Notes under the pieces: generated by a model | The model's database searches: none | What the model saw: only the letters and a program-made list of their open reading frames with translations | What the model was told of the DNA's origin: nothing | Shown: positions 1 to 64,000 of the stretch, piece by piece | Layout: each line of letters begins with the position of its first letter | Numbering within the stretch: position 1 is the stretch's first letter | Program-made: the position numbers and the translations under genes | Assembly (NCBI GenBank): GCA_010909165.1 | Contig: MU008151.1 | Location: forward strand, 372,001 to 436,000 | Length of the DNA stretch: 64,000 nt | Origin: Anthoceros angustus | Lineage: Eukaryota > Plantae > Anthocerotophyta | Direction: 5' to 3'

Positions 1-3000
1 TCTTTATTTGGAGTGCAAGGCTAGAATTTCGAATCAGGGTAGCAGGTACATGTAGTTGTTGGCACAGAACTGATGGGGTCTGTAACTGCAGGTAGTTAGA
101 CTTTGCAGGGAACATGGTCTCTACAGCGCCCTTATATACCTTTTCAACAAAGGGCTGGATGACTTCAGGTCACCCTTGGAAGAGCTTTTGACTGTAGCTC
201 AAGATCTTCAGAATCCTCAATGTCAAGCGTTCGGGTAGGACTGATGTTACATCGGAACATCACTTCCAGCATTTTTCTGCTGGTTGCAAACCCTCATTGC
301 ACTTATGTGTGGGAAATGTTGCACCGTTCTGCCTTTTGTGGTGCATTTGTTGTTGATTGCTGCTGCTGCTTATATCATGGGGCATGAATGTATGTTGGCA
401 GGTATAAGCTGCTTGTGTATCTCAAGTACTGCTTCCTTGGTCTCTCCTTCCCACCAGGTTTGTGACTCTTTGTGAGATGAATATACTTCTTACTTGGCAA
501 CTAGTCTTATATTAAGAACTCTGTGTATGTGTGGCCTACATTCCATTATGCAGCAGAACTGAATTGTGGCCTGTCCATGCAGGGCATGGAGAACTTTCTC
601 CCACTCGGTTACCTTCTTTGCGAGCAGAGCTGCTTCATTTTCTGCTTGACCCTGTAGGTAGCAATGAGGATCAAGCAGTCATGAAGTCGAAAAATCAGAT
701 GGGAAAGACCTACCCAAGGCTGTGTTTTTTACTAGAACTGGATACAAAAGCAACGCTGCTTGTGTTGAGCTTGGCCTTCCCAGAGAGAGGTCCTTTGGGG
801 GTTGGTAAGGTAGGCTGTGCGTATTCAGCTAGTCAGCAAGAAGAAACATCCCAGGTTGAAGATGGACCAAATGCTGGTGAAGCTTCCCCCTACATGCAAG
901 CAGTCGTCAATGCTCTTGTTCATGTACTGGAAGCTGCTCAGTGTGGCCTTTGTGGCACAAGTAAACATGAAAGTGAAGGCTCAGAGAGTGCATCGCACCT
1001 GTCTTGGCCTTCCAAGGAAGACGCCAGCTGCCTACTTCAGTTTGTTGCTCGTTTTGTTGCTGCGAGACATGCTGTGGTGGCAAGTAACACGTTGTGCTCC
1101 ATCTTGGAGAATTTAACATCCAGTGTAGAGCTGTCTAGACCGGTTGATAAGGCAAGGATAGAAAAGGAAGGTGTAATGTTGGAATTACTGCAGGGGTTAC
1201 CTGAAACAGAGTGGGATGCAGCTCTTACTCTTCAGCAGGCTCAACAAGCACATTTTTGGCAGGTCTGTACGTCTTTTTGTACCTACAGGTCAGTGTTTGA
1301 AGAACTCCTTCAATATCCTGACTTGCTAGTCGCAACTGGCAGGTGAGTGCGCTTATTCACAGGAAAAGCGGGGACATGATTGCTGCTGTGGACTGCTATC
1401 TGGTGGATATGAATCACCCACAGCATGCTTTTGCTTTTATAATGGATATGCTGCATCCCGAGCATGGTTTGGAGGGTTCACAGCTGCTGAGCTTCAGGGA
1501 AGGAGTCCTTAGCCGGATCGCAAAGCTCCTAGCTCTGAACAGGTCAGTCCAGTGTCGCATCATCTTCTGTTCGACTGGAATTAATTGGCACCTGTGGTCA
1601 CTTAAACTGGTTGGTTTTTGGTTTGTCCTAGGCCAACTACTTTACTTCTTGTGCTGAAGTACTTCAGCAAAGACAATGATTTGATCACAGCATCGCTAGG
1701 CCAGGAGCCTTATCTGTTGTTCAGCTATTTGAAAGCTATTATGGATGTCCGCACGTATGGGTACTGTAAACCTCTGCCTGCACTTTTGAAACAAGCCTCT
1801 ACAGAGACTGTCAGCACCCAGCTGGAGACTCTACTCGTTCAGGACAAAGAAGTCAACCTGGCAGATATGCTGGAGCAGTCCGGGCTGCTCTCCAGAGATG
1901 GATTGGCAGAATTGTATCTGGAGGTCTGTAGCAACATGCAGTCATTTTTGGGTGCAGTTGTGGGGCCAGATGCGCTTTAGTAGCACAATTAGATTTAAGT
2001 AAGGCTAAGTAACTTTTTTTCTCGCTTGCCGGATCCTTTACGAATGAGTTTGCATGGTGCTGCAGCTTCTATGCCAATTCAACCCCACATCAGTGTTGAG
2101 CTTTCTGGAGAGATATGAAAATTATCGGCTGGAGCATTGCCTGAAGTTGTGTCAGGAGTATGAGATAACAGACGCAGCCGTGTTTATCTTGGAAAGAGTC
2201 GGGGATGTTGCAAGTGCTTTGTCACTGGTGCTTGCCGAGTTTGAACAGCGATTGCGAGAGATGGATCAAGCAGTGTCACGTTTTTTTTCCTCAGTCGGCC
2301 CATCAAAACGTCACACCAGCATTCTCCTTGGTCCTGATCTGCCTGAGGTAAGAGAAAACACACGTCTTCTCATGTGGTTTGGCGACATTTGTCGACTCAG
2401 TAGAGATACTGCCAGGCAAATACCACACTGGAACTGTTCAGTTTTGTGTTCTTCTGGTTGATGTATTTGTGGCCGATGAAGGTAAAACTGGCTGCTTCAG
2501 TTATGCAAGATGCGATTGGGCTCTGTCAACGAAACACACGGCAGCTAGACCCACATGAGTCTCAGCAGTTGTGGTTTCGAGTACTTGACAGGTATTTTGT
2601 ATTTTCGTCTTGACTGTTGTTTGCACGGCTTTTTTGCTATCTGCATCTTGAGTGTTGTTCGCACGGCTTTTTTTGCCTTTGAGAGTGCTGACCAAAGCTC
2701 ATCTGACCTGCAATTGTGTGGTGTGACCAGAGTTGTTGACCCCCTCTGTGACTTGTGCATGAATAACGAGACTGAAAAGTTTCGGAAACAAACTCATCGG
2801 CAACATGGAAAGGGGTCTTTTCATTGGAGTGTAGCGGCAGGGAGACCATCAGGAGAATATGTACGAAAGCATCTGAGGCAGTTTATGGGCGAGATTGTTG
2901 AGAGCATGAAGGGATATGTTCCTCTATCGGACATAATGCATAAGATTTTGACAGACAATGGCGGTCATGAATTCAGGGACTTCAGAGAAACAATTCTGGG

Positions 3001-3982
3001 ACTCCTGAGTACTTACGGTTTCGAATGCGCGCTTCTGGTATACGTCGGACATCTGTGTGTGGGAGTGGTGCGGTTTTCTTAGACTGTGGCTAACGAGGTT
3101 TCTCTGTGAAAAACAGGGTAAGGCAAAACGTGTTTTGGAAGATGACACATACTCCAATGTCAGCACGCTGAAGAAATACCGTACACATGCTTATGCTCCT
3201 AGTGGTCCAAGCTGCTGTGTATGCCAACGGAAACTGAACGAGGATTATGAAAGAAACTCTGATGGGAATGTTGTAAGTAGACGCTTGAGCAGCAAGGACA
3301 AACGCAAAGGAAAGATGCCAGAGGAAGATGGCAGAGAACAGCAAATGGCAAGCTTACCAGTTGGAGTGTTCATATTTGCTTGTGGGCATGCAGTTCATTC
3401 TTCGTGTTTGGACGACACTCTCAGTGGTGAATCGGCATTTATTGGTTGCCCAATTTGCTCTACATCAGTGAGCGACAAAGTGGCTGTCGTTCAACAACAA
3501 ACGGTACAACAACCCAGAACCCTCCAAAATCCAGGAGGGATAGAGACAACGATAGTGGCTAGCGAAGCTAAAACATCTGTTTCTTCAAGGGTGTGTACAG
3601 ACCCTTTCGCTTGCATTTATGTTATTCGTAGGAGAAGCTCTATTGACTGACATTGCTGACTGTTGCAACTCCTGGTGTGCAGTGGGAACTGCTGAATAGT
3701 CTCCAAAGAGGGAAGAGAATCGATGAGCTGGGACCTTCAATACAGCTGAGCCTGGCACCCCCGAAAATAATCGCCCCTTCCCAGAAAGCGAATTCCCGGA
3801 GAATCGGCTCTTCCCGAGCTACAATATCCAGCCGGAAAGCAGGCTCCACTGCGAGGAGTTCACTGAGGCGCGACCTGGGAAAAACTGGAGCTGCGAGACC
3901 TGGTCAGCAGGTGATTCGCGACAAAATTGCGGATACCTTGTCAGCCAAGGTGCAGGTCCCTAGCAAAAGGAGGATCGCATAA
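1..3982 (+). CDS. VPS8: Vacuolar protein sorting 8 homolog (CORVET subunit), multi-exon, 5' end outside the window
   Basis: Exonic peptides include SRTELWP...PSLRAELLHFLL, AQQAHFWQVC, LLCQFNPTSVLSFLERYENYRLEHCLKLCQEY..DAAVFILERVGD, DAIGLCQRNTRQLDPHESQQLWF, YVPLSDIMHKILTDNGGHEFRDFRETILGLLSTYGFE and a C-terminal RING (CCVCQ...CGHAVHSSC...CPIC). They are separated by short GT-AG introns; stop at 3982. Confidence 0.92.
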
Positions 3983-5540
3983 CACCTTGAAGGTACATAC
4001 CTAGTGAAGGGTACCGCGAAACCCGTTCCAAGTCGGCTTCGCAAGAGAGCCGGCCGTAGCCGGGGTGCCTTAACGACGGAACGTGCCAATTAGGAAGTAC
4101 CGACGGTATGAATAGGTTCTGTGAGAAGGACGCCATGGATTCCTGCCAAGATGCTAAGATTTACGTGATAGCCTTAGCAGATCAGGAAACGTGTGATAGG
4201 CACGTCCTTCCCTTATTGTAGTGACCAAAATATGTAAAAATGTGACGGCTTCATCGCCATCAGCAGGTTGAAGGACGTCTTACGTGAGTCCTTGCCTCAT
4301 TTTACAGACTGCTGTCACGGGACCAGACCTTTATCTTGAGCCGGAGCAGTATACGAGAAGAAATTCTGTGTCCCGAGTTGCGCAGCACACTAACTAGAAT
4401 GCTACACTGGTCTTAACCATTCCATGCTCCTCACATGCCTGGCTAGCGTAAGTAGGGTGCGGCCAGGGTCTACCATAATCAACCAACCTGTAATCCCTTC
4501 AATCAAGTGTCAGGTATCGACTTCGGCGACATACTGTTGGTGCATCAAACTGCTTCTGATAGGGTCTTCTCACTTCTCCTCGTTCTACGCATTCCTGTTT
4601 GACAAAGAGAGACGTCTCCAGCTGTTGGTTTCAAGAAGCAAGTCCAGATTGGCGGTCTTGTGGTTGAGTGATTTTTACATCGTTTGTACACCGTCAGGAT
4701 GTATTTTTCATCTTCCCGACCAGGCAAAGCTGGGACAGGGATGTCCCTCACTCAAATCGCGTCTGCAGCTCCTGCCTTCATGTCACAGTGGCAGTAGACA
4801 AAACGGAATAGCAGTTAGGCAGCAGCTAGTGCCAAAGTCCCATCTCCGATATCGAACTGAGAAGATGAAGATTCCCCTGTTGCGTGGAATGTGGACTGGA
4901 TAACGCAGCACAAACATGTGCCTGATAGGTGGTAAGTTTGTATCTCCGATGATGAAAGGACGTCAACTTAGGCAGGTGTGCAACGAGAGGGAAATTTGAA
5001 GAGTCCACTTGAATTAAATCCTGCAGAACCACTGTCTACTTCTTCTCTTAGACTCGGGGAGCAGGAACTACACCAATGCCCACATTTGCTGCTGTTCCAG
5101 CAACATTTCGCATTGACGTTGTATCATTGAACAGTTCAACGAATGACATTCGTGCCCTGCACCTTGGCAATTTACAGAACGCATACAATATGCACAGTTC
5201 CTCCGACGATCATAGCTTGTTGCAGAGAAGCCATTGAGTAATGACTAATACAAACTTGATTTGTGCATCTGTAGATTTTAGGGGTACCAACGCCTTGGGA
5301 AGAACAGCCAACCCGAGCTGGGACAAGCTGCCAAGAGATTTATCAGCTGTAGACGTGGGCTCCGGTGAGATTCTTGTCTTGATCAAGGGATCCATGGCCC
5401 AAGGCGCACGGCCTGGGCTGTGCCAGCTGTGAGGCAAGGTCGCGTAGGAGGAGGTGGCCAGACATATTTAGCCCGAAACATCAAGACATCTTTGGCCCGA
5501 AACATCAAGTGCTCCTCGGCAAATGGAATAATCTGGGAAG

Positions 5541-5680
5541 ATAGGATTTGTGTGGAGGGATTAACCCAATGATCCAAGCAAGCGTGATCCTTCTGCCCAA
5601 GTTGTGACTTATAGGATTTGTGTGGAGGGATTAACCAAATGATCCAAGCAAGCGTGATCCTTCTGCCCAAGTTGTGACTT
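5541..5680. repeat. 70-bp direct tandem duplication (2 copies)
   Basis: ataggatttgtgtggagggattaacc...gttgtgactt starts at 5541 and again at 5611. Confidence 0.95.
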
Positions 5681-6767
5681 AAAGCCAGGAGCTATATATG
5701 TTTGCTCAAGCAGAAAATATCAACCAACTCCTCTTCCTCGCATTGTGTGAGTGGAACCTGTCCTACCATTTGATTGTGGACGCTCCTCGTTACGTCCTAG
5801 CAGCGTGTGTAGTTGTCTCACCCCCACTACCTCCCGTCCACTTGCCCATGAGTTCGTTTGAAAGGAGTGGTTGGTTGATTAGTAGTCTTGTCAGCTAAAT
5901 ACATGTGTGAGCTTTAGTTGCAAGCTAGGTAGTTGTTTTCGCATCACCCCTTCCTCCTTGTGTTCCATGTGGTTGGAGAATAAGAGCGACAAAAAATAAA
6001 TAAGAGCGACGTGGTGCACTTATATCCATGATAAAGTACAGGATATGTATATACTTATATGTAGATAAACATAAGGGATATGTATATGTAGATTAAATAT
6101 ATATTATATTTATATTATTAAATATTATATTTGTATTATTAAATATAATTATAATAATAAGTTTATTTTATATTAAGATATAAATTACTTATTCATTTTA
6201 GCCATCAGCATAACTTCTAGCCCTTATCTTACCCATGCACTCTATCGTAACTTTTATCCCTTGCCCCTAACCAAGTACTCCTATACGTATTCCATAGTAT
6301 TATGTTATACTATATAATATTTTATTATTAATTACATATTATATTAAGGTATAAATTACTTATCAATAGGGCCATCGATGCCGAACGTTAAAATTTAGCT
6401 TAGCATCCATCAATACTCACTACTAGTATAGACCGAGATCAAACCCTAAACTTCTTAGTTCTAAGAAATATGCCTTGACCAATCCACTATTTTAGTTGGA
6501 GCATTAAGATCTCGGGATTTATTTGAAAGAAAAATCTAAACGTAATATTATTGCCTATGTCTAAGTTCATGGGCACGCGTCTTACTTTGCATTCGAAGGA
6601 CAGTTTCAAAAGAGAAGGAGGAAGGGACTTACCCTTTCCCTTCTCTTTTACAAGGGAGAGGAGGAGGGGGAGAGGCAAGGAGGAAAAGGGAGAGAGGGAT
6701 CTGAGGTAGAGAAAGAGGAGGAGCAAGAGGAAGCGGAAGCAGAAGTAGAGGGTGAGAGGGAAAGAAA

Positions 6768-6812
6768 GAGGAGGAGGAGGAGGAGGAGGAGGAGGAGGAG
6801 GAGGAGGAGGAG
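6768..6812. repeat. (GAG)n microsatellite inside a purine-rich tract
   Basis: About 15 GAG units read directly, within a GA-rich stretch at about 6610-6845. Confidence 0.95.
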
Positions 6813-7379
6813 GGGGAGAGGGAAAGGGAAAGGGAAAGGAAGAGGGTGGTCCCTCTCAAAATTTCAAAATAATTGCAACAACTAAAGTGTTACATGGTCT
6901 TTTGTTACAGTTTTGCTGGATTGGTACCGAACCTCCTTTCATCTACCTTAACCCTTGTTGCTTTCACACTCGTATTTTATTGGTGCCATTATTGTAATAT
7001 GCATATAGGGCTTTATACATACTTTACATCTACGCTTTCATTACCATATTTTCCTAAGGTAATTTATTCCAATACCTATACACGGTCTTCTACATATTTC
7101 ACTTGTATCTGTTCTACCTTATTTTCTGTTATTTTATATGTTATCCACGTATCATACAATTATATACGTCATCCGTGTAATGTACATATATACAAACCCA
7201 TTTATTCCAAAAAATATGACATATTGATATTTTATTTCACTGCACACAAGCTGGCCCATTGGATCATTCAAAATTGTGATTCCGCAAGCTCGTTCTCTGG
7301 TTCTTTTTCGTTTTTTTCATTGCGAGCACATTCCATGCTGCTCCTCTGCATCCATTTGCCAAGCATCTACACCTAATAG

Positions 7380-8140
7380 TATGTGCCTCACCTTGAAGCT
7401 CTTTGCAGCTTTACTATAATCTCCTTCTCTAATATTACATCACAATCTGGTAACCCATCAACTAAAATTTCGAGATAGAAAATCACAGCATGGAACGGGT
7501 CTTGGCCTCACCTTGCATCAGCGTGTAGTTGTACATGAGAGCATTTACATGAGAGCCCCCCATGCTAGTATCGCCTTCTCTAACGTCACATCACAGTCTG
7601 GTTACGCATCAGCTGAAAATCACAGCATGGAACGGGTCTTGGCCTCACCTTGCAGCTTGTTGCAGCTTTACATTTACATGAGACCCCGCCATGCTACCAT
7701 CGCCTTCTCTAACGTCACATCACAATCTCGTTACGCATCAGCTGAAAAATCGAGATAGGAAATCACAACATGGAACGGGTCTTTGCCTGAAATCACAGCA
7801 TGGAACGGACCTCCTCCTCTTCCTTTCCCTCTCCCCCTCCTCCTTCTTCCCATCTCCCCCTCTTCTTCCTTCCCCTCTCCCCCTCCTCCTCCTTATAATC
7901 TCTCCCTAGGAAATCACAACATGGAACGGGTCTTTGCCTGAAATCACAGCATGGAACGGACCTCCTCCTCTTCCTTTCCCTCTCCCCCTCCTCCTCCTTC
8001 CTATCTCCCCCTCTTCTTCCTTTGCCTCTCCCCCTCCTCCTCCTTCCTATCTCCCCCTCTTCTTCCTTCCCCTCTCCCCCTCCTCCTCCTTATAATCTCT
8101 CCCGCTTTTCCTCTTTCTCTTCCCTCTTGCCCTCCTCGAG
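7380..8140. repeat. Complex degenerate tandem repeats plus a duplicated CT-rich block
   Basis: Motif aaatcacagcatggaacgggtcttggcctcaccttg and its variants recur several times. The CT-rich block following ggaaatcacaacatggaacgg occurs at 7758 and again at 7908. Confidence 0.85.
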
Positions 8141-9165
8141 ATCGATTGCAACAAGAGTGTATCAAGGGGAGGGTTGGTTTCCAAACTTGACAATAACAAG
8201 GGGCCCAAAAAGTGTATCAAAACCCCAAGATTTCAACAACATCAAGAGGTCCAAATCTTGTGTAACATGGCAGCTCGTTTCTAGTAGGGATTATGGAATC
8301 CAAAAGGTTGAGAGCTTGCTACTATCGTAGCCTGGCATGGGGTAGCCACTACGCGGCTCGGATCGCGACTTGTCGTGCGTAATTGGATCGAAATTGATGA
8401 GTCAGATTTTAATGTGAGGTTGAGGTCTTGCGATTTGTGACTATGATGAGCTAGATTCTAATGTAATCCGTAGTTTTGATGGATCGAATTTTGAGTGGAT
8501 AGCAGAGGTTGAATGACTTGGCATAAGAATAATTTATCATGATAACAATTCACAAAAATAATAAGAAAACAGCACATCACATGTGTATTGTAACCATCTC
8601 TAATTGAGTTGGTTCATTGAGTTAATCCAATTATTGACTTCATAATTGTCTGTAAACATTACATCTTATACCTCATATGATCATTGAATGTGTTAGTTTG
8701 TCTATGTACTTACTATTTCAATGTGTACTAAGCTCAAACAACAAGTTTATGAATCATTCAATCTTGATCACATCCTATCTCCTAGAATTGTTTCTCTTTG
8801 TACCATTCTTGGACTACCACCATGAATATGTTATGATGTTTCGAGGTCTCTTAGTAATGAATTTGTCGTGACCTGCACATATGTATCAAGTAAGACGTGA
8901 GAGTAATACTTTGTTCGAAGGACACCAATAGCATCTTCATTCAAGAACTCATTAATTTAACATGAAAAAAATCTGTTGGATATTTGTATAAACTTCACAA
9001 ATACCTCAATTTGTATCTTCTTAGTCAGCATAGAAAAATATCAATATTTTGAAGTGATAAACATTCAAAGTTTTCTCACACTTATGCAATAAATAATAAT
9101 AATTTCATATAAGTATAACCAAATACAGTATGATAACAATAAGACACCATCTTATGATCGTTGCA

Positions 9166-9352
9166 CATTAAATCTTAAGTAAACTATTTTAGGTCATTAA
9201 TCTTCAATGGACTTCAGCAAATTTTCTTCCTTTTTCACTTATGCACCTACTTCTTATGATCATCACACATTAAATCTTAAGTGAACTATTTGAGGTCATT
9301 AATCTTCAATGGACTTGAACAAATTTTCTTCGTTTTTCACTTATGCACCTAT
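9166..9352. repeat. About 102-bp imperfect tandem duplication in an AT-rich intergenic island
   Basis: cattaaatcttaagt...cacttatgcaccta starts at 9166 and at 9268. Confidence 0.9.
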
Positions 9353-10869
9353 TTCTCCGCTGATGCATCACTTATACTATATTATTATAAGTGTTTTTAA
9401 ATATATTACTAAAAGTTTAAAATAATTTTTAATAAAACTATTTCATGTACCTTAACAAATATATTTATTGATATTAATAAGATATAATAATTTTTGGTTC
9501 ATAAATGCTATCCAGAAAAACCTTGCATTTATCCCATTCAAGACATATACCTATTTTCATGTGTATATCTATATATTTATATCAATATATTTTATACAAA
9601 AATTATCCACAACAAAAATTATCCATCCCGTACCTTCTACCTTGTATCTTGTACCTCTAAACCTTATTCCAGACATATACCTCCATATTCAAAACAACTT
9701 TATGTACGTAATTTAGATTATATTACTTTATTAAATAATTTATATAAAATAAAACTCATATAAAAATAATACCATCATACAAAATATTTTTTAGGACATG
9801 CACACCCAGCAAAACCAATACAGCAGACTCGACAAAGGGAAACAGGGAGCACAACAGCTTGCCAAATTGATAAAACAGAACATAAATTTAAGAACTTATA
9901 CAGAAAAGTAGTTACAAATAAAGAGTTAATAAGGAGAATTCAACCTCACCTAATCGCTTGACCTAATCCGGTCCCACGTCTCGACTCAAACGGACGGCTT
10001 TGTGACGAAAGTCGGTCCTACATGTATATACATGCGCCCAGTACGCACTCGTTAAAAGTTAACCTCGATAGAATTGTCAAAGAAACGCGCTGTGCAGACC
10101 TATCGATCCCAACCTCTCAAGAGTTAATTTGTCCTTTCCGTCTGCCAATCTCAACGCCCTGTGCAAAGCTACCAATGCCAACCTTTTCAGAGTTGATGTC
10201 CTTTCACGCTCCCAATCTTCACAGGCTTACATCACGAATAAATTTCACGCACCACAGTCCATCCATCCAGCAAAGCTGAGCGGAAGAACAGTCTAACCAT
10301 GGTAAAACGGGACAAGCCTTGCAAAGCGTGGCATACAGGATTTTCAAAACATGGGCACAGTTCGCCTAGATTCTTGAAGAGCTCATTTGTCATTGGGAAT
10401 TTCAAGGATTGGACACATGGTTTGCGCTACAGGTAAAGGATGTTCGTTGCTTCCTTGGTGTGGTGTGGTGTGGTGTGGTCTGCCAAGGCTTGGCTGAGAT
10501 TGTATACACCCTTCCCTAATCTCTCACATGTTCCTACTTCTTGGATAGTGAGACTTTCTACAAGCCACTCTTCACCTGCTGCATGTCATGGGACCTATTT
10601 GTGCATACCAGGAGCATATATTAAAGTTAGCACAGGTTAACACTTTCTTATCCAGGCGCTCTTCTGGCCACAATTCCCATTTTAATCTACCAGTTTCATG
10701 AACTAGGTGACGACATAGCTATGGAAGAATTTGACCCTCTATATTTCTGCATCTTTCCCAGTGGCTTAATCTCGTCTTTAGATAGTTTTAACCTAACCAG
10801 GCAACAAGAGATGCATGCATGGCCTTTTCATCCAGAAAGGGGTGTACAATGCGTCTACCTGGGCACCTC

Positions 10870-13656
10870 TTCAAACAGTAGGCAACCACACACACTGAGC
10901 ATTTGCAATCAAGAAAACATCTGCAAGATGAGGCTTGGTTATACTATCTTGAGAAAGAAGGTGCAGAATCGAACCTGTTTCTCAACAACGTTCACAGCAG
11001 AAGTTTCTGTTGAAATGCCTCTTAGCAACCTCGATACACCAGCAGGCAATGACTCTACCACCCCAAAAATTGAACCACTGTCACCTTGGTCAGCTGCAAG
11101 GCCCTCCACCGCATCTCCTAATGGAGGACTTTGATCCTCCAAGTTCAGTAGCCCAGGCAGCAAATTCTTGGTACTTAAAGCACCTGTAGTTGCATGCCCT
11201 GCATTCCGTGTACTATGCTCCAGGCTCTCCACCTCTGGGCGGATTGACTCCCAGCCTGCCTCTCTGCAGCTTACCCCTTCATTGCAAGAGTCAGTTAAAA
11301 TCGCCTGCTTTGGTTCCTGCCCCGGAGCTACAGCATCTCCTCTATTATCTTGAAGTGTCCCTTTGACTCCAGAATGATCACCAATACAGCGATCTTGGCA
11401 AGCTCCACCGTCACCAGATAGCAAGGGCCATTGCGGACGAAGCAGTTCCCGATTTCAACCGGTGATGGGACATTCGTAGGTTTTCAAACCAGCTCTTAAC
11501 AAGTCTTCACAATCCTCTAAGCTGGTGCAGTTTGGGTTCCCAGTTGGTCTGGGCCCTGTTGTTTCAGAGTCTGGTATTCCTACAGTCCCTTGAGTAAAAG
11601 AGGGCAAACTGACATCACCCTCACCTGGAGTTGATTGGCACTGGCGCTCGCTACCTGTTTCAAAGCCTTTGGTCAGTGGTCGGGCATGATTCTTCTTGTA
11701 TCGATGATGGAGCAAGAGAGATTTTGACTTAAAGCTCTGATGACAAATTTCACATGCAAATGCCTGCATGTGATCGAACTCTATGATATGTAACCGCAGC
11801 TTCCGTTCAGTTAGACACTCAGCCCCACAGACGGGGCAGCTGCAACATATCTTTGTCACGTCAACATCTCTGCTAACACCAGCAGCATAATGCTCCTGGA
11901 CAAGCAACTTGTGTCGCCTGTCACTTTCACCAGATCTATTTGAGGCAGCCTTACCAGCCAAAAAATCCATGCTGTGATGCACATTCTGTGTGCACCGACC
12001 TCCAGACCCAACACCAGACGCAGAAGAGACATGCTTAAGGCACCCATCAGTCTCAATGGAAGGGTCTTCTTTCACTTTCCCCAAAGTGTCACACTCCTTC
12101 TGGATCGCCAGTAAGCGTGCTTCATCGAGTATCGAAGAAGGACCACCGGTTCCTTCCTGCTCCATGTGGTCAACAAGAACCTGGCCTCCACGATTTTGAG
12201 GGGCCCTATCCGCAGCAGAAAGTTCCACTGGAATAGTCCTATTTGAAGAAGGCCAAGCCAGAGTGGGCCTCATTCCATCACCATCCACTCCCACACAGAA
12301 ATTCACTCCAGTTTCTTCCTGCCTCTTGGGATCCTCAGGATCAAGATCTTCATTTCCTTCAGGAATGGAATGAAGTGCAGCAGGAGATTCTTTAGGCGAA
12401 GTCTTCTGTAAAGAGGAGAGAGACAGATTAGGCCTGGTTCCATCACCATCTGCTGCCAGAGATAAATCGCTGCCTCTGCTCGATTTAAGATTCAGGTCCT
12501 CCTCAGTGACAGTCACAAGTTGTGCAGCAGCCTCTTTAAACGATCCCCACGTGTTGCCCTGCGGGCTGCACATCCAAGAAACCACACATTAATAATAGAA
12601 TACAAGATATCATAACCTCCTCTCTTCCTTTCCTAGACTGCATTTTCAACAAGAAAAAGATGCAGCACTCTGAAGAACATCACTGCAATTGTGCTTGTAG
12701 TAAGCAGCATACTCTTTGTAATCTCTATACTCAAAATAGTACCGCCCGTGCTTCTGACGCAACCCTACACACACTGTCCATCCAGAAGGGAATCCATTTG
12801 CAGACACGGTCTTCCTTCGCTTGTGATCAGAGGTCCAAGTGCCCCCCATGTTTGTCAAAACCTCGAACAGTCCTGCCTCTGAAGTGTCAGGTCCCTTTCC
12901 CCTCCTCTTGCCAGGGAGGAGCTCTACTTCTTGTTCTCTCTGGAGTTCTGTGTCCTGGTATCCTTGCATTTCCTTCCTGTCGCCTACCTGTTTCATCTTC
13001 TTCCGCTTACGATGTCCTTCTCGACGAATAGGCTCATCTTCCTCCTTTGATGTGCCCACTGCAGTACTCCTCTTCTTCCTGTCTCCGGATAATGGCACTG
13101 TTGCAACCTGCGGATTATCCTGCAGAGGAGGACTCTGGGACCTGGGAAGGCCACCTGCCTGGTCCATTCCATAAGCATCACAGCTTCGACGTGAAGGCCG
13201 CCCACGGCTTCTGCGAGGACTCGATTCAGGAGATCGATCATTCTTTGCCTTGCCACTTCCGCGCCCTCTAGAAGGAGCCTTCTCCTCCAGGAAGCACTGT
13301 TTGTGATTTGCAGCACTGTCATTGAATCCACTGTCCTTCTCTGTATGCACTTCCACCAATGCCTGTGTTCGAGCACGATCCAGATCTTGGCCCGACACAG
13401 CCTCCGCAACCTGAAGCAACTCCTCCGCACTAAACGCATGAAGGTCCACAAAAAACAGTGGTGACAATCCCTTAGGTTTCTCCATATCCTCAAACTCTAC
13501 CACAGTCCTCGGGTCAACTGCACCCGGAACAACCATAGTGCCATCCCCAACTTGCACCACAGCGCCACCCCAAACCCTGCCCACGGCCTCCAATCGGCCA
13601 GCAATCTCATCCTTGACAAACACCTCCTCCTCCTCCAACTCCACCAGCCTCACCAT
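10870..13656 (-). CDS. MBD8-like protein (methyl-CpG-binding domain, AT-hook-like RGRP, C2H2 zinc fingers); 3' end unresolved; in-frame TGA at 11455-11457
   Basis: The N-terminal block FFVDLHAFSAEEL...FNDSAANHKQ resembles the conserved MBD8-family segment. The MBD is split by an intron (FPSGWTVCVGLRQKHGRYYFEYR / SPQGNTWGSFKEAA). Zinc fingers CPVC...H and CEICHQSFKSKSLLLHHRYKKNH follow. The first in-frame ATG is at 13656. Confidence 0.72.
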
Positions 13657-14553
13657 GCTCGAATCCCCTTCAGGCAGAAGTCCTCCACCACCGTCTTCTG
13701 CCACTCACTACCTTCTCCCCGAGGATCCTCCAGCAGGGTCTTCAAGAGATCACAACACAACTTCAAGATCCCGAAAACCTTCAACGCATGCCCCACACAG
13801 CCCCATTCTCACCATTACACATACCCCATAACTCTGCGATCCCCTGCTCGGACCCCTCTCCTCCACCCTCGAACATGGAGCAATGAACAGAACTGCACAT
13901 GTAGCTCCAGCTGCACACCCAACCACCTTAGCACACAGGGCGACGCCGGCTCCTCACCTGCAACCACACGATCTAAGAATTCCAACCGCATTGCCTTCGG
14001 AAGGTCCTGGAAGCACAAGCAGCACAAGAGCAGAGATTGCATTAGGGCACAGGCATTTGAAAACGAAGACGATTCTAATGCCGCAGAATTGACTCTGAAG
14101 CTCAAGAACTTTCCCACGCATACCCGAAGTGCGGAGCACAGCACAGCCGTGCCATTTCCAGTGCAGGGAAAGCGAATTTCGAGAAACCTTGAGGGGCAGG
14201 AGACGCCGCCACGAAGCTCCCCGAGGAGCAGCAGGCTGAAGACGTGATTCCATCGTGATTTTCGTGGTAAGGCTGCATCCCTCAAGCGGGTGGCAGGCCT
14301 AGGCAGAGTCCAGCGCTCTGATTCGCACGACTCCATGGCGGCCACGGCACCAGTACCGGATCGTTAGGCCCATGGGTGAAGGCCTCGATGACTCCATACT
14401 TGGCGACAACGTTGAGAGAAGTCGACGAATAAAGAAAGAAATTTTCACATCCCAAAACATGGTTTGAAAGTCCCCTCCAAGCTGCACTCACATAGCGCAT
14501 GCACTATGCATATTGGCTCTTAGAGAGCAGTGTTCTCATCCTGCTTCCTTCGC

Positions 14554-14711
14554 TGTGCATACATTGCACCATGTACAAAACAGATCCTACCATGAGGAGG
14601 GTCTTAGCTGTGTAAGTAAGGCTAGCTCTTCTTGTGCATACATTGCACCATGTACAAAACAGATCCTACCATGAGGAGGGTCTTAGCTATGTAAGTAAGG
14701 CTAGCTTTTCT
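14554..14711. repeat. 79-bp tandem duplication
   Basis: tgtgcatacattgcaccatgtac...gctagct starts at 14554 and at 14633. Confidence 0.93.
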
Positions 14712-15861
14712 TTTAGCTCCCGACGGAACTAGCTAGTATAAAGAAGAAACATCTTGGCATCCAAAGGCTTTGAGATATGGACCTACTTTGGATGACATAA
14801 TCAGCAATGAAGATGAAATGTGAATTCTTTTTCTGTCTCTTCCTCGTCTAAAATTGTTGAGCCATCTTGAGTCAAGTATCTAAGATGGTTGCACCCCTTT
14901 AGAGCAAAGTACCAAGCATATGATAGATAGTATCGGTAACCCTACGATCCACTACTATCTATGTACCTTAATTCCGATTTGGTGAAGGGGCAAACATCTT
15001 AAACAAGGGATTATTTAAGATTCATAATGCATGAAGTGGCTTTGAACATCCATAGAGCAATGTTGGCAACGAAAAACATGAAGATCACAAGAAAGCCAAT
15101 TTTGAAAGAGATCTTGCTCACATAACTTACTCTTACAGCCAGATATTATCCCATCTACTGCAAAGGAACATCATACACAATCTAGAAAGATACAAGGAAG
15201 ATACAGGATGAGGATTAAGGCACGACCTGAACACTTACTCTTTGAAATCCATGAACTCAAGAGTGTATTGCTCAAGTCCCACACATGCTCCTTGTAATCC
15301 ATGAACTCAAGCTTTCTTGCTTATGCCCCACATCTACGAAATTTTCACACAGACGCTTGCATCCATATGAAAGCACAATGCACAGGTCAAATTTAAAAGA
15401 CATAAAATAATAAAATAAATTTAATATAAATTAATGTACTATCTTTAAAAGCAAAGAAGGGACACTGATTTAAGTTTTAAGGAACTTTCAGTCATTCAAA
15501 TTAGGGATATCCTTTAAAATTAGTACCTACTAGGTGATAAACACGAAAACGACGGCGAGAACATTTCACATCCTGGCCCATGGTAGCCTCCGTGCCCTTA
15601 GCCTATGCCAGCCTCCTGGACCGGCCCAGATATGGGCTGACCCGGTGCCATGCTGGACTGAGATTGAATTGTGGCCATACGGGCATGACGCGGTGCCGTG
15701 GGGGCCTGCACTGGGGCTAAATTCGCTAGCACTGCAAATCCTGCTGCATGGCATCCTGAAGCTGGGCTTATTTAGGGCAAGATTTTCGACCTTTAGGGCT
15801 TCGCACTACGTCTGACATAAAGCCAGCCAGCCAGCCAGCCAGCCAGGACGTTGTGGAGCAG

Positions 15862-18800
15862 TGTTAGGTTTAGGGTCTCCAGTGAGACCGTGGGAGCCAT
15901 AAGCCTCCACTGCGTAAAGTCTGTAGTTGTGTTTGTTGTGTTGAGTCGGCTGTGTTTGCTTTTTGGCTAGTCCTCCCATTCGCTCGACTGATGCTTCCAA
16001 AGGTCTTGGAGACGGCGCGGCATCACGTGATGAACTTCTGTGGTAGGATTCCAGTGGTTTCTTGTGGTCCGTTGCTGCTGCGATGCCCTGTCTGTCGTTT
16101 AGTCTGCTGTGATGACCTTTATAATCCCAGCTCGCTTCGAGGTCTTTCGAGATTACTGAAGAGAATCAGATCTGAGCAGGCCCGACTCTTGGTTGCTTTC
16201 GTGCTGTTTTTCTGTATGTCCACCACATCTGCTTTGCTGCTAAGGTGTCGTTGGACGAAAGGTTGGGATGAAGACAACTTGCTGTGCCTGCGCTTGGTCG
16301 TTATGGCAAGCTTCCTATGATTACAGTTACCATGCTAATGCTGAACCTGTGATGATACTGGCCTACGGCTATGAGGAAGCTATGCACGTGTTGGGCCTTG
16401 GGTCTTAGGTTCTGTTCCAGCTTTGAAGGTAATCTTCTTGGTGTCTTTCTCATGTCTCCGTGGTTTCAAGCCGTTTGTGTCTTGATGGTTGTCCCGAGAG
16501 CTTCGGGGAATGACCTCCGTAAGTGGAGGCAGCCAGAAGTTACCCTCCCCCCTGGCGTTCCTTTGTTTGCTGCATCTGGTTGTTTGCAGCTTCTAGTCTG
16601 TTTACTGCACCCGCTTGTTAGACTCGTGGGGGGTGGTGTGCTTCGGTAAATGCCTCTCGGTCACGTTTCCTCATCGACAGCCCTGTCTCGACGCTACGGC
16701 TCCATATTCATAATGTCGTGCACTTTGTTGAGTATGATCTTTTTTTTCATTTCGGTGGAATAAAGAGCGTTAAGAAAACCTGGTTCGGTCGTGGTACCTG
16801 GGATGGAACGAGCCATCCATAGGGTTCAACTTTCGACCTCACAGCTCCGCGCGACGAGTGTACGATTCTCGAGCCGGCTTTATTTCGCGATTCTGTTCCA
16901 CTACAAAAAAGAAAGAAAAGCATATGCATGTTGCCTACGATGCATCTAGCACATGGTCTCAACTCCAATACACCGCTGTTTGAGAGACTCAGAGCAAACA
17001 TTACATACTAGTAACCCCACCGAAGTCATAATCTGGTCATTTAGATCGTTGGAACCTATGTTAAACACGTATGGGAAAGTACGGTGTTACACACGTGTGG
17101 AAGGTCACCGCGTGCAAACGTAGGTGAGTAACACGTGAGCGTTGTGTAAGAGATGCCAGGGCGCAGCCCTCCGAGCTTTCAGGCTCGTGGATTGGTCTGT
17201 TTCTAGAAGCTGCTCGTTTCTCCTCGAAGTAGCTTCTAGGAACAGATCAGGTCTGGCAAGGCTTGTCCGTCACCCCCATCTTTTGGGTGCATATCCATGT
17301 GCTAGATCCCGTGGATCTGTAAGAAATCGTGTAAAGCCCCACGGTATGTAGCACCTGTCTGTACTCGGTAACGGGTTGCACAGCTTGTTAGGTTTAGGGT
17401 CTCCAGTGAGACCGTGGGAGCCATAAGCCTCCACTGCGTAAAGTCTGTAGTTGTGTTTGTTGTGTTGAGTCGGCTGTGTTTGCTTTTTGGCTAGTCCTCC
17501 CATTCGCTCGACTGATGCTTCCAAAGGTCTTGGAGACGGCGCGGCATCACGTGATGAACTTCTGTGGTAGGATTCCAGTGGTTTCTTGTGGTCCGTTGCT
17601 GCTGCGATGCCCTGTCTGTCGTTTAGTCTGCTGTGATGACCTTTATAATCCCAGCTCGCTTCGAGGTCTTTCGAGATTACTGAAGAGAATCAGATCTGAG
17701 CAGGCCCGACTCTTGGTTGCTTTCGTGCTGTTTTTCTGTATGTCCACCACATCTGCTTTGCTGCTAAGGTGTCGTTGGACGAAAGGTTGGGATGAAGACA
17801 ACTTGCTGTGCCTGCGCTTGGTCGTTATGGCAAGCTTCCTATGATTACAGTTACCATGCTAATGCTGAACCTGTGATGATACTGGCCTACGGCTATGAGG
17901 AAGCTATGCACGTGTTGGGCCTTGGGTCTTAGGTTCTGTTCCAGCTTTGAAGGTAATCTTCTTGGTGTCTTTCTCATGTCTCCGTGGTTTCAAGCCGTTT
18001 GTGTCTTGATGGTTGTCCCGAGAGCTTCGGGGAATGACCTCCGTAAGTGGAGGCAGCCAGAAGTTACCCTCCCCCCTGGCGTTCCTTTGTTTGCTGCATC
18101 TGGTTGTTTGCAGCTTCTAGTCTGTTTACTGCACCCGCTTGTTAGACTCGTGGGGGGTGGTGTGCTTCGGTAAATGCCTCTCGGTCACGTTTCCTCATCG
18201 ACAGCCCTGTCTCGACGCTACGGCTCCATATTCATAATGTCGTGCACTTTGTTGAGTATGATCTTTTTTTTCATTTCGGTGGAATAAAGAGCGTTAAGAA
18301 AACCTGGTTCGGTCGTGGTACCTGGGATGGAACGAGCCATCCATAGGGTTCAACTTTCGACCTCACAGCTCCGCGCGACGAGTGTACGATTCTCGAGCCG
18401 GCTTTATTTCGCGATTCTGTTCCACTACAAAAAAGAAAGAAAAGCATATGCATGTTGCCTACGATGCATCTAGCACATGGTCTCAACTCCAATACACCGC
18501 TGTTTGAGAGACTCAGAGCAAACATTACATACTAGTAACCCCACCGAAGTCATAATCTGGTCATTTAGATCGTTGGAACCTATGTTAAACACGTATGGGA
18601 AAGTACGGTGTTACACACGTGTGGAAGGTCACCGCGTGCAAACGTAGGTGAGTAACACGTGAGCGTTGTGTAAGAGATGCCAGGGCGCAGCCCTCCGAGC
18701 TTTCAGGCTCGTGGATTGGTCTGTTTCTAGAAGCTGCTCGTTTCTCCTCGAAGTAGCTTCTAGGAACAGATCAGGTCTGGCAAGGCTTGTCCGTCACCCC

Positions 18801-18909
18801 CATCTTTTGGGTGCATATCCATGTGCTAGATCCCGTGGATCTGTAAGAAATCGTGTAAAGCCCCACGGTATGTAGCACCTGTCTGTACTCGGTAACGGGT
18901 TGCACAGCT
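15862..18909. repeat. 1524-bp direct tandem duplication (15862-17385, 17386-18909)
   Basis: The unit runs tgttaggtttagggtctcc...ttgcacagct. ORF-track translations repeat identically with an offset of 1524. Confidence 0.97.
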
Positions 18910-20873
18910 CTACTGGCAAGTCTCAGTGAGTAGTCCAAATTGGGCAGCCATCTTGAGAATGGTGGCTTTGACGTCCTCCTCCTTCATCTCACCCTCTTTC
19001 ATCTGCCAAGGCAACATGAGAAGGCCTATGAGCTCCGGGGGCTAACACAAAGCAAGCACCAAGCTTCTAGGTAAACCAGTGGTGAAGCGGTAACTTTACC
19101 TCAGCTATGAATGTGTTCAGGACATTCTTGTTGAAGCAGGTGAGGTTTGCGTTCAGCACATCGAGACCCGAAGCTTCGAGTGTTTGCATAAGTTGCACTA
19201 GCACACCGGGGCCTTGCTTGCAGAATATTCTTAGCTGAAAGGCTCCTACATCAACCCGGGAAATCTCCACCTGCAAAAAGACATCATTCGTCGAGGGGCT
19301 GAAGATAAAACATGCTCAGTCCAGCATGTGGATGGACAGCTGAATCTTGTACTTCACAGATAACTTACTTGGAGCAATGACTGCTGAGGCAGATTGCTGC
19401 CGGCTTGGCTGCCCAAGGAGACCATGCCATCCTCAATTTGAGATATAGCAGAGTCCTCTGTGCCGTCACACACTTTCCCTGCAGGGTAAGGAGCGCAGCT
19501 GCTTTTGATCTTCTGGCTGTCTGCTTCTATTTCTGAGATGTCAGACTGGAGACTCTCAACCTGCTGTTGAAGCTCTCGCACATATTCTATGGCATCCCCC
19601 ACAATCGAAGCTTTATCCATCTGCGCCATTACGGAGACGTAAGTCTTAAGAGAAAAACCTTCGTATCTGAATCACCCGTAAAAAGTAGTTTACGCAATGC
19701 TGGTAATGGCAGACTCACTTTGCTGATTTTGGGCACCAGAGCACGCAAAGCGTACAGGCCATCATTTAGCCGCTTGCGCCGTTTTCTCTCCGAAACCAGA
19801 TTCTTGGATGCTGTTCCAGAGGTATACTGCCTCCTGCGACCTCTGCTGGCTGCCATGACTGTGGGTTTCACATCCATGTCGTCTTGATCACTGCAATCCG
19901 TCCCTGAGTCTCCGGCGGCTAAAGTCTCCTCCGTTTCGGCTACGGCTTGCTGGATGTCACCCGCGACCCCTGAAAGATAGGCATCCTTGGTGAGGAAATC
20001 TCCCTCTTTGGAAGTCTCAAGCTTGGGCGCTATCTTCTGCAGCTCCTTGATGCAGCTGGGAGCGTTGAAACATGGCTTCCCTCTCAGTAAGAGATCGTCG
20101 ACGTCGGATTGGAGTGAGTCGTTTCCCGCGAAAGATTGGGTTCCACTCTGGGACAGGTTTCCCTTGGATTGCCGACTGTGATTGCTCAAGGAGTCAGAGT
20201 AGTCGATGCTACCGTCCCGTGATGCAGGAGAAGACAGATCCTGAAGCAAGGACCTGGTCCAGTACGCACCACCGCTTGGGGCTCCAGGACCAGCACATAT
20301 GGCTCCCAGCGATAGACTAGAGATGCCTGACAAGGGAGAGGAATTTGGAGTGGACATGGAACTCAGTGCAGACATCCAGGGCACCCCCGAGTTGCCTCGG
20401 CTGCCCACTTGCAGGCAATGGGCCAAACTCGGAGACTGCCCCACCCCATCCATAATTCCCTCCGTCTTGCCTACAGCCCCCTGGCCGTCAACCTGCGGCC
20501 TCCCCTCAAACACTTGAGTCTGTAATGCGGTGTGGCCTCCGCGATGTGGGTACTTCCCATGCAGCAACTCCTGCACAGAGCCTGAAGACTGCTCAAAGCC
20601 GTCGGAGCCGGCGAATGTCTCCACCGGGGCTGAATTCAGCAGCCCGGTGACTTGTCCAGAAGCATGATGCGCTGCAGCATGAGCTGGAGTGGTACCGCCA
20701 CCGGTGCTGCAAGGGTCAGTCATCGAATGCAGCTGATTGTAATGACCCAAAGCCTCAATAATCTTGCCACAAGTGGCCGAGATGCTGAGCCTTGCGTCAT
20801 AGCTTGCTGCTCCGTGGTGATCGGGGACCTTGAGCCGATGGTGATTCAGGAGGAAAGGTGAGCGATCATGCAT
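18910..20873 (-). CDS. bHLH transcription factor, subfamily III (AMS/FIT/ICE1-related), with C-terminal ACT-like domain
   Basis: Exons 20873-19719, 19620-19369, 19270-19100 and 19002-18910 all join in phase 0 through GT-AG introns. Peptides: KNLVSERKRRKRLNDGLYALRALVPKISK|MDKASIVGDAIEYVRELQ and FQLRIFCKQGPGVLVQLMQTLEASGLDVLNAN. TAG stop at 18912-18910. Confidence 0.93.
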
Positions 20874-20875
20874 CT

Positions 20876-23783
20876 GTTGGCAGAGACACAAGCGTGCACA
20901 TGGTGTTAGAAGCTACATACGGGTGCACAAAGAGCGGTAATAAAGCGGTTACATCATCAGCAGCATTGTCACATGAAGCAAGCAGGTAAGCCAGCCCGCA
21001 GCTAACCTTACCAACAAATCTGCCTTGTGAAAAGCCGTTCAGGGATCAGTGAAAGGGACAACAAGGACAGGGGACTCGAGGAAGTGAAATTTTAAGCACG
21101 CGGTGGCCAAGCAGCTACTGACTGTCATCCTGTAGTACATACATGCTGCAGCCCAGGCAGAGTGAGAAGACTGTGTACAAACAGCATCCCAGCCAGCGAA
21201 CCGATCCCCTGTGCTGTCCTGACTGTGATGCCATGAGGATCTACAAAAGCTCAAGAAAGGCTGTACAGGCTGCAACATAGTTTACAATAAGGGAAGGTCC
21301 AGGCAGAAGGAAGGAAGTTGCAAAAAGAGCTCACAGTGGCAGACTCTTTCAAGTTCCTTTCACCTCCTGCCGCAGGACTGGTGTGAAAAGTCAGTTACAG
21401 GACCAAAAATGCTTGCAAGCAAGGAGGTGAGGAGTTCGCAAAGTTTCCAAGAGCCAATCCAGCAGCCACAAACCTCTGGGAAATGCCTCTATGAAAACAG
21501 CAAAATCGACACACAACAGAGTCCCAATACGGTACGCAACGTTGGACGGTGTCACCCGTGGTACTCAAATGCTGCATTTGTTGCGCCAGGACAGACAGAA
21601 GCAGCTGAGAAGAAAGGAGACGAACAGACTCGTGTACTGCACCATATAATGGCTGGTAATTGGACGTATTTCCTAAGCAGGAAGAGGAATCTTGGGAGGC
21701 TGGGAGCACTAGCGTAACAAGAGTCCAGAATTGGATTGCAGGACACTGGTTTCGCACATGCGGAGTCAATGCAGGTCAGGAATCTTAAGCCAATTCGACG
21801 GGCCCTGAAACTAGGCACTGCACTGCACTGCACTGCACTGAGAGAGCAGAATGAGAGAGCTAGCAAAGCATGCGTAGCGAGCGGGTCCCCCATTGCAACG
21901 GATTAAACAGACTGAGTGGCGGCCGTTCGCAGCAAAATTTTGCAACCGGGACGCGGCACGGCACGTCAAGATCTCGTCCGCTGGCTTGCCACAGATTTTT
22001 GTGTCACATGGCCACCTCCCAGCGACAAATTTCGGACGCGTACCTGCATTGCGTGCGTCATCTGGCCGAGCGGGGCACGCCGCTGCTGATGCAGATGCTG
22101 ACGCAAAGGTCAAGTCGCTACGCTGCTGCCGCCAATGGAGCTCCACGCCTGCGCCAATCCCACCCGCAGCCTCATCGCCGCAACCACGTGGTGCCTGACA
22201 TCGCCGGACCGCCTCCTCGCTCCTCGCCGCGGCGCCGGCCGCTGATTCTCGCCTACGCGCTTCATGGTAACCGATCTACATGCTTCTCCGATTGCCGCAT
22301 TCCCGCCTGCCGCGAACTCGGAGCGCAGGGTTGGCAGAGACACAAGCGTGCACATGGTGTTAGAAGCTACATACGGGTGCACAAAGAGCGGTAATAAAGC
22401 GGTTACATCATCAGCAGCATTGTCACATGAAGCAAGCAGGTAAGCCAGCCCGCAGCTAACCTTACCAACAAATCTGCCTTGTGAAAAGCCGTTCAGGGAT
22501 CAGTGAAAGGGACAACAAGGACAGGGGACTCGAGGAAGTGAAATTTTAAGCACGCGGTGGCCAAGCAGCTACTGACTGTCATCCTGTAGTACATACATGC
22601 TGCAGCCCAGGCAGAGTGAGAAGACTGTGTACAAACAGCATCCCAGCCAGCGAACCGATCCCCTGTGCTGTCCTGACTGTGATGCCATGAGGATCTACAA
22701 AAGCTCAAGAAAGGCTGTACAGGCTGCAACATAGTTTACAATAAGGGAAGGTCCAGGCAGAAGGAAGGAAGTTGCAAAAAGAGCTCACAGTGGCAGACTC
22801 TTTCAAGTTCCTTTCACCTCCTGCCGCAGGACTGGTGTGAAAAGTCAGTTACAGGACCAAAAATGCTTGCAAGCAAGGAGGTGAGGAGTTCGCAAAGTTT
22901 CCAAGAGCCAATCCAGCAGCCACAAACCTCTGGGAAATGCCTCTATGAAAACAGCAAAATCGACACACAACAGAGTCCCAATACGGTACGCAACGTTGGA
23001 CGGTGTCACCCGTGGTACTCAAATGCTGCATTTGTTGCGCCAGGACAGACAGAAGCAGCTGAGAAGAAAGGAGACGAACAGACTCGTGTACTGCACCATA
23101 TAATGGCTGGTAATTGGACGTATTTCCTAAGCAGGAAGAGGAATCTTGGGAGGCTGGGAGCACTAGCGTAACAAGAGTCCAGAATTGGATTGCAGGACAC
23201 TGGTTTCGCACATGCGGAGTCAATGCAGGTCAGGAATCTTAAGCCAATTCGACGGGCCCTGAAACTAGGCACTGCACTGCACTGCACTGCACTGAGAGAG
23301 CAGAATGAGAGAGCTAGCAAAGCATGCGTAGCGAGCGGGTCCCCCATTGCAACGGATTAAACAGACTGAGTGGCGGCCGTTCGCAGCAAAATTTTGCAAC
23401 CGGGACGCGGCACGGCACGTCAAGATCTCGTCCGCTGGCTTGCCACAGATTTTTGTGTCACATGGCCACCTCCCAGCGACAAATTTCGGACGCGTACCTG
23501 CATTGCGTGCGTCATCTGGCCGAGCGGGGCACGCCGCTGCTGATGCAGATGCTGACGCAAAGGTCAAGTCGCTACGCTGCTGCCGCCAATGGAGCTCCAC
23601 GCCTGCGCCAATCCCACCCGCAGCCTCATCGCCGCAACCACGTGGTGCCTGACATCGCCGGACCGCCTCCTCGCTCCTCGCCGCGGCGCCGGCCGCTGAT
23701 TCTCGCCTACGCGCTTCATGGTAACCGATCTACATGCTTCTCCGATTGCCGCATTCCCGCCTGCCGCGAACTCGGAGCGCAGG
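20876..23783. repeat. 1454-bp direct tandem duplication (20876-22329, 22330-23783) of the bHLH 5' region
   Basis: gttggcagagacacaagcg starts at 20876 and at 22330. ORF-track translations repeat with an offset of 1454. Confidence 0.97.
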
Positions 23784-25616
23784 GCAAATGACAGCGGCCG
23801 CTGCAAATGCGAATGGGGGCGGGAGCGGAGGAGGCGGCGGGGCGGGAGACGAGCGGGGAGAGGGGAGGGGAGAGGGGAGGCGGGGGCAGTGAAAGGAGAA
23901 GCTTCGGAGACGTGTAGCGAGCTCGGCAGCTGGAGTCGCGGAGCAGCAGACGCTCTTTTAAGGCACGTTCTGTCAGCACTCCCGCTAGAAGGTTGAAGCA
24001 CAGCCATTGTCCAGGGCGCGGGCAGGCCGAGTGCCGAGTGCCGAGTGACGAGTGCCGAGTCGTGACGGTGTCCGAGGATTGTGCAACTCCATCCAATGAT
24101 GATGCCGACGCCGCCCGCGCCGGGCCGGGCCGGGCCGGGCCCGTCACGACGTCCTCCTGCAAACGATAGTCGAATACGGCGTGAACGGAACGGGAGGTGT
24201 GGTGCGAGTGCAATCCTGTTAAACCATTTCTTACCTCACTTACCAGCGGGCCCCACCTGGACGACGAGCCCCCGGCCTGCCAACGCGCTTGCTTCATCAT
24301 TCGGGCAATAAATTCACCCCAGCTTTTCACTCCCAGTGAAACTCTCCACCGTTTACGACATGCGCATGTCGTTCCCCTGCCAAGCCCGTCAAGCGTGACA
24401 GCGGAATCAGAATCGGTCGGATTCCGCGATATAGAATCGCGCATCGCTAAAAGATGCGTGATTTTTCTCCTAAATAAACTGAATGGCAGGAAAAAACAAT
24501 TCACCCCGCGAATATTCACCTTCCATGCGTACGTACCGTATGTGGCAGCGCTTTATTTTGAGCCGTACGAGTTCGTGAAGGTGACGGTTTTGAGCTGCAG
24601 GCGTCTTGATGGCGCCGGGTACATCCACCTGCGTCACGCCTCCGTTCCGTCCGGATATGTAGTTTACATATTATTGTTTACGGCTGTTGTGAGGTTCCCA
24701 CTCTCTGAACTCTTTGAGATTCGACTGAAGACGGCCTCGGATTCCGCAGGTAAAAGCTCATCAAGCTCCGGTTCGACCCGAATGGGGCTTTTGAGGTCTG
24801 TCGCACACACGCGCTCCCAAGACCTTTTAAACAACCAACAGATGTGGTCAGGCGGCCTAGGTTTGTGTGCCTTCCGCAGATTGTTTCTCTAGATCGTTCG
24901 TCGAATAGTCAAGTCGGGTTTGCAAAAACCAAGAGACGGAGGCAGGAGGTCAAACCTTGCTTGTTTCCTCTTCGCCTTGCCTCGGAGAAGGGTAAAAGAC
25001 CAAGTCTCATTTGAGGATGTTTCTATGTAAGACCAAGTCTCGTTTGAGAATGTTTCTGTATAAGACCAAGTCTTGGCCTCTTCCACCAGAATAATAATCA
25101 CCATATGTTCTGCATTCTTGAACAGAGCCTGCAAACCAGACATCATCAGTGGAGTGGAATACAGAGAGATCCCGTCAGTGAGAACCAGTGGAGCGGGGAT
25201 AATCCGCACCAACTGGGCAGATAAAAGATCTTAGCACGCGGAGCATTCTCGTGATGTTGGAAAATGGTACACACTTACATTTGTACGTTTCTCATCAGCA
25301 GGCCCACAGGGAGTGCACAGTGCTTGCTCCTGGGAGACTGGGCTGACCATAAAGACACAAGAATTAGTCTAGTATATACAAATGGTTTGATCTGTGGCAC
25401 ATACTAGCTTGCTACAAATAGATGCTGCCAAGCTTACAGCGCAACAAAGGGCTGTGCACAAAGCTGCTTTAAATGAACTCGTGGAATGCCCAAGTTTTAG
25501 GACAAAACAAGGGATGTAGCACGAGGAAGGGCGTAGCAAAGATTACGACCTAGGGAAACCAAACTGAGAACAAAGATCAAGTCTGCAACAGGGGCGCAGC
25601 AGGAGACAAGCCAGCT

Positions 25617-27150
25617 TCAAGGACTCCAGTCCCCGAACTCGTCCACAAACATGTCGTCCACCATGAACATCTCATCAAATACATCACCATCTGAGTCCAG
25701 CTGCGACGCCATGCACCATTCCTCCAAGTCACTGAGCCAGATCTCGTCATAGCGATCATCGTAGCTTTCCCAAGGATCGTCCGCATCATCATCATCATCC
25801 AGATCATCCTCGTCATATACATCGCGATGGGTCTTGAAGAACCAGGTCTTGAGCTTCTTCACCTTCGCTTGTAGTTCCTCGTCCATGATCAGCTTGCCGC
25901 AATTGCGCACATCCAGGTACTGCAAGTCCTTGCAGGACTCCAGTATTGCCATCAATCCAATGTTCGAGAATTGTCCATATTTCAGCTCAAGGTGCTGCAG
26001 CTTGGACATGTTCTGTGCGATTGCAAGTGCCTCACTCTCGGGCAAAGATGACACCTGACTTCCCCGCATGCGCCTCCTCAGATCAACCAAATTGGCAGCC
26101 TTCTTGCCGATGTTCTCGAGCGCCACCTCCGACAGCACCTGACAGTGACTGATGTTCAGTTGCATGAGAGCTGGGAACTTGACTTCCTCGCCAAAGAAAC
26201 AGCAATCCGAAATGGGACTGTTCGGAATGAAGAGCTTCCTCAGATGTGCGCATCTGCACAGACGAACCACGCAAGTCATGACCAGAAGGCAAGATCCATC
26301 CCTACTCTGCCAGAAAGAGGCATCGCACATGCAATACCTCGGTTCTTAACCGCAGAATGCAACATGCAGACATATTTTTACCTTTGCCATCACAAGGCAA
26401 GCAATCCGAAACGGCTAACACAGATTTAACCAGAAAAGATCGGAGACCGAGCAAGGCCGAACATCCGAGCCTAATTAGGCTTACGACACACACAAGACTC
26501 GAAAGCGGACAGACAGCGCGTGAAAGAAGACCTTGTCGCAACATATCGAATGGAGTCGTCAGACCCGACGTTTGTGACGATGAGCTCCTGAAGACCGCCG
26601 CAGCTCCGATCAACCACCAGCCTCACCATGCGATCCACAGCACTCGTCTTATCCTTGTCCGTCTTGCTCCATTCCCTCTTACTCCACTCCTTCTTACTCC
26701 AGCTGGAAAGGTCCACGACCTAATGACGCCATGAAGCAAGGTGAAACGAGGGCAGGACTGCCAGACACAGGCCGGGAATCGCAGATCCCGCATTCCAAGA
26801 AAGTCATGCCAAGAATGACGAATCACCTGCCAGCACGAGGGATCCAGAGCAGCTCTCCTCCAAGACTTGCACACCAGTGGCACCACATTCATGAGCTCCT
26901 CGAACGACAGTCTGCTGAAGATGGCTGCCAGAGCTTCCGGCAGCATGTCTGCCCAGGCGCCGAAATCTTGAATCGGGGCTTCCTCATGCTTCCCATCGTC
27001 CGACGATCTTGCAGATCCCGACTCCGCTCCGTGTGAAGGGTCATCCGAATTTCTGTCTGTTCCGCTTCCCACAGGCGGCACCAGCTGCTCACCAGCCATG
27101 CCATCGGCCATGTCAGGCCACCAAACCCTCCTCGAGGCTCTCTCGGCCAT
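25617..27150 (-). CDS. F-box/LRR protein of FBW2/SKIP1/SKIP19 type with an acidic tail
   Basis: F-box WADMLPEALAAIFSRLSFEELMNVVPLVCKSWRRAALDPSCWQ, then VDRMVRLVVDRSCGGLQEL, LRR-like segments ALAIAQNMSKLQHLEL and GLMAILESCKDLQYLDVRNC, and a D/E-rich C-terminus. The start may alternatively be at 27111. Confidence 0.9.
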
Positions 27151-27429
27151 GAGCCACCGGCATAACTGCTTTAACACACAGCAACCCCGCAAGGTGACCG
27201 CACCATGCAGTATTGTACAGTGTCATTGTTACGCCCACCCAATTTAGGTCTGTATTGTATTGTTACCGTAGGAGGCTACGGTTTTGGGCGCCCCTTTGCC
27301 GAATCGTTTAGTTTTCTAAACGATGAAATTTCAACACCTAAAATATCTTCCATAATTTCAACAAGGTATTGTATCTTTCTTTAATTCGGCACTTTATAAA
27401 TAGTATTATTGTAAACACATCACTCTTAG

Positions 27430-27989
27430 ATGCCAGCTCCTGGTCTGCTCCTCTTCATATGCATCCTCCAATGCCAGCTCAGATTCCCTGGTCTGCTGCT
27501 CTTCATATGCATCCTCCAATGCTAGCTCAAACTCCCTGGTTTGCTGCTCTTCATGTGCATCCTCTGATGCTAGCTCAGACTCCCTGGTCTGCCACTCTTC
27601 GTATGCATCTAGAGGCAATGTTAGTATATATAGACTCCTCGGTCTACTACTCATTTCTTGCATCCTCCGATGTGGGTACGGACTCCGTGGCTTGCCATTC
27701 TTCTCATGTCTTTCTCACAAGGTTGTCTCTTGCTAACAATTTTGATGTGGCTTCTTCCCATGTGATATCATCTTACACTATAAGGAAATTGGTGAAGGCA
27801 CACCAAGATGCGAGTAAGGAACGGTACAAAAACAGCTTTTGTATTCCGTCTACCATTGCGTACTTCTTGTCAGATGCCTCCAGTGCAATAAACAACTCAT
27901 GTAAAGGTATTGATGTGCTCTCTCAATTCCTCCCTACTTGTATACTTCAACACCTGGATTCGGGTGAATAAGTGCAGCACTTCCCCTCT
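27430..27989 (-). mobile_element. Ty1/Copia gag, C-terminal half (degenerate), followed by a 48-bp coding minisatellite
   Basis: Across frameshifts the minus strand reads EVLHLFTRIQVLKYTSREELREHINTF.ELFIALEAS...LYRSLLASWCAFTNFL...DITWEEATSKLLARD, resembling UBN2-type Copia gag. About four 48-bp units encode LEDAYEEQQTRESELA. Confidence 0.75.
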
Positions 27990-28090
27990 AACAAGGTCTC
28001 CTTAGGGCTAGTGACACACTCCACTTTCAGGAGACGGGCCAGGGGCTAGAAGAGATCCCAAAGTTCATAGAGAAGGTCAAGGACAGTGCT

Positions 28091-31020
28091 GTGGCCACGG
28101 ATGACGATAGGCTAGCGATGACGAGGGCTGAGGCTGGGCGAGATGTTGCGAGAGAGGCAATTGCGGGAAAGAGAGTATGGGAGTCCACGTTAAAGCTGTC
28201 CATCAACAGTTGTAGACCTCCAGAACAACTTTGTCAGTTTGGCAAGGTACGTAAGCTAGACCTGGCTTGGGTGGAGGCTTTGATGCAAAAGATGAAGCAT
28301 TCCACGTGGGTGGCCGGTGTGCTGCCCATGATTGTCATTGTAGACCCGGCCCAGTGTCCCAACAAGAACTTCTTTGACATGGATAAGGTGGATCGGGGGG
28401 TGTACAAATTTTATGTATTGGAGGGAATCATTCCTTCCAGGCCAGATCTAGACTAGCCGACTTGTATCCATTGGTTCAAATGCAGGTGGATGGATGCATA
28501 TGTTCTTCTTGGCCTCACAAATGAGGAGATGAGGTTAGTTGCCGATCACAACACCATTGCGGATGCCGGAAGACTTTTACTTTCATCGACCGTGTGAGGT
28601 ACATCAGGCGAGATGAAGGCCGGGCTAGGCGATGGGTGAAGTGTGACTTAGACTGAAGTTGGAGATATATGCCGGTGGCGGGGTTCCTAAGTGGGATGCG
28701 ACCAAGCATGGACCTAAGGTCTATCACGCCTCGTGGACAACCTAGGACCTTTGGATTATTGTGTTGCGAAGGTTGATGATGAGGTGTGGAAATGCGTGGA
28801 TGAAATCTTTGAGAAGTGGAGGCAAGCAGTTGCTGGCGGTGGAAGCTCGGGCTCTCACAAAGCAGTCGAGGCCGCGAATTCAAGGAAGACAACAGTTAGA
28901 GCAAACTTGGTCATTGACACAAAGGAGCTTAGTATACCGGTGAGGGTATGGAAGTGTTTCGGGGCATCGAGCGATCTGCGGTGGGAACAACAACTTGAAG
29001 ACAACATGCATGAAAGTCCTGGAGAATTGACATTGAAACAAATGTTCGTGTGGGTGGACAAGGCCAAAAACTCAACCTCATCCATGTGACATCGCCAAGC
29101 ATTTGCACGTGAGACATTTGAAGAGGTTCGAAGCGATATCCCGATTCGCATGGTGAATCAAATTAGTAACTTCCACGCCTTCAAAAATCTGGGTCCTCGA
29201 TGAACACTTAGCTATACCCAAATCGAGTTTCTCTCTTGTCTTCTTGTCCTTATAAGTCATGGAAAGTGGAGGCATTCACACCGTACATTCGAAGAGAACG
29301 TCCTTGCATTTGGTGGGATGTGTCTTTCATGTCTGCGTGCCAACACTTGCCTTGAGTGGGGTGCCCTACGAGAACTTCAAGGAGCACATATTCAAGGCCG
29401 AGCTTGGAAGCGGATGGAGGAGTCGCGTGCCTTGAAATCGACCACACGAGGATAAGCGATGACAATCGTGAGCGACTCCAAGCCGGAAAAACCCGGCAAG
29501 GTCGGGATCGTGGAACATAGTGAACATGGCCCGGTTTGTAGAGCCCGACCGTATGCTTTGTTGTTGTTAGACCTCCCGAGGCTTGGATCTAGATCCCCAA
29601 TCACGAGTATGACACAAGATTTACCAAGGCGAGTTTGAAGGGGTCATCATGCGGTTCAAAGGCATCACCACATCCGGTATTTCGTATTGTGGTCTTCCAT
29701 TCTCCGGATGACACATCTATGGTGAGAGAAGTCTTGATGGAAGCGTGCGGTCTTTGGCGACATGTTCGGCATAAAACCAATGTGACATTGTCGAGGACAG
29801 TGCGATCGAGGACTTTTCACTTGCGCGAGCTTGGAAGCGGATGGAGGAGTCGCAACGTGCCTTGAAATCGACCACACGAGGATAAGTGATGACAATCGTG
29901 AGCGACTCCAAGCCGGAAAAACCCGGCAAGGTCGGGATCGTGGAACATAGTGAACATGGCCCGGTTTGTAGAGCCCGACCGTATGCTTTGTTGTTGTTAG
30001 ACCTCCCGAGGCTTGGATCTAGATCCCCAATCACGAGTATGACACAAGATTTACCAAGGCGAGTTTGAAGGGGTCATCATGCGGTTCAAAGGCATCACCA
30101 CATCCGGTATTTCGTATTGTGGTCTTCCATTCTCCGGATGACACATCTATGGTGAGAGAAGTCTTGATGGAAGCGTGCGGTCTTTGGCGACATGTTCGGC
30201 ATAAAACCAATGTGACATTGTCGAGGACAATGCGATCGAGGACTTTTCACTTGCGCAGGAGCTTGGAAGCGGATGGAGGAGTCGCAACGTGCCTTGAAAT
30301 CGACCACACGAGGATAAGCGATGACAATCGTGAGCGACTCCAAGCCGGAAAAACCCGGCAAGGTCGGGATCGTGGAACATAGTGAACATGGCCCGGTTTG
30401 TAGAGCCCGACCGTATGCTTTGTTGTTGTTAGACCTCCCGAGGCTTGGATCTAGATCCCCAATCACGAGTATGACACAAGATTTACCAAGGCGAGTTTGA
30501 AGGGTCATCATGCGGTTCAAAGGCATCACCACATCCGGTATTTCGTATTGTGGTCTTCCATTCTCCGGATGACACATCTATGGTGAGAGAAGTCTTGATG
30601 GAAGCGTGCGGTCTTTGGCGACATGTTCGGCATAAAACCAATGTGACATTGTCGAGGACAATGCGATGGGACTTTTCACTTGCGCAGGAGCTTGGATAAG
30701 GATTGTGTGCCTCAACCGTTTGTGCTCGAGAACCGACGCAACTTGGCGGTGGAGTGACAACTTTGTTTGCGAGCGGCGGTGGAACTAAAATTGTGTTACA
30801 ACACCGCGGATGATCGGGTTGTTTCCCCTATCGAAGCCCCTAAGACTCTTGAAGAGGTTGATTGTATATCTGAGGGAGATTGGGTCTTTGCCGGTGCGAT
30901 CGGGATCGGGTATGATAGCATTGTTGATTATGCCGTAATGTCATTTGATGTGGATCCCAGTGCGCTCAATTCATGGACCTTGAATCAATTCCATGGACGG
31001 TGGCCGACGGAAGAGGAGGA
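28091..31020 (+). pseudogene. ParB/sulfiredoxin-like domain fused to a beta-class N4C/N6A DNA methyltransferase (PF01555-like), frameshifted and internally triplicated
   Basis: ParB-like part: KVRKLDLAWVEALMQKMK...PMIVIVD...YVLEG(NH)SFQAR (28421) and LGLTNEEMRLVA.HN..FTFIDRVRYIR. MTase part: PYALLLLDLP/GL (29570, the DPPY position, interrupted by a frameshift), IVVFHS, HKTN, KPLRLLKRLI (30834), GDWVF (30875), GSG (30903), SFDVDP. Confidence 0.72.
29400..30695. repeat. Three tandem copies of an approximately 430-bp unit, differing by small indels
   Basis: gagcttggaagcggatggaggagtcgc starts at 29400, 29827 and 30259; a partial gagcttgga occurs at 30688. Confidence 0.93.
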
Positions 31021-32656
31021 GGTGGGCGAGGAGCTATGGAGGCGGAAAGGCGTTCAATAAGGAGCCCATGGTGAACAACATGGTGGTGCCGGGGTTCATA
31101 TGTGTCGTTGAAGCGAGACCAACGAGGAAGCCGAGACCAAGGGTCATATGGCATGTGGTGAAGCAGCAGCGACAACTCAATGGTCCTTGGGGATGCGGGC
31201 GGCAAGTGAAGGAGGCGAAGAGCACCCTCCTCGGGTGTGCTTGGCGGCCGGATGGTGGGGATGTAGGATTGGAAAACTTTGCTTCACGGATCGAGGTGTG
31301 TCGTGCGGACGGTGGATAGGCTACGTGTTTGTTTCGAGGATTACGGTAGGAGGACCGGTGTGGTCTTAAGCGGTAGGTGGTATCTGCACTGGTAGAACGT
31401 GCATGCAAGGCTATGAACACAACAAACACATCGGCAAGGTCCCCGGAGACCTAGACAACGAACACGGTCTTTGGTGGAGCACGCAAGCTAGGAAGCATGG
31501 GAGTGGTGGCGATTCGAGAATGTGTTCGGTGATTGTGCCGGGTATTTGATGAGCGAGATCATGGGCGTCTGTCGCATCGGCAAGGTATGGATTTCCACGA
31601 AACAACGGACCGATTTCAAAGAAGCGCGTCGTCCATTCATACAGCGGATCAATACAATCGCCAAAGCTGTTCCTAATCTCGCTAGGAAGACTATGTATGT
31701 TGTAAACCCACGAGATAAAGCGACGGTGTCGAAGATGACAATGGATGTCATGTGACAATCCAACTTGAAACACGATGTTCAACTTTCACAGATAGCACTG
31801 CTCGCTTATGCCGTAATGTCATTTGATGTGGATCCCAGTGCGCTCAATTCATGGACCTTCGAATCAATTCCATGGACACCGACGGAAGAGGAGGAGGTGG
31901 GCGAGGAGCCCGCTATGGAGGCGGAAAGACGCTCAATAAGGAGCCCATGGTGAACAACATGGTGCCCGGTTCATATGTGTCGTTGAAGCGAGACCAACGA
32001 GGAAGCCCGAGACCAAGGGTCATATGGCATGGTGAAGCAACCGCAGCGACAACTCAATGGTCCTTGGGGATGCGGGCGGCAAGTGAAGGAGGCGAAGAGC
32101 ACCCTCCTCGGGTGTGCTTGATGATGGTGGGGATGTAGGATTGGAAAACTTTGCTTCAGATCGAGGTGTGTCGTGGATATGGATAGGCTACGTGTTTGTT
32201 TCGAGGATTACGGTAGGAGGAACCGGTGTGGTCTTAAGCACCGGACATGGTAGCCGCACTGGTAGAACGTGCATGCAAGGCTATGAACACAACAAACACA
32301 TCGGCAAGGTCCCCGGAGCGACTCTAGACAACGAACACGGTCTTTGGTGGAGCACGCAAGCTAGGAAGCATGGGAGTGGTGGCGATTCGGAGAATGTGTT
32401 CGGTGATTGTGCCGGGTATTTGATGAGCGAGATCATGGGCGTCTGTGCACAATCGCAAGGTATGGATTTCACGAAACAACGGACCGATTTCAAAGAAGCG
32501 CGTGGTGCCGGGTATTTGATGAGCGAGATCAATACAATCGCCAAATCGTTTCCTAATCTCTCGCTAGGAAGACTATGTTGTAAACCCACGAGATAAAACA
32601 ATGTAAGATGACAATGGATGTCATGTGACAATCCAACTTGAAACACGATGTTCAAT
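30929..32656. repeat. Two tandem copies of an approximately 870-bp unit with many 1-3-bp indels
   Basis: tatgccgtaatgtcatttgatgtggatccc starts at 30929 and 31807; both copies end in gaaacacgatgttcaa. Confidence 0.92.
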
Positions 32657-33470
32657 CGCTTTCATAGCCGCACTAACACCGCCTCGGTACACACATGTAG
32701 CAATATGACTTTCTCCAATTTTATCCTTGACCACGGTAAGTACACTGGACATGTCGGTGCTCCTTTGCCCTCCACACCATTCACCGCTCCAACCCCAGTG
32801 GTGGAATCCGGTGTTGATCAACACGTTACGATGTCGCGAGTTTGCCGCCTCAACCGAAATTCCTTAAGGACCAAGCAATGAAGCGGGCGGGATCACTCCA
32901 GCGTGCTTGAAAGGAACTGCCCATGTTGTGATTGCCACCGGTGCGTCAACTTCCAATTTCCATCGCCCATGTGGAATTCTCGTTTGATGGTCGGTACAGG
33001 TGAGGTCTCCATCGCATGCAAATATTCGGCGTGGCAAGCCACTTCCAAACGATTCGCAGGGGTCGCGGCTCGGTGTCTGGAACATGAGCGGTAGGCGTCC
33101 GAAATCTTCCTCCACTCCGCGACATTGGGCGGGAGATGCAAGGTTTATGCAGGCGTCCGGTGCCACCACGACCCTCCCACTAATGTAGAGGGTGACCATG
33201 ACGGTGGACACCAACTCAACACATGTGGACTTTCCATTGCGCGTTTGCATTTTGTTGTCCATACACGATTTCAAATCTGCGTTTATAGGCAATGTACCCC
33301 GCTGGTTAGCCAAACTAATATGAGATGAGAACATACAAATACGGTAAAACAGATCCCTCTATGATTTGCTCCTATGTTCAGGGGGGTTTTTTTTTTAATG
33401 AAATCAGGAAAACATGGTTTTGGATGGCTTTTGTATACCTTTCGATCCTGTGTACACCCTTCCAACTAGT
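31000..33470 (-). pseudogene. Possible CACTA/EnSpm Tnp2-like transposase remnant (heavily frameshifted)
   Basis: Minus-strand fragments occur in the order expected for Tnp2: FPDF (about 33410), L.LA..GV, VMVTLY..LPP, EFRLR, KGAPTCPV (about 32760), KVI.YMC.RR, LFR.IPY, H.L.H, and an FPP..HLL..GP-like string (about 31020). Each match is short. Confidence 0.45.
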
Positions 33471-33507
33471 GACCAGGAGCCGTCACCAGTCCCAAGGAGA
33501 CCTTGTT

Positions 33508-33860
33508 CTCTTTCCTTTAGCCATACTTCGTCTTGAGCAGCTTCTACACCTTTTCCATCCCTTGATCTGGTTCTACGATAGCCAGCTTGATAGCCTTGGA
33601 GAGACTCATGTATATGAGAGCCGTTGCACAATGGTCTCTCTGATCTAATCTCTCCCCTTTGTCACATTGCGTGGGTTTCTTCTTCGTGCCTTCCGCAATA
33701 GCAAACCCGCCCTCTACCATTAGAACGACCTTCATGGACGTTCTGCATAATAGAAATCCTGTTCTATCGAACGTCGACACTTGAAGTGCCGCTGTGGATA
33801 TTAATGAGCTTAGTGCCATCCCAACTAGCTCCTGGTACTCCGACACCAACTTCATCTCTT
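33508..33860 (-). mobile_element. Ty1/Copia gag, N-terminal half
   Basis: TFDRTGFLLCRTSMKVVLMVEGGFAIAEGTKKKP...DQRDHCATALIYMSLSKAIKLAIVE...LLKTKYG fits the Copia gag N-terminal pattern. Confidence 0.8.
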
Positions 33861-33896
33861 CTATCCTCTAAGTCTGGCTATGAGCGAATGGTTGCC

Positions 33897-33908
33897 GCTT
33901 TGATACCA
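33897..33908 (-). promoter_or_regulatory. Primer-binding site (initiator tRNA-Met) of the Copia element
   Basis: The minus strand reads ...cccaaCA TGGTATCAAAGC, one mismatch from the canonical TGGTATCAGAGC and directly after an LTR-like CA end. Confidence 0.85.
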
Positions 33909-34800
33909 TGTTGGGATATCAAGATATCCCTACGATACGGGCATTTTTATATTACTGCTCCAAGAGAATATGCGTGACACCTACAACACTAGTATAGATA
34001 TCTATTAAGCCTACGGAATTTTTATCTACATATTATGCAGGCACTTGGAGACATTATCAGGTCGAGGACCTATGAGTGTGCCGCAGGGGGCTTTACGCAG
34101 CAGTAAACATCCCTTCCACTTGCTTTTTGGGGCACAAGTTTGTAGGCCATGGAGGCCTCGGCGTTTGTGGCCTTCCTATTGTTATAAATTGGTTTGCACT
34201 TACACTTGCATATTAGATTTTTTTTGCTTGGTTGTTTGTTGAGGAAGTGCTTATATGAATTCAAATGCTTACCTTGTGCGACACCTTCATCTCAAGCGTT
34301 GAGGAGGGGGCCTTCTCTTTGCAAGCTTCCCTTGAGTTGGCCAGGGACTCCCTTTCCTCTGAGGCTAGGGCGGCCATGCCTCCCTTTTTCTCGTTTTCCG
34401 TGGAAGGGCTACGAGGTCTTTAGGCCTCTCCCCATGAAAAGCAACATGGGTACCATAGTGGGCAATCCTTTTAGACTCTACTATTCTCCGACAAGTTGGT
34501 GCCCGCATCCGCTCTTGCTTGGGGAAGGGTGTAGCCTCCTGGCTTCTAGCTCGGCCTTGCATCTAGGCGTTCCGAATCGTATCAGTTTCTTTTTCTACTG
34601 CGATAAATTCCACTTGGGTTTGGTCCAACCTCCCACTTGGGTTTGGTCCAACCTCCCACTTGGGTTTGGTCCAACCTCTGGCCTGAGAGAGAATAGCTAT
34701 GGTCCCCCTCGATGACTCAGGGTCCCACCTGGCTCATGGTCCCACCTCCGGTGGTGAGGTTATTCACGTAGGCAGCCTACTAGGCTATTGACCTTCTACC
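33909..34800 (-). mobile_element. Putative Copia 5' LTR (outer boundary not determined); contains three copies of a 23-bp repeat at about 34609-34677
   Basis: It ends in CA adjacent to the PBS. No second copy of tgttgggatatc was seen in the window, so its extent is approximate. The repeat ccacttgggtttggtccaacctc is visible three times. Confidence 0.5.
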
Positions 34801-34859
34801 TACCGGGCCCAGAGCCTTCTATCTAAGCACCATCTATCTGCTGGAGTAGCGTACGCCAA

Positions 34860-35450
34860 CAACTCAGGAGTGACATACGCTGCTGGTCAAGCCTCCGTCC
34901 ACTAGGAGGCTCGCTCCCGTCAAGGAGGAGCCGTCATTTGCGAGAAACAAGGCAGCCTTGGCCATCTCCATGGCCTCCCCAAATCTGCCCATTGGAATGT
35001 GCTCCAGCCTCCTCTGTTTCTTCTCTTCTGTGTCCAGAAAATCCATGATCAGCTTCGTTCGGATGGGCCCAGGGCACAGTGCGTTCACGTGGATTTCTTC
35101 TTTTCCATGGATGACCACCAGCTCCCAGGTGAGGGCAACAACTGCAACTTTGCTGGCAGTGGAGGCGAGTTGCAGAGATAACTCCCTTCGCGTTCACAGC
35201 TAAAGTGCGCTCAATTACATCGTCCGCCGTGCTCACAGCATCCCCGTCCTGGCTGTCCATGATGCCGGCATTGTTGAAGAGGGTGTGGAGGGAGCCGAAC
35301 ATCTTCTCCGCCTGTCGACCATGGCGGCCACGTCCGCCGGCTTGGACACATTCCCGGTGACGGCATACCTCCTGCCCCCCGAATTCCTTCACTGCATCCA
35401 CAGTCCTGGCAGCAGCCGCGATGTTCACGTCCGACACCACCACCTCATAC
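34860..35450 (-). pseudogene. Short-chain dehydrogenase/reductase pseudogene (FabG-like family ending in GGLTAAYVTPE)
   Basis: Peptides VVVSDVN, LFNNAGIMDSQDGDAVST, VNAKGV, VNALCPGPIRT, EEKKQRRLEHIPMGRFGEA, LLVDGGLT. It has frameshifts, an internal deletion after NAKGV, YxxxK read as STASK, and no Rossmann N-terminal exon was found. Confidence 0.85.
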
Positions 35451-35879
35451 CTGCAATTCTCAACCGAGGGATTATGAGTAGGCTGAGACGTAGTCCCTTC
35501 AGGAGGGTGGGCCTCAAAGGCGTGCAGCCGAGGGCTGCTGACACAATGGCATCTGTAAGCTCTCTTGCTATTGGTGATGGAACATGGTGACATATCAGGA
35601 ATCGATTTGTCACTGCCCATGGGTATTTTTGCAAGGACCACTCTTCCAGCAACGGCCATACCCGTCACCTGGTGCGGTCCTGCGGAAGAATGCAGAACTT
35701 GCTGACGAACAGAAACAGCGCAAGAAGGTCCCAGATCATGGGCCTACTACCACACACGATATAACAACCGAAAATATTTCAATATGGCCTCACTGCCACA
35801 CTGGGTTCAAGGAGGAAACCCCCTGAGAGATGGACAAGCACAGTGTAATGTCCATGGACAACAACAGCAGCTTCTGCAG

Positions 35880-36920
35880 TGTACTGGTTCCACACTACCT
35901 GCCCTTCCCCTGATTAAAATTCCAGTGGCTGTCCTTCATTGTCTACCCGAATATCGCAAAATACCCTGCCTCCCTCATCGGGAAGCACCCTTTTGTAACA
36001 TATGCGCAAAACACTGTCCTCCAATGGGCAATCCATGAGAAAATCGCCTGCGCTGGACGGAGCTGCTTAGTCCACCAAGGATGTTCTCCAGCCAGGTGAC
36101 TTTAACCTAGCAAACAGTTTTTTTTCCGCGGCAATAGCAAACCGTGGAAGTCCCTACCTTTCCCATCACGAATTCTTCGCTTGATGACACCACCATCACC
36201 AAGCACATCTCGAACCTGTTCTATGTGCATAATGTGAAGAAGTGAAGTTAATACATCAAATTGCACTGCTTTGGTCTCTTTTGTTTGCCGGTATGAAAAA
36301 GGGAGCTACCTGGACTAGTTGGACCAACTCCACCTCAAACACCACTTCCTCAGCCTCTGGTGGCAGCTCTTGAATGGTTGGAGCTGCAGTCAGGTATGCT
36401 TTCGAGATACATATGATAGCCTTCTCGCCCCTCAGCATTGTCCCTATCCCATTTTCTAACCCAACTGGAATCTGGTGACAACACAATACAATGGTGAAGG
36501 CATTGAAGGCAACAAGCGTCAGAGCTGGGCAGCCTGGGCATTGGCTACTGCAGGCATGAAGGGGAGTGGGGTGGGAAGTAGATAACCTCGTTTTTGCCAA
36601 AGGCAAAGTGTGCCCAGCTTTGCAACTAAGGAACTCTGCACCACCATATACCCAACCTGTCAACCTAACCAGGTTTAAATTACATTAATGAGAAGCTATT
36701 CTTTGGTTCTGCTGCTGCTAGAGTAAAGAAAACGCAAACACCACCAAGATGCAAACACAAAGTCTTCAACAAGAGTCGATTTTCAAAGACAAAAGAAATT
36801 CATGGAGTGAACAAGCTTGGTTTGTCTCTGCTTATCAAACTTTGGCTTCGTAAGGAGGTCTACCAGTTACCCAGCTGTTCCCTTCAGCCAATACCTGCAA
36901 CATCAAGACGAAGTTGCACG
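35880..36920 (-). pseudogene. PAS1: Internal fragment of PASTICCINO1/FKBP72 peptidyl-prolyl isomerase with introns retained
   Basis: Exons VLAEGNSWVTGRPPYEAK, FGKNE, IPVGLENGIGTMLRGEKAII...EEVVFEVELVQLVQ, VRDVLGDGGVIKRRIRDGK and DFLMDCPLEDS...DNEGQPLEF*SGEG. A frameshift and stop are present, and the TPR half is missing. Confidence 0.85.
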
Positions 36921-37446
36921 AACTCTTGGTTTCAGTTAGCATAAAATCAAGATGAACGGCAGCACCATGCCATGTTCCACAAGCTTGTCACTACATCCCC
37001 GTGCAAATCCCCGTGCAAGTTAAGAGGAGAGATTGTGAGATGATGCCTGCATCCTCCAGTTCAACAAATGCATCTGGCCTGCCTACCCTGGTGAACACAT
37101 TCATTCGTGGCCTCCTGTAGCCCACCTCCACATGCATGCATGCGCAAGATGTGGCTCCCCAAGTATGCATCCGACCCATGTCAAAGACATGAGATCGTCG
37201 CCTGACAATCAAATCCTTCTTAACTCCGTCCTCAGCCAGCCTTCTTTGCTCAGTCCTCAGTTAACCAAGCAATACTTTGGTTTTCTCTGGATTTGTCCAG
37301 AATCTGAGGGACCTCCATATCGAAAATGGCCTCGAAAACCTCTCTCCCCGAACTTCCGTCATCGGCACTTTAAAACTTTCCGCACAATGCGTAACACACC
37401 TTGGTGGACGTTGTCCGACGCACATTATTCGAGGAAATCTTGTCAC

Positions 37447-37931
37447 CTCAAAGCATAGGGTTTGCATCAGACGCACATATAGCTCTGTGGTGTTTTCATG
37501 GTCCAGCGATCCTAGGTGGCCAGGGTTTGGGAATCAGAACAGGGTGCAGCGCTTTTTAAAGTGTTGCCACAATCCGGCAATGTCAAGGGAGACTGTTGGC
37601 AAAATCAGCAAATCTCAATGAGAATTCCTATGAAGATTTGCACACGAGGGTACAGGGACTCGAGGAGCAGATAAACAGGCTACTAGACGAGCTAATAGGT
37701 TCAGGCACTCGAGGAGCAGATAGATAGACAGGCTATTAGACGAGTTAATAACCTATTAGCTCCTCTAATAGCCTGTAGGCTATTCGCTCCTCGAGTCCCT
37801 GTGCTCTCGCTTGCAAATCCAACAACAATGTCCCTTATGAATCTTCAGATCGTTGACGGATTGCGGCAACACTTCAAAAAAGCTTTGCACCCTGTTCTCA
37901 TGTCTATCTAATGCAAACCCTATGCTTTGAG
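37447..37931. mobile_element. Foldback / MITE-like element with nested inverted repeats
   Basis: ctcaaagcatagggtttgcat pairs with atgcaaaccctatgctttgag; agaacagggtgca...aagtgttgccacaatccg pairs with its reverse complement at about 37858-37899. The inner arms start gatttgca (37635) and end tgcaaatc (37819). Confidence 0.75.
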
Positions 37932-38859
37932 TCATTGGAAGAGCCTTGCCTTGCGCTCCACTTTTTTCTTGCCCTGCCTGTTTGGACCAGCTGTTGCCAC
38001 CTTTTTAGGTGCCATGCCTGTTCGGAGCAGCTGCTGCCGCCTTTTTTAGTGCCATAGGTCCCAAAAACACCCAATACGCCGGAGTTCAGCAATATAACAC
38101 GCTATACCCTTACAGACAGAGAGGAATTGTAGACGACGGGAAAGCGGGACCGTGTCCTGAATATCTAGGGCACATAGAAGACATACGTACAGAGTAAGTA
38201 CTAAGCAGGAGACTGACATAGAAGTCTTATAAAGAACTCCATTAAAGAGGATGTCAACCTTAGAGGAAACTTACATTCTTGATTCTTGAGAATTCACGGC
38301 CTTGAACTGCTCGCAGATGGTGGCCTACACGATATCTGCTAAAAACATCACGGGGAGAACTCGGACCTCAGAGAAACGTGACAAAAAACAGTGGTTGAAT
38401 TGTGACCGGGCGCATTGCAATCCAGACTGCCGGTATTAACTCAAGCAAAATAGCTGTGAGCTCAGAGATGATGTCACCTCATGCGTCAAATAGACATCGG
38501 CAACTTAGTACGACCATGGAAATCATCATCCCTCAGTCCCTAAGGTGAGAAGCAATTTGGGAGCTAAAACAAGTGCCTCAATTTTGAACCAGACCCCGGC
38601 AAGCTTCAGGGGCAACTGTCACACTTAAAGCTCACCCTGAAAACCTTGTGCAAAAGGTGTAACCAATGAGCTATTAGATTGGGTTGAGACTGTTGGAATC
38701 TAAAGTGAGGGACTCTACTAGCACACATTCCAGGTCAAAAGGCACGAGTAAATGCATGACTAGTGTCCAGATTCAGCAACAGCCTGAATGTGGTCCAGAT
38801 TCAGAGTAACATCAACAGCACAACACAAAATGCACACAAGATGTCAGTACCTGCTTGCA

Positions 38860-39290
38860 GCAAATCAATGGCCAATGTTGACCAATGTCCCCCCAGAATG
38901 TGCTGGCGCAGGGTGAACCACCTGCAACAGCATCACAGAGGAACTCCATGAAGTCTCGCTCCACCGAAAACACACCAAAACCGACCCATATCTAACCCGA
39001 GGAATGTCTTCAGGATCTGCTTTAAGGGACGGTGCTGCCAAGAGCTTGCATTGCACACGATCACCTCCTTTCACCGTACAAGAAGCCTGTAAAACCCAGA
39101 ACAAACAGAATTACGCTTGGTACTGTGTGTGGAACCCATGCCCCCTCCCAATGCAGAAGGCATAGAATAATTGCCTTGGTAGCAGGCTGCCCATTGATGA
39201 CTGCAAGCCCATGCTTGATGCTGCCCTGGACTCGTGCCCTGCTCACTCGGGGAAGCTGCTCAATCAACCAGCTACAGGACCTAAGGCCCA
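38860..39290 (-). pseudogene. Fragment of an RluA/RluD-type RNA pseudouridine synthase (S4 domain and start of the catalytic domain)
   Basis: WLIEQLPRVSRARVQGSIKHGLAVINGQPATK, VKGGDRVQCKL...LKADPEDIP and VVHPAPAHSGGTLVN, after which the frame breaks. No catalytic RLD motif was seen. Confidence 0.8.
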
Positions 39291-39827
39291 GGGCTTCATT
39301 TTGACCGGCGCCGACCGGCATTTTCCACCTGCTCCCGGTTTTCCACCGGACAGGGACCGGCACTTTTTCGGGACTCTCGGTTCAGCCACGGTATGTTGAA
39401 ACAAGTTACTTCGAACATGGATTGCCTATTACTCTATATTTATACTTTTAAATTAATTAAAGAACAAGCCAAGGTGGAAGCGAAGTGTGATCTACACATA
39501 AACTGGGACGGCCGCCACGAAAAAAATGGGCACTTGTTATATCCACATTATTTTTTAAATAATCTTTAATGCTCAAAAACTGGTTCAATCGATTTTGTAA
39601 TTTTAATTTACAGTTAGTAATTTATAAAAATTAATTATTCATTATTACTGGAAATAATATAGTCAATTTACATTTGAAGCTGTAGGTAGTCCACTTTTGC
39701 TTTTGTGACCAAATGTGGTTTGCCTAAGTGTGCATGCACGAAAGTCTTCTTGTTTATATCCGTACACTATTGCACCTATGTTCTTTTAAAACTCTCTCAA
39801 TAATATGCTATTATATCAACAAATAAG

Positions 39828-41736
39828 TTAATAATCAATAGTGCCTTGAATAATTTTGTAATCTCTTCCCAGAATTCCAAGTACAACTTGAGCTGCTGCA
39901 CTTTCGGCATTTTTCTTGCATGTTTGTGGGGTACCTATACGTATGATAGTTTCAATGACCTCACTCGTACTTGAATTCGTGATTGAGACCTTTACCCTGC
40001 ATGTGAATCTGTACAATAATATTATTGTGAGCATAGGTTTCAAGTTGCAGCTTCTCATAATAAATATGTAGGTAATATCTCACCTTATCTCATGAAACGG
40101 TCCTTCTACATTCTCTATGGAGTATATTGGTAAGTGCCAATGTCTTCGCAAACAGATTTCATTGAGCTGTGACTTGTATTGAGAAAAAGAAACGTCATGT
40201 ATTGTTTTCTTATATGTCGTATGGTCTACAAAAGTAAAAATATTGTTAAGATAAGGATTCAAATTTTGAATATAATAAAGATTGATGTATAAGAATGCTT
40301 ACTTAGCTTGTTTTGTAGACCTTCCATCAAATCTATAGCGTTGCGCTGTACCTGGATCAATTAAAGACACATTCTTTACCAACTTTTTTTGTTGTAAACT
40401 TGATCGTGGATTTAATTCAGAGTAGTCCAAAACTTGATTGTGGATTAAATTCAGAATAGTCCAAAACTTGATTGTGGATTTAATTCAAAGTAGTCCTAAA
40501 CTTGATTGTGGATTTAATTCAGAGCAGTCCAAAACTTGATTGTGGATTTAATTCAGAGCAGTCCAAAACTTGATTGTGGATTTAATTCAGAGTAGTCCAC
40601 TAGGACTTTTTACAACAGACGGCTCCGTAGCGTATTTTTTTTTATAACAGGGGACTCCGTAGGGCTTTTTTTACAAGAGGGGATGGTCCCAACAGTGAAC
40701 TAACTCAAAGTTGCTTGACCGTGGAGTTTGAATGGACCCACGTTTATGTGTTCCTCTTGAAGATAGGACTTCATCAATTTTCAAGTTTTCATAGTATGAA
40801 TCTTAATTTTAAATAAGGCTTTTATTTTGGTGCAACCATTATTCTTTTTCGTATTATGACATGAAGTAAAAAAGGACATAGGATTCTTACCAATAAAGGA
40901 GGAGCTAATAACACATCCAGAGTGAGTATCGGCGATAGAAGTGGTTTTATAATTTCCCACGTTTTTTGAAAATCATCCTCTGTATCAAGAAAAATTGCAG
41001 CAATTATACTTTCGACAACATCTGCCAAAACCTGCTTAAGAGATCAGATTTAAATAAGTTATTTATTTGGCCTTATAAAAACCTCATATTATACATACAT
41101 ACATCTAAAATGCATAAACCACAAAGAAAATTCAATAATAAAAACAATAAAGTACCTTTGGACATTTCTCTTTTTCATCAAGACCTTCATGAACGATTTT
41201 AGTGTAGCTCATGATATGAGCATGAATTTTTTTTTCTTTGTGTTGTATGTAGCGGCTGAAATTATGCTTGACTGCAATTTTTGCCAGTGACTCGTTGTTT
41301 GCCATAGCTGCCCTCATACGGGTCATGTCCCCTTGTGAAGCATTTGGATAAGTAGCATAGAAGTGTCTAGTTAACATGGCATAAAGCAAGCTGTCCCCTA
41401 GATGTTCTAGCCGCTGTAAAAACATTCAATCTAGTTAACACGGTATAAAGCAAGCTGGCCCCAAGATGTTCTAGTTGCTGAAAAAACATTCAATCACAAG
41501 ACATGATTCGAGGAAGAAGGGAAATCAAGTGTAACTTTATTAGTACGTCGCAGTAAAAAGTTAAAAAATAAATAAAACTCCATCCCGATAGCTTATACCT
41601 CGTAAGATTTGCCTTGCTTATGCGACTTGTGAGTTATTGCCTCTAACAAAATACTTTTATCCCGAAAAACATAGCCTAATATTTGCTCGAGTGCATGGAT
41701 GGCTTGGCTTGGTGAGAGAGTTACGGATTCTTCCAT
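39828..41736 (-). CDS. RNASE THREE-LIKE (RTL) protein: one RNase III domain plus one dsRBD, 6 exons, apparently intact
   Basis: MEESV...LEQILGYVFRDKSILLEAITHKSH...SYE|RLEHLGDSLL...RAAMANNESLAKIAVKH...KCPK|VLADVVESIIAAIFLD...|VQRNAIDL..|YKSQLNEICLRRHWHLPIY...GPFHEI|RFTCRV...KKNAESAAAQVVL. All five GT-AG introns are phase-consistent, and the catalytic E/D and D/E residues are present. Confidence 0.9.
40396..40599. repeat. 34-bp minisatellite, 6 copies, in RTL intron 3
   Basis: aaacttgattgtggatttaattcagagtagtcca repeated six times with few substitutions. Confidence 0.95.
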
Positions 41737-42629
41737 TACTTCAACTTAGGTCCAACTAAGATAGATGGGATAGGAAGAGTTAGTTATGACAGATAGGTTC
41801 GAATTTTAAATGTCACCACAGAAATCCAGGTGCACTGGACTCTTTTGAATGAATTTTATAGTGCGAAAACCACCTATCTAATAATGCTACTGGTAATGAT
41901 CATAGTGATGGGTAACTGAGTTCTAAAATTAGCTAAGTACTTTTATATGCACATCAATCTTTATATACAAGATCGATTTGTGTTGTCAAGTTAGATAGTT
42001 TCTTTTCTAAGAAAAATTTGCCTTGTCCAACCAAGTAGTTTCTTCTTGCTATTCTAAAGTCTAAGTGAGTAATTGACGTAATAATTACTAGTACCTTAAA
42101 TTTACTAATTTAAATAAATACTAGTTTTAAAATTTTAATTAAGTACCTTGAACCTTACTAATTATTTAATAATACTTCAGATCTTGCTATTTCAAGTAAG
42201 AGTTTTAAGGCTTGAATATCCTTGACCGGAACCTCTCTAATTCAGGTACTAGTTTTAAAGCTTAAATACTTTGGAGGGCAAGGCCTTTCATACATGTTGC
42301 CTGTGCATACCTTTACCTGACCCCGTAAGTTACATGACCGGATAAAACATCCCTGCTTGTGACTGACAGCAGGGGATCCTGCCAGGTGGGGCCGTCTCGC
42401 CGCTTCTTCGTGTTCGAGAGTTCGAGGTATTTGTGATCATGAAGCAGCGAGATTCTGCCGGGGGCTTGCCATTGGCAGCTCCAACGTGGCTCGTGTGGTC
42501 GCTGCCTTCTTGACACGCAAGCCGTTCCAGTGGACTTGCAACTCCTGGCGTCCTCCCTTTGGATCAAGCTAGCACAGTGGCGGCACTGGAGAACCTGCAG
42601 CAGCGCCCGCCCCTGGCCAAGGAAAAGCT

Positions 42630-42910
42630 CATCCAAACTCCAGGCCTTCTGGGCCGCCTTTGAGACCGCATCTCGGCCTGCTGCGATCGCGAGTTGCCGT
42701 CAATTGAGCATCAGGATCAGCCACATCGCAATGGCTCTGTGCTCGGAAGCAGCAGCAGCGGCGGCTGTGGTGGTGGGCGAAGTCTGCTCCAGGATGCCTT
42801 CTCCCGCTGGCAAACGCGGTGCAAGGGCGGTGTTCTGCAGGCCGCTCGCAGTGGGCTGCCGTATGTCCTGGACGCAGGTAGCACCGCCGCCCGCGTTGCA
42901 TTCTCTGGTT
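42630..42910 (-). pseudogene. Possible degenerate multi-CCHC zinc-knuckle fragment
   Basis: RCYL-RPGHTAAHCERPAEHRPC...H...CCC..SH.DV resembles tandem Cx2Cx4Hx4C knuckles, with several ligands missing. Confidence 0.3.
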
Positions 42911-43872
42911 GTGGAGGATAAGAGCTGTGCCACAGGGGGATGCAGTTGCTGACTGCTGATGCTTTGGTCATGCATCTGCCAGGGAGGCCAGGACGAAACC
43001 TCGCCTGTAAGCTACGGGAGCCTGGGGAGGGAGAGCCAGTGGCTCAGTGAGAACTTCCTGGACCTGCGTTTGAGATCCTCATCGTGAGTGAACATCTCTT
43101 GCGGAGATGAAACAGTATAGTGACATGAATCCTTACCAGCATTGGTCACCTTGTGTGCCGGGCCCTTGGTTGAGGTAGTGTCTGCATTGCAGGCTCATCT
43201 CCAGTGAAGCTTCCAGTGCCTTGAGGCGGCATTTTGAAGTAAGGGACCCGGTCATGGAGAAGGAAGCAGGGTCTGACGAATCTTCAGGCTGGCAACATTC
43301 TATGGCAAGAGTGCATGATCAGGTTCCGTGTCTTTCCTGCATTGATTCCGTCGGTGCAGACTGTTGCAAATCTGTGCGCTTCTCTGAGCACATAGCACAT
43401 CTTTCATCTGTGTGTTTAGATGTTGATGGGCGACTATGAGTACAATGCGCTTGAGAGCTATCACTCCGCGCCCTCTGCTTCTCGTTGCAGCTTCTTGGAA
43501 GAGTCTTGGTGCTGAGGAAGATCGGAACAGAGTCTGTACAAGGGCAACATGAATGAATGGCCTTTGAAATAGGCTTGCTGTGAAATAGGTAGTGAGTAGC
43601 GGATTGTACAGATGAGAGCCAGAACAGTGAAAGACAACGGTGACAAGCGAAGTGTACCAATGGAACTTGCGTATAATGTTGAGCTTCGATTGTTTTGTCA
43701 GCGAATGCTGAGGAGCGGTTGTGACATTATACAGGGCCACACTCAGTTAGAGTTGGAACTAGTACAGATGAATCGAGAACCAATGTTCCTGACGCCAATA
43801 TTCCTGTGCTACCTACAAAACTGGAATTGCAGTCTTAGTGTGCACGTATGTCCAAATATGGGGAACACGCTA

Positions 43873-45272
43873 TCATGGTTCCCAAGTGTCCCAGCCGTCT
43901 TTGTTGGTCCGCCTCGAGTTCAAGCCTTTGGCAGACAGGCTTGGCACTAGTGACCGAGCAGAAGTTCTTGCAGCTTCAGTGTCCTCCCACTCTTCGTCAT
44001 CCCACACTTCATCCCATCCATCGGCAGATGAGTCCTGGCCAAAAACACTTGATAGGTCGACGGGAGGAGAACTCATCTCCACTTCCTGGTACTTTGCACC
44101 AGCCCCATGCCGCTTTCGTGCCTTGCATCGGTAACAGATGCAGCTGCATGTAGTTCCCAATATAGCCAACACCACCAGGACCCCTCCAATGACTCTCGCG
44201 CCCCCTCCCCACGCAACAAGGCTCTGGAAACGATCAGGGTGTGATGAAACATTCGGCTTCTCAGAGGGCACTTCGGCCTCACAGGATATCTGTGTGCCCG
44301 TCAAGCTGATGGTGAGCAGGGCGGGGTCGGCCGTGGCTGTGTTGATCACCCCAATCGTCACCTGCAAGGCCACGTGATGAGCTACTCCTTCCTGGAGGAC
44401 ATGCAAAGACATCCGCAATAGCTGCAAAGAGTTTGCAAAGAGTTTGCTTACTTCAGATTCCCCGTCCCTGATCTCCAGCTCACTAGGCTCCACTTTGAGG
44501 TTGCCTGGAGAAGTGATCTTAACCAGCACGCCCTTCGAGCCCTCCTGTTTCAGCTTCAAAAACCAACGGTGATCTGGAATCGTACGACACGCGTTCCTTT
44601 AGCCTCATCAGCAGCCCGAGGGACACCGGCTCTAAATCAAGGCCGAAAACAACTGGAAAGAAACAGCTTACCTTCATCTCCAGTCTGATTGATGCAGTAG
44701 GAAACCTTGCTGGTATTGCAAGGCCGGTAAGAACAAAATGATTCAGTTTCCTTTGCCTTGGCATCTTTGCTAACCCCGTCTCCTGGGGGAACCCGTTCTA
44801 AACCATCAGGCGGAGCCAGAAGAGGAGGAGGCGGAGGAGGTGGAGACGTATTCGGAAGTGGAGGGGGTGGAGGAGGTGGAGACAGAGAAGGAGCTGGAGG
44901 AGGTTCTGCTCGCCCCGGCAGTGCAGCTGTCGGATTCGGATCTTTCACAGTCGGGGAAGCCGGCTGTGGAGGACCCTGCGCTGTCGTCTCCCCGCCCGAC
45001 GTGGATCCACCTTCAGCTACATCAGCCGCCGCCGCTGTCTTAGTTTCCTGCCCTGCAACATCCCCTTCCAATCTCCTACCACCAGCCAGCCGGAGCGGGT
45101 CACCTAGCCTCATCGCGTCCACAGCTCCCCCATCTTCCACGGACACGTCTTTCGCCACTGGTTGAGAGGCGAAGATCTTCCCCGCACCTCCAGCAAGAAG
45201 TGACAGCCACACAAGCCACACTACGAAGGCCGGGAGAGCAGAAGCCCGCCGTCCTGCTGTACTCACTGCCAT
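43873..45272 (-). CDS. Uncharacterised type-I membrane protein (At1g64385/At3g51580-like family)
   Basis: Signal peptide, Pro-rich linker, C..C.CI, VLVKITSPG, a TM helix (VIGGVLVVLAILG), then KYQEVEM, DGWDEVWDDEEWED and SLSAKGLNSRRTNKDGWD. Confidence 0.78.
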
Positions 45273-46100
45273 TCCAGCTGCTGGTTGTCGATTACACTAT
45301 CTGTCCATATCCCGGCTGTGCAAGCGAATCAATCAAGCGCCTTCCACTTCCGATCCAAGCCACTCAGGTTTGTCCCGGCTTCCGATCAGCAGCCTTTTCG
45401 ATGAGGTGAAACCGAATTAGGCCATCCCTTCACGGCCATTCGAGTCCGTCGCTTGCCAGCTGACACCTCCTGAGCTCACCACAACCGATCCGGGGAACGC
45501 ACACGTCAACACGCAAGGGCTCCAAAAACGCAGCCCAGACATAACACAATCGCAAACTATGTACAGGGATCGCAGCAAACCGGGAGCCAGCATGGAATTG
45601 GCACCAAAACCTCATCGTCCGCGAGATTCTTCACATCGAAGCCTACTCTCCCTCAATCCACAGTCGTCAACCTCGTTTTGCCTCGACACAGTCGTCACGA
45701 TCGGCACCCGGGTTAACTGTACCCTGACCCCAGCCTAGGGCTAGGATATCCCCGACTCCCATGTTTAAGGCGTTGCCGTGTTGGAGAGTGTCGTGACTAG
45801 TTTCAGCTAGCCGGTAACTCATCACTGTTTTTCGGATGTAGGCCAATGGATTTCGGACCCGCGACCTCCCTATGTGGGTGGACACACTAACAAACCTCTC
45901 ATCCCAACTTCAGCACTGCTATGACTCTTTGCTGAGTCTCCTAATACGGATAAGCCAAATGGCTCAAGTTTCTCACCGGTTCCGTGCAACATTCCAGATT
46001 TCACGTAGTTGGAGGCTACAGAGATCCATTATCCCACAATGCAAATGCAAATGCCGATGCAAATGCATTTCTCACAACGGAAGCAAGTGGAATGATAGCT

Positions 46101-49100
46101 TTAATCCAAGGGGCCTGGAAACAGCATCACTGTGCAAATACATACACTTGCTGCAAAAAAGAGAGGAGTGAACCCACCTCTCCGGCCTGCACCCCCACCC
46201 ACACCACCTCCACAGGCACCTGTGCCTTGCCCGACAGCAGCACCGGGTGGCTTGTTAGATAGACGCCGTTTATATCGTTTCAACACAGATGCCAAGTTGC
46301 CTTTTCCTATAGGAAAAGCAACATCTCCGGCAGCTGTACCAGTGCGTCCTTTGCGATGCCCCACTGCTGATTCCACATCTCTGATGATGTCCAAGAACAT
46401 GGAGGCACTGGCACCCTTACCCTGGACAGCACAAGCCGCGTTCTGTCCCCATGGTGAGTTGCCGTGTGCATTTTTAGGTGAGTAACCGTTGGAAGGTGGG
46501 AATGCGTTGATGTGTTCCAGACCTCCATAGTCTCTCGCACTGCCTTGTCTGCCAATGGATGTTTGCTTTACTCCATTTTCCAGTACCCCATACTCTTGCA
46601 GACACAGACAAGGCAATGGGACCAGCCGTGGTTTCCCAAAAGCTGGCTCGAGGATACCCTGCAGCGGAAGCAGTTTAGGTCAGCATAAGCTTCTCAAACT
46701 GTGTCGGAGCAGATCAAGTGAGTGGCTAGAAGACTGATACCTGAAGCCGGTTCAATACGTATGTGTATTTCCCCCAGAGTTCTGGCCTGCTCTCCATCAC
46801 AGAAAGCTCCAGGACACGATGAACACACCACACTCCAAAGCTGAGCAGCAGTCCCTTGCTCCAAACACATTGATCACCACAACGGGGCATGGCACTGGTT
46901 CCAAAGCTAAGTTCAGGACCATTCTTTACTGGAACGCCCACAGATCGACCGTGGTTCTGCCAGTGCTGCTGGTCGCTGCACATTCTATTGAGTGAGTCAG
47001 AGGCCAACCTCTGATGAGCCGCAATGGAAGCAATAAGGTCCTGGTCTGAGCCACCACTGTCAAAACGAAATAGCCAATCTGAACCTTCCAACCATGACAG
47101 CTTGACAATACATGCCTTGAAACTCTCCAGCATTTCTACTTCAAAATCGGTTGCCCCAGCATTCCCACTAGGCGGAATAGAAGGTCTACCAGAACCATCC
47201 ATACCAAGAGGTTGGATTCTACCATCCAAAGAACTCTCTGTCGTTCCGAAAAGTTGCTCAAATGGCTGCGTCGACCAAAGGGACTGATTTCCAGAAGCTG
47301 GCATTGGCTGGGTCGAGAAGCCATCTTTGGATGACCGAGACGGTGAAATTTCATCAAATGCCAATGGAACCCTAGATTCAGTACCAAACTCTTCCTGCCC
47401 AAGTGCAGAACCACTGAACGTAGCAGGCCGTGTACCCTCAGTCCACTGAGAAACTGAGTCGAATTGATGTGTCATATCCAGTTCCCCAGTCGCTCTAGAC
47501 ACAAGCGGATCCCATCGGCCTGTGGCTCTGCTCACAAGAGGACTCCACCGAGGGAACTCATACTCTGATGGCCCAAAGCTGGAATCATCTGGAATCACTA
47601 CATTGGACTGGCCTGCCTGTCTTGAATATCGCATATCCAGGTACATGGGTCTTGCTTTCACTCTGGGAGAGACAGGGCTACTACTAGGACTAGATCGATT
47701 CATAAATGAAATACTTTGATATCCATGAATCGTGGCAGGTTGGTGGTCATACTCCTCACGAGATGCAGGAAGCTTCATACTGGAATAAGGGCGTTCATTT
47801 CTGAACTGTCCACTCCTGCCCAGTATATCAGGTGAAAGGCCAAATCGAGATGAAGTTGATGCTGCTGCATTAGTGTGTGCGCGCAGATATGCATCCATTC
47901 GGCCCAGCTGGTCAGAGAAAGTCTGTGTTTGCCAGGATTTCTTGGGCTGCCTGGAAGCAAATGACTGCAGGTCACCCCTTTCATTCCCATTCTGCTGTCT
48001 CTGTTTCGCCGCTGTACCATGCTTGGTGCTCGGTGGCCCTACTGGCTGCCCATGGAAGTCGAAAATATTGCCCCAAAATTCATCGAGGATTGCAGCAAAT
48101 TGCCGCCGAGCTGCTCGGCCCAACCCTGAAAGTCTGGATAGACTACCACTGCCACTTCCGCCCCCACTACCTTCACTGGTGTCACTTCGGCCTCCAACAC
48201 TTCGTCCTGACCCAGGGCCTTCATATACCAGGGAGGTGAGACTTCCACTACGGCCAGGCAGGACCACGTCTTCAGGCCCTACATTCTCCCAGGCATCTGC
48301 TTCCTCGTGTGTGTCTAGCAAGTCCAAATCTGCATCAAGGCCTACCTCTGCATCCACCTCTGCCTCGGAGTGTTTCAATGTTGAAGAATCGATGTCACCC
48401 TCCTTCAAGTCACGCATCAAGCTCTCACTTTTACTGCCCGCACTCCCCAGCATAGACCCTGCTGGAGACTGTGCAAGAGGTGATGGGCCTGGAGTTGAAG
48501 TTGAGCTCGGAGACGAAAGCGACTCCTCAAGAAAACAGTCATCACAGCTGACCACAGGCGGTCGCTTCAATACTTCTGCTTCAGGATCTGCCTCCACACT
48601 TAAATTGGACGCAGACTTTGATGGCACAGCATAACCAAGCAATCCCTGAATAGATTCACCTAGGCCCCTCGACAGTGAGCCTTCTTGAGAAGAGGCTAGA
48701 CAATTGCTGGAAGGCAAATCAACACTCTTTTCATGGTGTTTCTGTTCATGTTCAGCACAAGGAGGATGATCCTGTGCTGCATTTATGTCACTACCAATTA
48801 CCCCCTCCTGTTTTGAAACAGTTTCTCCTTGCATCATTTCATATTCCTCGATCCACAATTGCCTCCGCAGCTCTTGACTCTCAACTCGCAATGGGGTTAT
48901 AATCATCCAGACCAGGAAACCCACTGACATAAATACTGCAACTAGCATGGTAGAAAACAAGGCTGCTTGTCCTGTCTCTGCCCATGTCAGCGACCACCAC
49001 TCTAGGTTTGCTACTGTCTCCCAGCTTGCAAAATTTACCCACTCATCACTTTCTCCGAAAAGCATGTCGGAGACAAGCCATATGTCCAGAAAGAAAACTA

Positions 49101-50840
49101 TACCTACTGCGATCCAAGCTAAAGATTTTACAGCAGCAGAATTTTTGTGGGCGCCCATATGGGCACCAGATGAGGTTACCTTAATGAGGGGGACTACAGT
49201 AAAAGGAAGCTGCAGGGCAAGAAAGACCTGCGAAAAAATCAGTAATTGATATGTCCCTTGACTGCCAGTCCTCCAGACACACACAGCTGCAGGAATAATA
49301 GCTGTAAGCCGTATACAGAATCGATGCACCCACCCATGCATTTTGGCCTGAAGAAACCCCTCCAGAGCTACCTGCCCTGCTACAGTTCCTGTGAATGCTG
49401 AGAGCTGGCCCGCACATACCAAAGCTAAGCCAAAGACTGCTGGTGCCATAGCATTGTCCAATATCTGCAGACCCACACCAAGTGTTCATATTCCATAATC
49501 ATCTTCATCGACACAGCAGGGCTTTCTGATAGACACCAAAAGACACAAATACAAAGTTCAGCAATCAAGCCAGAACTAGTCAACTACAGCCTGTACATGT
49601 CCCTTACATGTTCCATGAGTGCATGGGCATCTTGAAGAGTAAGAACCACAAGCCCAGCGTTGTGGAAAGTGGTGGCAGCCACCATGAGAACCACCAAGTT
49701 GACAATAAGAGCTGCACCAAATGCGACTGCAATATCTACAAAATTGTACCTACAAAGAACATCAAACGACCCCCTCCACCTCTCCCGTTGACCCTGCAGT
49801 GTGTGAATCGCACAGGCAAGTTAGAGTGGCTTCCAACCTTGAAGCACACGACCCTGTGCAAACTTGGCACCATGGCCGGAAGGCACATCTTGCAAGCTAA
49901 ATTACCTGAAGAAGAGAGGAATGCAGATACAAGTTGTGGGGCATGATATTCGCGCCAAACAGACTGACTACAGTGTACAGGCTCTCCCGCCTCAGCCTGG
50001 GTACCATCCCGGACACGACAGCAGCCATCGGAGGATTGCTCAGCAGGATATGCAGAACAAAGCAAAGGAGCACGAGTCCAATAACACACACCGACGCCAT
50101 CTCCGCCTTCCGAACACCCTGCAAGACGAGAACGCTACAAGCTCAGCAAACGTACGGGCATTCATGTTCCACGTACTTTAGCACCTACAGGAAAAGGCAA
50201 AAACAAGGCCTTCATACCAGTAAGGGCAGAATCAACAGGTACAGAATTGCATCCGCTGCCATAAGGAATATACTGGAAAGCATCGGAAAATGCAGGAGAA
50301 GGTCCAAGCCGATAGCAGTCCCCAACACCTGAACACAAAAACATCACAATTCAGTCCACCAACCCATACCCACAGAACATACCCTCCCATTCACATTCCC
50401 GAGCAGGACATCACCATAGTCAAGTCTTGAGCTACGACGGACATTTCGCACAGAATCCACATAAACAGGGACGTTGCTTTCGGGTACTCCTCCCTGCAAA
50501 TCTGCACTCGGAAGCACGCCAATGTCAGTAAAACCCCACTGCACCCGGGCGTACATGCATGCATGCCGAACGCTGGGAGCAATCAGACCCTGCTGCCCAC
50601 CTGAGCCAGGTGCTTCCCCGTCACCAACCCTAACCGGGCTGCCAAAGTCTGCAGAAACAGCGCCATGACGTTGGCCAACACCACCACCCACACCAGCTCG
50701 TACCCGAACCGTGATCCCCCCTCGATGGCCGTTGCCCAGTTCCCGGGATCCATGTACCCCACCGAGACCAGAAATGCTGGCCCCAGAAACGGCACAAACG
50801 TGGCCACGGCTGCCTGGGCCCTGCCCATGGCCAGGCCCAT
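46101..50840 (-). CDS. EIN2: ETHYLENE INSENSITIVE 2 (NRAMP-like N-terminus plus CEND signalling domain)
   Basis: [104 protein letters not shown]|GILE and [35 protein letters not shown]. Confidence 0.97.
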
Positions 50841-51404
50841 GCCCCCGAGTCTCAAAACGCCAACGACTTGCGTCACGCCCGGCGCTCCATCCTCCTACCC
50901 TGTTGCACACACACACTCTCCTGCTCCTGCTCCTGCTCCTGCTGGGCTCGCCTCGCCTCTGCCCGTCTCTTGCTGCAGTCACGATCCGATTTAACCCACA
51001 TTGTGGACCCAAATTCCGCAACCAGGCGCTCTAGGATTTCCCGTCGGACTTCTCCGCCATCAGCAGCTGCCGCTGACTCGTGTTTCGGCGCCCGCGCGTG
51101 TCCGTGCAAGTCCGATTACGATCCCCCCCGGCCCCCCACAGTTCGGGCTTCACTCCCACATGCAGCACTTGCGAGCAGTGTATCTCCCATGTATCTTTGC
51201 ATGTGAGAGGGTTCGAACCCCGGACTCTGGCTCGAACCCGCGGCCCGGGTTCGAACCCGGGACCTGTGTTCCAACCATGTTCTCGAAGTACCCTAAGCAC
51301 AAACATGACAACGCAGCATCGTTTTAACCCACCATGGTTTATATGGATCCAGCCTTGCCATGCTGCATGTCCCTTTGCCGGGAGCCGCCGACGCTGGAGG
51401 CGGC

Positions 51405-53353
51405 ATGGTGAATAAGAAGCGGGAGCGGCATCATGCCGCCGTGGCCACGTCGCCGGGAGACTACATCCATTTCAAGGCCATCGTCCCGCTACGCCACATC
51501 TCGGTGGGCACAGCTCGGCCTGTTTTCGTGGGCTTATTTTTTCCAGCTCAATTTTGGTGCATGCATGAATTTACAAGTGGTCTGCATCATGCAGATTGGG
51601 ACTAAGCAGTGGCGGTACTATGATTTCGGGCCCAAGACTGTCCCCCCGCTGGTTTGCCTGTCCGGCATAGCCGGCACAGCTGACGTGTTTTACAAGCAGA
51701 TTTTGTCTCTTTCTTCCAAGGTGAGTTTTGTAGGTGGTGGTCCTGGGTGGAGTCTGTTGTGGATTTGTGTAGGGAGCTCTGCCAAGATGGGAAAGTGCAT
51801 TCTGACTGCGGATCTGTACTCAGGGTTATCGGCTGATCGCTGCAGATGCACCACCGGTTTGGAGCCACCAGGAGTGGGTTACTTCGTTTGAGAAGTTTCT
51901 GGACGTTCTTGGAGTGCATCATGTAAGTTGGGGGGTTTTGGTGACTTGGGAGTTGGGAAGGTATGTGATGCTGGAGTCATGTGTTGACGGATGTCCTGTT
52001 TTTTTTGCAGGTGCATCTCTATGGTACCTCGCTGGGTGGCCTTTTAGTTCAGCTGTTTACACAGTTTCGTCCTCGACGTGTGAAGTCGCTGCTGCTGTCC
52101 AACACGTTTTTGGATACTCAGACTTATCATGATGCCATGACATGGCACTCGCTGTGAGTAACTGCCTGCTTGGAGCCGGTAGCTCCTTGGCTGTTTGTGT
52201 GAGGTGGTATCACTCATGGTAAGGCTCTTTTATTTTCGCTGCAGCATAAATTGGACTCCTGAATTTCTTCTCAAGCGATATATTCTGACGGAAATCCAAG
52301 ATGGTATTCATGATCTTCTTACTGCGGATGCTATTGACTTCGTGGTCAGCCAGGTTGGTGGAGCACGTTTTGTCTTTTTTGTGTTTCGGGTTTGGTGCTT
52401 GTCGAAGTGAGCGAAGGATGTTAGCGCCCCGTTTTCCTTGGTGGGGAACGTTGCAGTGTGGTTAACGATGAGATGAGCTCCTTAGTTGCATGGGTGCAGC
52501 CTCAAGTTTCTTTTCTGACTTATCTTCATCTTTGAGTTGTGCAGCTTGATAATTTGACCCGGGAAGAACTAGCTTCAAGACTCACTCTGAATTCACAACC
52601 CATTTCGATTGGACAACTTTCACTGCCAGACTCAACCATCACCATAATGGATGTGAGTTAGTTGAGCTTCGTCCCGTCCATGGATGCGGGCATGTTTGGA
52701 GAATGGAAATTGATTAGGGGACAGATGTGCTTGTTTCGTATGTCCAGGCACTGGTGACGGAACACTATGGACGCATGATGGCATTTGAATCTCCAGCTGG
52801 TGTTTGTCGTTCTGCAGACAAATGACTACTGTGCTGTACCTCAGCTGTTGAAAGACCAAGTCCTTGCCCGATATCCTGGAGCCAGACGTGCGCACCTTAA
52901 GAATGGTGGAGATTTTCCTTTTCTGTCAAGACCAGATGAAGTTAATCTCCATGTCAAGGTCTGTACTTTCCGCTGGAGCAATTAGAATAATGGTCCCTCG
53001 GTTGACAGGACGGCATTTGTGGTGACGCGGTTATTCGGTCTTAACAGCTGCACTTGAAGCGTGTTGGAGTTGAAGGCACTGAGTTAATGGAGGCAGAAGA
53101 AGCACTCTCAAGAGATGATCAAATTGGTGATTCAGGAGGAGGTGAAGATTCCCATATGCAGCACGAGGATCAGGCTTCAAGCAGGAATGGAGGTTTGACA
53201 TCAAGAGACCCAGATGACCCTTTAGCCGGCAGCGGAGGAATTTCCCTTGCTCGAGACGTCTCATCATCAGAAGGTGAAATTCAGCACGGTAAGCCTACAT
53301 CGAATCTCCTGGCTAGTGGGAATCCGGACAAGCAGTCCAGATCATTACAGTGA
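51405..53353 (+). CDS. SPG21: Maspardin (SPG21-like alpha/beta-hydrolase fold protein)
   Basis: SPGDYIHFKAIVPL, QWRYYDFGPKTVPPLVCLSGIAGTADVFYKQ, HLYGTSLGG, WTPEFLLKRYIL, LASRLTLN and AHLKNGGDFPFLSRPDEVNLH. The final exon boundary is uncertain. Confidence 0.9.
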
Positions 53354-54104
53354 AGCTTTTGGTGCCTGCTCTCTTCTAGAAAACGACAGGCGAAGTCGCT
53401 CCCACCCAAGTTTTCTGGACGAATACAACGGTTTTGGAGACTTCAGCAATGTGTAGCCGCCGTTGCTTTAGTAGGTGTGGTCTCACATTTCTCTTACTTT
53501 TGTACATCCTCGCAGTTCGTATTGTAGAACTCCAAAGTTGTGTTGAGAACGCCATCATCTTCTGGCCGTCTAGTATGCTGGGTGACCTCAGGTAGAGCGT
53601 TCAATATCAAACTCCCATCCTGCATCTTGAGCTTGGAGTTGGGTGAGTTGGGCAGTTTTGGAGTGGTCCTTTTTCGCTTTGATGGACAACTCAATGTATA
53701 CTTTGTATATCTAAGTTTTTCCACTGCTGTTGCCGAAGTCGGCTTAGTCGGGAGATGGAAGAGAGCTTCAGCAGATGGACGATGTAAAATAAAGAGGAGT
53801 CGTTTTCTTATCGGATATTCGAGGAGCGCGCACTGAGCAAATCCATAAGCAACCTTCCTTTACTGGGTGACGTGATTATATACCTGAGTAGTATGGCCAT
53901 CATAGCATCTAGAATATCACATGTTTGAATGTGCATCCGGGCGATTTCCAGGATGGCTCAAGGAAGTAGAGAGTGGAGCTTCCTGACCTGCGGTCGGGTA
54001 TCTAACCCGAGTTCGGTGAGACGCAAATGTATCTGTATCTGGCCCTGTGGGTCTTCACTACATGCTCTGCAGGTAACGGATTCAAGTCCGTCGATTCGGA
54101 AGCC

Positions 54105-55368
54105 ATGGTGGCCGTCGAGAGAGTGGCAGATGTGCCCACCATCGAAGAGAGGCTGAAGAAGTTCAACTTGGACCCGAGCTTCGTGGTGGAACCGGAGCAT
54201 CGTCCAGAACTGCGACCCAATTCGGAAAAGGAGAAGGACAACATACCGGTAATTGATCTGAGTCCTCTGTGGGGCGCTTTGCAGAAATCCGTCGGAGACG
54301 CAGGATTTTCCGCAGCTGCAGCAAAGGACCCCGCCTTCGGAGACCTGGTTGCGGAGGTGGGGCGGGCCTGCGAGGAGTGGGGCTTCTTTCAGGTTGTGAA
54401 CCACGGTGTCCCGCTTTCCCTGCTGGACGAGCTGCAGGAGGTGGCCCGCCAGTTCTTCAGCCTCCCCCTGGCAGAGAAGCGGCAGGTCCGGCGCACCTTG
54501 GAACGCCCCCTAGGCTACTACGACTCAGAGCTCACCAAGAACAAGCGCGACTGGAAGGAGGTCTTCGACTACTCCTGCAGCAGGAGCGTGGAGATTCCTG
54601 TGGGGCTGGAGGGGGACAGGGTGTCGGAGCAGATCATTGTGGTGGAGAACCAGTGGCCGGCCAATCCCCCCCGCCTGAGAGAGGCTTGCGAGAAATGGAG
54701 CAGGGCTGTGGAGAGCCTGGCTTCTGACCTGGTGGGTGTCATCTCTCTCAGTCTGGGCCTACCCTTCTCGCAATTCCACCGCTTCTTCGACAAGGACACC
54801 AGCGCCATCCGGTTGAACTACTACCCCAAGTGCCCAGTCCCGGACCTGGCGCTGGGCGTGAGCAGGCACAAGGATCCCGGCGCTCTCACTGTGCTGGTGC
54901 AGGACGAGGTTGGCGGGCTCCAGGTCCGGCGCAGCGACGGGGGGTGGATCTCCGTCCAGCCCCGCCGAGACGCCTTTGTCATTAATGTCGGTGACTTGTT
55001 TCAGGTAGACTAACACTCTTCCCCAGCTGCATGAAAGCTTTAGCCTGTATATTAGAAGAGATTTTTTTCTTCATGCTTTGGATGCAACGCTGCAGGTGTG
55101 GAGCAATGATCGTTACCGTTCTGTGGAGCACCGAGTTGTAGTGAATGAGAATCGCGACAGGTTCTCCTTCCCGCTCTTCTTCAACCCGTCCGTGCGAACA
55201 GAGGTGTCCCCGGTGCCGGAGCTGCTCGACGCCGAACACCCGCCAAAGTACCGCACTTTCAATTGGGGTTTCTTCCTCCTTTCCAGAAACAATGGCAATT
55301 ACGAGCAGCTGGGAGAAGACATCCAAATTCATCACTTCGCCGTGGATGCAGCACAGAAGCCTGAGTGA
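54105..55368 (+). CDS. 2-oxoglutarate/Fe(II)-dependent dioxygenase, DOXC class (At3g19000/At3g19010-like)
   Basis: IPVIDLS, ACEEWGFFQVVNHGV, ELTKNKRDWKEVFD, RLNYYPKCP, the HKD motif, then SVEHRV and RFS. Two exons: 54105-55004 and 55096-55368. Confidence 0.95.
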
Positions 55369-55662
55369 TCACTTCCTTCGTGTGCGCGCTGCTTCCCCTT
55401 ATGGATTGAGGGCCTTTGTACTCTAAAGCAGACTCCCCGTGACGAGCCATAATACTTGTATATAAACTCATTTTACACTCTCATGAGACAAAGACGCCCT
55501 GCCACAGCTCACAATCTTTTCTTTTAGAGCAACTGGGGAAGGACAATGGATCCCTGCTTAGAGAGGCGAACTTTCATGTTTCCTGAAAAGAATAATAGCC
55601 TTCTGAAATGATATTACATGCCTACGCAGCGTTCATTGGCACGGGAATGTGATACACTAAGA

Positions 55663-58600
55663 TTACAGGCGAAGAATAGTTCGAAGAGTGTCTGATAAGT
55701 TCTCTATGATCTGTTGCTCTTGAGCCGCTTGTGCGCCCTTGAGAGGCATTTCCTCATAACACCTGTAGGTTCACGTTGAGAATCAGCCAACATGACTCCC
55801 TGTGAAAAACATCAAGTTCTCAAGACAAGTCTGGGAAATCTCACATGTTGTGATAAGCTAATGCTCGTGCGAGATTGGGCAAAGTCGTGCTAGTCGCCAG
55901 ACGTTGGTATACACCTGGAGGCAGTGGTGCCTGCGGATAAGGAGAGAATGTTGAACAGCTGATGCCATCGTGAACTTGAAGCCAACGACTCCAGAACTCT
56001 AGATATAATTTTGACCAACGCAAGCTTACCTCAGTGTTGGTCACCTTCCGACCCTTTCGAAGTTGAGCATCAGCAAAGCTCACGCCGTTACACAGCTCTT
56101 GAATCGCTTCCAAAGCTATACCTCCACTTTGATCGGGTCGGCCATCACCAGAACTATCTGACAGCAGGGCTATTGGAGAGATGTCTGTTGCTTTGAGGAA
56201 TGGAATAGGAACAATATTGCCCGCTGCATACACAGAAATCAACTGCATCCACATAGACTGATTTCAGTGAAAGCCCAATCCGAGGAAAATCAGATAAACA
56301 AGAAAGATTTTCAGATGTGATCTAGAAGCCAGGGCACCTTATCTTGTAGAGAGAATCCTTGTCGAACCAAGGCTGAACTGCCATGTGGGGTGCTGACTGT
56401 AGTGCCAGTCCCCAACGTACTTCCTTTCTCCCCAAGCCTGAATGTATCAAGAAGGGGGGAAGGTAAATCGGAACCAGAGGTAGAGGATGTAGACACTTGA
56501 GCCAATTCTACTCGCAGGCTTCTGCCTGGCTTGGCTGGTGTGACACTCTGACCCAAGAAGTTTTCACCCCTACAAAAAAAAAGGGCATCACCAAGTTAGC
56601 AAAAAACGGCAGGGGTGCAGCTCCAAAGGGAAATACCATCGACTCTCCTTATTCAACATATCATACCTCTCCTCCAGGTTGTTTTGAATGACCACCGTTC
56701 CTGATAATACAGTTGCATCCACTCGCTGCAGAGTACCAGTCTTATGCACAACGGTTGTTCCAAAATCAACATCTGGAAAGGAAACATCAATTCCTTGCAT
56801 CAACAACCTCTGCTCATGTTTGACGCCCTTGGACCAAGAATACAAGACGAAATCCAAAAACTCTTCCTGCCAGAACTTGCCGTCACCTTCTTCTGACTGT
56901 GTTTGACGAGCTGTGGCATCTGGGGCATCTGGTGTGGATGACTTCATCAGAGTATCTGCACCAGGCCTCACAAGTACAGTGCCCCCTAAGGTCTCGTTCA
57001 TCTTCACTGTCTGGCCTTTCTCCCATGACCATTGCTGCAGTCCACAGACGGCTACCAGGCTTAGGAGGAAGCAACACTCAGCATGGAACGCAAACAAAAA
57101 AGCTTTAGGATAACAAGTGGACAGACATGAATTGACAAACCCCTGTCACAAGGTACTCAAAGAACAGCAACTCACCCCACCACCTGATGACACAGTCCCT
57201 TGCTTTTTCTCCAAAGCAGCTTCACGAGCAATCATCTCAGTTCTAATGATCCGTGCCTTATCAATTCTTGGAAGCATTGCCGCAGCATTGACCTTGCATT
57301 TTTCGATGAATTTGTGCTACACAGCATATTTCACAAGTCGGTAAGAATGTGCCTGACAACAAAGCACCAGTGCTGGCGATGTGAGCATCTGGACAGATCC
57401 ACTACCTGCAGCATTTCAGTGGCTGTTGGTCGCAACCGAGGCTCCTTCGAAAGACATTTAGCTACAAAATCATGAAAGACTAGGGACCTAAAACACACAA
57501 GCAATCTCAGTTTAAACATGAAAAGCTGCAAAGCAAATAGCAGATGAACGCAATCGATGACAGCGTACCACTTTTCCTTATCCTCGAGCATTGGGGCAGG
57601 TTCGCTTGAAATCATAAACAGTACCTGAGGTTACACAGGCAGAATTTCAGTCTGTGAGAGTTTGTTTATTTGAAAACACAGCTCCAAATAAGTTCACAAG
57701 CAGCAATCACCAACTTACTCACTCTCATTGGATGAACATTTGACCGTGGAGGAAGCCCCTGAACAATAACCGAACACATAAGCATGTTATGAAGGACACA
57801 TCGTGACATGATGAACCCTATGAGTGCTGTCTTTCGCAAATTGAAAACAAGTTACGATTTTCTCACCTCGGCCATCTCAATTGCTGAAACACCGAGTGCC
57901 CATACATCAACCTAAGACATGATTCCAAAGCAGAAACAACTATTACCCAACATTGCCCAGCTCTATGCTTAATAGCACAGCTCGCAGAATCAGACATACC
58001 TTTCCATCATACCGGCTCTCTTGAATAACCTCAGGTGCCATCCAATGGGGAGTGCCAATAAACTACATGATCCAAGGACAACTGTAAGCTCTGGAACTAG
58101 GGGGTGCCTTACAGTCTCTGTCCTACTACATCAGTTTGGGCATAATCAGTGCAGTCAAGACACAAAGCAAGCAGAAAAATTTGCCAACAGACCCCAGCAG
58201 AGCAGGAAAGAAACCAAGAGTGTTGTGGTACAAACCGTGTTGCGTTTTGACATTGTTCTTGTCAACTGTGCAGCTACACCAAAGTCGCCTGGCAACCACC
58301 AAAGGATTGACAGAGGCACATGATCAATCATCCTACCAAGACGCCATCCATAGCAGATGAACCATCAAACACAGTATGGTAACAACCTATGTTTTTTGCT
58401 GTGTAGAGGCTTGAGAACACATTCGAAAACATGACAAACATGATTGAAGGTGAACGTACCAAGCTTCACCTCTCCCTGTTCTGTGAGCAAGATATTTCCC
58501 CCTTTAATGTCTCTGTGAACCTTGAAAATGGAATGCAGATAGGCTAGACCCTAACAGAACGCAAATTGCTCATGTCAAACGGGTCCCAAGCAGCTGCAAG

Positions 58601-59258
58601 CCTCAACACCTCCATCCAATTTGCGGAAAATCGGGTGCGATCACCTTGAGGGCCTCCCGACAAATGTAGGCAATCTGCTGCTCTTCCAAGGCTTCATCCG
58701 TTATGCTCATGAGATCTGCAACACTGCCCCCTCCACAGTACTCCATGACTATCTGCACGACTAAGCTGTCAGTTGCAAATTAGAATTGCGCTGACCACCA
58801 CACGGTAACCAAAACAAGTGTCATCCAGCTGCCCATACCCATAGATAATCCTCCCCCTGGTAGCTTCCCAGGTACCGGACCACATTCGGATGGTTGCATT
58901 GTTGCAACATCTCAATTTCACCCCGGATCTCCTCATATCCCTCTTCCTGCACATCCACGCACCACAGTCAAAGCCTACTCCTTACCCCCCGTTCTCCAAA
59001 CACAGAACGACCCTCCCAACAACTCACCCCCTCACTCAAGGATATGACTTTGATCGCCACGAGCTCAGACGTCCTCAAATCCCTGGCCTTGTACACAGCT
59101 CCATACGAACCCTTCCCTAGCTCGTTCAGAAGCTCATATTTCAACGACGGATCTTCCCTGGTGACATTGTCGTTAGTAGCCCCGCTCCGCCTCCTTATGT
59201 CTTTCGAATGATCGTTCTCCATCTCATCTACATGCTCCTCTACGCTGGACCTTTGCAT
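55663..59258 (-). CDS. SIK1: STE20/MAP4K serine/threonine kinase SIK1
   Basis: [81 protein letters not shown] and the family-type C-terminus [18 protein letters not shown]...[11 protein letters not shown]. Start at 59258 or 59222. Confidence 0.95.
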
Positions 59259-60308
59259 CAGTCTTTCAGCAGCTCATTCTCATCTCCCCGAAATCGGAAC
59301 ACCAAACCTGCCATACCCGAAACTTTATTTAGGGTTCAGATCCAAAAATGTCTTAGAAATGATCATTCTCCATCTCATCTACATGTTCCTCTCCATCTTC
59401 GCACCAGTCTTTCAGCATCTCATCTCCGAGCATTTCTTTCACCAAGCTGCCGTACCACAATCTTTCCACGTGTAGCCCTAGCTTTGATCACTTCTCATCC
59501 ATCTGTGACAGCTCGGGTACAGCATCCCCCACGATACAGATCCACACGCCACGGTATGCGCCGGGATTGTGCTGTGGGAGACAGAGATGCAGAATATTCT
59601 GCCAGAAGGGGCCCTTCCTTTCCGTTGTGACGGGATTCAAAAACAAAACGGGGTTCGAAATGGAGGGAAGCCCGATTTAGGCCGGATGGCCGCGGCCTAG
59701 GGAGGCGAGCCTTCCACACTTCCCTAGTCCCGGCTCCCGCCCTCTGCGAGCGATCATGGCAGAACAGCCATTGCACGAGGACATGCATCCGGGATTTTTG
59801 CAGTGCTGGAGTCGTTGCCGCGTTTGAACGCGGCCCCCGTTGGCATTCAAACGGGCCCAGAGCCGCCTGTTACGGTGCGGCGCATTTAATGCGCACAGCC
59901 TCACGTTCTCGCCACTCCCTCTCCACAGTATCTCACTACGCTTTCACATTTCACGTTTGCCGCGGACATATTCGGTCAAGATAAAAGAACCAAGATAGTG
60001 GTATGTGAGATATCCTGGTCCCCCGAACCTCCTTCTGCCAGGCGTCCACGAGGTAATATTTTATAAATAATACTTATTAAGTTTTTTTATGATTGTTATC
60101 GTACTGGTTTATCATGTACATATTGGATACGAGGGGTCCTTTTTTATAGTATGTGGGTTCTTGATGAGATAAATTTTAGATAAATATATTGAAGCATATT
60201 TTCTCTCTCCATGACAGATTATCTATGGAAGCATCATTTCTCTTTCTATGGAAGATCAAGTTACGTAGACATGTAGTTGAGAGCGAGTTGAGACCAGTGT
60301 AATCAAGT

Positions 60309-60510
60309 GAATTCAGAATTTAAATTTGTACAATTTGATTGGTTATTGTGCTAATTTTGTCTCTTGTTTAATCACTTATGCGATTGTAAATACTATCCTA
60401 CACTTTTTTGAATTCAGAATTTAAATTTGTACAATTTGATTGGTTATTGTGCTAATTTTGTCTCTTGTTTAATCACTTATGCGATTGTAAATACTATCCT
60501 ACACTTTTTT
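60309..60510. repeat. 101-bp tandem duplication
   Basis: gaattcagaatttaaatttgtac...ctacactttttt starts at 60309 and at 60410. Confidence 0.95.
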
Positions 60511-60977
60511 GTTTGCGAATCACATATGTTGTATTGGTAGGATATTCTCTTTGTTCGTGAGCTGGATATGTTGCTTAATATTGTCTATACATTATTAACA
60601 ATTGTGTTTGATAACTCACATTTTGATTTATACTATAAGCATCAAATCACATATTTTATTCGTTTGTACGGAAAAGGTTTAGAGTATATCTTTATGACAT
60701 AACCGTAAATTATATGAATATGCTTTAAACCTTTTAAAAAGGTCTATGAGGATTCTCTCGGAAAGAGTGTGGATAAAACTGAAAGCCATATTTGATTCTA
60801 ATTTTGAAATATGACTTTTGGAAGTCAAATGAACATCAGGTTCCTGATATTTAATATTTTAGATTTCCTTTCCGTCTAAAAGTATGAGAGCCATGTTATG
60901 GACGAATGCATTGTTCCTTTTATTGTTGTGTTTCAACCTGAGATTTAACATATTGGTTTTCCTTTCCCTCTAAAAGT

Positions 60978-61433
60978 ATGGAAGTCATGTTTTGGACGAA
61001 TGCATGGTTCCTTCTATTGTTGTGTTTCAACCTTTGCGATGCTGAATATCGGCTAAAGGAAGGTGACACCTTACAAGCTGGAAATTCACTTTCCTCAATC
61101 TCAATTGGCACTTACCTCACATTAAATGAAGAAGATTGTAATCTTTATTTGTATGTGGATAATGTGATAACATGGTCATCGAATAGCAATGTCAACTACC
61201 CAAGCGCAGATTGTCAATTAACATTATATCCCGATGGAGATTTAGTGATCAATAGTGCCAGCAACAAGCTCCAGGTTTGGTGGCACTCTAAAAGTCAATA
61301 TGGCGGAATATCACACAGTTTTTATGTTCTTTTTGTCTCTGCACGCGAGATGGTGGCAAAAATTGTAAGACTAGAAGACGAAACGAAAAAATTGCTCCAA
61401 GTTATATGGACTACTTCATTAGATCTCTCTTAA
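60978..61433 (+). CDS. Secreted bulb-type (B-lectin/GNA-fold) lectin-like protein, intronless
   Basis: Hydrophobic signal peptide, then LKEGDTLQAGNSL, LTLNEEDCNLYLY..ITWSSN, CQLTLYPDGDLVI...VWWHS and VIWTT, matching the B-lectin repeat pattern. Confidence 0.8.
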   Translation: MEVMFWTNAWFLLLLCFNLCDAEYRLKEGDTLQAGNSLSSISIGTYLTLNEEDCNLYLYVDNVITWSSNSNVNYPSADCQLTLYPDGDLVINSASNKLQVWWHSKSQYGGISHSFYVLFVSAREMVAKIVRLEDETKKLLQVIWTTSLDLS

Positions 61434-62451
61434 GAAAAGACTCAAAAGTTGAGCTTGAGACAATGTATGTACATATATACTGTGGTTGGTGTGCAACCCC
61501 ACTAGGATATAGTAAGATATGGAACTCAATAAACATATGCTAGTTCTAAAGTGTAGTACATATGAGATGTATTTATAAGTTTATTGTAATTTTTAAGATC
61601 ACTCTCAAAATGAGTTGACTAGAGTTTGTTGAAAATTATCTATGTCTTTTTGGAAGCATCATATTGCATTGGTTTGGCGTACTAGACATAGTCCACCTTG
61701 TGCCATTCAAGATGTAGTCCTACTTGATATGTGAGCTTCTATGGGAAGTGTCTTTGCTAGACTTGCTTGACCTCTTTGGGGAATTTTATTTTGGTATTGG
61801 GTTCATAGCTGAACCCAAAGACCTGTCAAGGAAAGACTCCCATTTCATGTGATGAGTTGAATTGGGAAAATATGAAATGATAAAATAAAAAGAAGATACA
61901 CCTCACTAGAGCTCCCCTTGTGGCCAACGTTTGTTGGCTTGGAATGAATCACCTTTGGCCACCGCTTGTTGCCTTTGGATGAAGAGCTTTCCGGTATCAA
62001 AGTGTGGAGAAGTTTTACAAAGTCCTCAAGGAAAAGATGAAGAGTGAAAAGGGGACAATAAAGGAGGCAAGTATGAAAAGCAATGTGCTATCCACATGGA
62101 AAAGTGCGAAGAAGCAAAAGCATGGTAGTGTAGGGACTCAGATAGCAGACCATGATTGAAGGCAGAAGCTTGTGGCATAGCATTAAAGGGGGGAGAAAGC
62201 TGTTACGAAGCAGAGGTGGAGAGAGGAAGTACTTGCAGCTGGGCGATTGGGAATCGTGGCTCCTATGACTTGCAGGTGGGTTACCTAACCGGCGAGCGCA
62301 GAATAATGGGGAAAAAGCAGGGGTAATAGAAAAATGGTAGAAATCCCTAAAACCTGAATCTGCACGTGAAGCGTGGAACAGTGGAGTTACAACGGCAAAT
62401 TGATTGAAATCCAAGTGCCGAGCTGAGTACGCTGGAATCGCATTTGCCAAC

Positions 62452-64000
62452 ATGCCGGGTGCCGTCGACAAGGACGTGAAGCAGAGCAGAGAGGCAGCAG
62501 CAGTTGCTTTACAGCTTTTCCGGAGCATCGGCTTGGACGAGCGCACTGCCCACACCGCCATTGCCAATTCCAAGCTCTCGGCCCAGCTCCGGCAGGTGAT
62601 TAGCGAGGTGGGTGTGCTCCGCTCCGCCCCGCATTGCTCCGCTGCTGCTGCCAAGCTTCCTGGCCCCGGCAATGCGCCACCCGAGGCCGCCCCCCATGGT
62701 GCCTGATGCGTGACACGTGTTGGGCGCTTCGGTGCAGGCAGGAGTGGGAGATGGGTGCGACGGGGCTGTGGGAAATCTGCTGTTTGCGGTACGGCTGACG
62801 CCATTCCGGGTGCTGTGAAGGAGGAGGTTGTGAGGTGGAGTGGAGTGGAGTGGAGTGGAGTGGCTGAGCTGAGCTGAGCTTGGGGCCCGGGTGTGGCAGG
62901 TGGCGACCCAGTATCCTGTGAACGCGCTGCGGCACCGAGGGGCGTTGCTGGAGTATGTCACAAGCTATAAGGTGTGGTGGGTGCTTCGCGAACCCTTGCG
63001 GGTGGGAGAAGAGGGAATTTGGGTTGGAATTCCGGGGCCTGATGCGTTGTGGGTGCAGATAAGGAGCGTCTCGCAGCTGGAAGGCGCTTTTGGGTACTTG
63101 GCGTCTGTGGGGTCGGGGGCGTTGGATTATAGGGAGCTGGAGAAGAGGAGCGGTTTAGGTGAGTGAAGGGAGGTGTTGGGTTGTGCAGCGCGCGTGGTGG
63201 GTCGTGTTGGGTTGGTTGTAACGGGTGTGGGTGGGGAATGTGAATTCAGGCGTGGACGGGTCTGCTGACCGCATCAGGTTGGCTGTGGAGGAGGTGGTGA
63301 GAGTGAACAAGAAGCAGCTTCTGGTTGAGCCTTATCGGATAGATGGTGGGTCTTTGCTCAGCTCAGTCTGTGACGTTCAGTGATTTGCTTCCTTGTGAGT
63401 GAAGGATTGAGGAGGATTTGTATGCTGGATGGTAGTGGGTTAGTACACTTGCATTGAATGCGGTGTCTCTTGGCCCTGTTTCAGTGGGTGCCTTGCTTGG
63501 TCAAGCTCGGGAGCAAGTGCCATGGGCTGATGTGAAGCATTTGAAGGTACCACCATGGGGTCCAGGAATGTCGGGATCACACATTCTGCTCGGATGTGTG
63601 GATGTTGGTTTTTGGGTCTTGTGCTGCCCCCATTCATGTCTCCTGGTTTCGTTCTCCAGGCAGAGATGGATTTTCAGCTCAAAAGAGTGCTCGGGGAAAG
63701 CACTGCTCTGGACGAGGAGGAGAGGTCATTCACCAAGAAGAAGGAAAAACTAAAAGTTGAGGTGCGTTGTGGCTGCGAGAGTCTGGATGGAAGAGCTTCT
63801 TCATATTGAGCTGGCTCTTCTTGTGTTGATGCGCTTGTAAGACAACTTCGTAAGGTTCGTTCCGTGCCTTGCTGTCGTGCAGGAGCCGACCAAAGCTGCA
63901 CAAGCTGTCTCAGCTCCTGAGCCAGAAGAGACTAACCGGTATGCTGGATATCTCTGAGAATCTGCAGTGAAGCTTGTGATTTTTCAGTCTGTCAGGTTCA
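62452..64000 (+). CDS. OVA9: Glutaminyl-tRNA synthetase, eukaryotic N-terminal (R1/R2) region; continues beyond the window
   Basis: LQLFRSIGLDERTAHTAIANSKL, VGNLLF.VATQYPVNALRHRGALLEYV, IRSVSQLEGAFGYL, VPWADVK and FTKKKEK. Confidence 0.9.

Follow-up and report, generated by a model that had tools for sequence, protein, structure and literature searches.

The closest described systems to the element analysed here belong to the Sola1 group of DNA transposons. In the passages of PMC3845634 and PMC4455052 that relay Bao et al. (2009), these are long elements with terminal inverted repeats (TIRs), a target site duplication (TSD) of 4 bp and AWWT or AWDT targets, and the AWWT preference is called a Sola1 hallmark in the passage of PMC3845634 that cites that work. 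One member, Sola1-1_Ec32 from Ectocarpus, has a gene with a ParB-like domain and a DNA-methyltransferase on the strand opposite the transposase (Genome Biol 2025, PMC12477816). Its supplementary entry records that the termini are AACCG-CGGTT, that the TSD is 4 and that the best blastp match is Sola1-1_PPa, a Repbase element from a moss (PMC12477816). Of the target in this Ectocarpus element the source says no more than that it is 'biased towards ending in A' (PMC12477816), thus the AWWT preference is not universal. A role in the self-binding or self-methylation of the element has been proposed in the literature for passengers of this kind. ParB-like and methyltransferase passengers have also been reported in red-algal Plavaka and Mutator elements (bioRxiv 10.1101/2025.02.11.637652), so the cargo alone cannot fix the superfamily of an element that carries it.

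The stretch of DNA that we analysed (the window, 64,000 nucleotides) contains a transposon of the cut-and-paste type, 5518 bp long, with the termini AACAAGG...CCTTGTT. Its left TIR lies at 27990-28015 (+ strand) and begins 5'-AACAAGGTCTCC, and its right TIR lies at 33482-33507 (- strand) and ends GGAGACCTTGTT-3'. The sequence-only reading of this DNA had described 26-nt TIRs that match at 23 of 26 positions and differ by A/G transitions alone, with CTCT on either side, and both observations were confirmed. The arms are 88% complementary, all three mismatches are A/G transitions, and the identical 4-mer CTCT directly abuts them on the left (27986-27989) and on the right (33508-33511), neither copy having a strand. 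The same terminus is found on an independent public contig, L002, about 275-300 nt past the stop of a passenger gene and in the same orientation as the right end of the window element. There, at 6890-6915, it is identical to the right TIR at 22 of 26 positions, the outer 14 nt (AAGGAGACCTTGTT) being exact, and to the left TIR at 19 of 26. The occurrence of one terminus at the matching place on both sequences indicates that these are the ends of a family and not a product of chance.

It has almost negligible probability, in our view, that the structure was never mobile and is a chance inverted repeat around a segment that was inserted in the host gene or joined into it by the assembly. The window does hold one copy, as this would lead one to expect. 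However, about 3e-4 inverted pairs of such quality are expected in 6.5 kb by our own calculation, the arms are the longest inverted pair within 27500-34000, and a degenerate form of the 26-mer finds just the two arms in the 64 kb and is matched in 0 of 100 shuffles. The terminus on L002, the direct repeat at the flanks and the single gag that continues across the insertion also speak against it.

That host is a degenerate fragment of a Copia-type gag on the minus strand. Its upstream part (33512-33867) has two in-frame stops, and its downstream part (27700-27985) has stops and a further frameshift near 27900. The interval 33547-33867 matches positions 1-58 of the Pfam profile Retrotran_gag_2 with E=0.0017 and 18.3 bits, below the gathering cut-off of 27, while the 30-aa downstream piece has no Pfam match and was called gag-like by eye only. 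Neither an LTR nor pol lies near the fragment. The claim of a genuine TIR transposon inserted in a Copia gag fragment stands. The observation that one base is lacking from the rejoined gag stands too: once the element and 4 nt are taken out, the gag frame before the insertion and the one after it differ in phase by 1 nt.

Inside the element, the plus strand from 28049 to 31079 is a pseudogene collinear with the passenger gene of L002, which would join a putative ParB-like to an amino-DNA-methyltransferase domain (L002 positions 4046-6268; tblastx, summed E=1.6e-48, and tblastn). On L002 this gene (3593-6616) stands head-to-head with a transposase-like gene on the minus strand (251-1666). The remnant of the N-terminal domain, ParB-like by the literature, occupies 28049-28632 (+) and is frameshifted. 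Two protein relatives match it in phmmer (P0001 at 2.9e-28 and P0002 at 5.8e-15), residues 19-215 of P0001 align to it by tblastn, and a GGNHS..AR.RL motif is present in a shifted frame at 28420-28434. Since the remnant begins about 33 nt past the left TIR, the 5' end of the gene and its promoter are missing. The middle region follows at 28656-29176 (+), where residues 41-201 of the L002 ORF at 4578-5285 align with E=4e-16 (tblastn).

A tandem triplication at 29400-30696 (+) affects the initial half of the methyltransferase-like region, in 3.0 units of 430 bp that are 98-99% identical (TRF and self-blastn). The homology to the L002 ORF at 5203-5961 accordingly occurs three times in this interval, and LDLPR and FHSPDD motifs are found in every unit. 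The C-terminal remnant with the AdoMet-binding motif I lies at 30779-31079 (+), collinear with L002 5947-6268 by tblastx, and the motif itself reads ..EGDWVFAGAIGIG.. at 30887-30904. The 3' end of the passenger and the sequence downstream of it form a second tandem duplication at 30914-32667 (+), of 2 x ~877 bp. Its units are 89.7% identical over 907 columns by self-blastn, and it is older than the triplication. In an alignment of the units, 801 columns match, 49 are mismatched and 55 contain gaps. The remaining 3' subterminal region (32668-33481, no strand assigned) is unique and has no recognisable coding content; its longest frames are without a Pfam match, and similarity to other loci is found only at its very end.

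The identity of the passenger as a methyltransferase comes from L002, and the window copy is tied to this enzyme only via its homology to that contig. Around motif I, the L002 passenger ORF matches Pfam N6_N4_Mtase (PF01555) with E=2e-5 and 25.1 bits (cut-off 26.7), and its top PDB matches are N4-cytosine and amino-methyltransferases (E=0.004-0.007). Ten stop-free pieces of the element, the window copy of the methyltransferase part among them, gave 0 Pfam matches when searched one by one. A large HMMER search returned four relatives only, the best being P0001. A word-index protein search with the window piece and with the L002 methylase ORF returned nothing or the query itself, tblastn of P0001 against phages gave only noise, and scans of metagenomes with a protein alignment and with a 24-nt TIR pattern had no matches. 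For the ParB-like fold, Pfam and a PDB sequence search gave no match, and the profile of the ParB-like alignment against PDB gave noise. The AlphaFold model of P0001, built on a four-sequence alignment, is poor, with a pLDDT of 45.6.

The window has no long ORF and no similarity to a transposase anywhere, and a transposase-like ORF is seen in L002 and in a second relative, L004. In both of these the ORF covers the N-terminal part only, that of L002 breaking off at the contig start. By eye, the two N-termini share with the printed Sola1-1_Ec32 the ungapped motif YF..[LI]W...F...K[IL].....F..C..C...K, and in all three it is preceded by [LM]PN and K.E[IL]F..Y. Neither ORF has a Pfam match to any part of it, including Transposase_21 and Transposase_24. 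A word-index protein search with the L002 ORF found one paralogue of 145 aa, and in an Atlas feature search the transposase piece came closest to unnamed eukaryotic clusters and to DUF7869, at a score of 0.81 that is too weak to use; a look through the literature gave no mention of DUF7869.

The length of the duplication is one point where the evidence pulls in two directions. We take CTCT to be a short duplication from a staggered cut, most likely of 4 bp, in keeping with the two CTCT flanks. CTCT is also (CT)2, thus a 3-bp duplication (TCT or CTC) fits equally well if either end of the element is moved by one nucleotide. The gag speaks for this, since its frames stay in phase when 3 nt are removed with the element. 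An unlikely reading built on these observations accepts the non-autonomous transposon and its cargo but places it in a superfamily with 3-bp TSDs (CMC/EnSpm-Plavaka-like or other). One end would then extend 1 nt beyond the symmetric TIR, and the 4-bp repeat would be a 3-bp TSD and a chance base; the accessory genes reported in Plavaka and Mutator would suit it as well. However, the insertion junction lies in runs of A, G and C that are prone to indels and the gag has at least one other frameshift. Beyond ...CCTTGTT, the exact point at which the conserved terminus stops in the window and in L002 alike, the two sequences have different bases. Finally, the layout of L002 and the N-terminal motifs of its transposase resemble the published Sola1 and not CACTA. 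With a single copy and flanks of the (CT)2 type, the length of the TSD can be read in more than one way and is no basis for a classification of the element by itself.

The element is like the CACTA/EnSpm elements, including Plavaka, in that these are large TIR elements with chromatin- or DNA-modifying accessory genes, although in Plavaka the ParB-like domain and the methylase belong to two proteins, where they are combined with further domains (SET, 2OG oxygenase; bioRxiv 10.1101/2025.02.11.637652). We rejected CACTA/EnSpm on the ends AACAAGG...CCTTGTT in place of 5'-CACTA...TAGTG-3' and on the lack of a CACTA-type transposase signature in the relatives, which upholds the original remark that the termini are not CACTA. 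The CACTA/CACCA pentamers pointed out at the inner ends of the TIRs are present, 18-22 nt inside the ends, but carry no weight. With CTCT at its flanks the element is not a piggyBac or Kolobok, which duplicate a TTAA target. The superfamilies hAT, Mutator and KDZ have longer TSDs, and they were rejected on termini or TSD.

The comparison with Sola1-1_Ec32 is closer. Both elements have TIRs, ends that start with AAC (AACCG and AACAAGG) and, most likely, a TSD of 4, and both kinds appear to combine a ParB-like domain with a methyltransferase of the N4C/N6A type in a gene opposite the transposase, a layout seen here on L002. They differ in that Sola1-1_Ec32 is an autonomous element of 21.5 kb with imperfect TIRs of 282 bp, whereas the window element has 5.5 kb, 26-nt TIRs and no transposase, and in that the passenger of the latter is pseudogenised and internally duplicated. 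The host of the former is a brown alga and that of the latter has a plant-like nuclear genome. Like the Sola1 group as a whole the element is long and has TIRs and, most likely, a 4-bp duplication, but its TSD is CTCT and not AWWT or AWDT. No AWWT-type preference appears in the one or two sites at hand, the end on L002 being followed by TTAA.

On this evidence the element is probably a dead, non-autonomous derivative, produced by internal deletion, of a two-gene cut-and-paste transposon that would most probably belong to the Sola1 group, and we give this reading a probability of roughly 0.7. The assignment to Sola1 draws on the cargo gene, the terminus in common with L002, the probable 4-bp duplication and the 5'-AAC end, with the transposase compared by eye through its N-terminal motifs. 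The L002 and L004 ORFs do not extend to a catalytic DDD domain. The element is most likely a new member of the published kind of Sola1 with a ParB-like/DNA-methyltransferase gene, and neither a new class nor a new superfamily. The sequence-only reading had treated it as unclassified and overlooked both the loss of the transposase by deletion and the pseudogene that is left. The element can be classified, since these features lead to the Sola1 design, and of the suggestion of a new family or subfamily, one of unknown type is unlikely, while a new family at the level of sequence may hold. It is highly improbable, we think, that the element represents an undescribed superfamily whose transposase is only superficially like that of Sola1. 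The TSD that is not AWWT, the missing Pfam family for the L002 and L004 transposases and the unnamed eukaryotic proteins in the nearest Atlas clusters would fit such a superfamily. However, Sola transposases themselves matched no Pfam domain as of 2017 (PMC5751038), so a blank Pfam result is what one should expect for a Sola1 relative, and the design, TSD length, 5'-AAC terminus and N-terminal motifs all agree with Sola1-1_Ec32.

If the derivation from Sola1 is right, the history of the element may be outlined as follows. Its full-length relatives would have two genes on opposite strands, one for the transposase and the other for a fusion of a ParB-like domain with a beta-class amino-DNA-methyltransferase. 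A deletion from the left TIR to about codon 150 of the passenger would have removed the transposase, the common intergenic region and the passenger start. What was left would be the TIRs of 26 nt each and a passenger pseudogene that lacks a promoter, now with many stops and frameshifts, which two tandem duplications would later have enlarged. A transposase acting in trans and recognising the AACAAGGTCTCC termini presumably moved the element, which would have cut into the Copia gag fragment and left the CTCT duplication. The passenger protein of the intact relatives may bind or methylate the element itself, a role that the window copy could not perform.

As a dead derivative that carries only the passenger, this single copy is of little importance. 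Nevertheless, it supplies a cleanly inserted example, complete with its two ends and its host context, of a transposon kind with a prokaryote-type DNA-modifying gene that has been recognised only recently and is poorly sampled, and it provides a terminal probe of 14-26 nt for the autonomous partner in the genome. A bolder and distinctly improbable proposal is that the AACAAGG elements form a land-plant lineage of Sola1 whose transposase is regularly paired with the ParB-like/methyltransferase-like gene, the catalytic motif of the latter possibly altered, as LDLPR would stand where beta-class enzymes carry DPPY. If this is true, the passenger protein may act on the DNA of its own element by binding and not by methylation, and the retention of the passenger in derivatives that lack a transposase would hint at a role in cis, in propagation or silencing.

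The element at 27990-33507 (5518 bp) is a real transposon insertion and most likely a new member of a known, recently published kind. Its terminal inverted repeats (TIRs), at 27990-28015 (AACAAGGTCTCCTTAGGGCTAGTGAC) and 33482-33507, are 26 nt each and complementary at 23 of 26 positions, the three mismatches all being A/G transitions, and CTCT stands immediately outside each arm. These features had been proposed from a sequence-only reading and were confirmed by sequence inspection and an inverted-repeat search; the two arms are the longest inverted pair within 27500-34000. Across the 64-kb window, a degenerate 26-mer that fits both arms is found at their two positions and nowhere else, and 0 of 100 shuffles contain it. 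By our own calculation about 3e-4 inverted pairs as good as this one are expected per 6.5 kb, and the chance of the same 4-mer at both flanks is 1/256.

An open frame on the minus strand at 33547-33867 gives a weak hit, under the gathering score, to positions 1-58 of Retrotran_gag_2, the profile of Copia-type gag (E=0.0017), and the gag reading resumes across the element, on the same strand, as a typical gag continuation. We found no LTR, pol or second copy in the window, so what hosts the element is a short remnant of a decayed gag. When the element and one CTCT were taken out by script, the reconstructed empty site (4 nt removed) had its upstream and downstream gag frames 1 base out of phase, which bears out the earlier claim that the rejoined gag is one base short; the upstream frame also has two in-frame stops. 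A target site duplication of 3 bp (TCT or CTC) would fit the flanks too because CTCT is (CT)2, provided that one element end is 1 nt longer, and removing 3 nt would leave the gag frames in phase. However, the gag fragment carries at least one further frameshift, near 27900, and the insertion junction lies within short A, G and C runs that are prone to indels. A duplication of 4 bp, as read from this one copy, is most likely.

Just downstream of the gag fragment is a 48-bp tandem repeat (27439-27609, 3.6 copies, 88% matches) that translates to a repeated peptide in ORFs of both strands. By eye, F-box-like frames (..LSFEELMNVVPLVCKSWRR..) and then leucine-rich repeats adjoin the fragment at 25620-27222 (-), and short-chain dehydrogenase/reductase-like frames (..LFNNAGI.., ..NALCPGPI..) lie upstream of it at 34867-35743 (-). 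Elsewhere in the window, identical minus-strand frames recur in a tandem duplication of ~1454 bp at ~20870-23730 (e.g. 21042-21281 = 22496-22735 and 21398-21775 = 22852-23229).

Much of the element is occupied by two tandem duplications: a triplication at 29400-30696 (3.0 x 430 bp, units ~99% identical) and a duplication at 30914-32667 (2 x ~877 bp, ~90% identical with gaps counted). The two duplications differ in age: a few transitions are all that separates the 430-bp units, against 25 transitions and 24 transversions, with 55 gap columns, between the 877-bp units. The element has no ORF longer than 170 codons, a Pfam search of 10 tested pieces of it gave no match, and no sequence resembling it was found elsewhere in the window.

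The 154-residue frame at 27992-28453, used as query in an exhaustive HMMER search, matched four proteins: P0001 (E=2.9e-28), P0002 (E=5.8e-15), P0003 (E=2.1e-06, 7 matched stretches) and P0004 (E=9.3e-04). P0003, a 3148-residue fibronectin-repeat protein, was taken as unrelated and set aside; the other three come from the same single public sequencing run. P0002 lies on L002, a 16.2-kb contig where the passenger gene (3593-6616, +) and a transposase-like gene (251-1666, -), the latter cut off by the contig start, are arranged head-to-head. The window plus strand at 28049-31079 is collinear with L002 4046-6268 over six successive ORFs, and each 430-bp unit repeats the stretch matching L002 5551-5748. 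In the window copy the left TIR is followed by a gap of ~33 nt and then by the passenger gene from about residue 150 (L002 numbering); the transposase is missing, together with the intergenic region and the start of the passenger gene, and no transposase similarity was found anywhere in the window. Given the tandem duplications and many stops, the passenger gene is dead in this copy. The window copy is a non-autonomous internal-deletion derivative, in an arrangement usual for such elements, and would have been mobilised in trans.

About 275-300 nt past the passenger stop, L002 reads ...GTTTCCGGTCGCAAGGAGACCTTGTT, which is identical to the window right TIR at 22 of 26 positions, with the outer 14 nt exact and the two oriented alike with respect to the gene. 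The match breaks off exactly at ...GTT, with TTAA next in L002 and CTCT next in the window. An exact 14-mer is expected ~1e-4 times in 14 kb (own calculation). The two elements are clearly diverged (~44% protein identity), and as an independent, diverged element has the same end sequence, chance is ruled out as the source of the termini; the window termini are ends of the family. Within the L002 terminus a direct sub-repeat, GGAGACC(A/T)TGT (6877-6887 and 6904-6914, ~27 nt apart), may be a transposase-binding motif; at the window ends it is seen in loose form only. L002 also carries, 5 kb beyond the end of the element, an intact Ulp1-type protease ORF without introns (11918-12964, -; Peptidase_C48, E=6.6e-45), which could belong to the host or be the cargo of another transposon.

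The published element closest in design is Sola1-1_Ec32, a 21.5-kb Ectocarpus element (PMC12477816) with a gene for a ParB-like domain plus a DNA methyltransferase on the strand opposite its transposase, termini AACCG-CGGTT, a target site duplication of 4 and Sola1-1_PPa as its best blastp match (supplement of PMC12477816). Compared by eye, the N-terminal part of its transposase has an ungapped block, YF..[LI]W...F...K[IL].....F..C..C...K, in common with the ORFs of L002 and of another relative, L004, with [LM]PN and K.E[IL]F..Y before it and a ..D...Q.....P block after it. From its Repbase name we take Sola1-1_PPa to be a moss element. Membership in Sola1 is made less simple by the AWWT target preference, which PMC3845634 calls a Sola1 hallmark and from which the window element departs, and by the ParB-like and methylase accessory genes that also occur in red-algal Plavaka and Mutator elements (bioRxiv 10.1101/2025.02.11.637652). 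The termini rule out CACTA and the target sequence rules out piggyBac/Kolobok. We put the Sola1-type reading at roughly 70%, with the transposase comparison covering the N-terminal part. The element is not CACTA, in line with the non-CACTA termini noted in the first reading; it is probably not a new superfamily, and possibly a new family at the sequence level.

The end of the L002 passenger gene has a clear AdoMet-binding motif (..GDWVLDDGSGPGS..), the window equivalent of which (30887-30904, ..EGDWVFAGAIGIG..) is degenerate. Against Pfam N6_N4_Mtase the L002 gene scores 25.1 bits (E=2e-5; cut-off 26.7), and its top PDB sequence matches belong to the amino-methyltransferases, N4-cytosine enzymes among them (E=0.004-0.007). 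For the N-terminal domain a ParB-like identity was not recognised by Pfam or PDB sequence search and an AlphaFold model from a shallow alignment was unusable (pLDDT 45.6); the putative 'ParB-like' label follows the published description of such genes. Within the methyltransferase-like part, in its first half, the window pseudogene reads LDLPR in every 430-bp unit (29567-29581, 29997-30011 and 30429-30443), and the L002 gene does so at 5560-5574. By inference, LDLPR would occupy the site of the catalytic DPPY of beta-class amino-methyltransferases; if that alignment holds, the family may lack methylation activity altogether.

Follow-up and report, generated by a model that had tools for sequence, protein, structure and literature searches.

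A probable fossil TIR transposon in Anthoceros angustus with a decayed, putatively ParB/Srx-like and methyltransferase-like accessory gene

The element at positions 27990–33507 of the 64-kb stretch of Anthoceros angustus contig MU008151.1 analysed here (the window) is, with a probability that we put at about 85%, the fossil of a TIR cut-and-paste DNA transposon, shortened by deletion and non-autonomous, that inserted in a Copia gag and carries the decayed accessory gene of a family that joins a probable ParB/Srx-like domain, a linker and a beta-class methyltransferase-like domain. This gene, the only one recognisable in the element, has lost its 5' end and is a pseudogene, with no fewer than 10 frame changes and two in-frame stops, in keeping with the original prediction that the copy is inactive as assembled. 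It cannot make a protein, and the element could move only in trans.

Results

The element is 5,518 bp long and is bounded by 26-nt TIRs and a 4-bp TSD (CTCT, with no strand; left copy 27986–27989, right copy 33508–33511). The left TIR (27990–28015, + strand; AACAAGGTCTCC...) is 88% complementary to the right one (33482–33507, – strand). Both termini read AACAAGG, and the 17-nt tip of the TIR occurs at only two sites in the window, namely both element ends, against a chance expectation of 0. The same terminus is found ~300 bp 3' of the gene in a relative, L002 (6880–6915). When the flanks of the element were joined in silico, a gag-like reading ran through the junction on the – strand (33512–33855, continuing at 27985 and below) with a weak match to PF14223 (E 0.0017), identifying the insertion host as a decayed Copia-type gag; an F-box/LRR gene adjoins this Copia region. 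In a DNA run from the same organism (X1), which may share its source sample with the assembly, word depth reached ~380 on the element versus ~4 on the Copia flank, which suggests that the element family is multi-copy. The original description of the sequence as mobile is thus borne out by both the TIRs and TSD and the multi-copy signal.

Sola elements make a 4-bp TSD, and the TSD observed here is compatible with, though no proof of, membership in that superfamily. A transposase was sought in 31200–33481 and in the rest of the window and none was recognisable, and the superfamily is therefore not established. The internal sequence 3' of the gene (32668–33481, no strand) contains a minus-strand ORF of 156 aa at 32864–33334 that has no family match, and an Rfam search gave no match. 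Neither parS-like palindrome arrays nor subterminal repeats were found within the element; the one palindrome that recurs, GGATCTAGATCC, encodes GLDLDP and is present in every repeat unit.

The accessory gene lies on the + strand. Its probable ParB/Srx-like N-terminal domain (28049–28653) is truncated at the 5' end, where P0007, another relative, extends ~150 residues further upstream, and is interrupted by three frame changes, near 28424, 28475–28484 and 28567–28570. The helical linker (28656–29254) has two further frame changes as well as the in-frame stops (29087–29089 and 29201–29203). The N-terminal half of the methylase-like region is a tandem triplication of a 430-bp unit (29399–30696; units 98–99% identical), which corresponds to the “three local copies” described originally; each unit has D-L-P-R (29570–29581, 30000–30011 and 30432–30443), FHSPDD, HKTN and approximately five frame changes. 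In the C-terminal half (30773–31003), which comprises motif X (KPLRLLKRLI), motif I (EGDWVF..SGSG) and motif II (SFDVD), two frames alternate four times within 100 nt of the motif X/I/II region. A conserved C-terminal tail motif recognised by comparison with L002 (GGGKAFNKEPMVNN, 31035–31079, + strand) recurs at 31900–31990, in the duplicate of a 2 × 877-bp tandem duplication (30914–32667, + strand; copies 30914–31791 and 31791–32667, 89.7% identical) that spans the 3' end of the gene. The triplicated unit occurs once in L002, from which both internal duplications are absent.

All of the motif blocks quoted in the original prediction are present on the + strand (VEAL../PMIV, 28270–28340; GNHS, 28426–28437; LLLLDLPR, 29558–29581; FHSPDD, 29695–29712; HKTN, 29770–29781; KPLRLLKRLI, 30834–30863; EGDWVF, 30872–30889; SGSG, 30900–30911; SFDVDP, 30941–30958). 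They are spread over three frames rather than one, and “LEGNH”, given there as a single block, has a frameshift running through it.

This pattern raises the question of whether the gene is really intact and encodes a working ParB-methyltransferase, the frame changes being assembly indels or short introns; we consider this improbable. Several of the frame changes do sit where one nucleotide or dinucleotide is repeated in a short run (a C missing from CCCC before the Arg codon and a GA missing after 29604 are two such cases), and contigs from X1, in which 101 indel variants were found over the element, differ in their indels at or close to some of the sites. At 28441–28444 and 29543 all X1 depth departs from the window, and part of the frameshifts may have arisen in assembly. 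At 29604, however, 449 of 600 word depth has the frameshifted state of the window, and within conserved blocks the frame changes are 0–10 nt apart, leaving no room for introns. Two in-frame stops, a 5' truncation that leaves no start codon and two domain-breaking tandem duplications also argue against an intact gene, as does an RNA run (X2) that gave no transcript contigs on the locus.

That the motif blocks are not due to chance follows from the comparison of relatives with the 64-kb window by tblastn, which returned E-values of 4.8e-40 for the N-terminal domain (P0001; 43% identity to P0001 and P0007), 6e-16 for the linker ORF of L002, and 3.7e-11 and 2e-5 for the N- and C-terminal halves of the methylase part, respectively, with all blocks (28049–31079) collinear with L002 and P0001. 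In a phmmer search of the whole library, the N-terminal piece found only three true relatives, all of them fragments (P0001, P0002 and P0005); a further candidate, P0003, was rejected as an FN3 false positive. Homologue searches with the N-terminal methylase half of L002 and with P0001 returned only the query itself and P0007, full-length proteins falling outside the length filter, and every sequence retrieved with a phage ParB-methylase was at least 96% identical, offering none of the diversity that a profile needs. Neither of two metagenome scans run with the family alignments gave a match.

We consider it very unlikely that the methylase and ParB motifs are artefacts of reading ordinary transposon sequence in three frames, with no methyltransferase ancestry behind them. 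Such a reading could draw on the lack of any match between stop-free window pieces and Pfam (including PF01555 and ParB_N), PHROGs or NCBIfam, on the mere 9.7 bits that a hand-joined read-through of the C-terminal half (with X at the breaks) scored against a phage beta-methylase HMM, and on the absence of a canonical DPPY. It is countered by block-by-block collinearity with L002, whose orthologous C-terminal half (L002:5986–6192) scores 34.8 bits against PF01555, above the gathering cut-off of 26.7, in a match that covers profile positions 163–212 of 221 only. The same segment scores 50.8 bits (E 1.7e-14) against the phage-methylase HMM, matches methylase genes in 393 phage records as well as phage methylase PHROGs, and has weak matches to N4C/N6A methylases in the PDB. 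No significant match to Pfam or to the phage HMM was obtained with the N-terminal methylase half of L002. The profile search proposed with the original prediction thus upholds a PF01555-type C-terminal half in the relative and gives no match for the pieces of the window itself, and the methylase assignment of the window gene rests on its collinearity with L002.

The permuted, beta-class order of motifs that had been predicted (IV, TRD, X, I, II) is the same in the window and in L002 and aligns with the phage enzymes; in the window and L002 it is represented by the ordered blocks DLPR, FHSPDD, W/H-K-T-N, KP.RLLK.LI, EGDWV..GSG and (F/I)(D/E)(V/I)(D/E). For the SAM-binding motif I (canonically F-x-G-x-G) and motif II with its acidic residue, L002 reads VLDDGSGPGS and ..AIEIE, and the window SGSG and SFDVD, split by frameshifts.

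At motif IV, D-L-P-R in the window (three times) and in L002 aligns opposite the DPPY, DPPF and DIPY of phage enzymes, and the catalytic (D/S/N)-P-P-(Y/F/W) was not encountered in either. The original prediction attributed this to disruption of the catalytic Tyr codon, which proved wrong: whichever way the window is read, Arg follows D-L-P, and L002, ~45–50% identical to the window copy, also has DLPR. As the N-terminal methylase half of L002 has no significant profile match, identification of DLPR as motif IV is a matter of alignment position. With D-L-P-R at this position in the lineage, it is doubtful that even intact relatives catalyse methylation in the canonical way.

The N-terminal domain is probably ParB/Srx-like, an assignment that draws on language-model features and a GGNHS motif. 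In feature space, P0001:55–237 lies near the ParB_N (0.92) and DUF6551 (0.90) clusters, and a model of the top eukaryotic cluster superimposes on ParB_N models with TM scores of 0.53–0.57; this lead comes from P0001, as the same search with the window piece or with the N-terminal half of L002 was uninformative. The family motif, (V/I)(L/F)GGNHS(L/F/W)QAR.RL, is split by a frameshift in the window and has Ser at the expected Arg of G-x-x-R / GG-x-H-R. None of the profile or fold methods applied confirmed the ParB/Srx module that was originally proposed. Pfam and NCBIfam searches with the intact P0001 and P0007 and a PDB profile search with the N-terminal domain gave no ParB match, and hhalign of the domain against a phage ParB_N-methylase gave a probability of 1.6%, at a very low alignment depth (Neff 1.6). 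A tblastn search of 50,697 phage records gave no match. Two AlphaFold models of the domain had pLDDT values of 51.7 and 51.8, and Foldseek results obtained with models of this quality are meaningless.

A CACTA/EnSpm-type element, with a transposase remnant at 31000–33470 convergent to the methylase gene, is very unlikely: the termini read AACAAGG rather than CACTA, the TSD is 4 bp rather than 3 bp, the ORFs at 31000–33470 have no family match, and 30914–32667 is a tandem duplication of the 3' end of the methylase gene itself. That the segment is a bacterial or phage contaminant or was chimerically assembled might be suggested by a methylase type that is otherwise prokaryotic or phage-borne, and is highly improbable given the TIRs and the perfect TSD, the position within a plant Copia gag that neighbours the F-box/LRR gene, the G+C content, which is that of the flanks, the multi-copy signal in same-organism DNA, an N-terminal domain with no phage match, and closest relatives on eukaryote-style contigs (which bear a gene for a ULP1 protease, Pfam Peptidase_C48, and, judged by eye, a RecQ-like ORF).

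Discussion

The locus is thus best explained as a non-autonomous, fossil TIR element with a decayed accessory gene. In full-length relatives, this gene would encode an N-terminal domain that is probably ParB/Srx-like, followed by a helical linker and an amino-methyltransferase-like domain of the permuted beta class (PF01555 type). Those relatives would also carry a putative transposase, encoded on the other strand; in L002, Cys-rich ORFs with no Pfam match are located upstream of the gene on that strand. The deletion that gave rise to the present copy probably fused the left TIR to approximately codon 150 of the accessory gene, with loss of the promoter, start codon and upstream part, and later decay would have added the frame changes (at least 10), the two stops and the two internal tandem duplications. 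For intact members, we infer that the N-terminal domain may tether the protein to DNA, perhaps that of the element itself, and that the SAM-binding domain may transfer a methyl group to an exocyclic amine, giving 6mA or 4mC, or else work in a non-canonical way, the latter being considered because D-x-P-R takes the place of DPPY.

As a dead, truncated fossil that cannot mark DNA, the window copy is of little weight in itself; the family is of moderate interest. The accessory protein of the lineage may have a D-x-P-R loop in place of DPPY while the SAM-binding motifs are kept. If so, it tentatively would not be a plain 6mA/4mC writer; it could be a methyltransferase tethered to DNA whose catalytic geometry or substrate is new, or else a pseudoenzyme that senses SAM, borne by transposons from charophytes to seed plants. 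With the change present in two diverged copies, 4mC or 6mA writing by such elements should not be believed without biochemistry; the self-marking and altered host silencing raised in the original prediction would likewise be speculative.

Several known systems resemble parts of this arrangement. Phage fusions of ParB_N with N6_N4_Mtase (such as Streptococcus phage Javan112 gp34, P0009) have the same domain order, and their motifs X, I and II show clear homology to those described here; they differ in being ~411 aa long, in lacking the 250-aa linker, in having DPPY, and in that their ParB_N passes Pfam whereas the plant N-terminal domain does not. Marchantia MpDN4MT1a/b and bdelloid N4CMT are likewise PF01555-type or prokaryote-like amino-methyltransferases recruited to a eukaryotic genome, but they are host genes with proven activity. 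The Marchantia enzyme has a canonical TSPPY motif (bioRxiv 10.1101/2021.02.12.428880) and bdelloid N4CMT has a chromodomain (PMC8885841); ParB is mentioned for neither. In the PAG2/PAG3 proteins of the Plavaka (EnSpm) elements of red algae (Bostrychia), for which self-binding via inverted-repeat arrays has been proposed (bioRxiv 10.1101/2025.02.11.637652), the partner of the ParB-like domain is a 2OG oxygenase, and a different protein combines the N6A methylase with a SET domain; unlike in Plavaka, palindrome arrays were not found in this copy.

The combination of ParB-like and methyltransferase domains as transposon cargo is not new. The precedent is Sola1-1_Ec32 of Ectocarpus, a Sola1 transposon of 21.5 kb with a ParB-like and N4C/N6A methyltransferase cargo gene that encodes an accessory protein of 1104 aa (Genome Biol 2025, PMC12477816). 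As described, Sola1-1_Ec32 differs from the present element, which is 5.5 kb long, has no transposase, belongs to a land plant and bears a pseudogene with DLPR. The likeness, which is one of description only, lies in the cargo gene of a TIR DNA transposon, in the opposite-strand ORFs upstream of the gene in L002 and in the fitting 4-bp TSD. In the literature searched, transposon-borne non-5mC DNA-modifying enzymes have been reported from algae only.

Reading frames and homology of the cargo gene

Each of the motif blocks that had been read as a ParB-like domain followed by a DNA methyltransferase was found in a three-frame translation of the plus strand (window 28000–31200), although they are spread over different frames and do not form a single one. 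Stop-free pieces of the window had no match in Pfam, PHROGs or NCBIfam. With the first of these pieces as query, phmmer retrieved from the whole library P0001, an intact relative of 237 residues (E 4.7e-23, 43% identity), and a second relative, P0002, located on the 16-kb Logan contig L002. Positions 4046–6268 of this contig are collinear with window 28049–31079 by tblastx and tblastn, and tblastn of the relatives against the 64-kb window gave E values of 4.8e-40 for the N-domain, 6e-16 for the linker, 3.7e-11 for the methylase N-half and 2e-5 for the methylase C-half. On sequence comparison, the blocks are genuine homology and not chance resemblance.

The three local copies noticed originally are present, as one 430-bp unit in tandem triplication (29399–30696; 98–99% identical) that tblastx and tblastn place only once in L002. 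That contig carries an in-frame stop at 5959–5961, at the position of a Leu codon in the window (VELK*CYSTAG versus VELKLCYNTAD), and lacks the GGNH segment of the N-domain, so the best relative found is also a pseudogene.

The methylase-like halves and motif IV

Identification of the methylase comes from L002:5986–6192 (KPVRLLKKLI..EGDWVLDDGSGPGS..AIEIE), which scores 34.8 bits on PF01555, above the gathering score of 26.7, and 50.8 bits (E 1.7e-14) against an HMM that we built from eight phage beta-class methylases. Five phage DNA methyltransferase PHROGs also match this segment, tblastn found similar sequence in 393 phage records, and solved N4C and N6A methylases match it weakly. The orthologous region of the window changes frame four times in about 100 nt, going back and forth between two frames, and this C-half, with frames joined by X at the breaks, reaches only 9.7 bits against the phage HMM; the window's assignment to the methylases is thus one of descent and is not carried by a score of its own. 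Even the N-half of L002 gave no significant score with Pfam or with the phage HMM, and its putative identification as the motif IV region relies on block order and position.

When L002 is aligned to three phage enzymes with MAFFT, its LCMLDLPRG falls onto VITDPPFG, IITDPPYG and VIADIPYN, and LLLLDLPR occurs in all three repeat units of the window. The disrupted Tyr codon of the original prediction is absent: Arg stands after D-L-P both in the unshifted reading of the next codon and in the reading that follows a one-base slip. In this lineage (window and L002), Arg therefore replaces the aromatic residue of motif IV and Leu its first Pro, which makes canonical amino-methyltransferase catalysis doubtful, to judge from the residues; the SAM-binding motifs look preserved in L002. 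The D-x-P-R loop is a property of the family, not of the window locus, and is the sole surprise of this analysis. A perfect 12-nt palindrome, GGATCTAGATCC, occurs once per repeat unit (29585–29596, 30015–30026 and 30447–30458); it was rejected as a separate site array, as it encodes G-L-D-L-D directly after motif IV.

The N-terminal domain

Of the whole finding, the ParB/Srx assignment is the least secure. The family shows a GGNHS-helix motif behind a hydrophobic strand, and language-model features of P0001:55–237 scored 0.92 with ParB_N clusters, 0.90 with DUF6551 and 0.97 with unnamed eukaryotic clusters; the model of the top unnamed cluster superposes on ParB_N models with TM 0.53–0.57. Similar transposon proteins have been called ParB-like in the literature. 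Confirmation by profile, hhalign or phage tblastn failed, however: the intact relatives P0001 and P0007 had no match in Pfam or NCBIfam, the family profile found nothing among PDB sequences, tblastn of the domain against phage records gave no match, and hhalign returned a probability of 1.6% against Streptococcus phage Javan112 gp34, a genuine ParB_N plus N6_N4_Mtase protein (Pfam scores 28.1 and 106.4 bits). Two AlphaFold runs on the domain, whose input alignments had just 8 and 9 rows and consisted largely of fragments, reached a pLDDT of about 52, and Foldseek output on those models is therefore noise. We consider the ParB/Srx fold probable but unproven.

Structure of the element

Terminal inverted repeats of 26 nt (27990–28015 and 33482–33507) are abutted by CTCT on both sides, and within the window their 17-nt tip is confined to these two sites. 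In silico excision of the element with one CTCT reconnects a Copia-type gag reading on the minus strand (weak PF14223 match). The terminus ..CAAGGAGACCTTGTT is shared with L002, where it lies about 300 bp past the cargo gene. Homology to the relatives starts 34 nt past the left repeat, and P0007 extends about 150 residues further upstream, so the window copy lacks the gene's 5′ portion and whatever preceded it.

On the strand of the ParB-like gene and 5′ of it, L002 (2743–3297, plus strand) and the related contig L008 (779–1501, plus strand) share a further ORF, with 25% identity by tblastn (E 6.9e-15). This ORF may belong to the element as a third gene or as an additional 5′ exon, and is missing from the truncated window copy. 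Upstream of the ParB-methylase gene and opposite in strand, L002:251–1666 (minus) holds two Cys-rich ORFs that contain the stretches FCCGRQC and CQDCENIK. Neither matches Pfam, and they may represent the N-terminal section of a transposase of the element, cut off where the contig ends.

The right part of the window copy contains a tandem duplication of the cargo gene's own 3′ end (30914–32667; 877-bp unit, 89.7% identical) and a further 0.8 kb without family assignment. No transposase was recognisable there or elsewhere in the window, and a CACTA-like transposase remnant in the right part is unsupported, the sequence there being in part the 3′-end duplication.

To the left, the Copia remnant adjoins a two-exon-like F-box and LRR host gene (25617–27192, minus strand; PF12937 E 3.6e-9), and a 48-bp tandem repeat (27439–27609; 3.6 copies, 88% matching) lies in the element's left flank. 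Elsewhere in the window, direct repeats of at least 300 nt form two pairs with 100% identity (15862–17685 and 20876–22629; spacing 1524 and 1454 nt), and a 34-bp tandem array (40361–40632) sits in AT-rich sequence (about 35% G+C).

Copies, lesions and expression

In a DNA run of the same organism, contigs matched parts of the element at a word depth of 100–380, against about 4 on the Copia flank (depth being a signal only, not a copy number), and carried 101 indel variants over it; the family appears to be multi-copy. An extra GA at 29604, which would rejoin two frames, occurs in 151 of 600 depth units. Most of the depth there is frameshifted like the window, so this lesion is real and common to many copies. 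At 28441–28444 and 29543 the entire depth disagrees with the window, and some lesions may be confined to this copy or stem from assembly errors. Word depth was 4–39 at the left terminus and first 300 nt (27900–28281) and 270–380 at the ParB core (28282–28663) and right terminus (33248–33507); the low left-end depth is consistent with a left junction confined to a small subfamily of deletion copies. An RNA run had nothing on the locus.

Discussion

The original prediction of a mobile ParB/methyltransferase gene was correct in outline and over-read in its details. The window copy is a dead, 5′-truncated, internally duplicated and non-autonomous member of a transposon family, whose cargo protein is methylase-like and has a probable ParB-like head.

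Our literature search found no description of such elements in land plants. The bdelloid N6_N4 methylase has no eukaryotic homologues according to the paper describing it (PMC8885841), and ParB-linked methylase clades are reported in chlorophytes, chytrids and haptophytes (Iyer et al. 2016, PMC4738411). The 21.5-kb element Sola1-1_Ec32 of Ectocarpus carries its cargo gene, described as ParB-like plus N4C/N6A methyltransferase, on the strand opposite its transposase, and its authors suggest that the cargo protein binds and modifies its own element (Genome Biology 2025, PMC12477816); for green and red algal cases, they refer to Iyer et al. 2011 and the Bostrychia genome paper. If the opposite-strand ORFs of L002 are a putative transposase, they would fit the layout described for Sola1-1_Ec32. 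Elements of this kind have thus already been described in algae, and the window copy adds a member.
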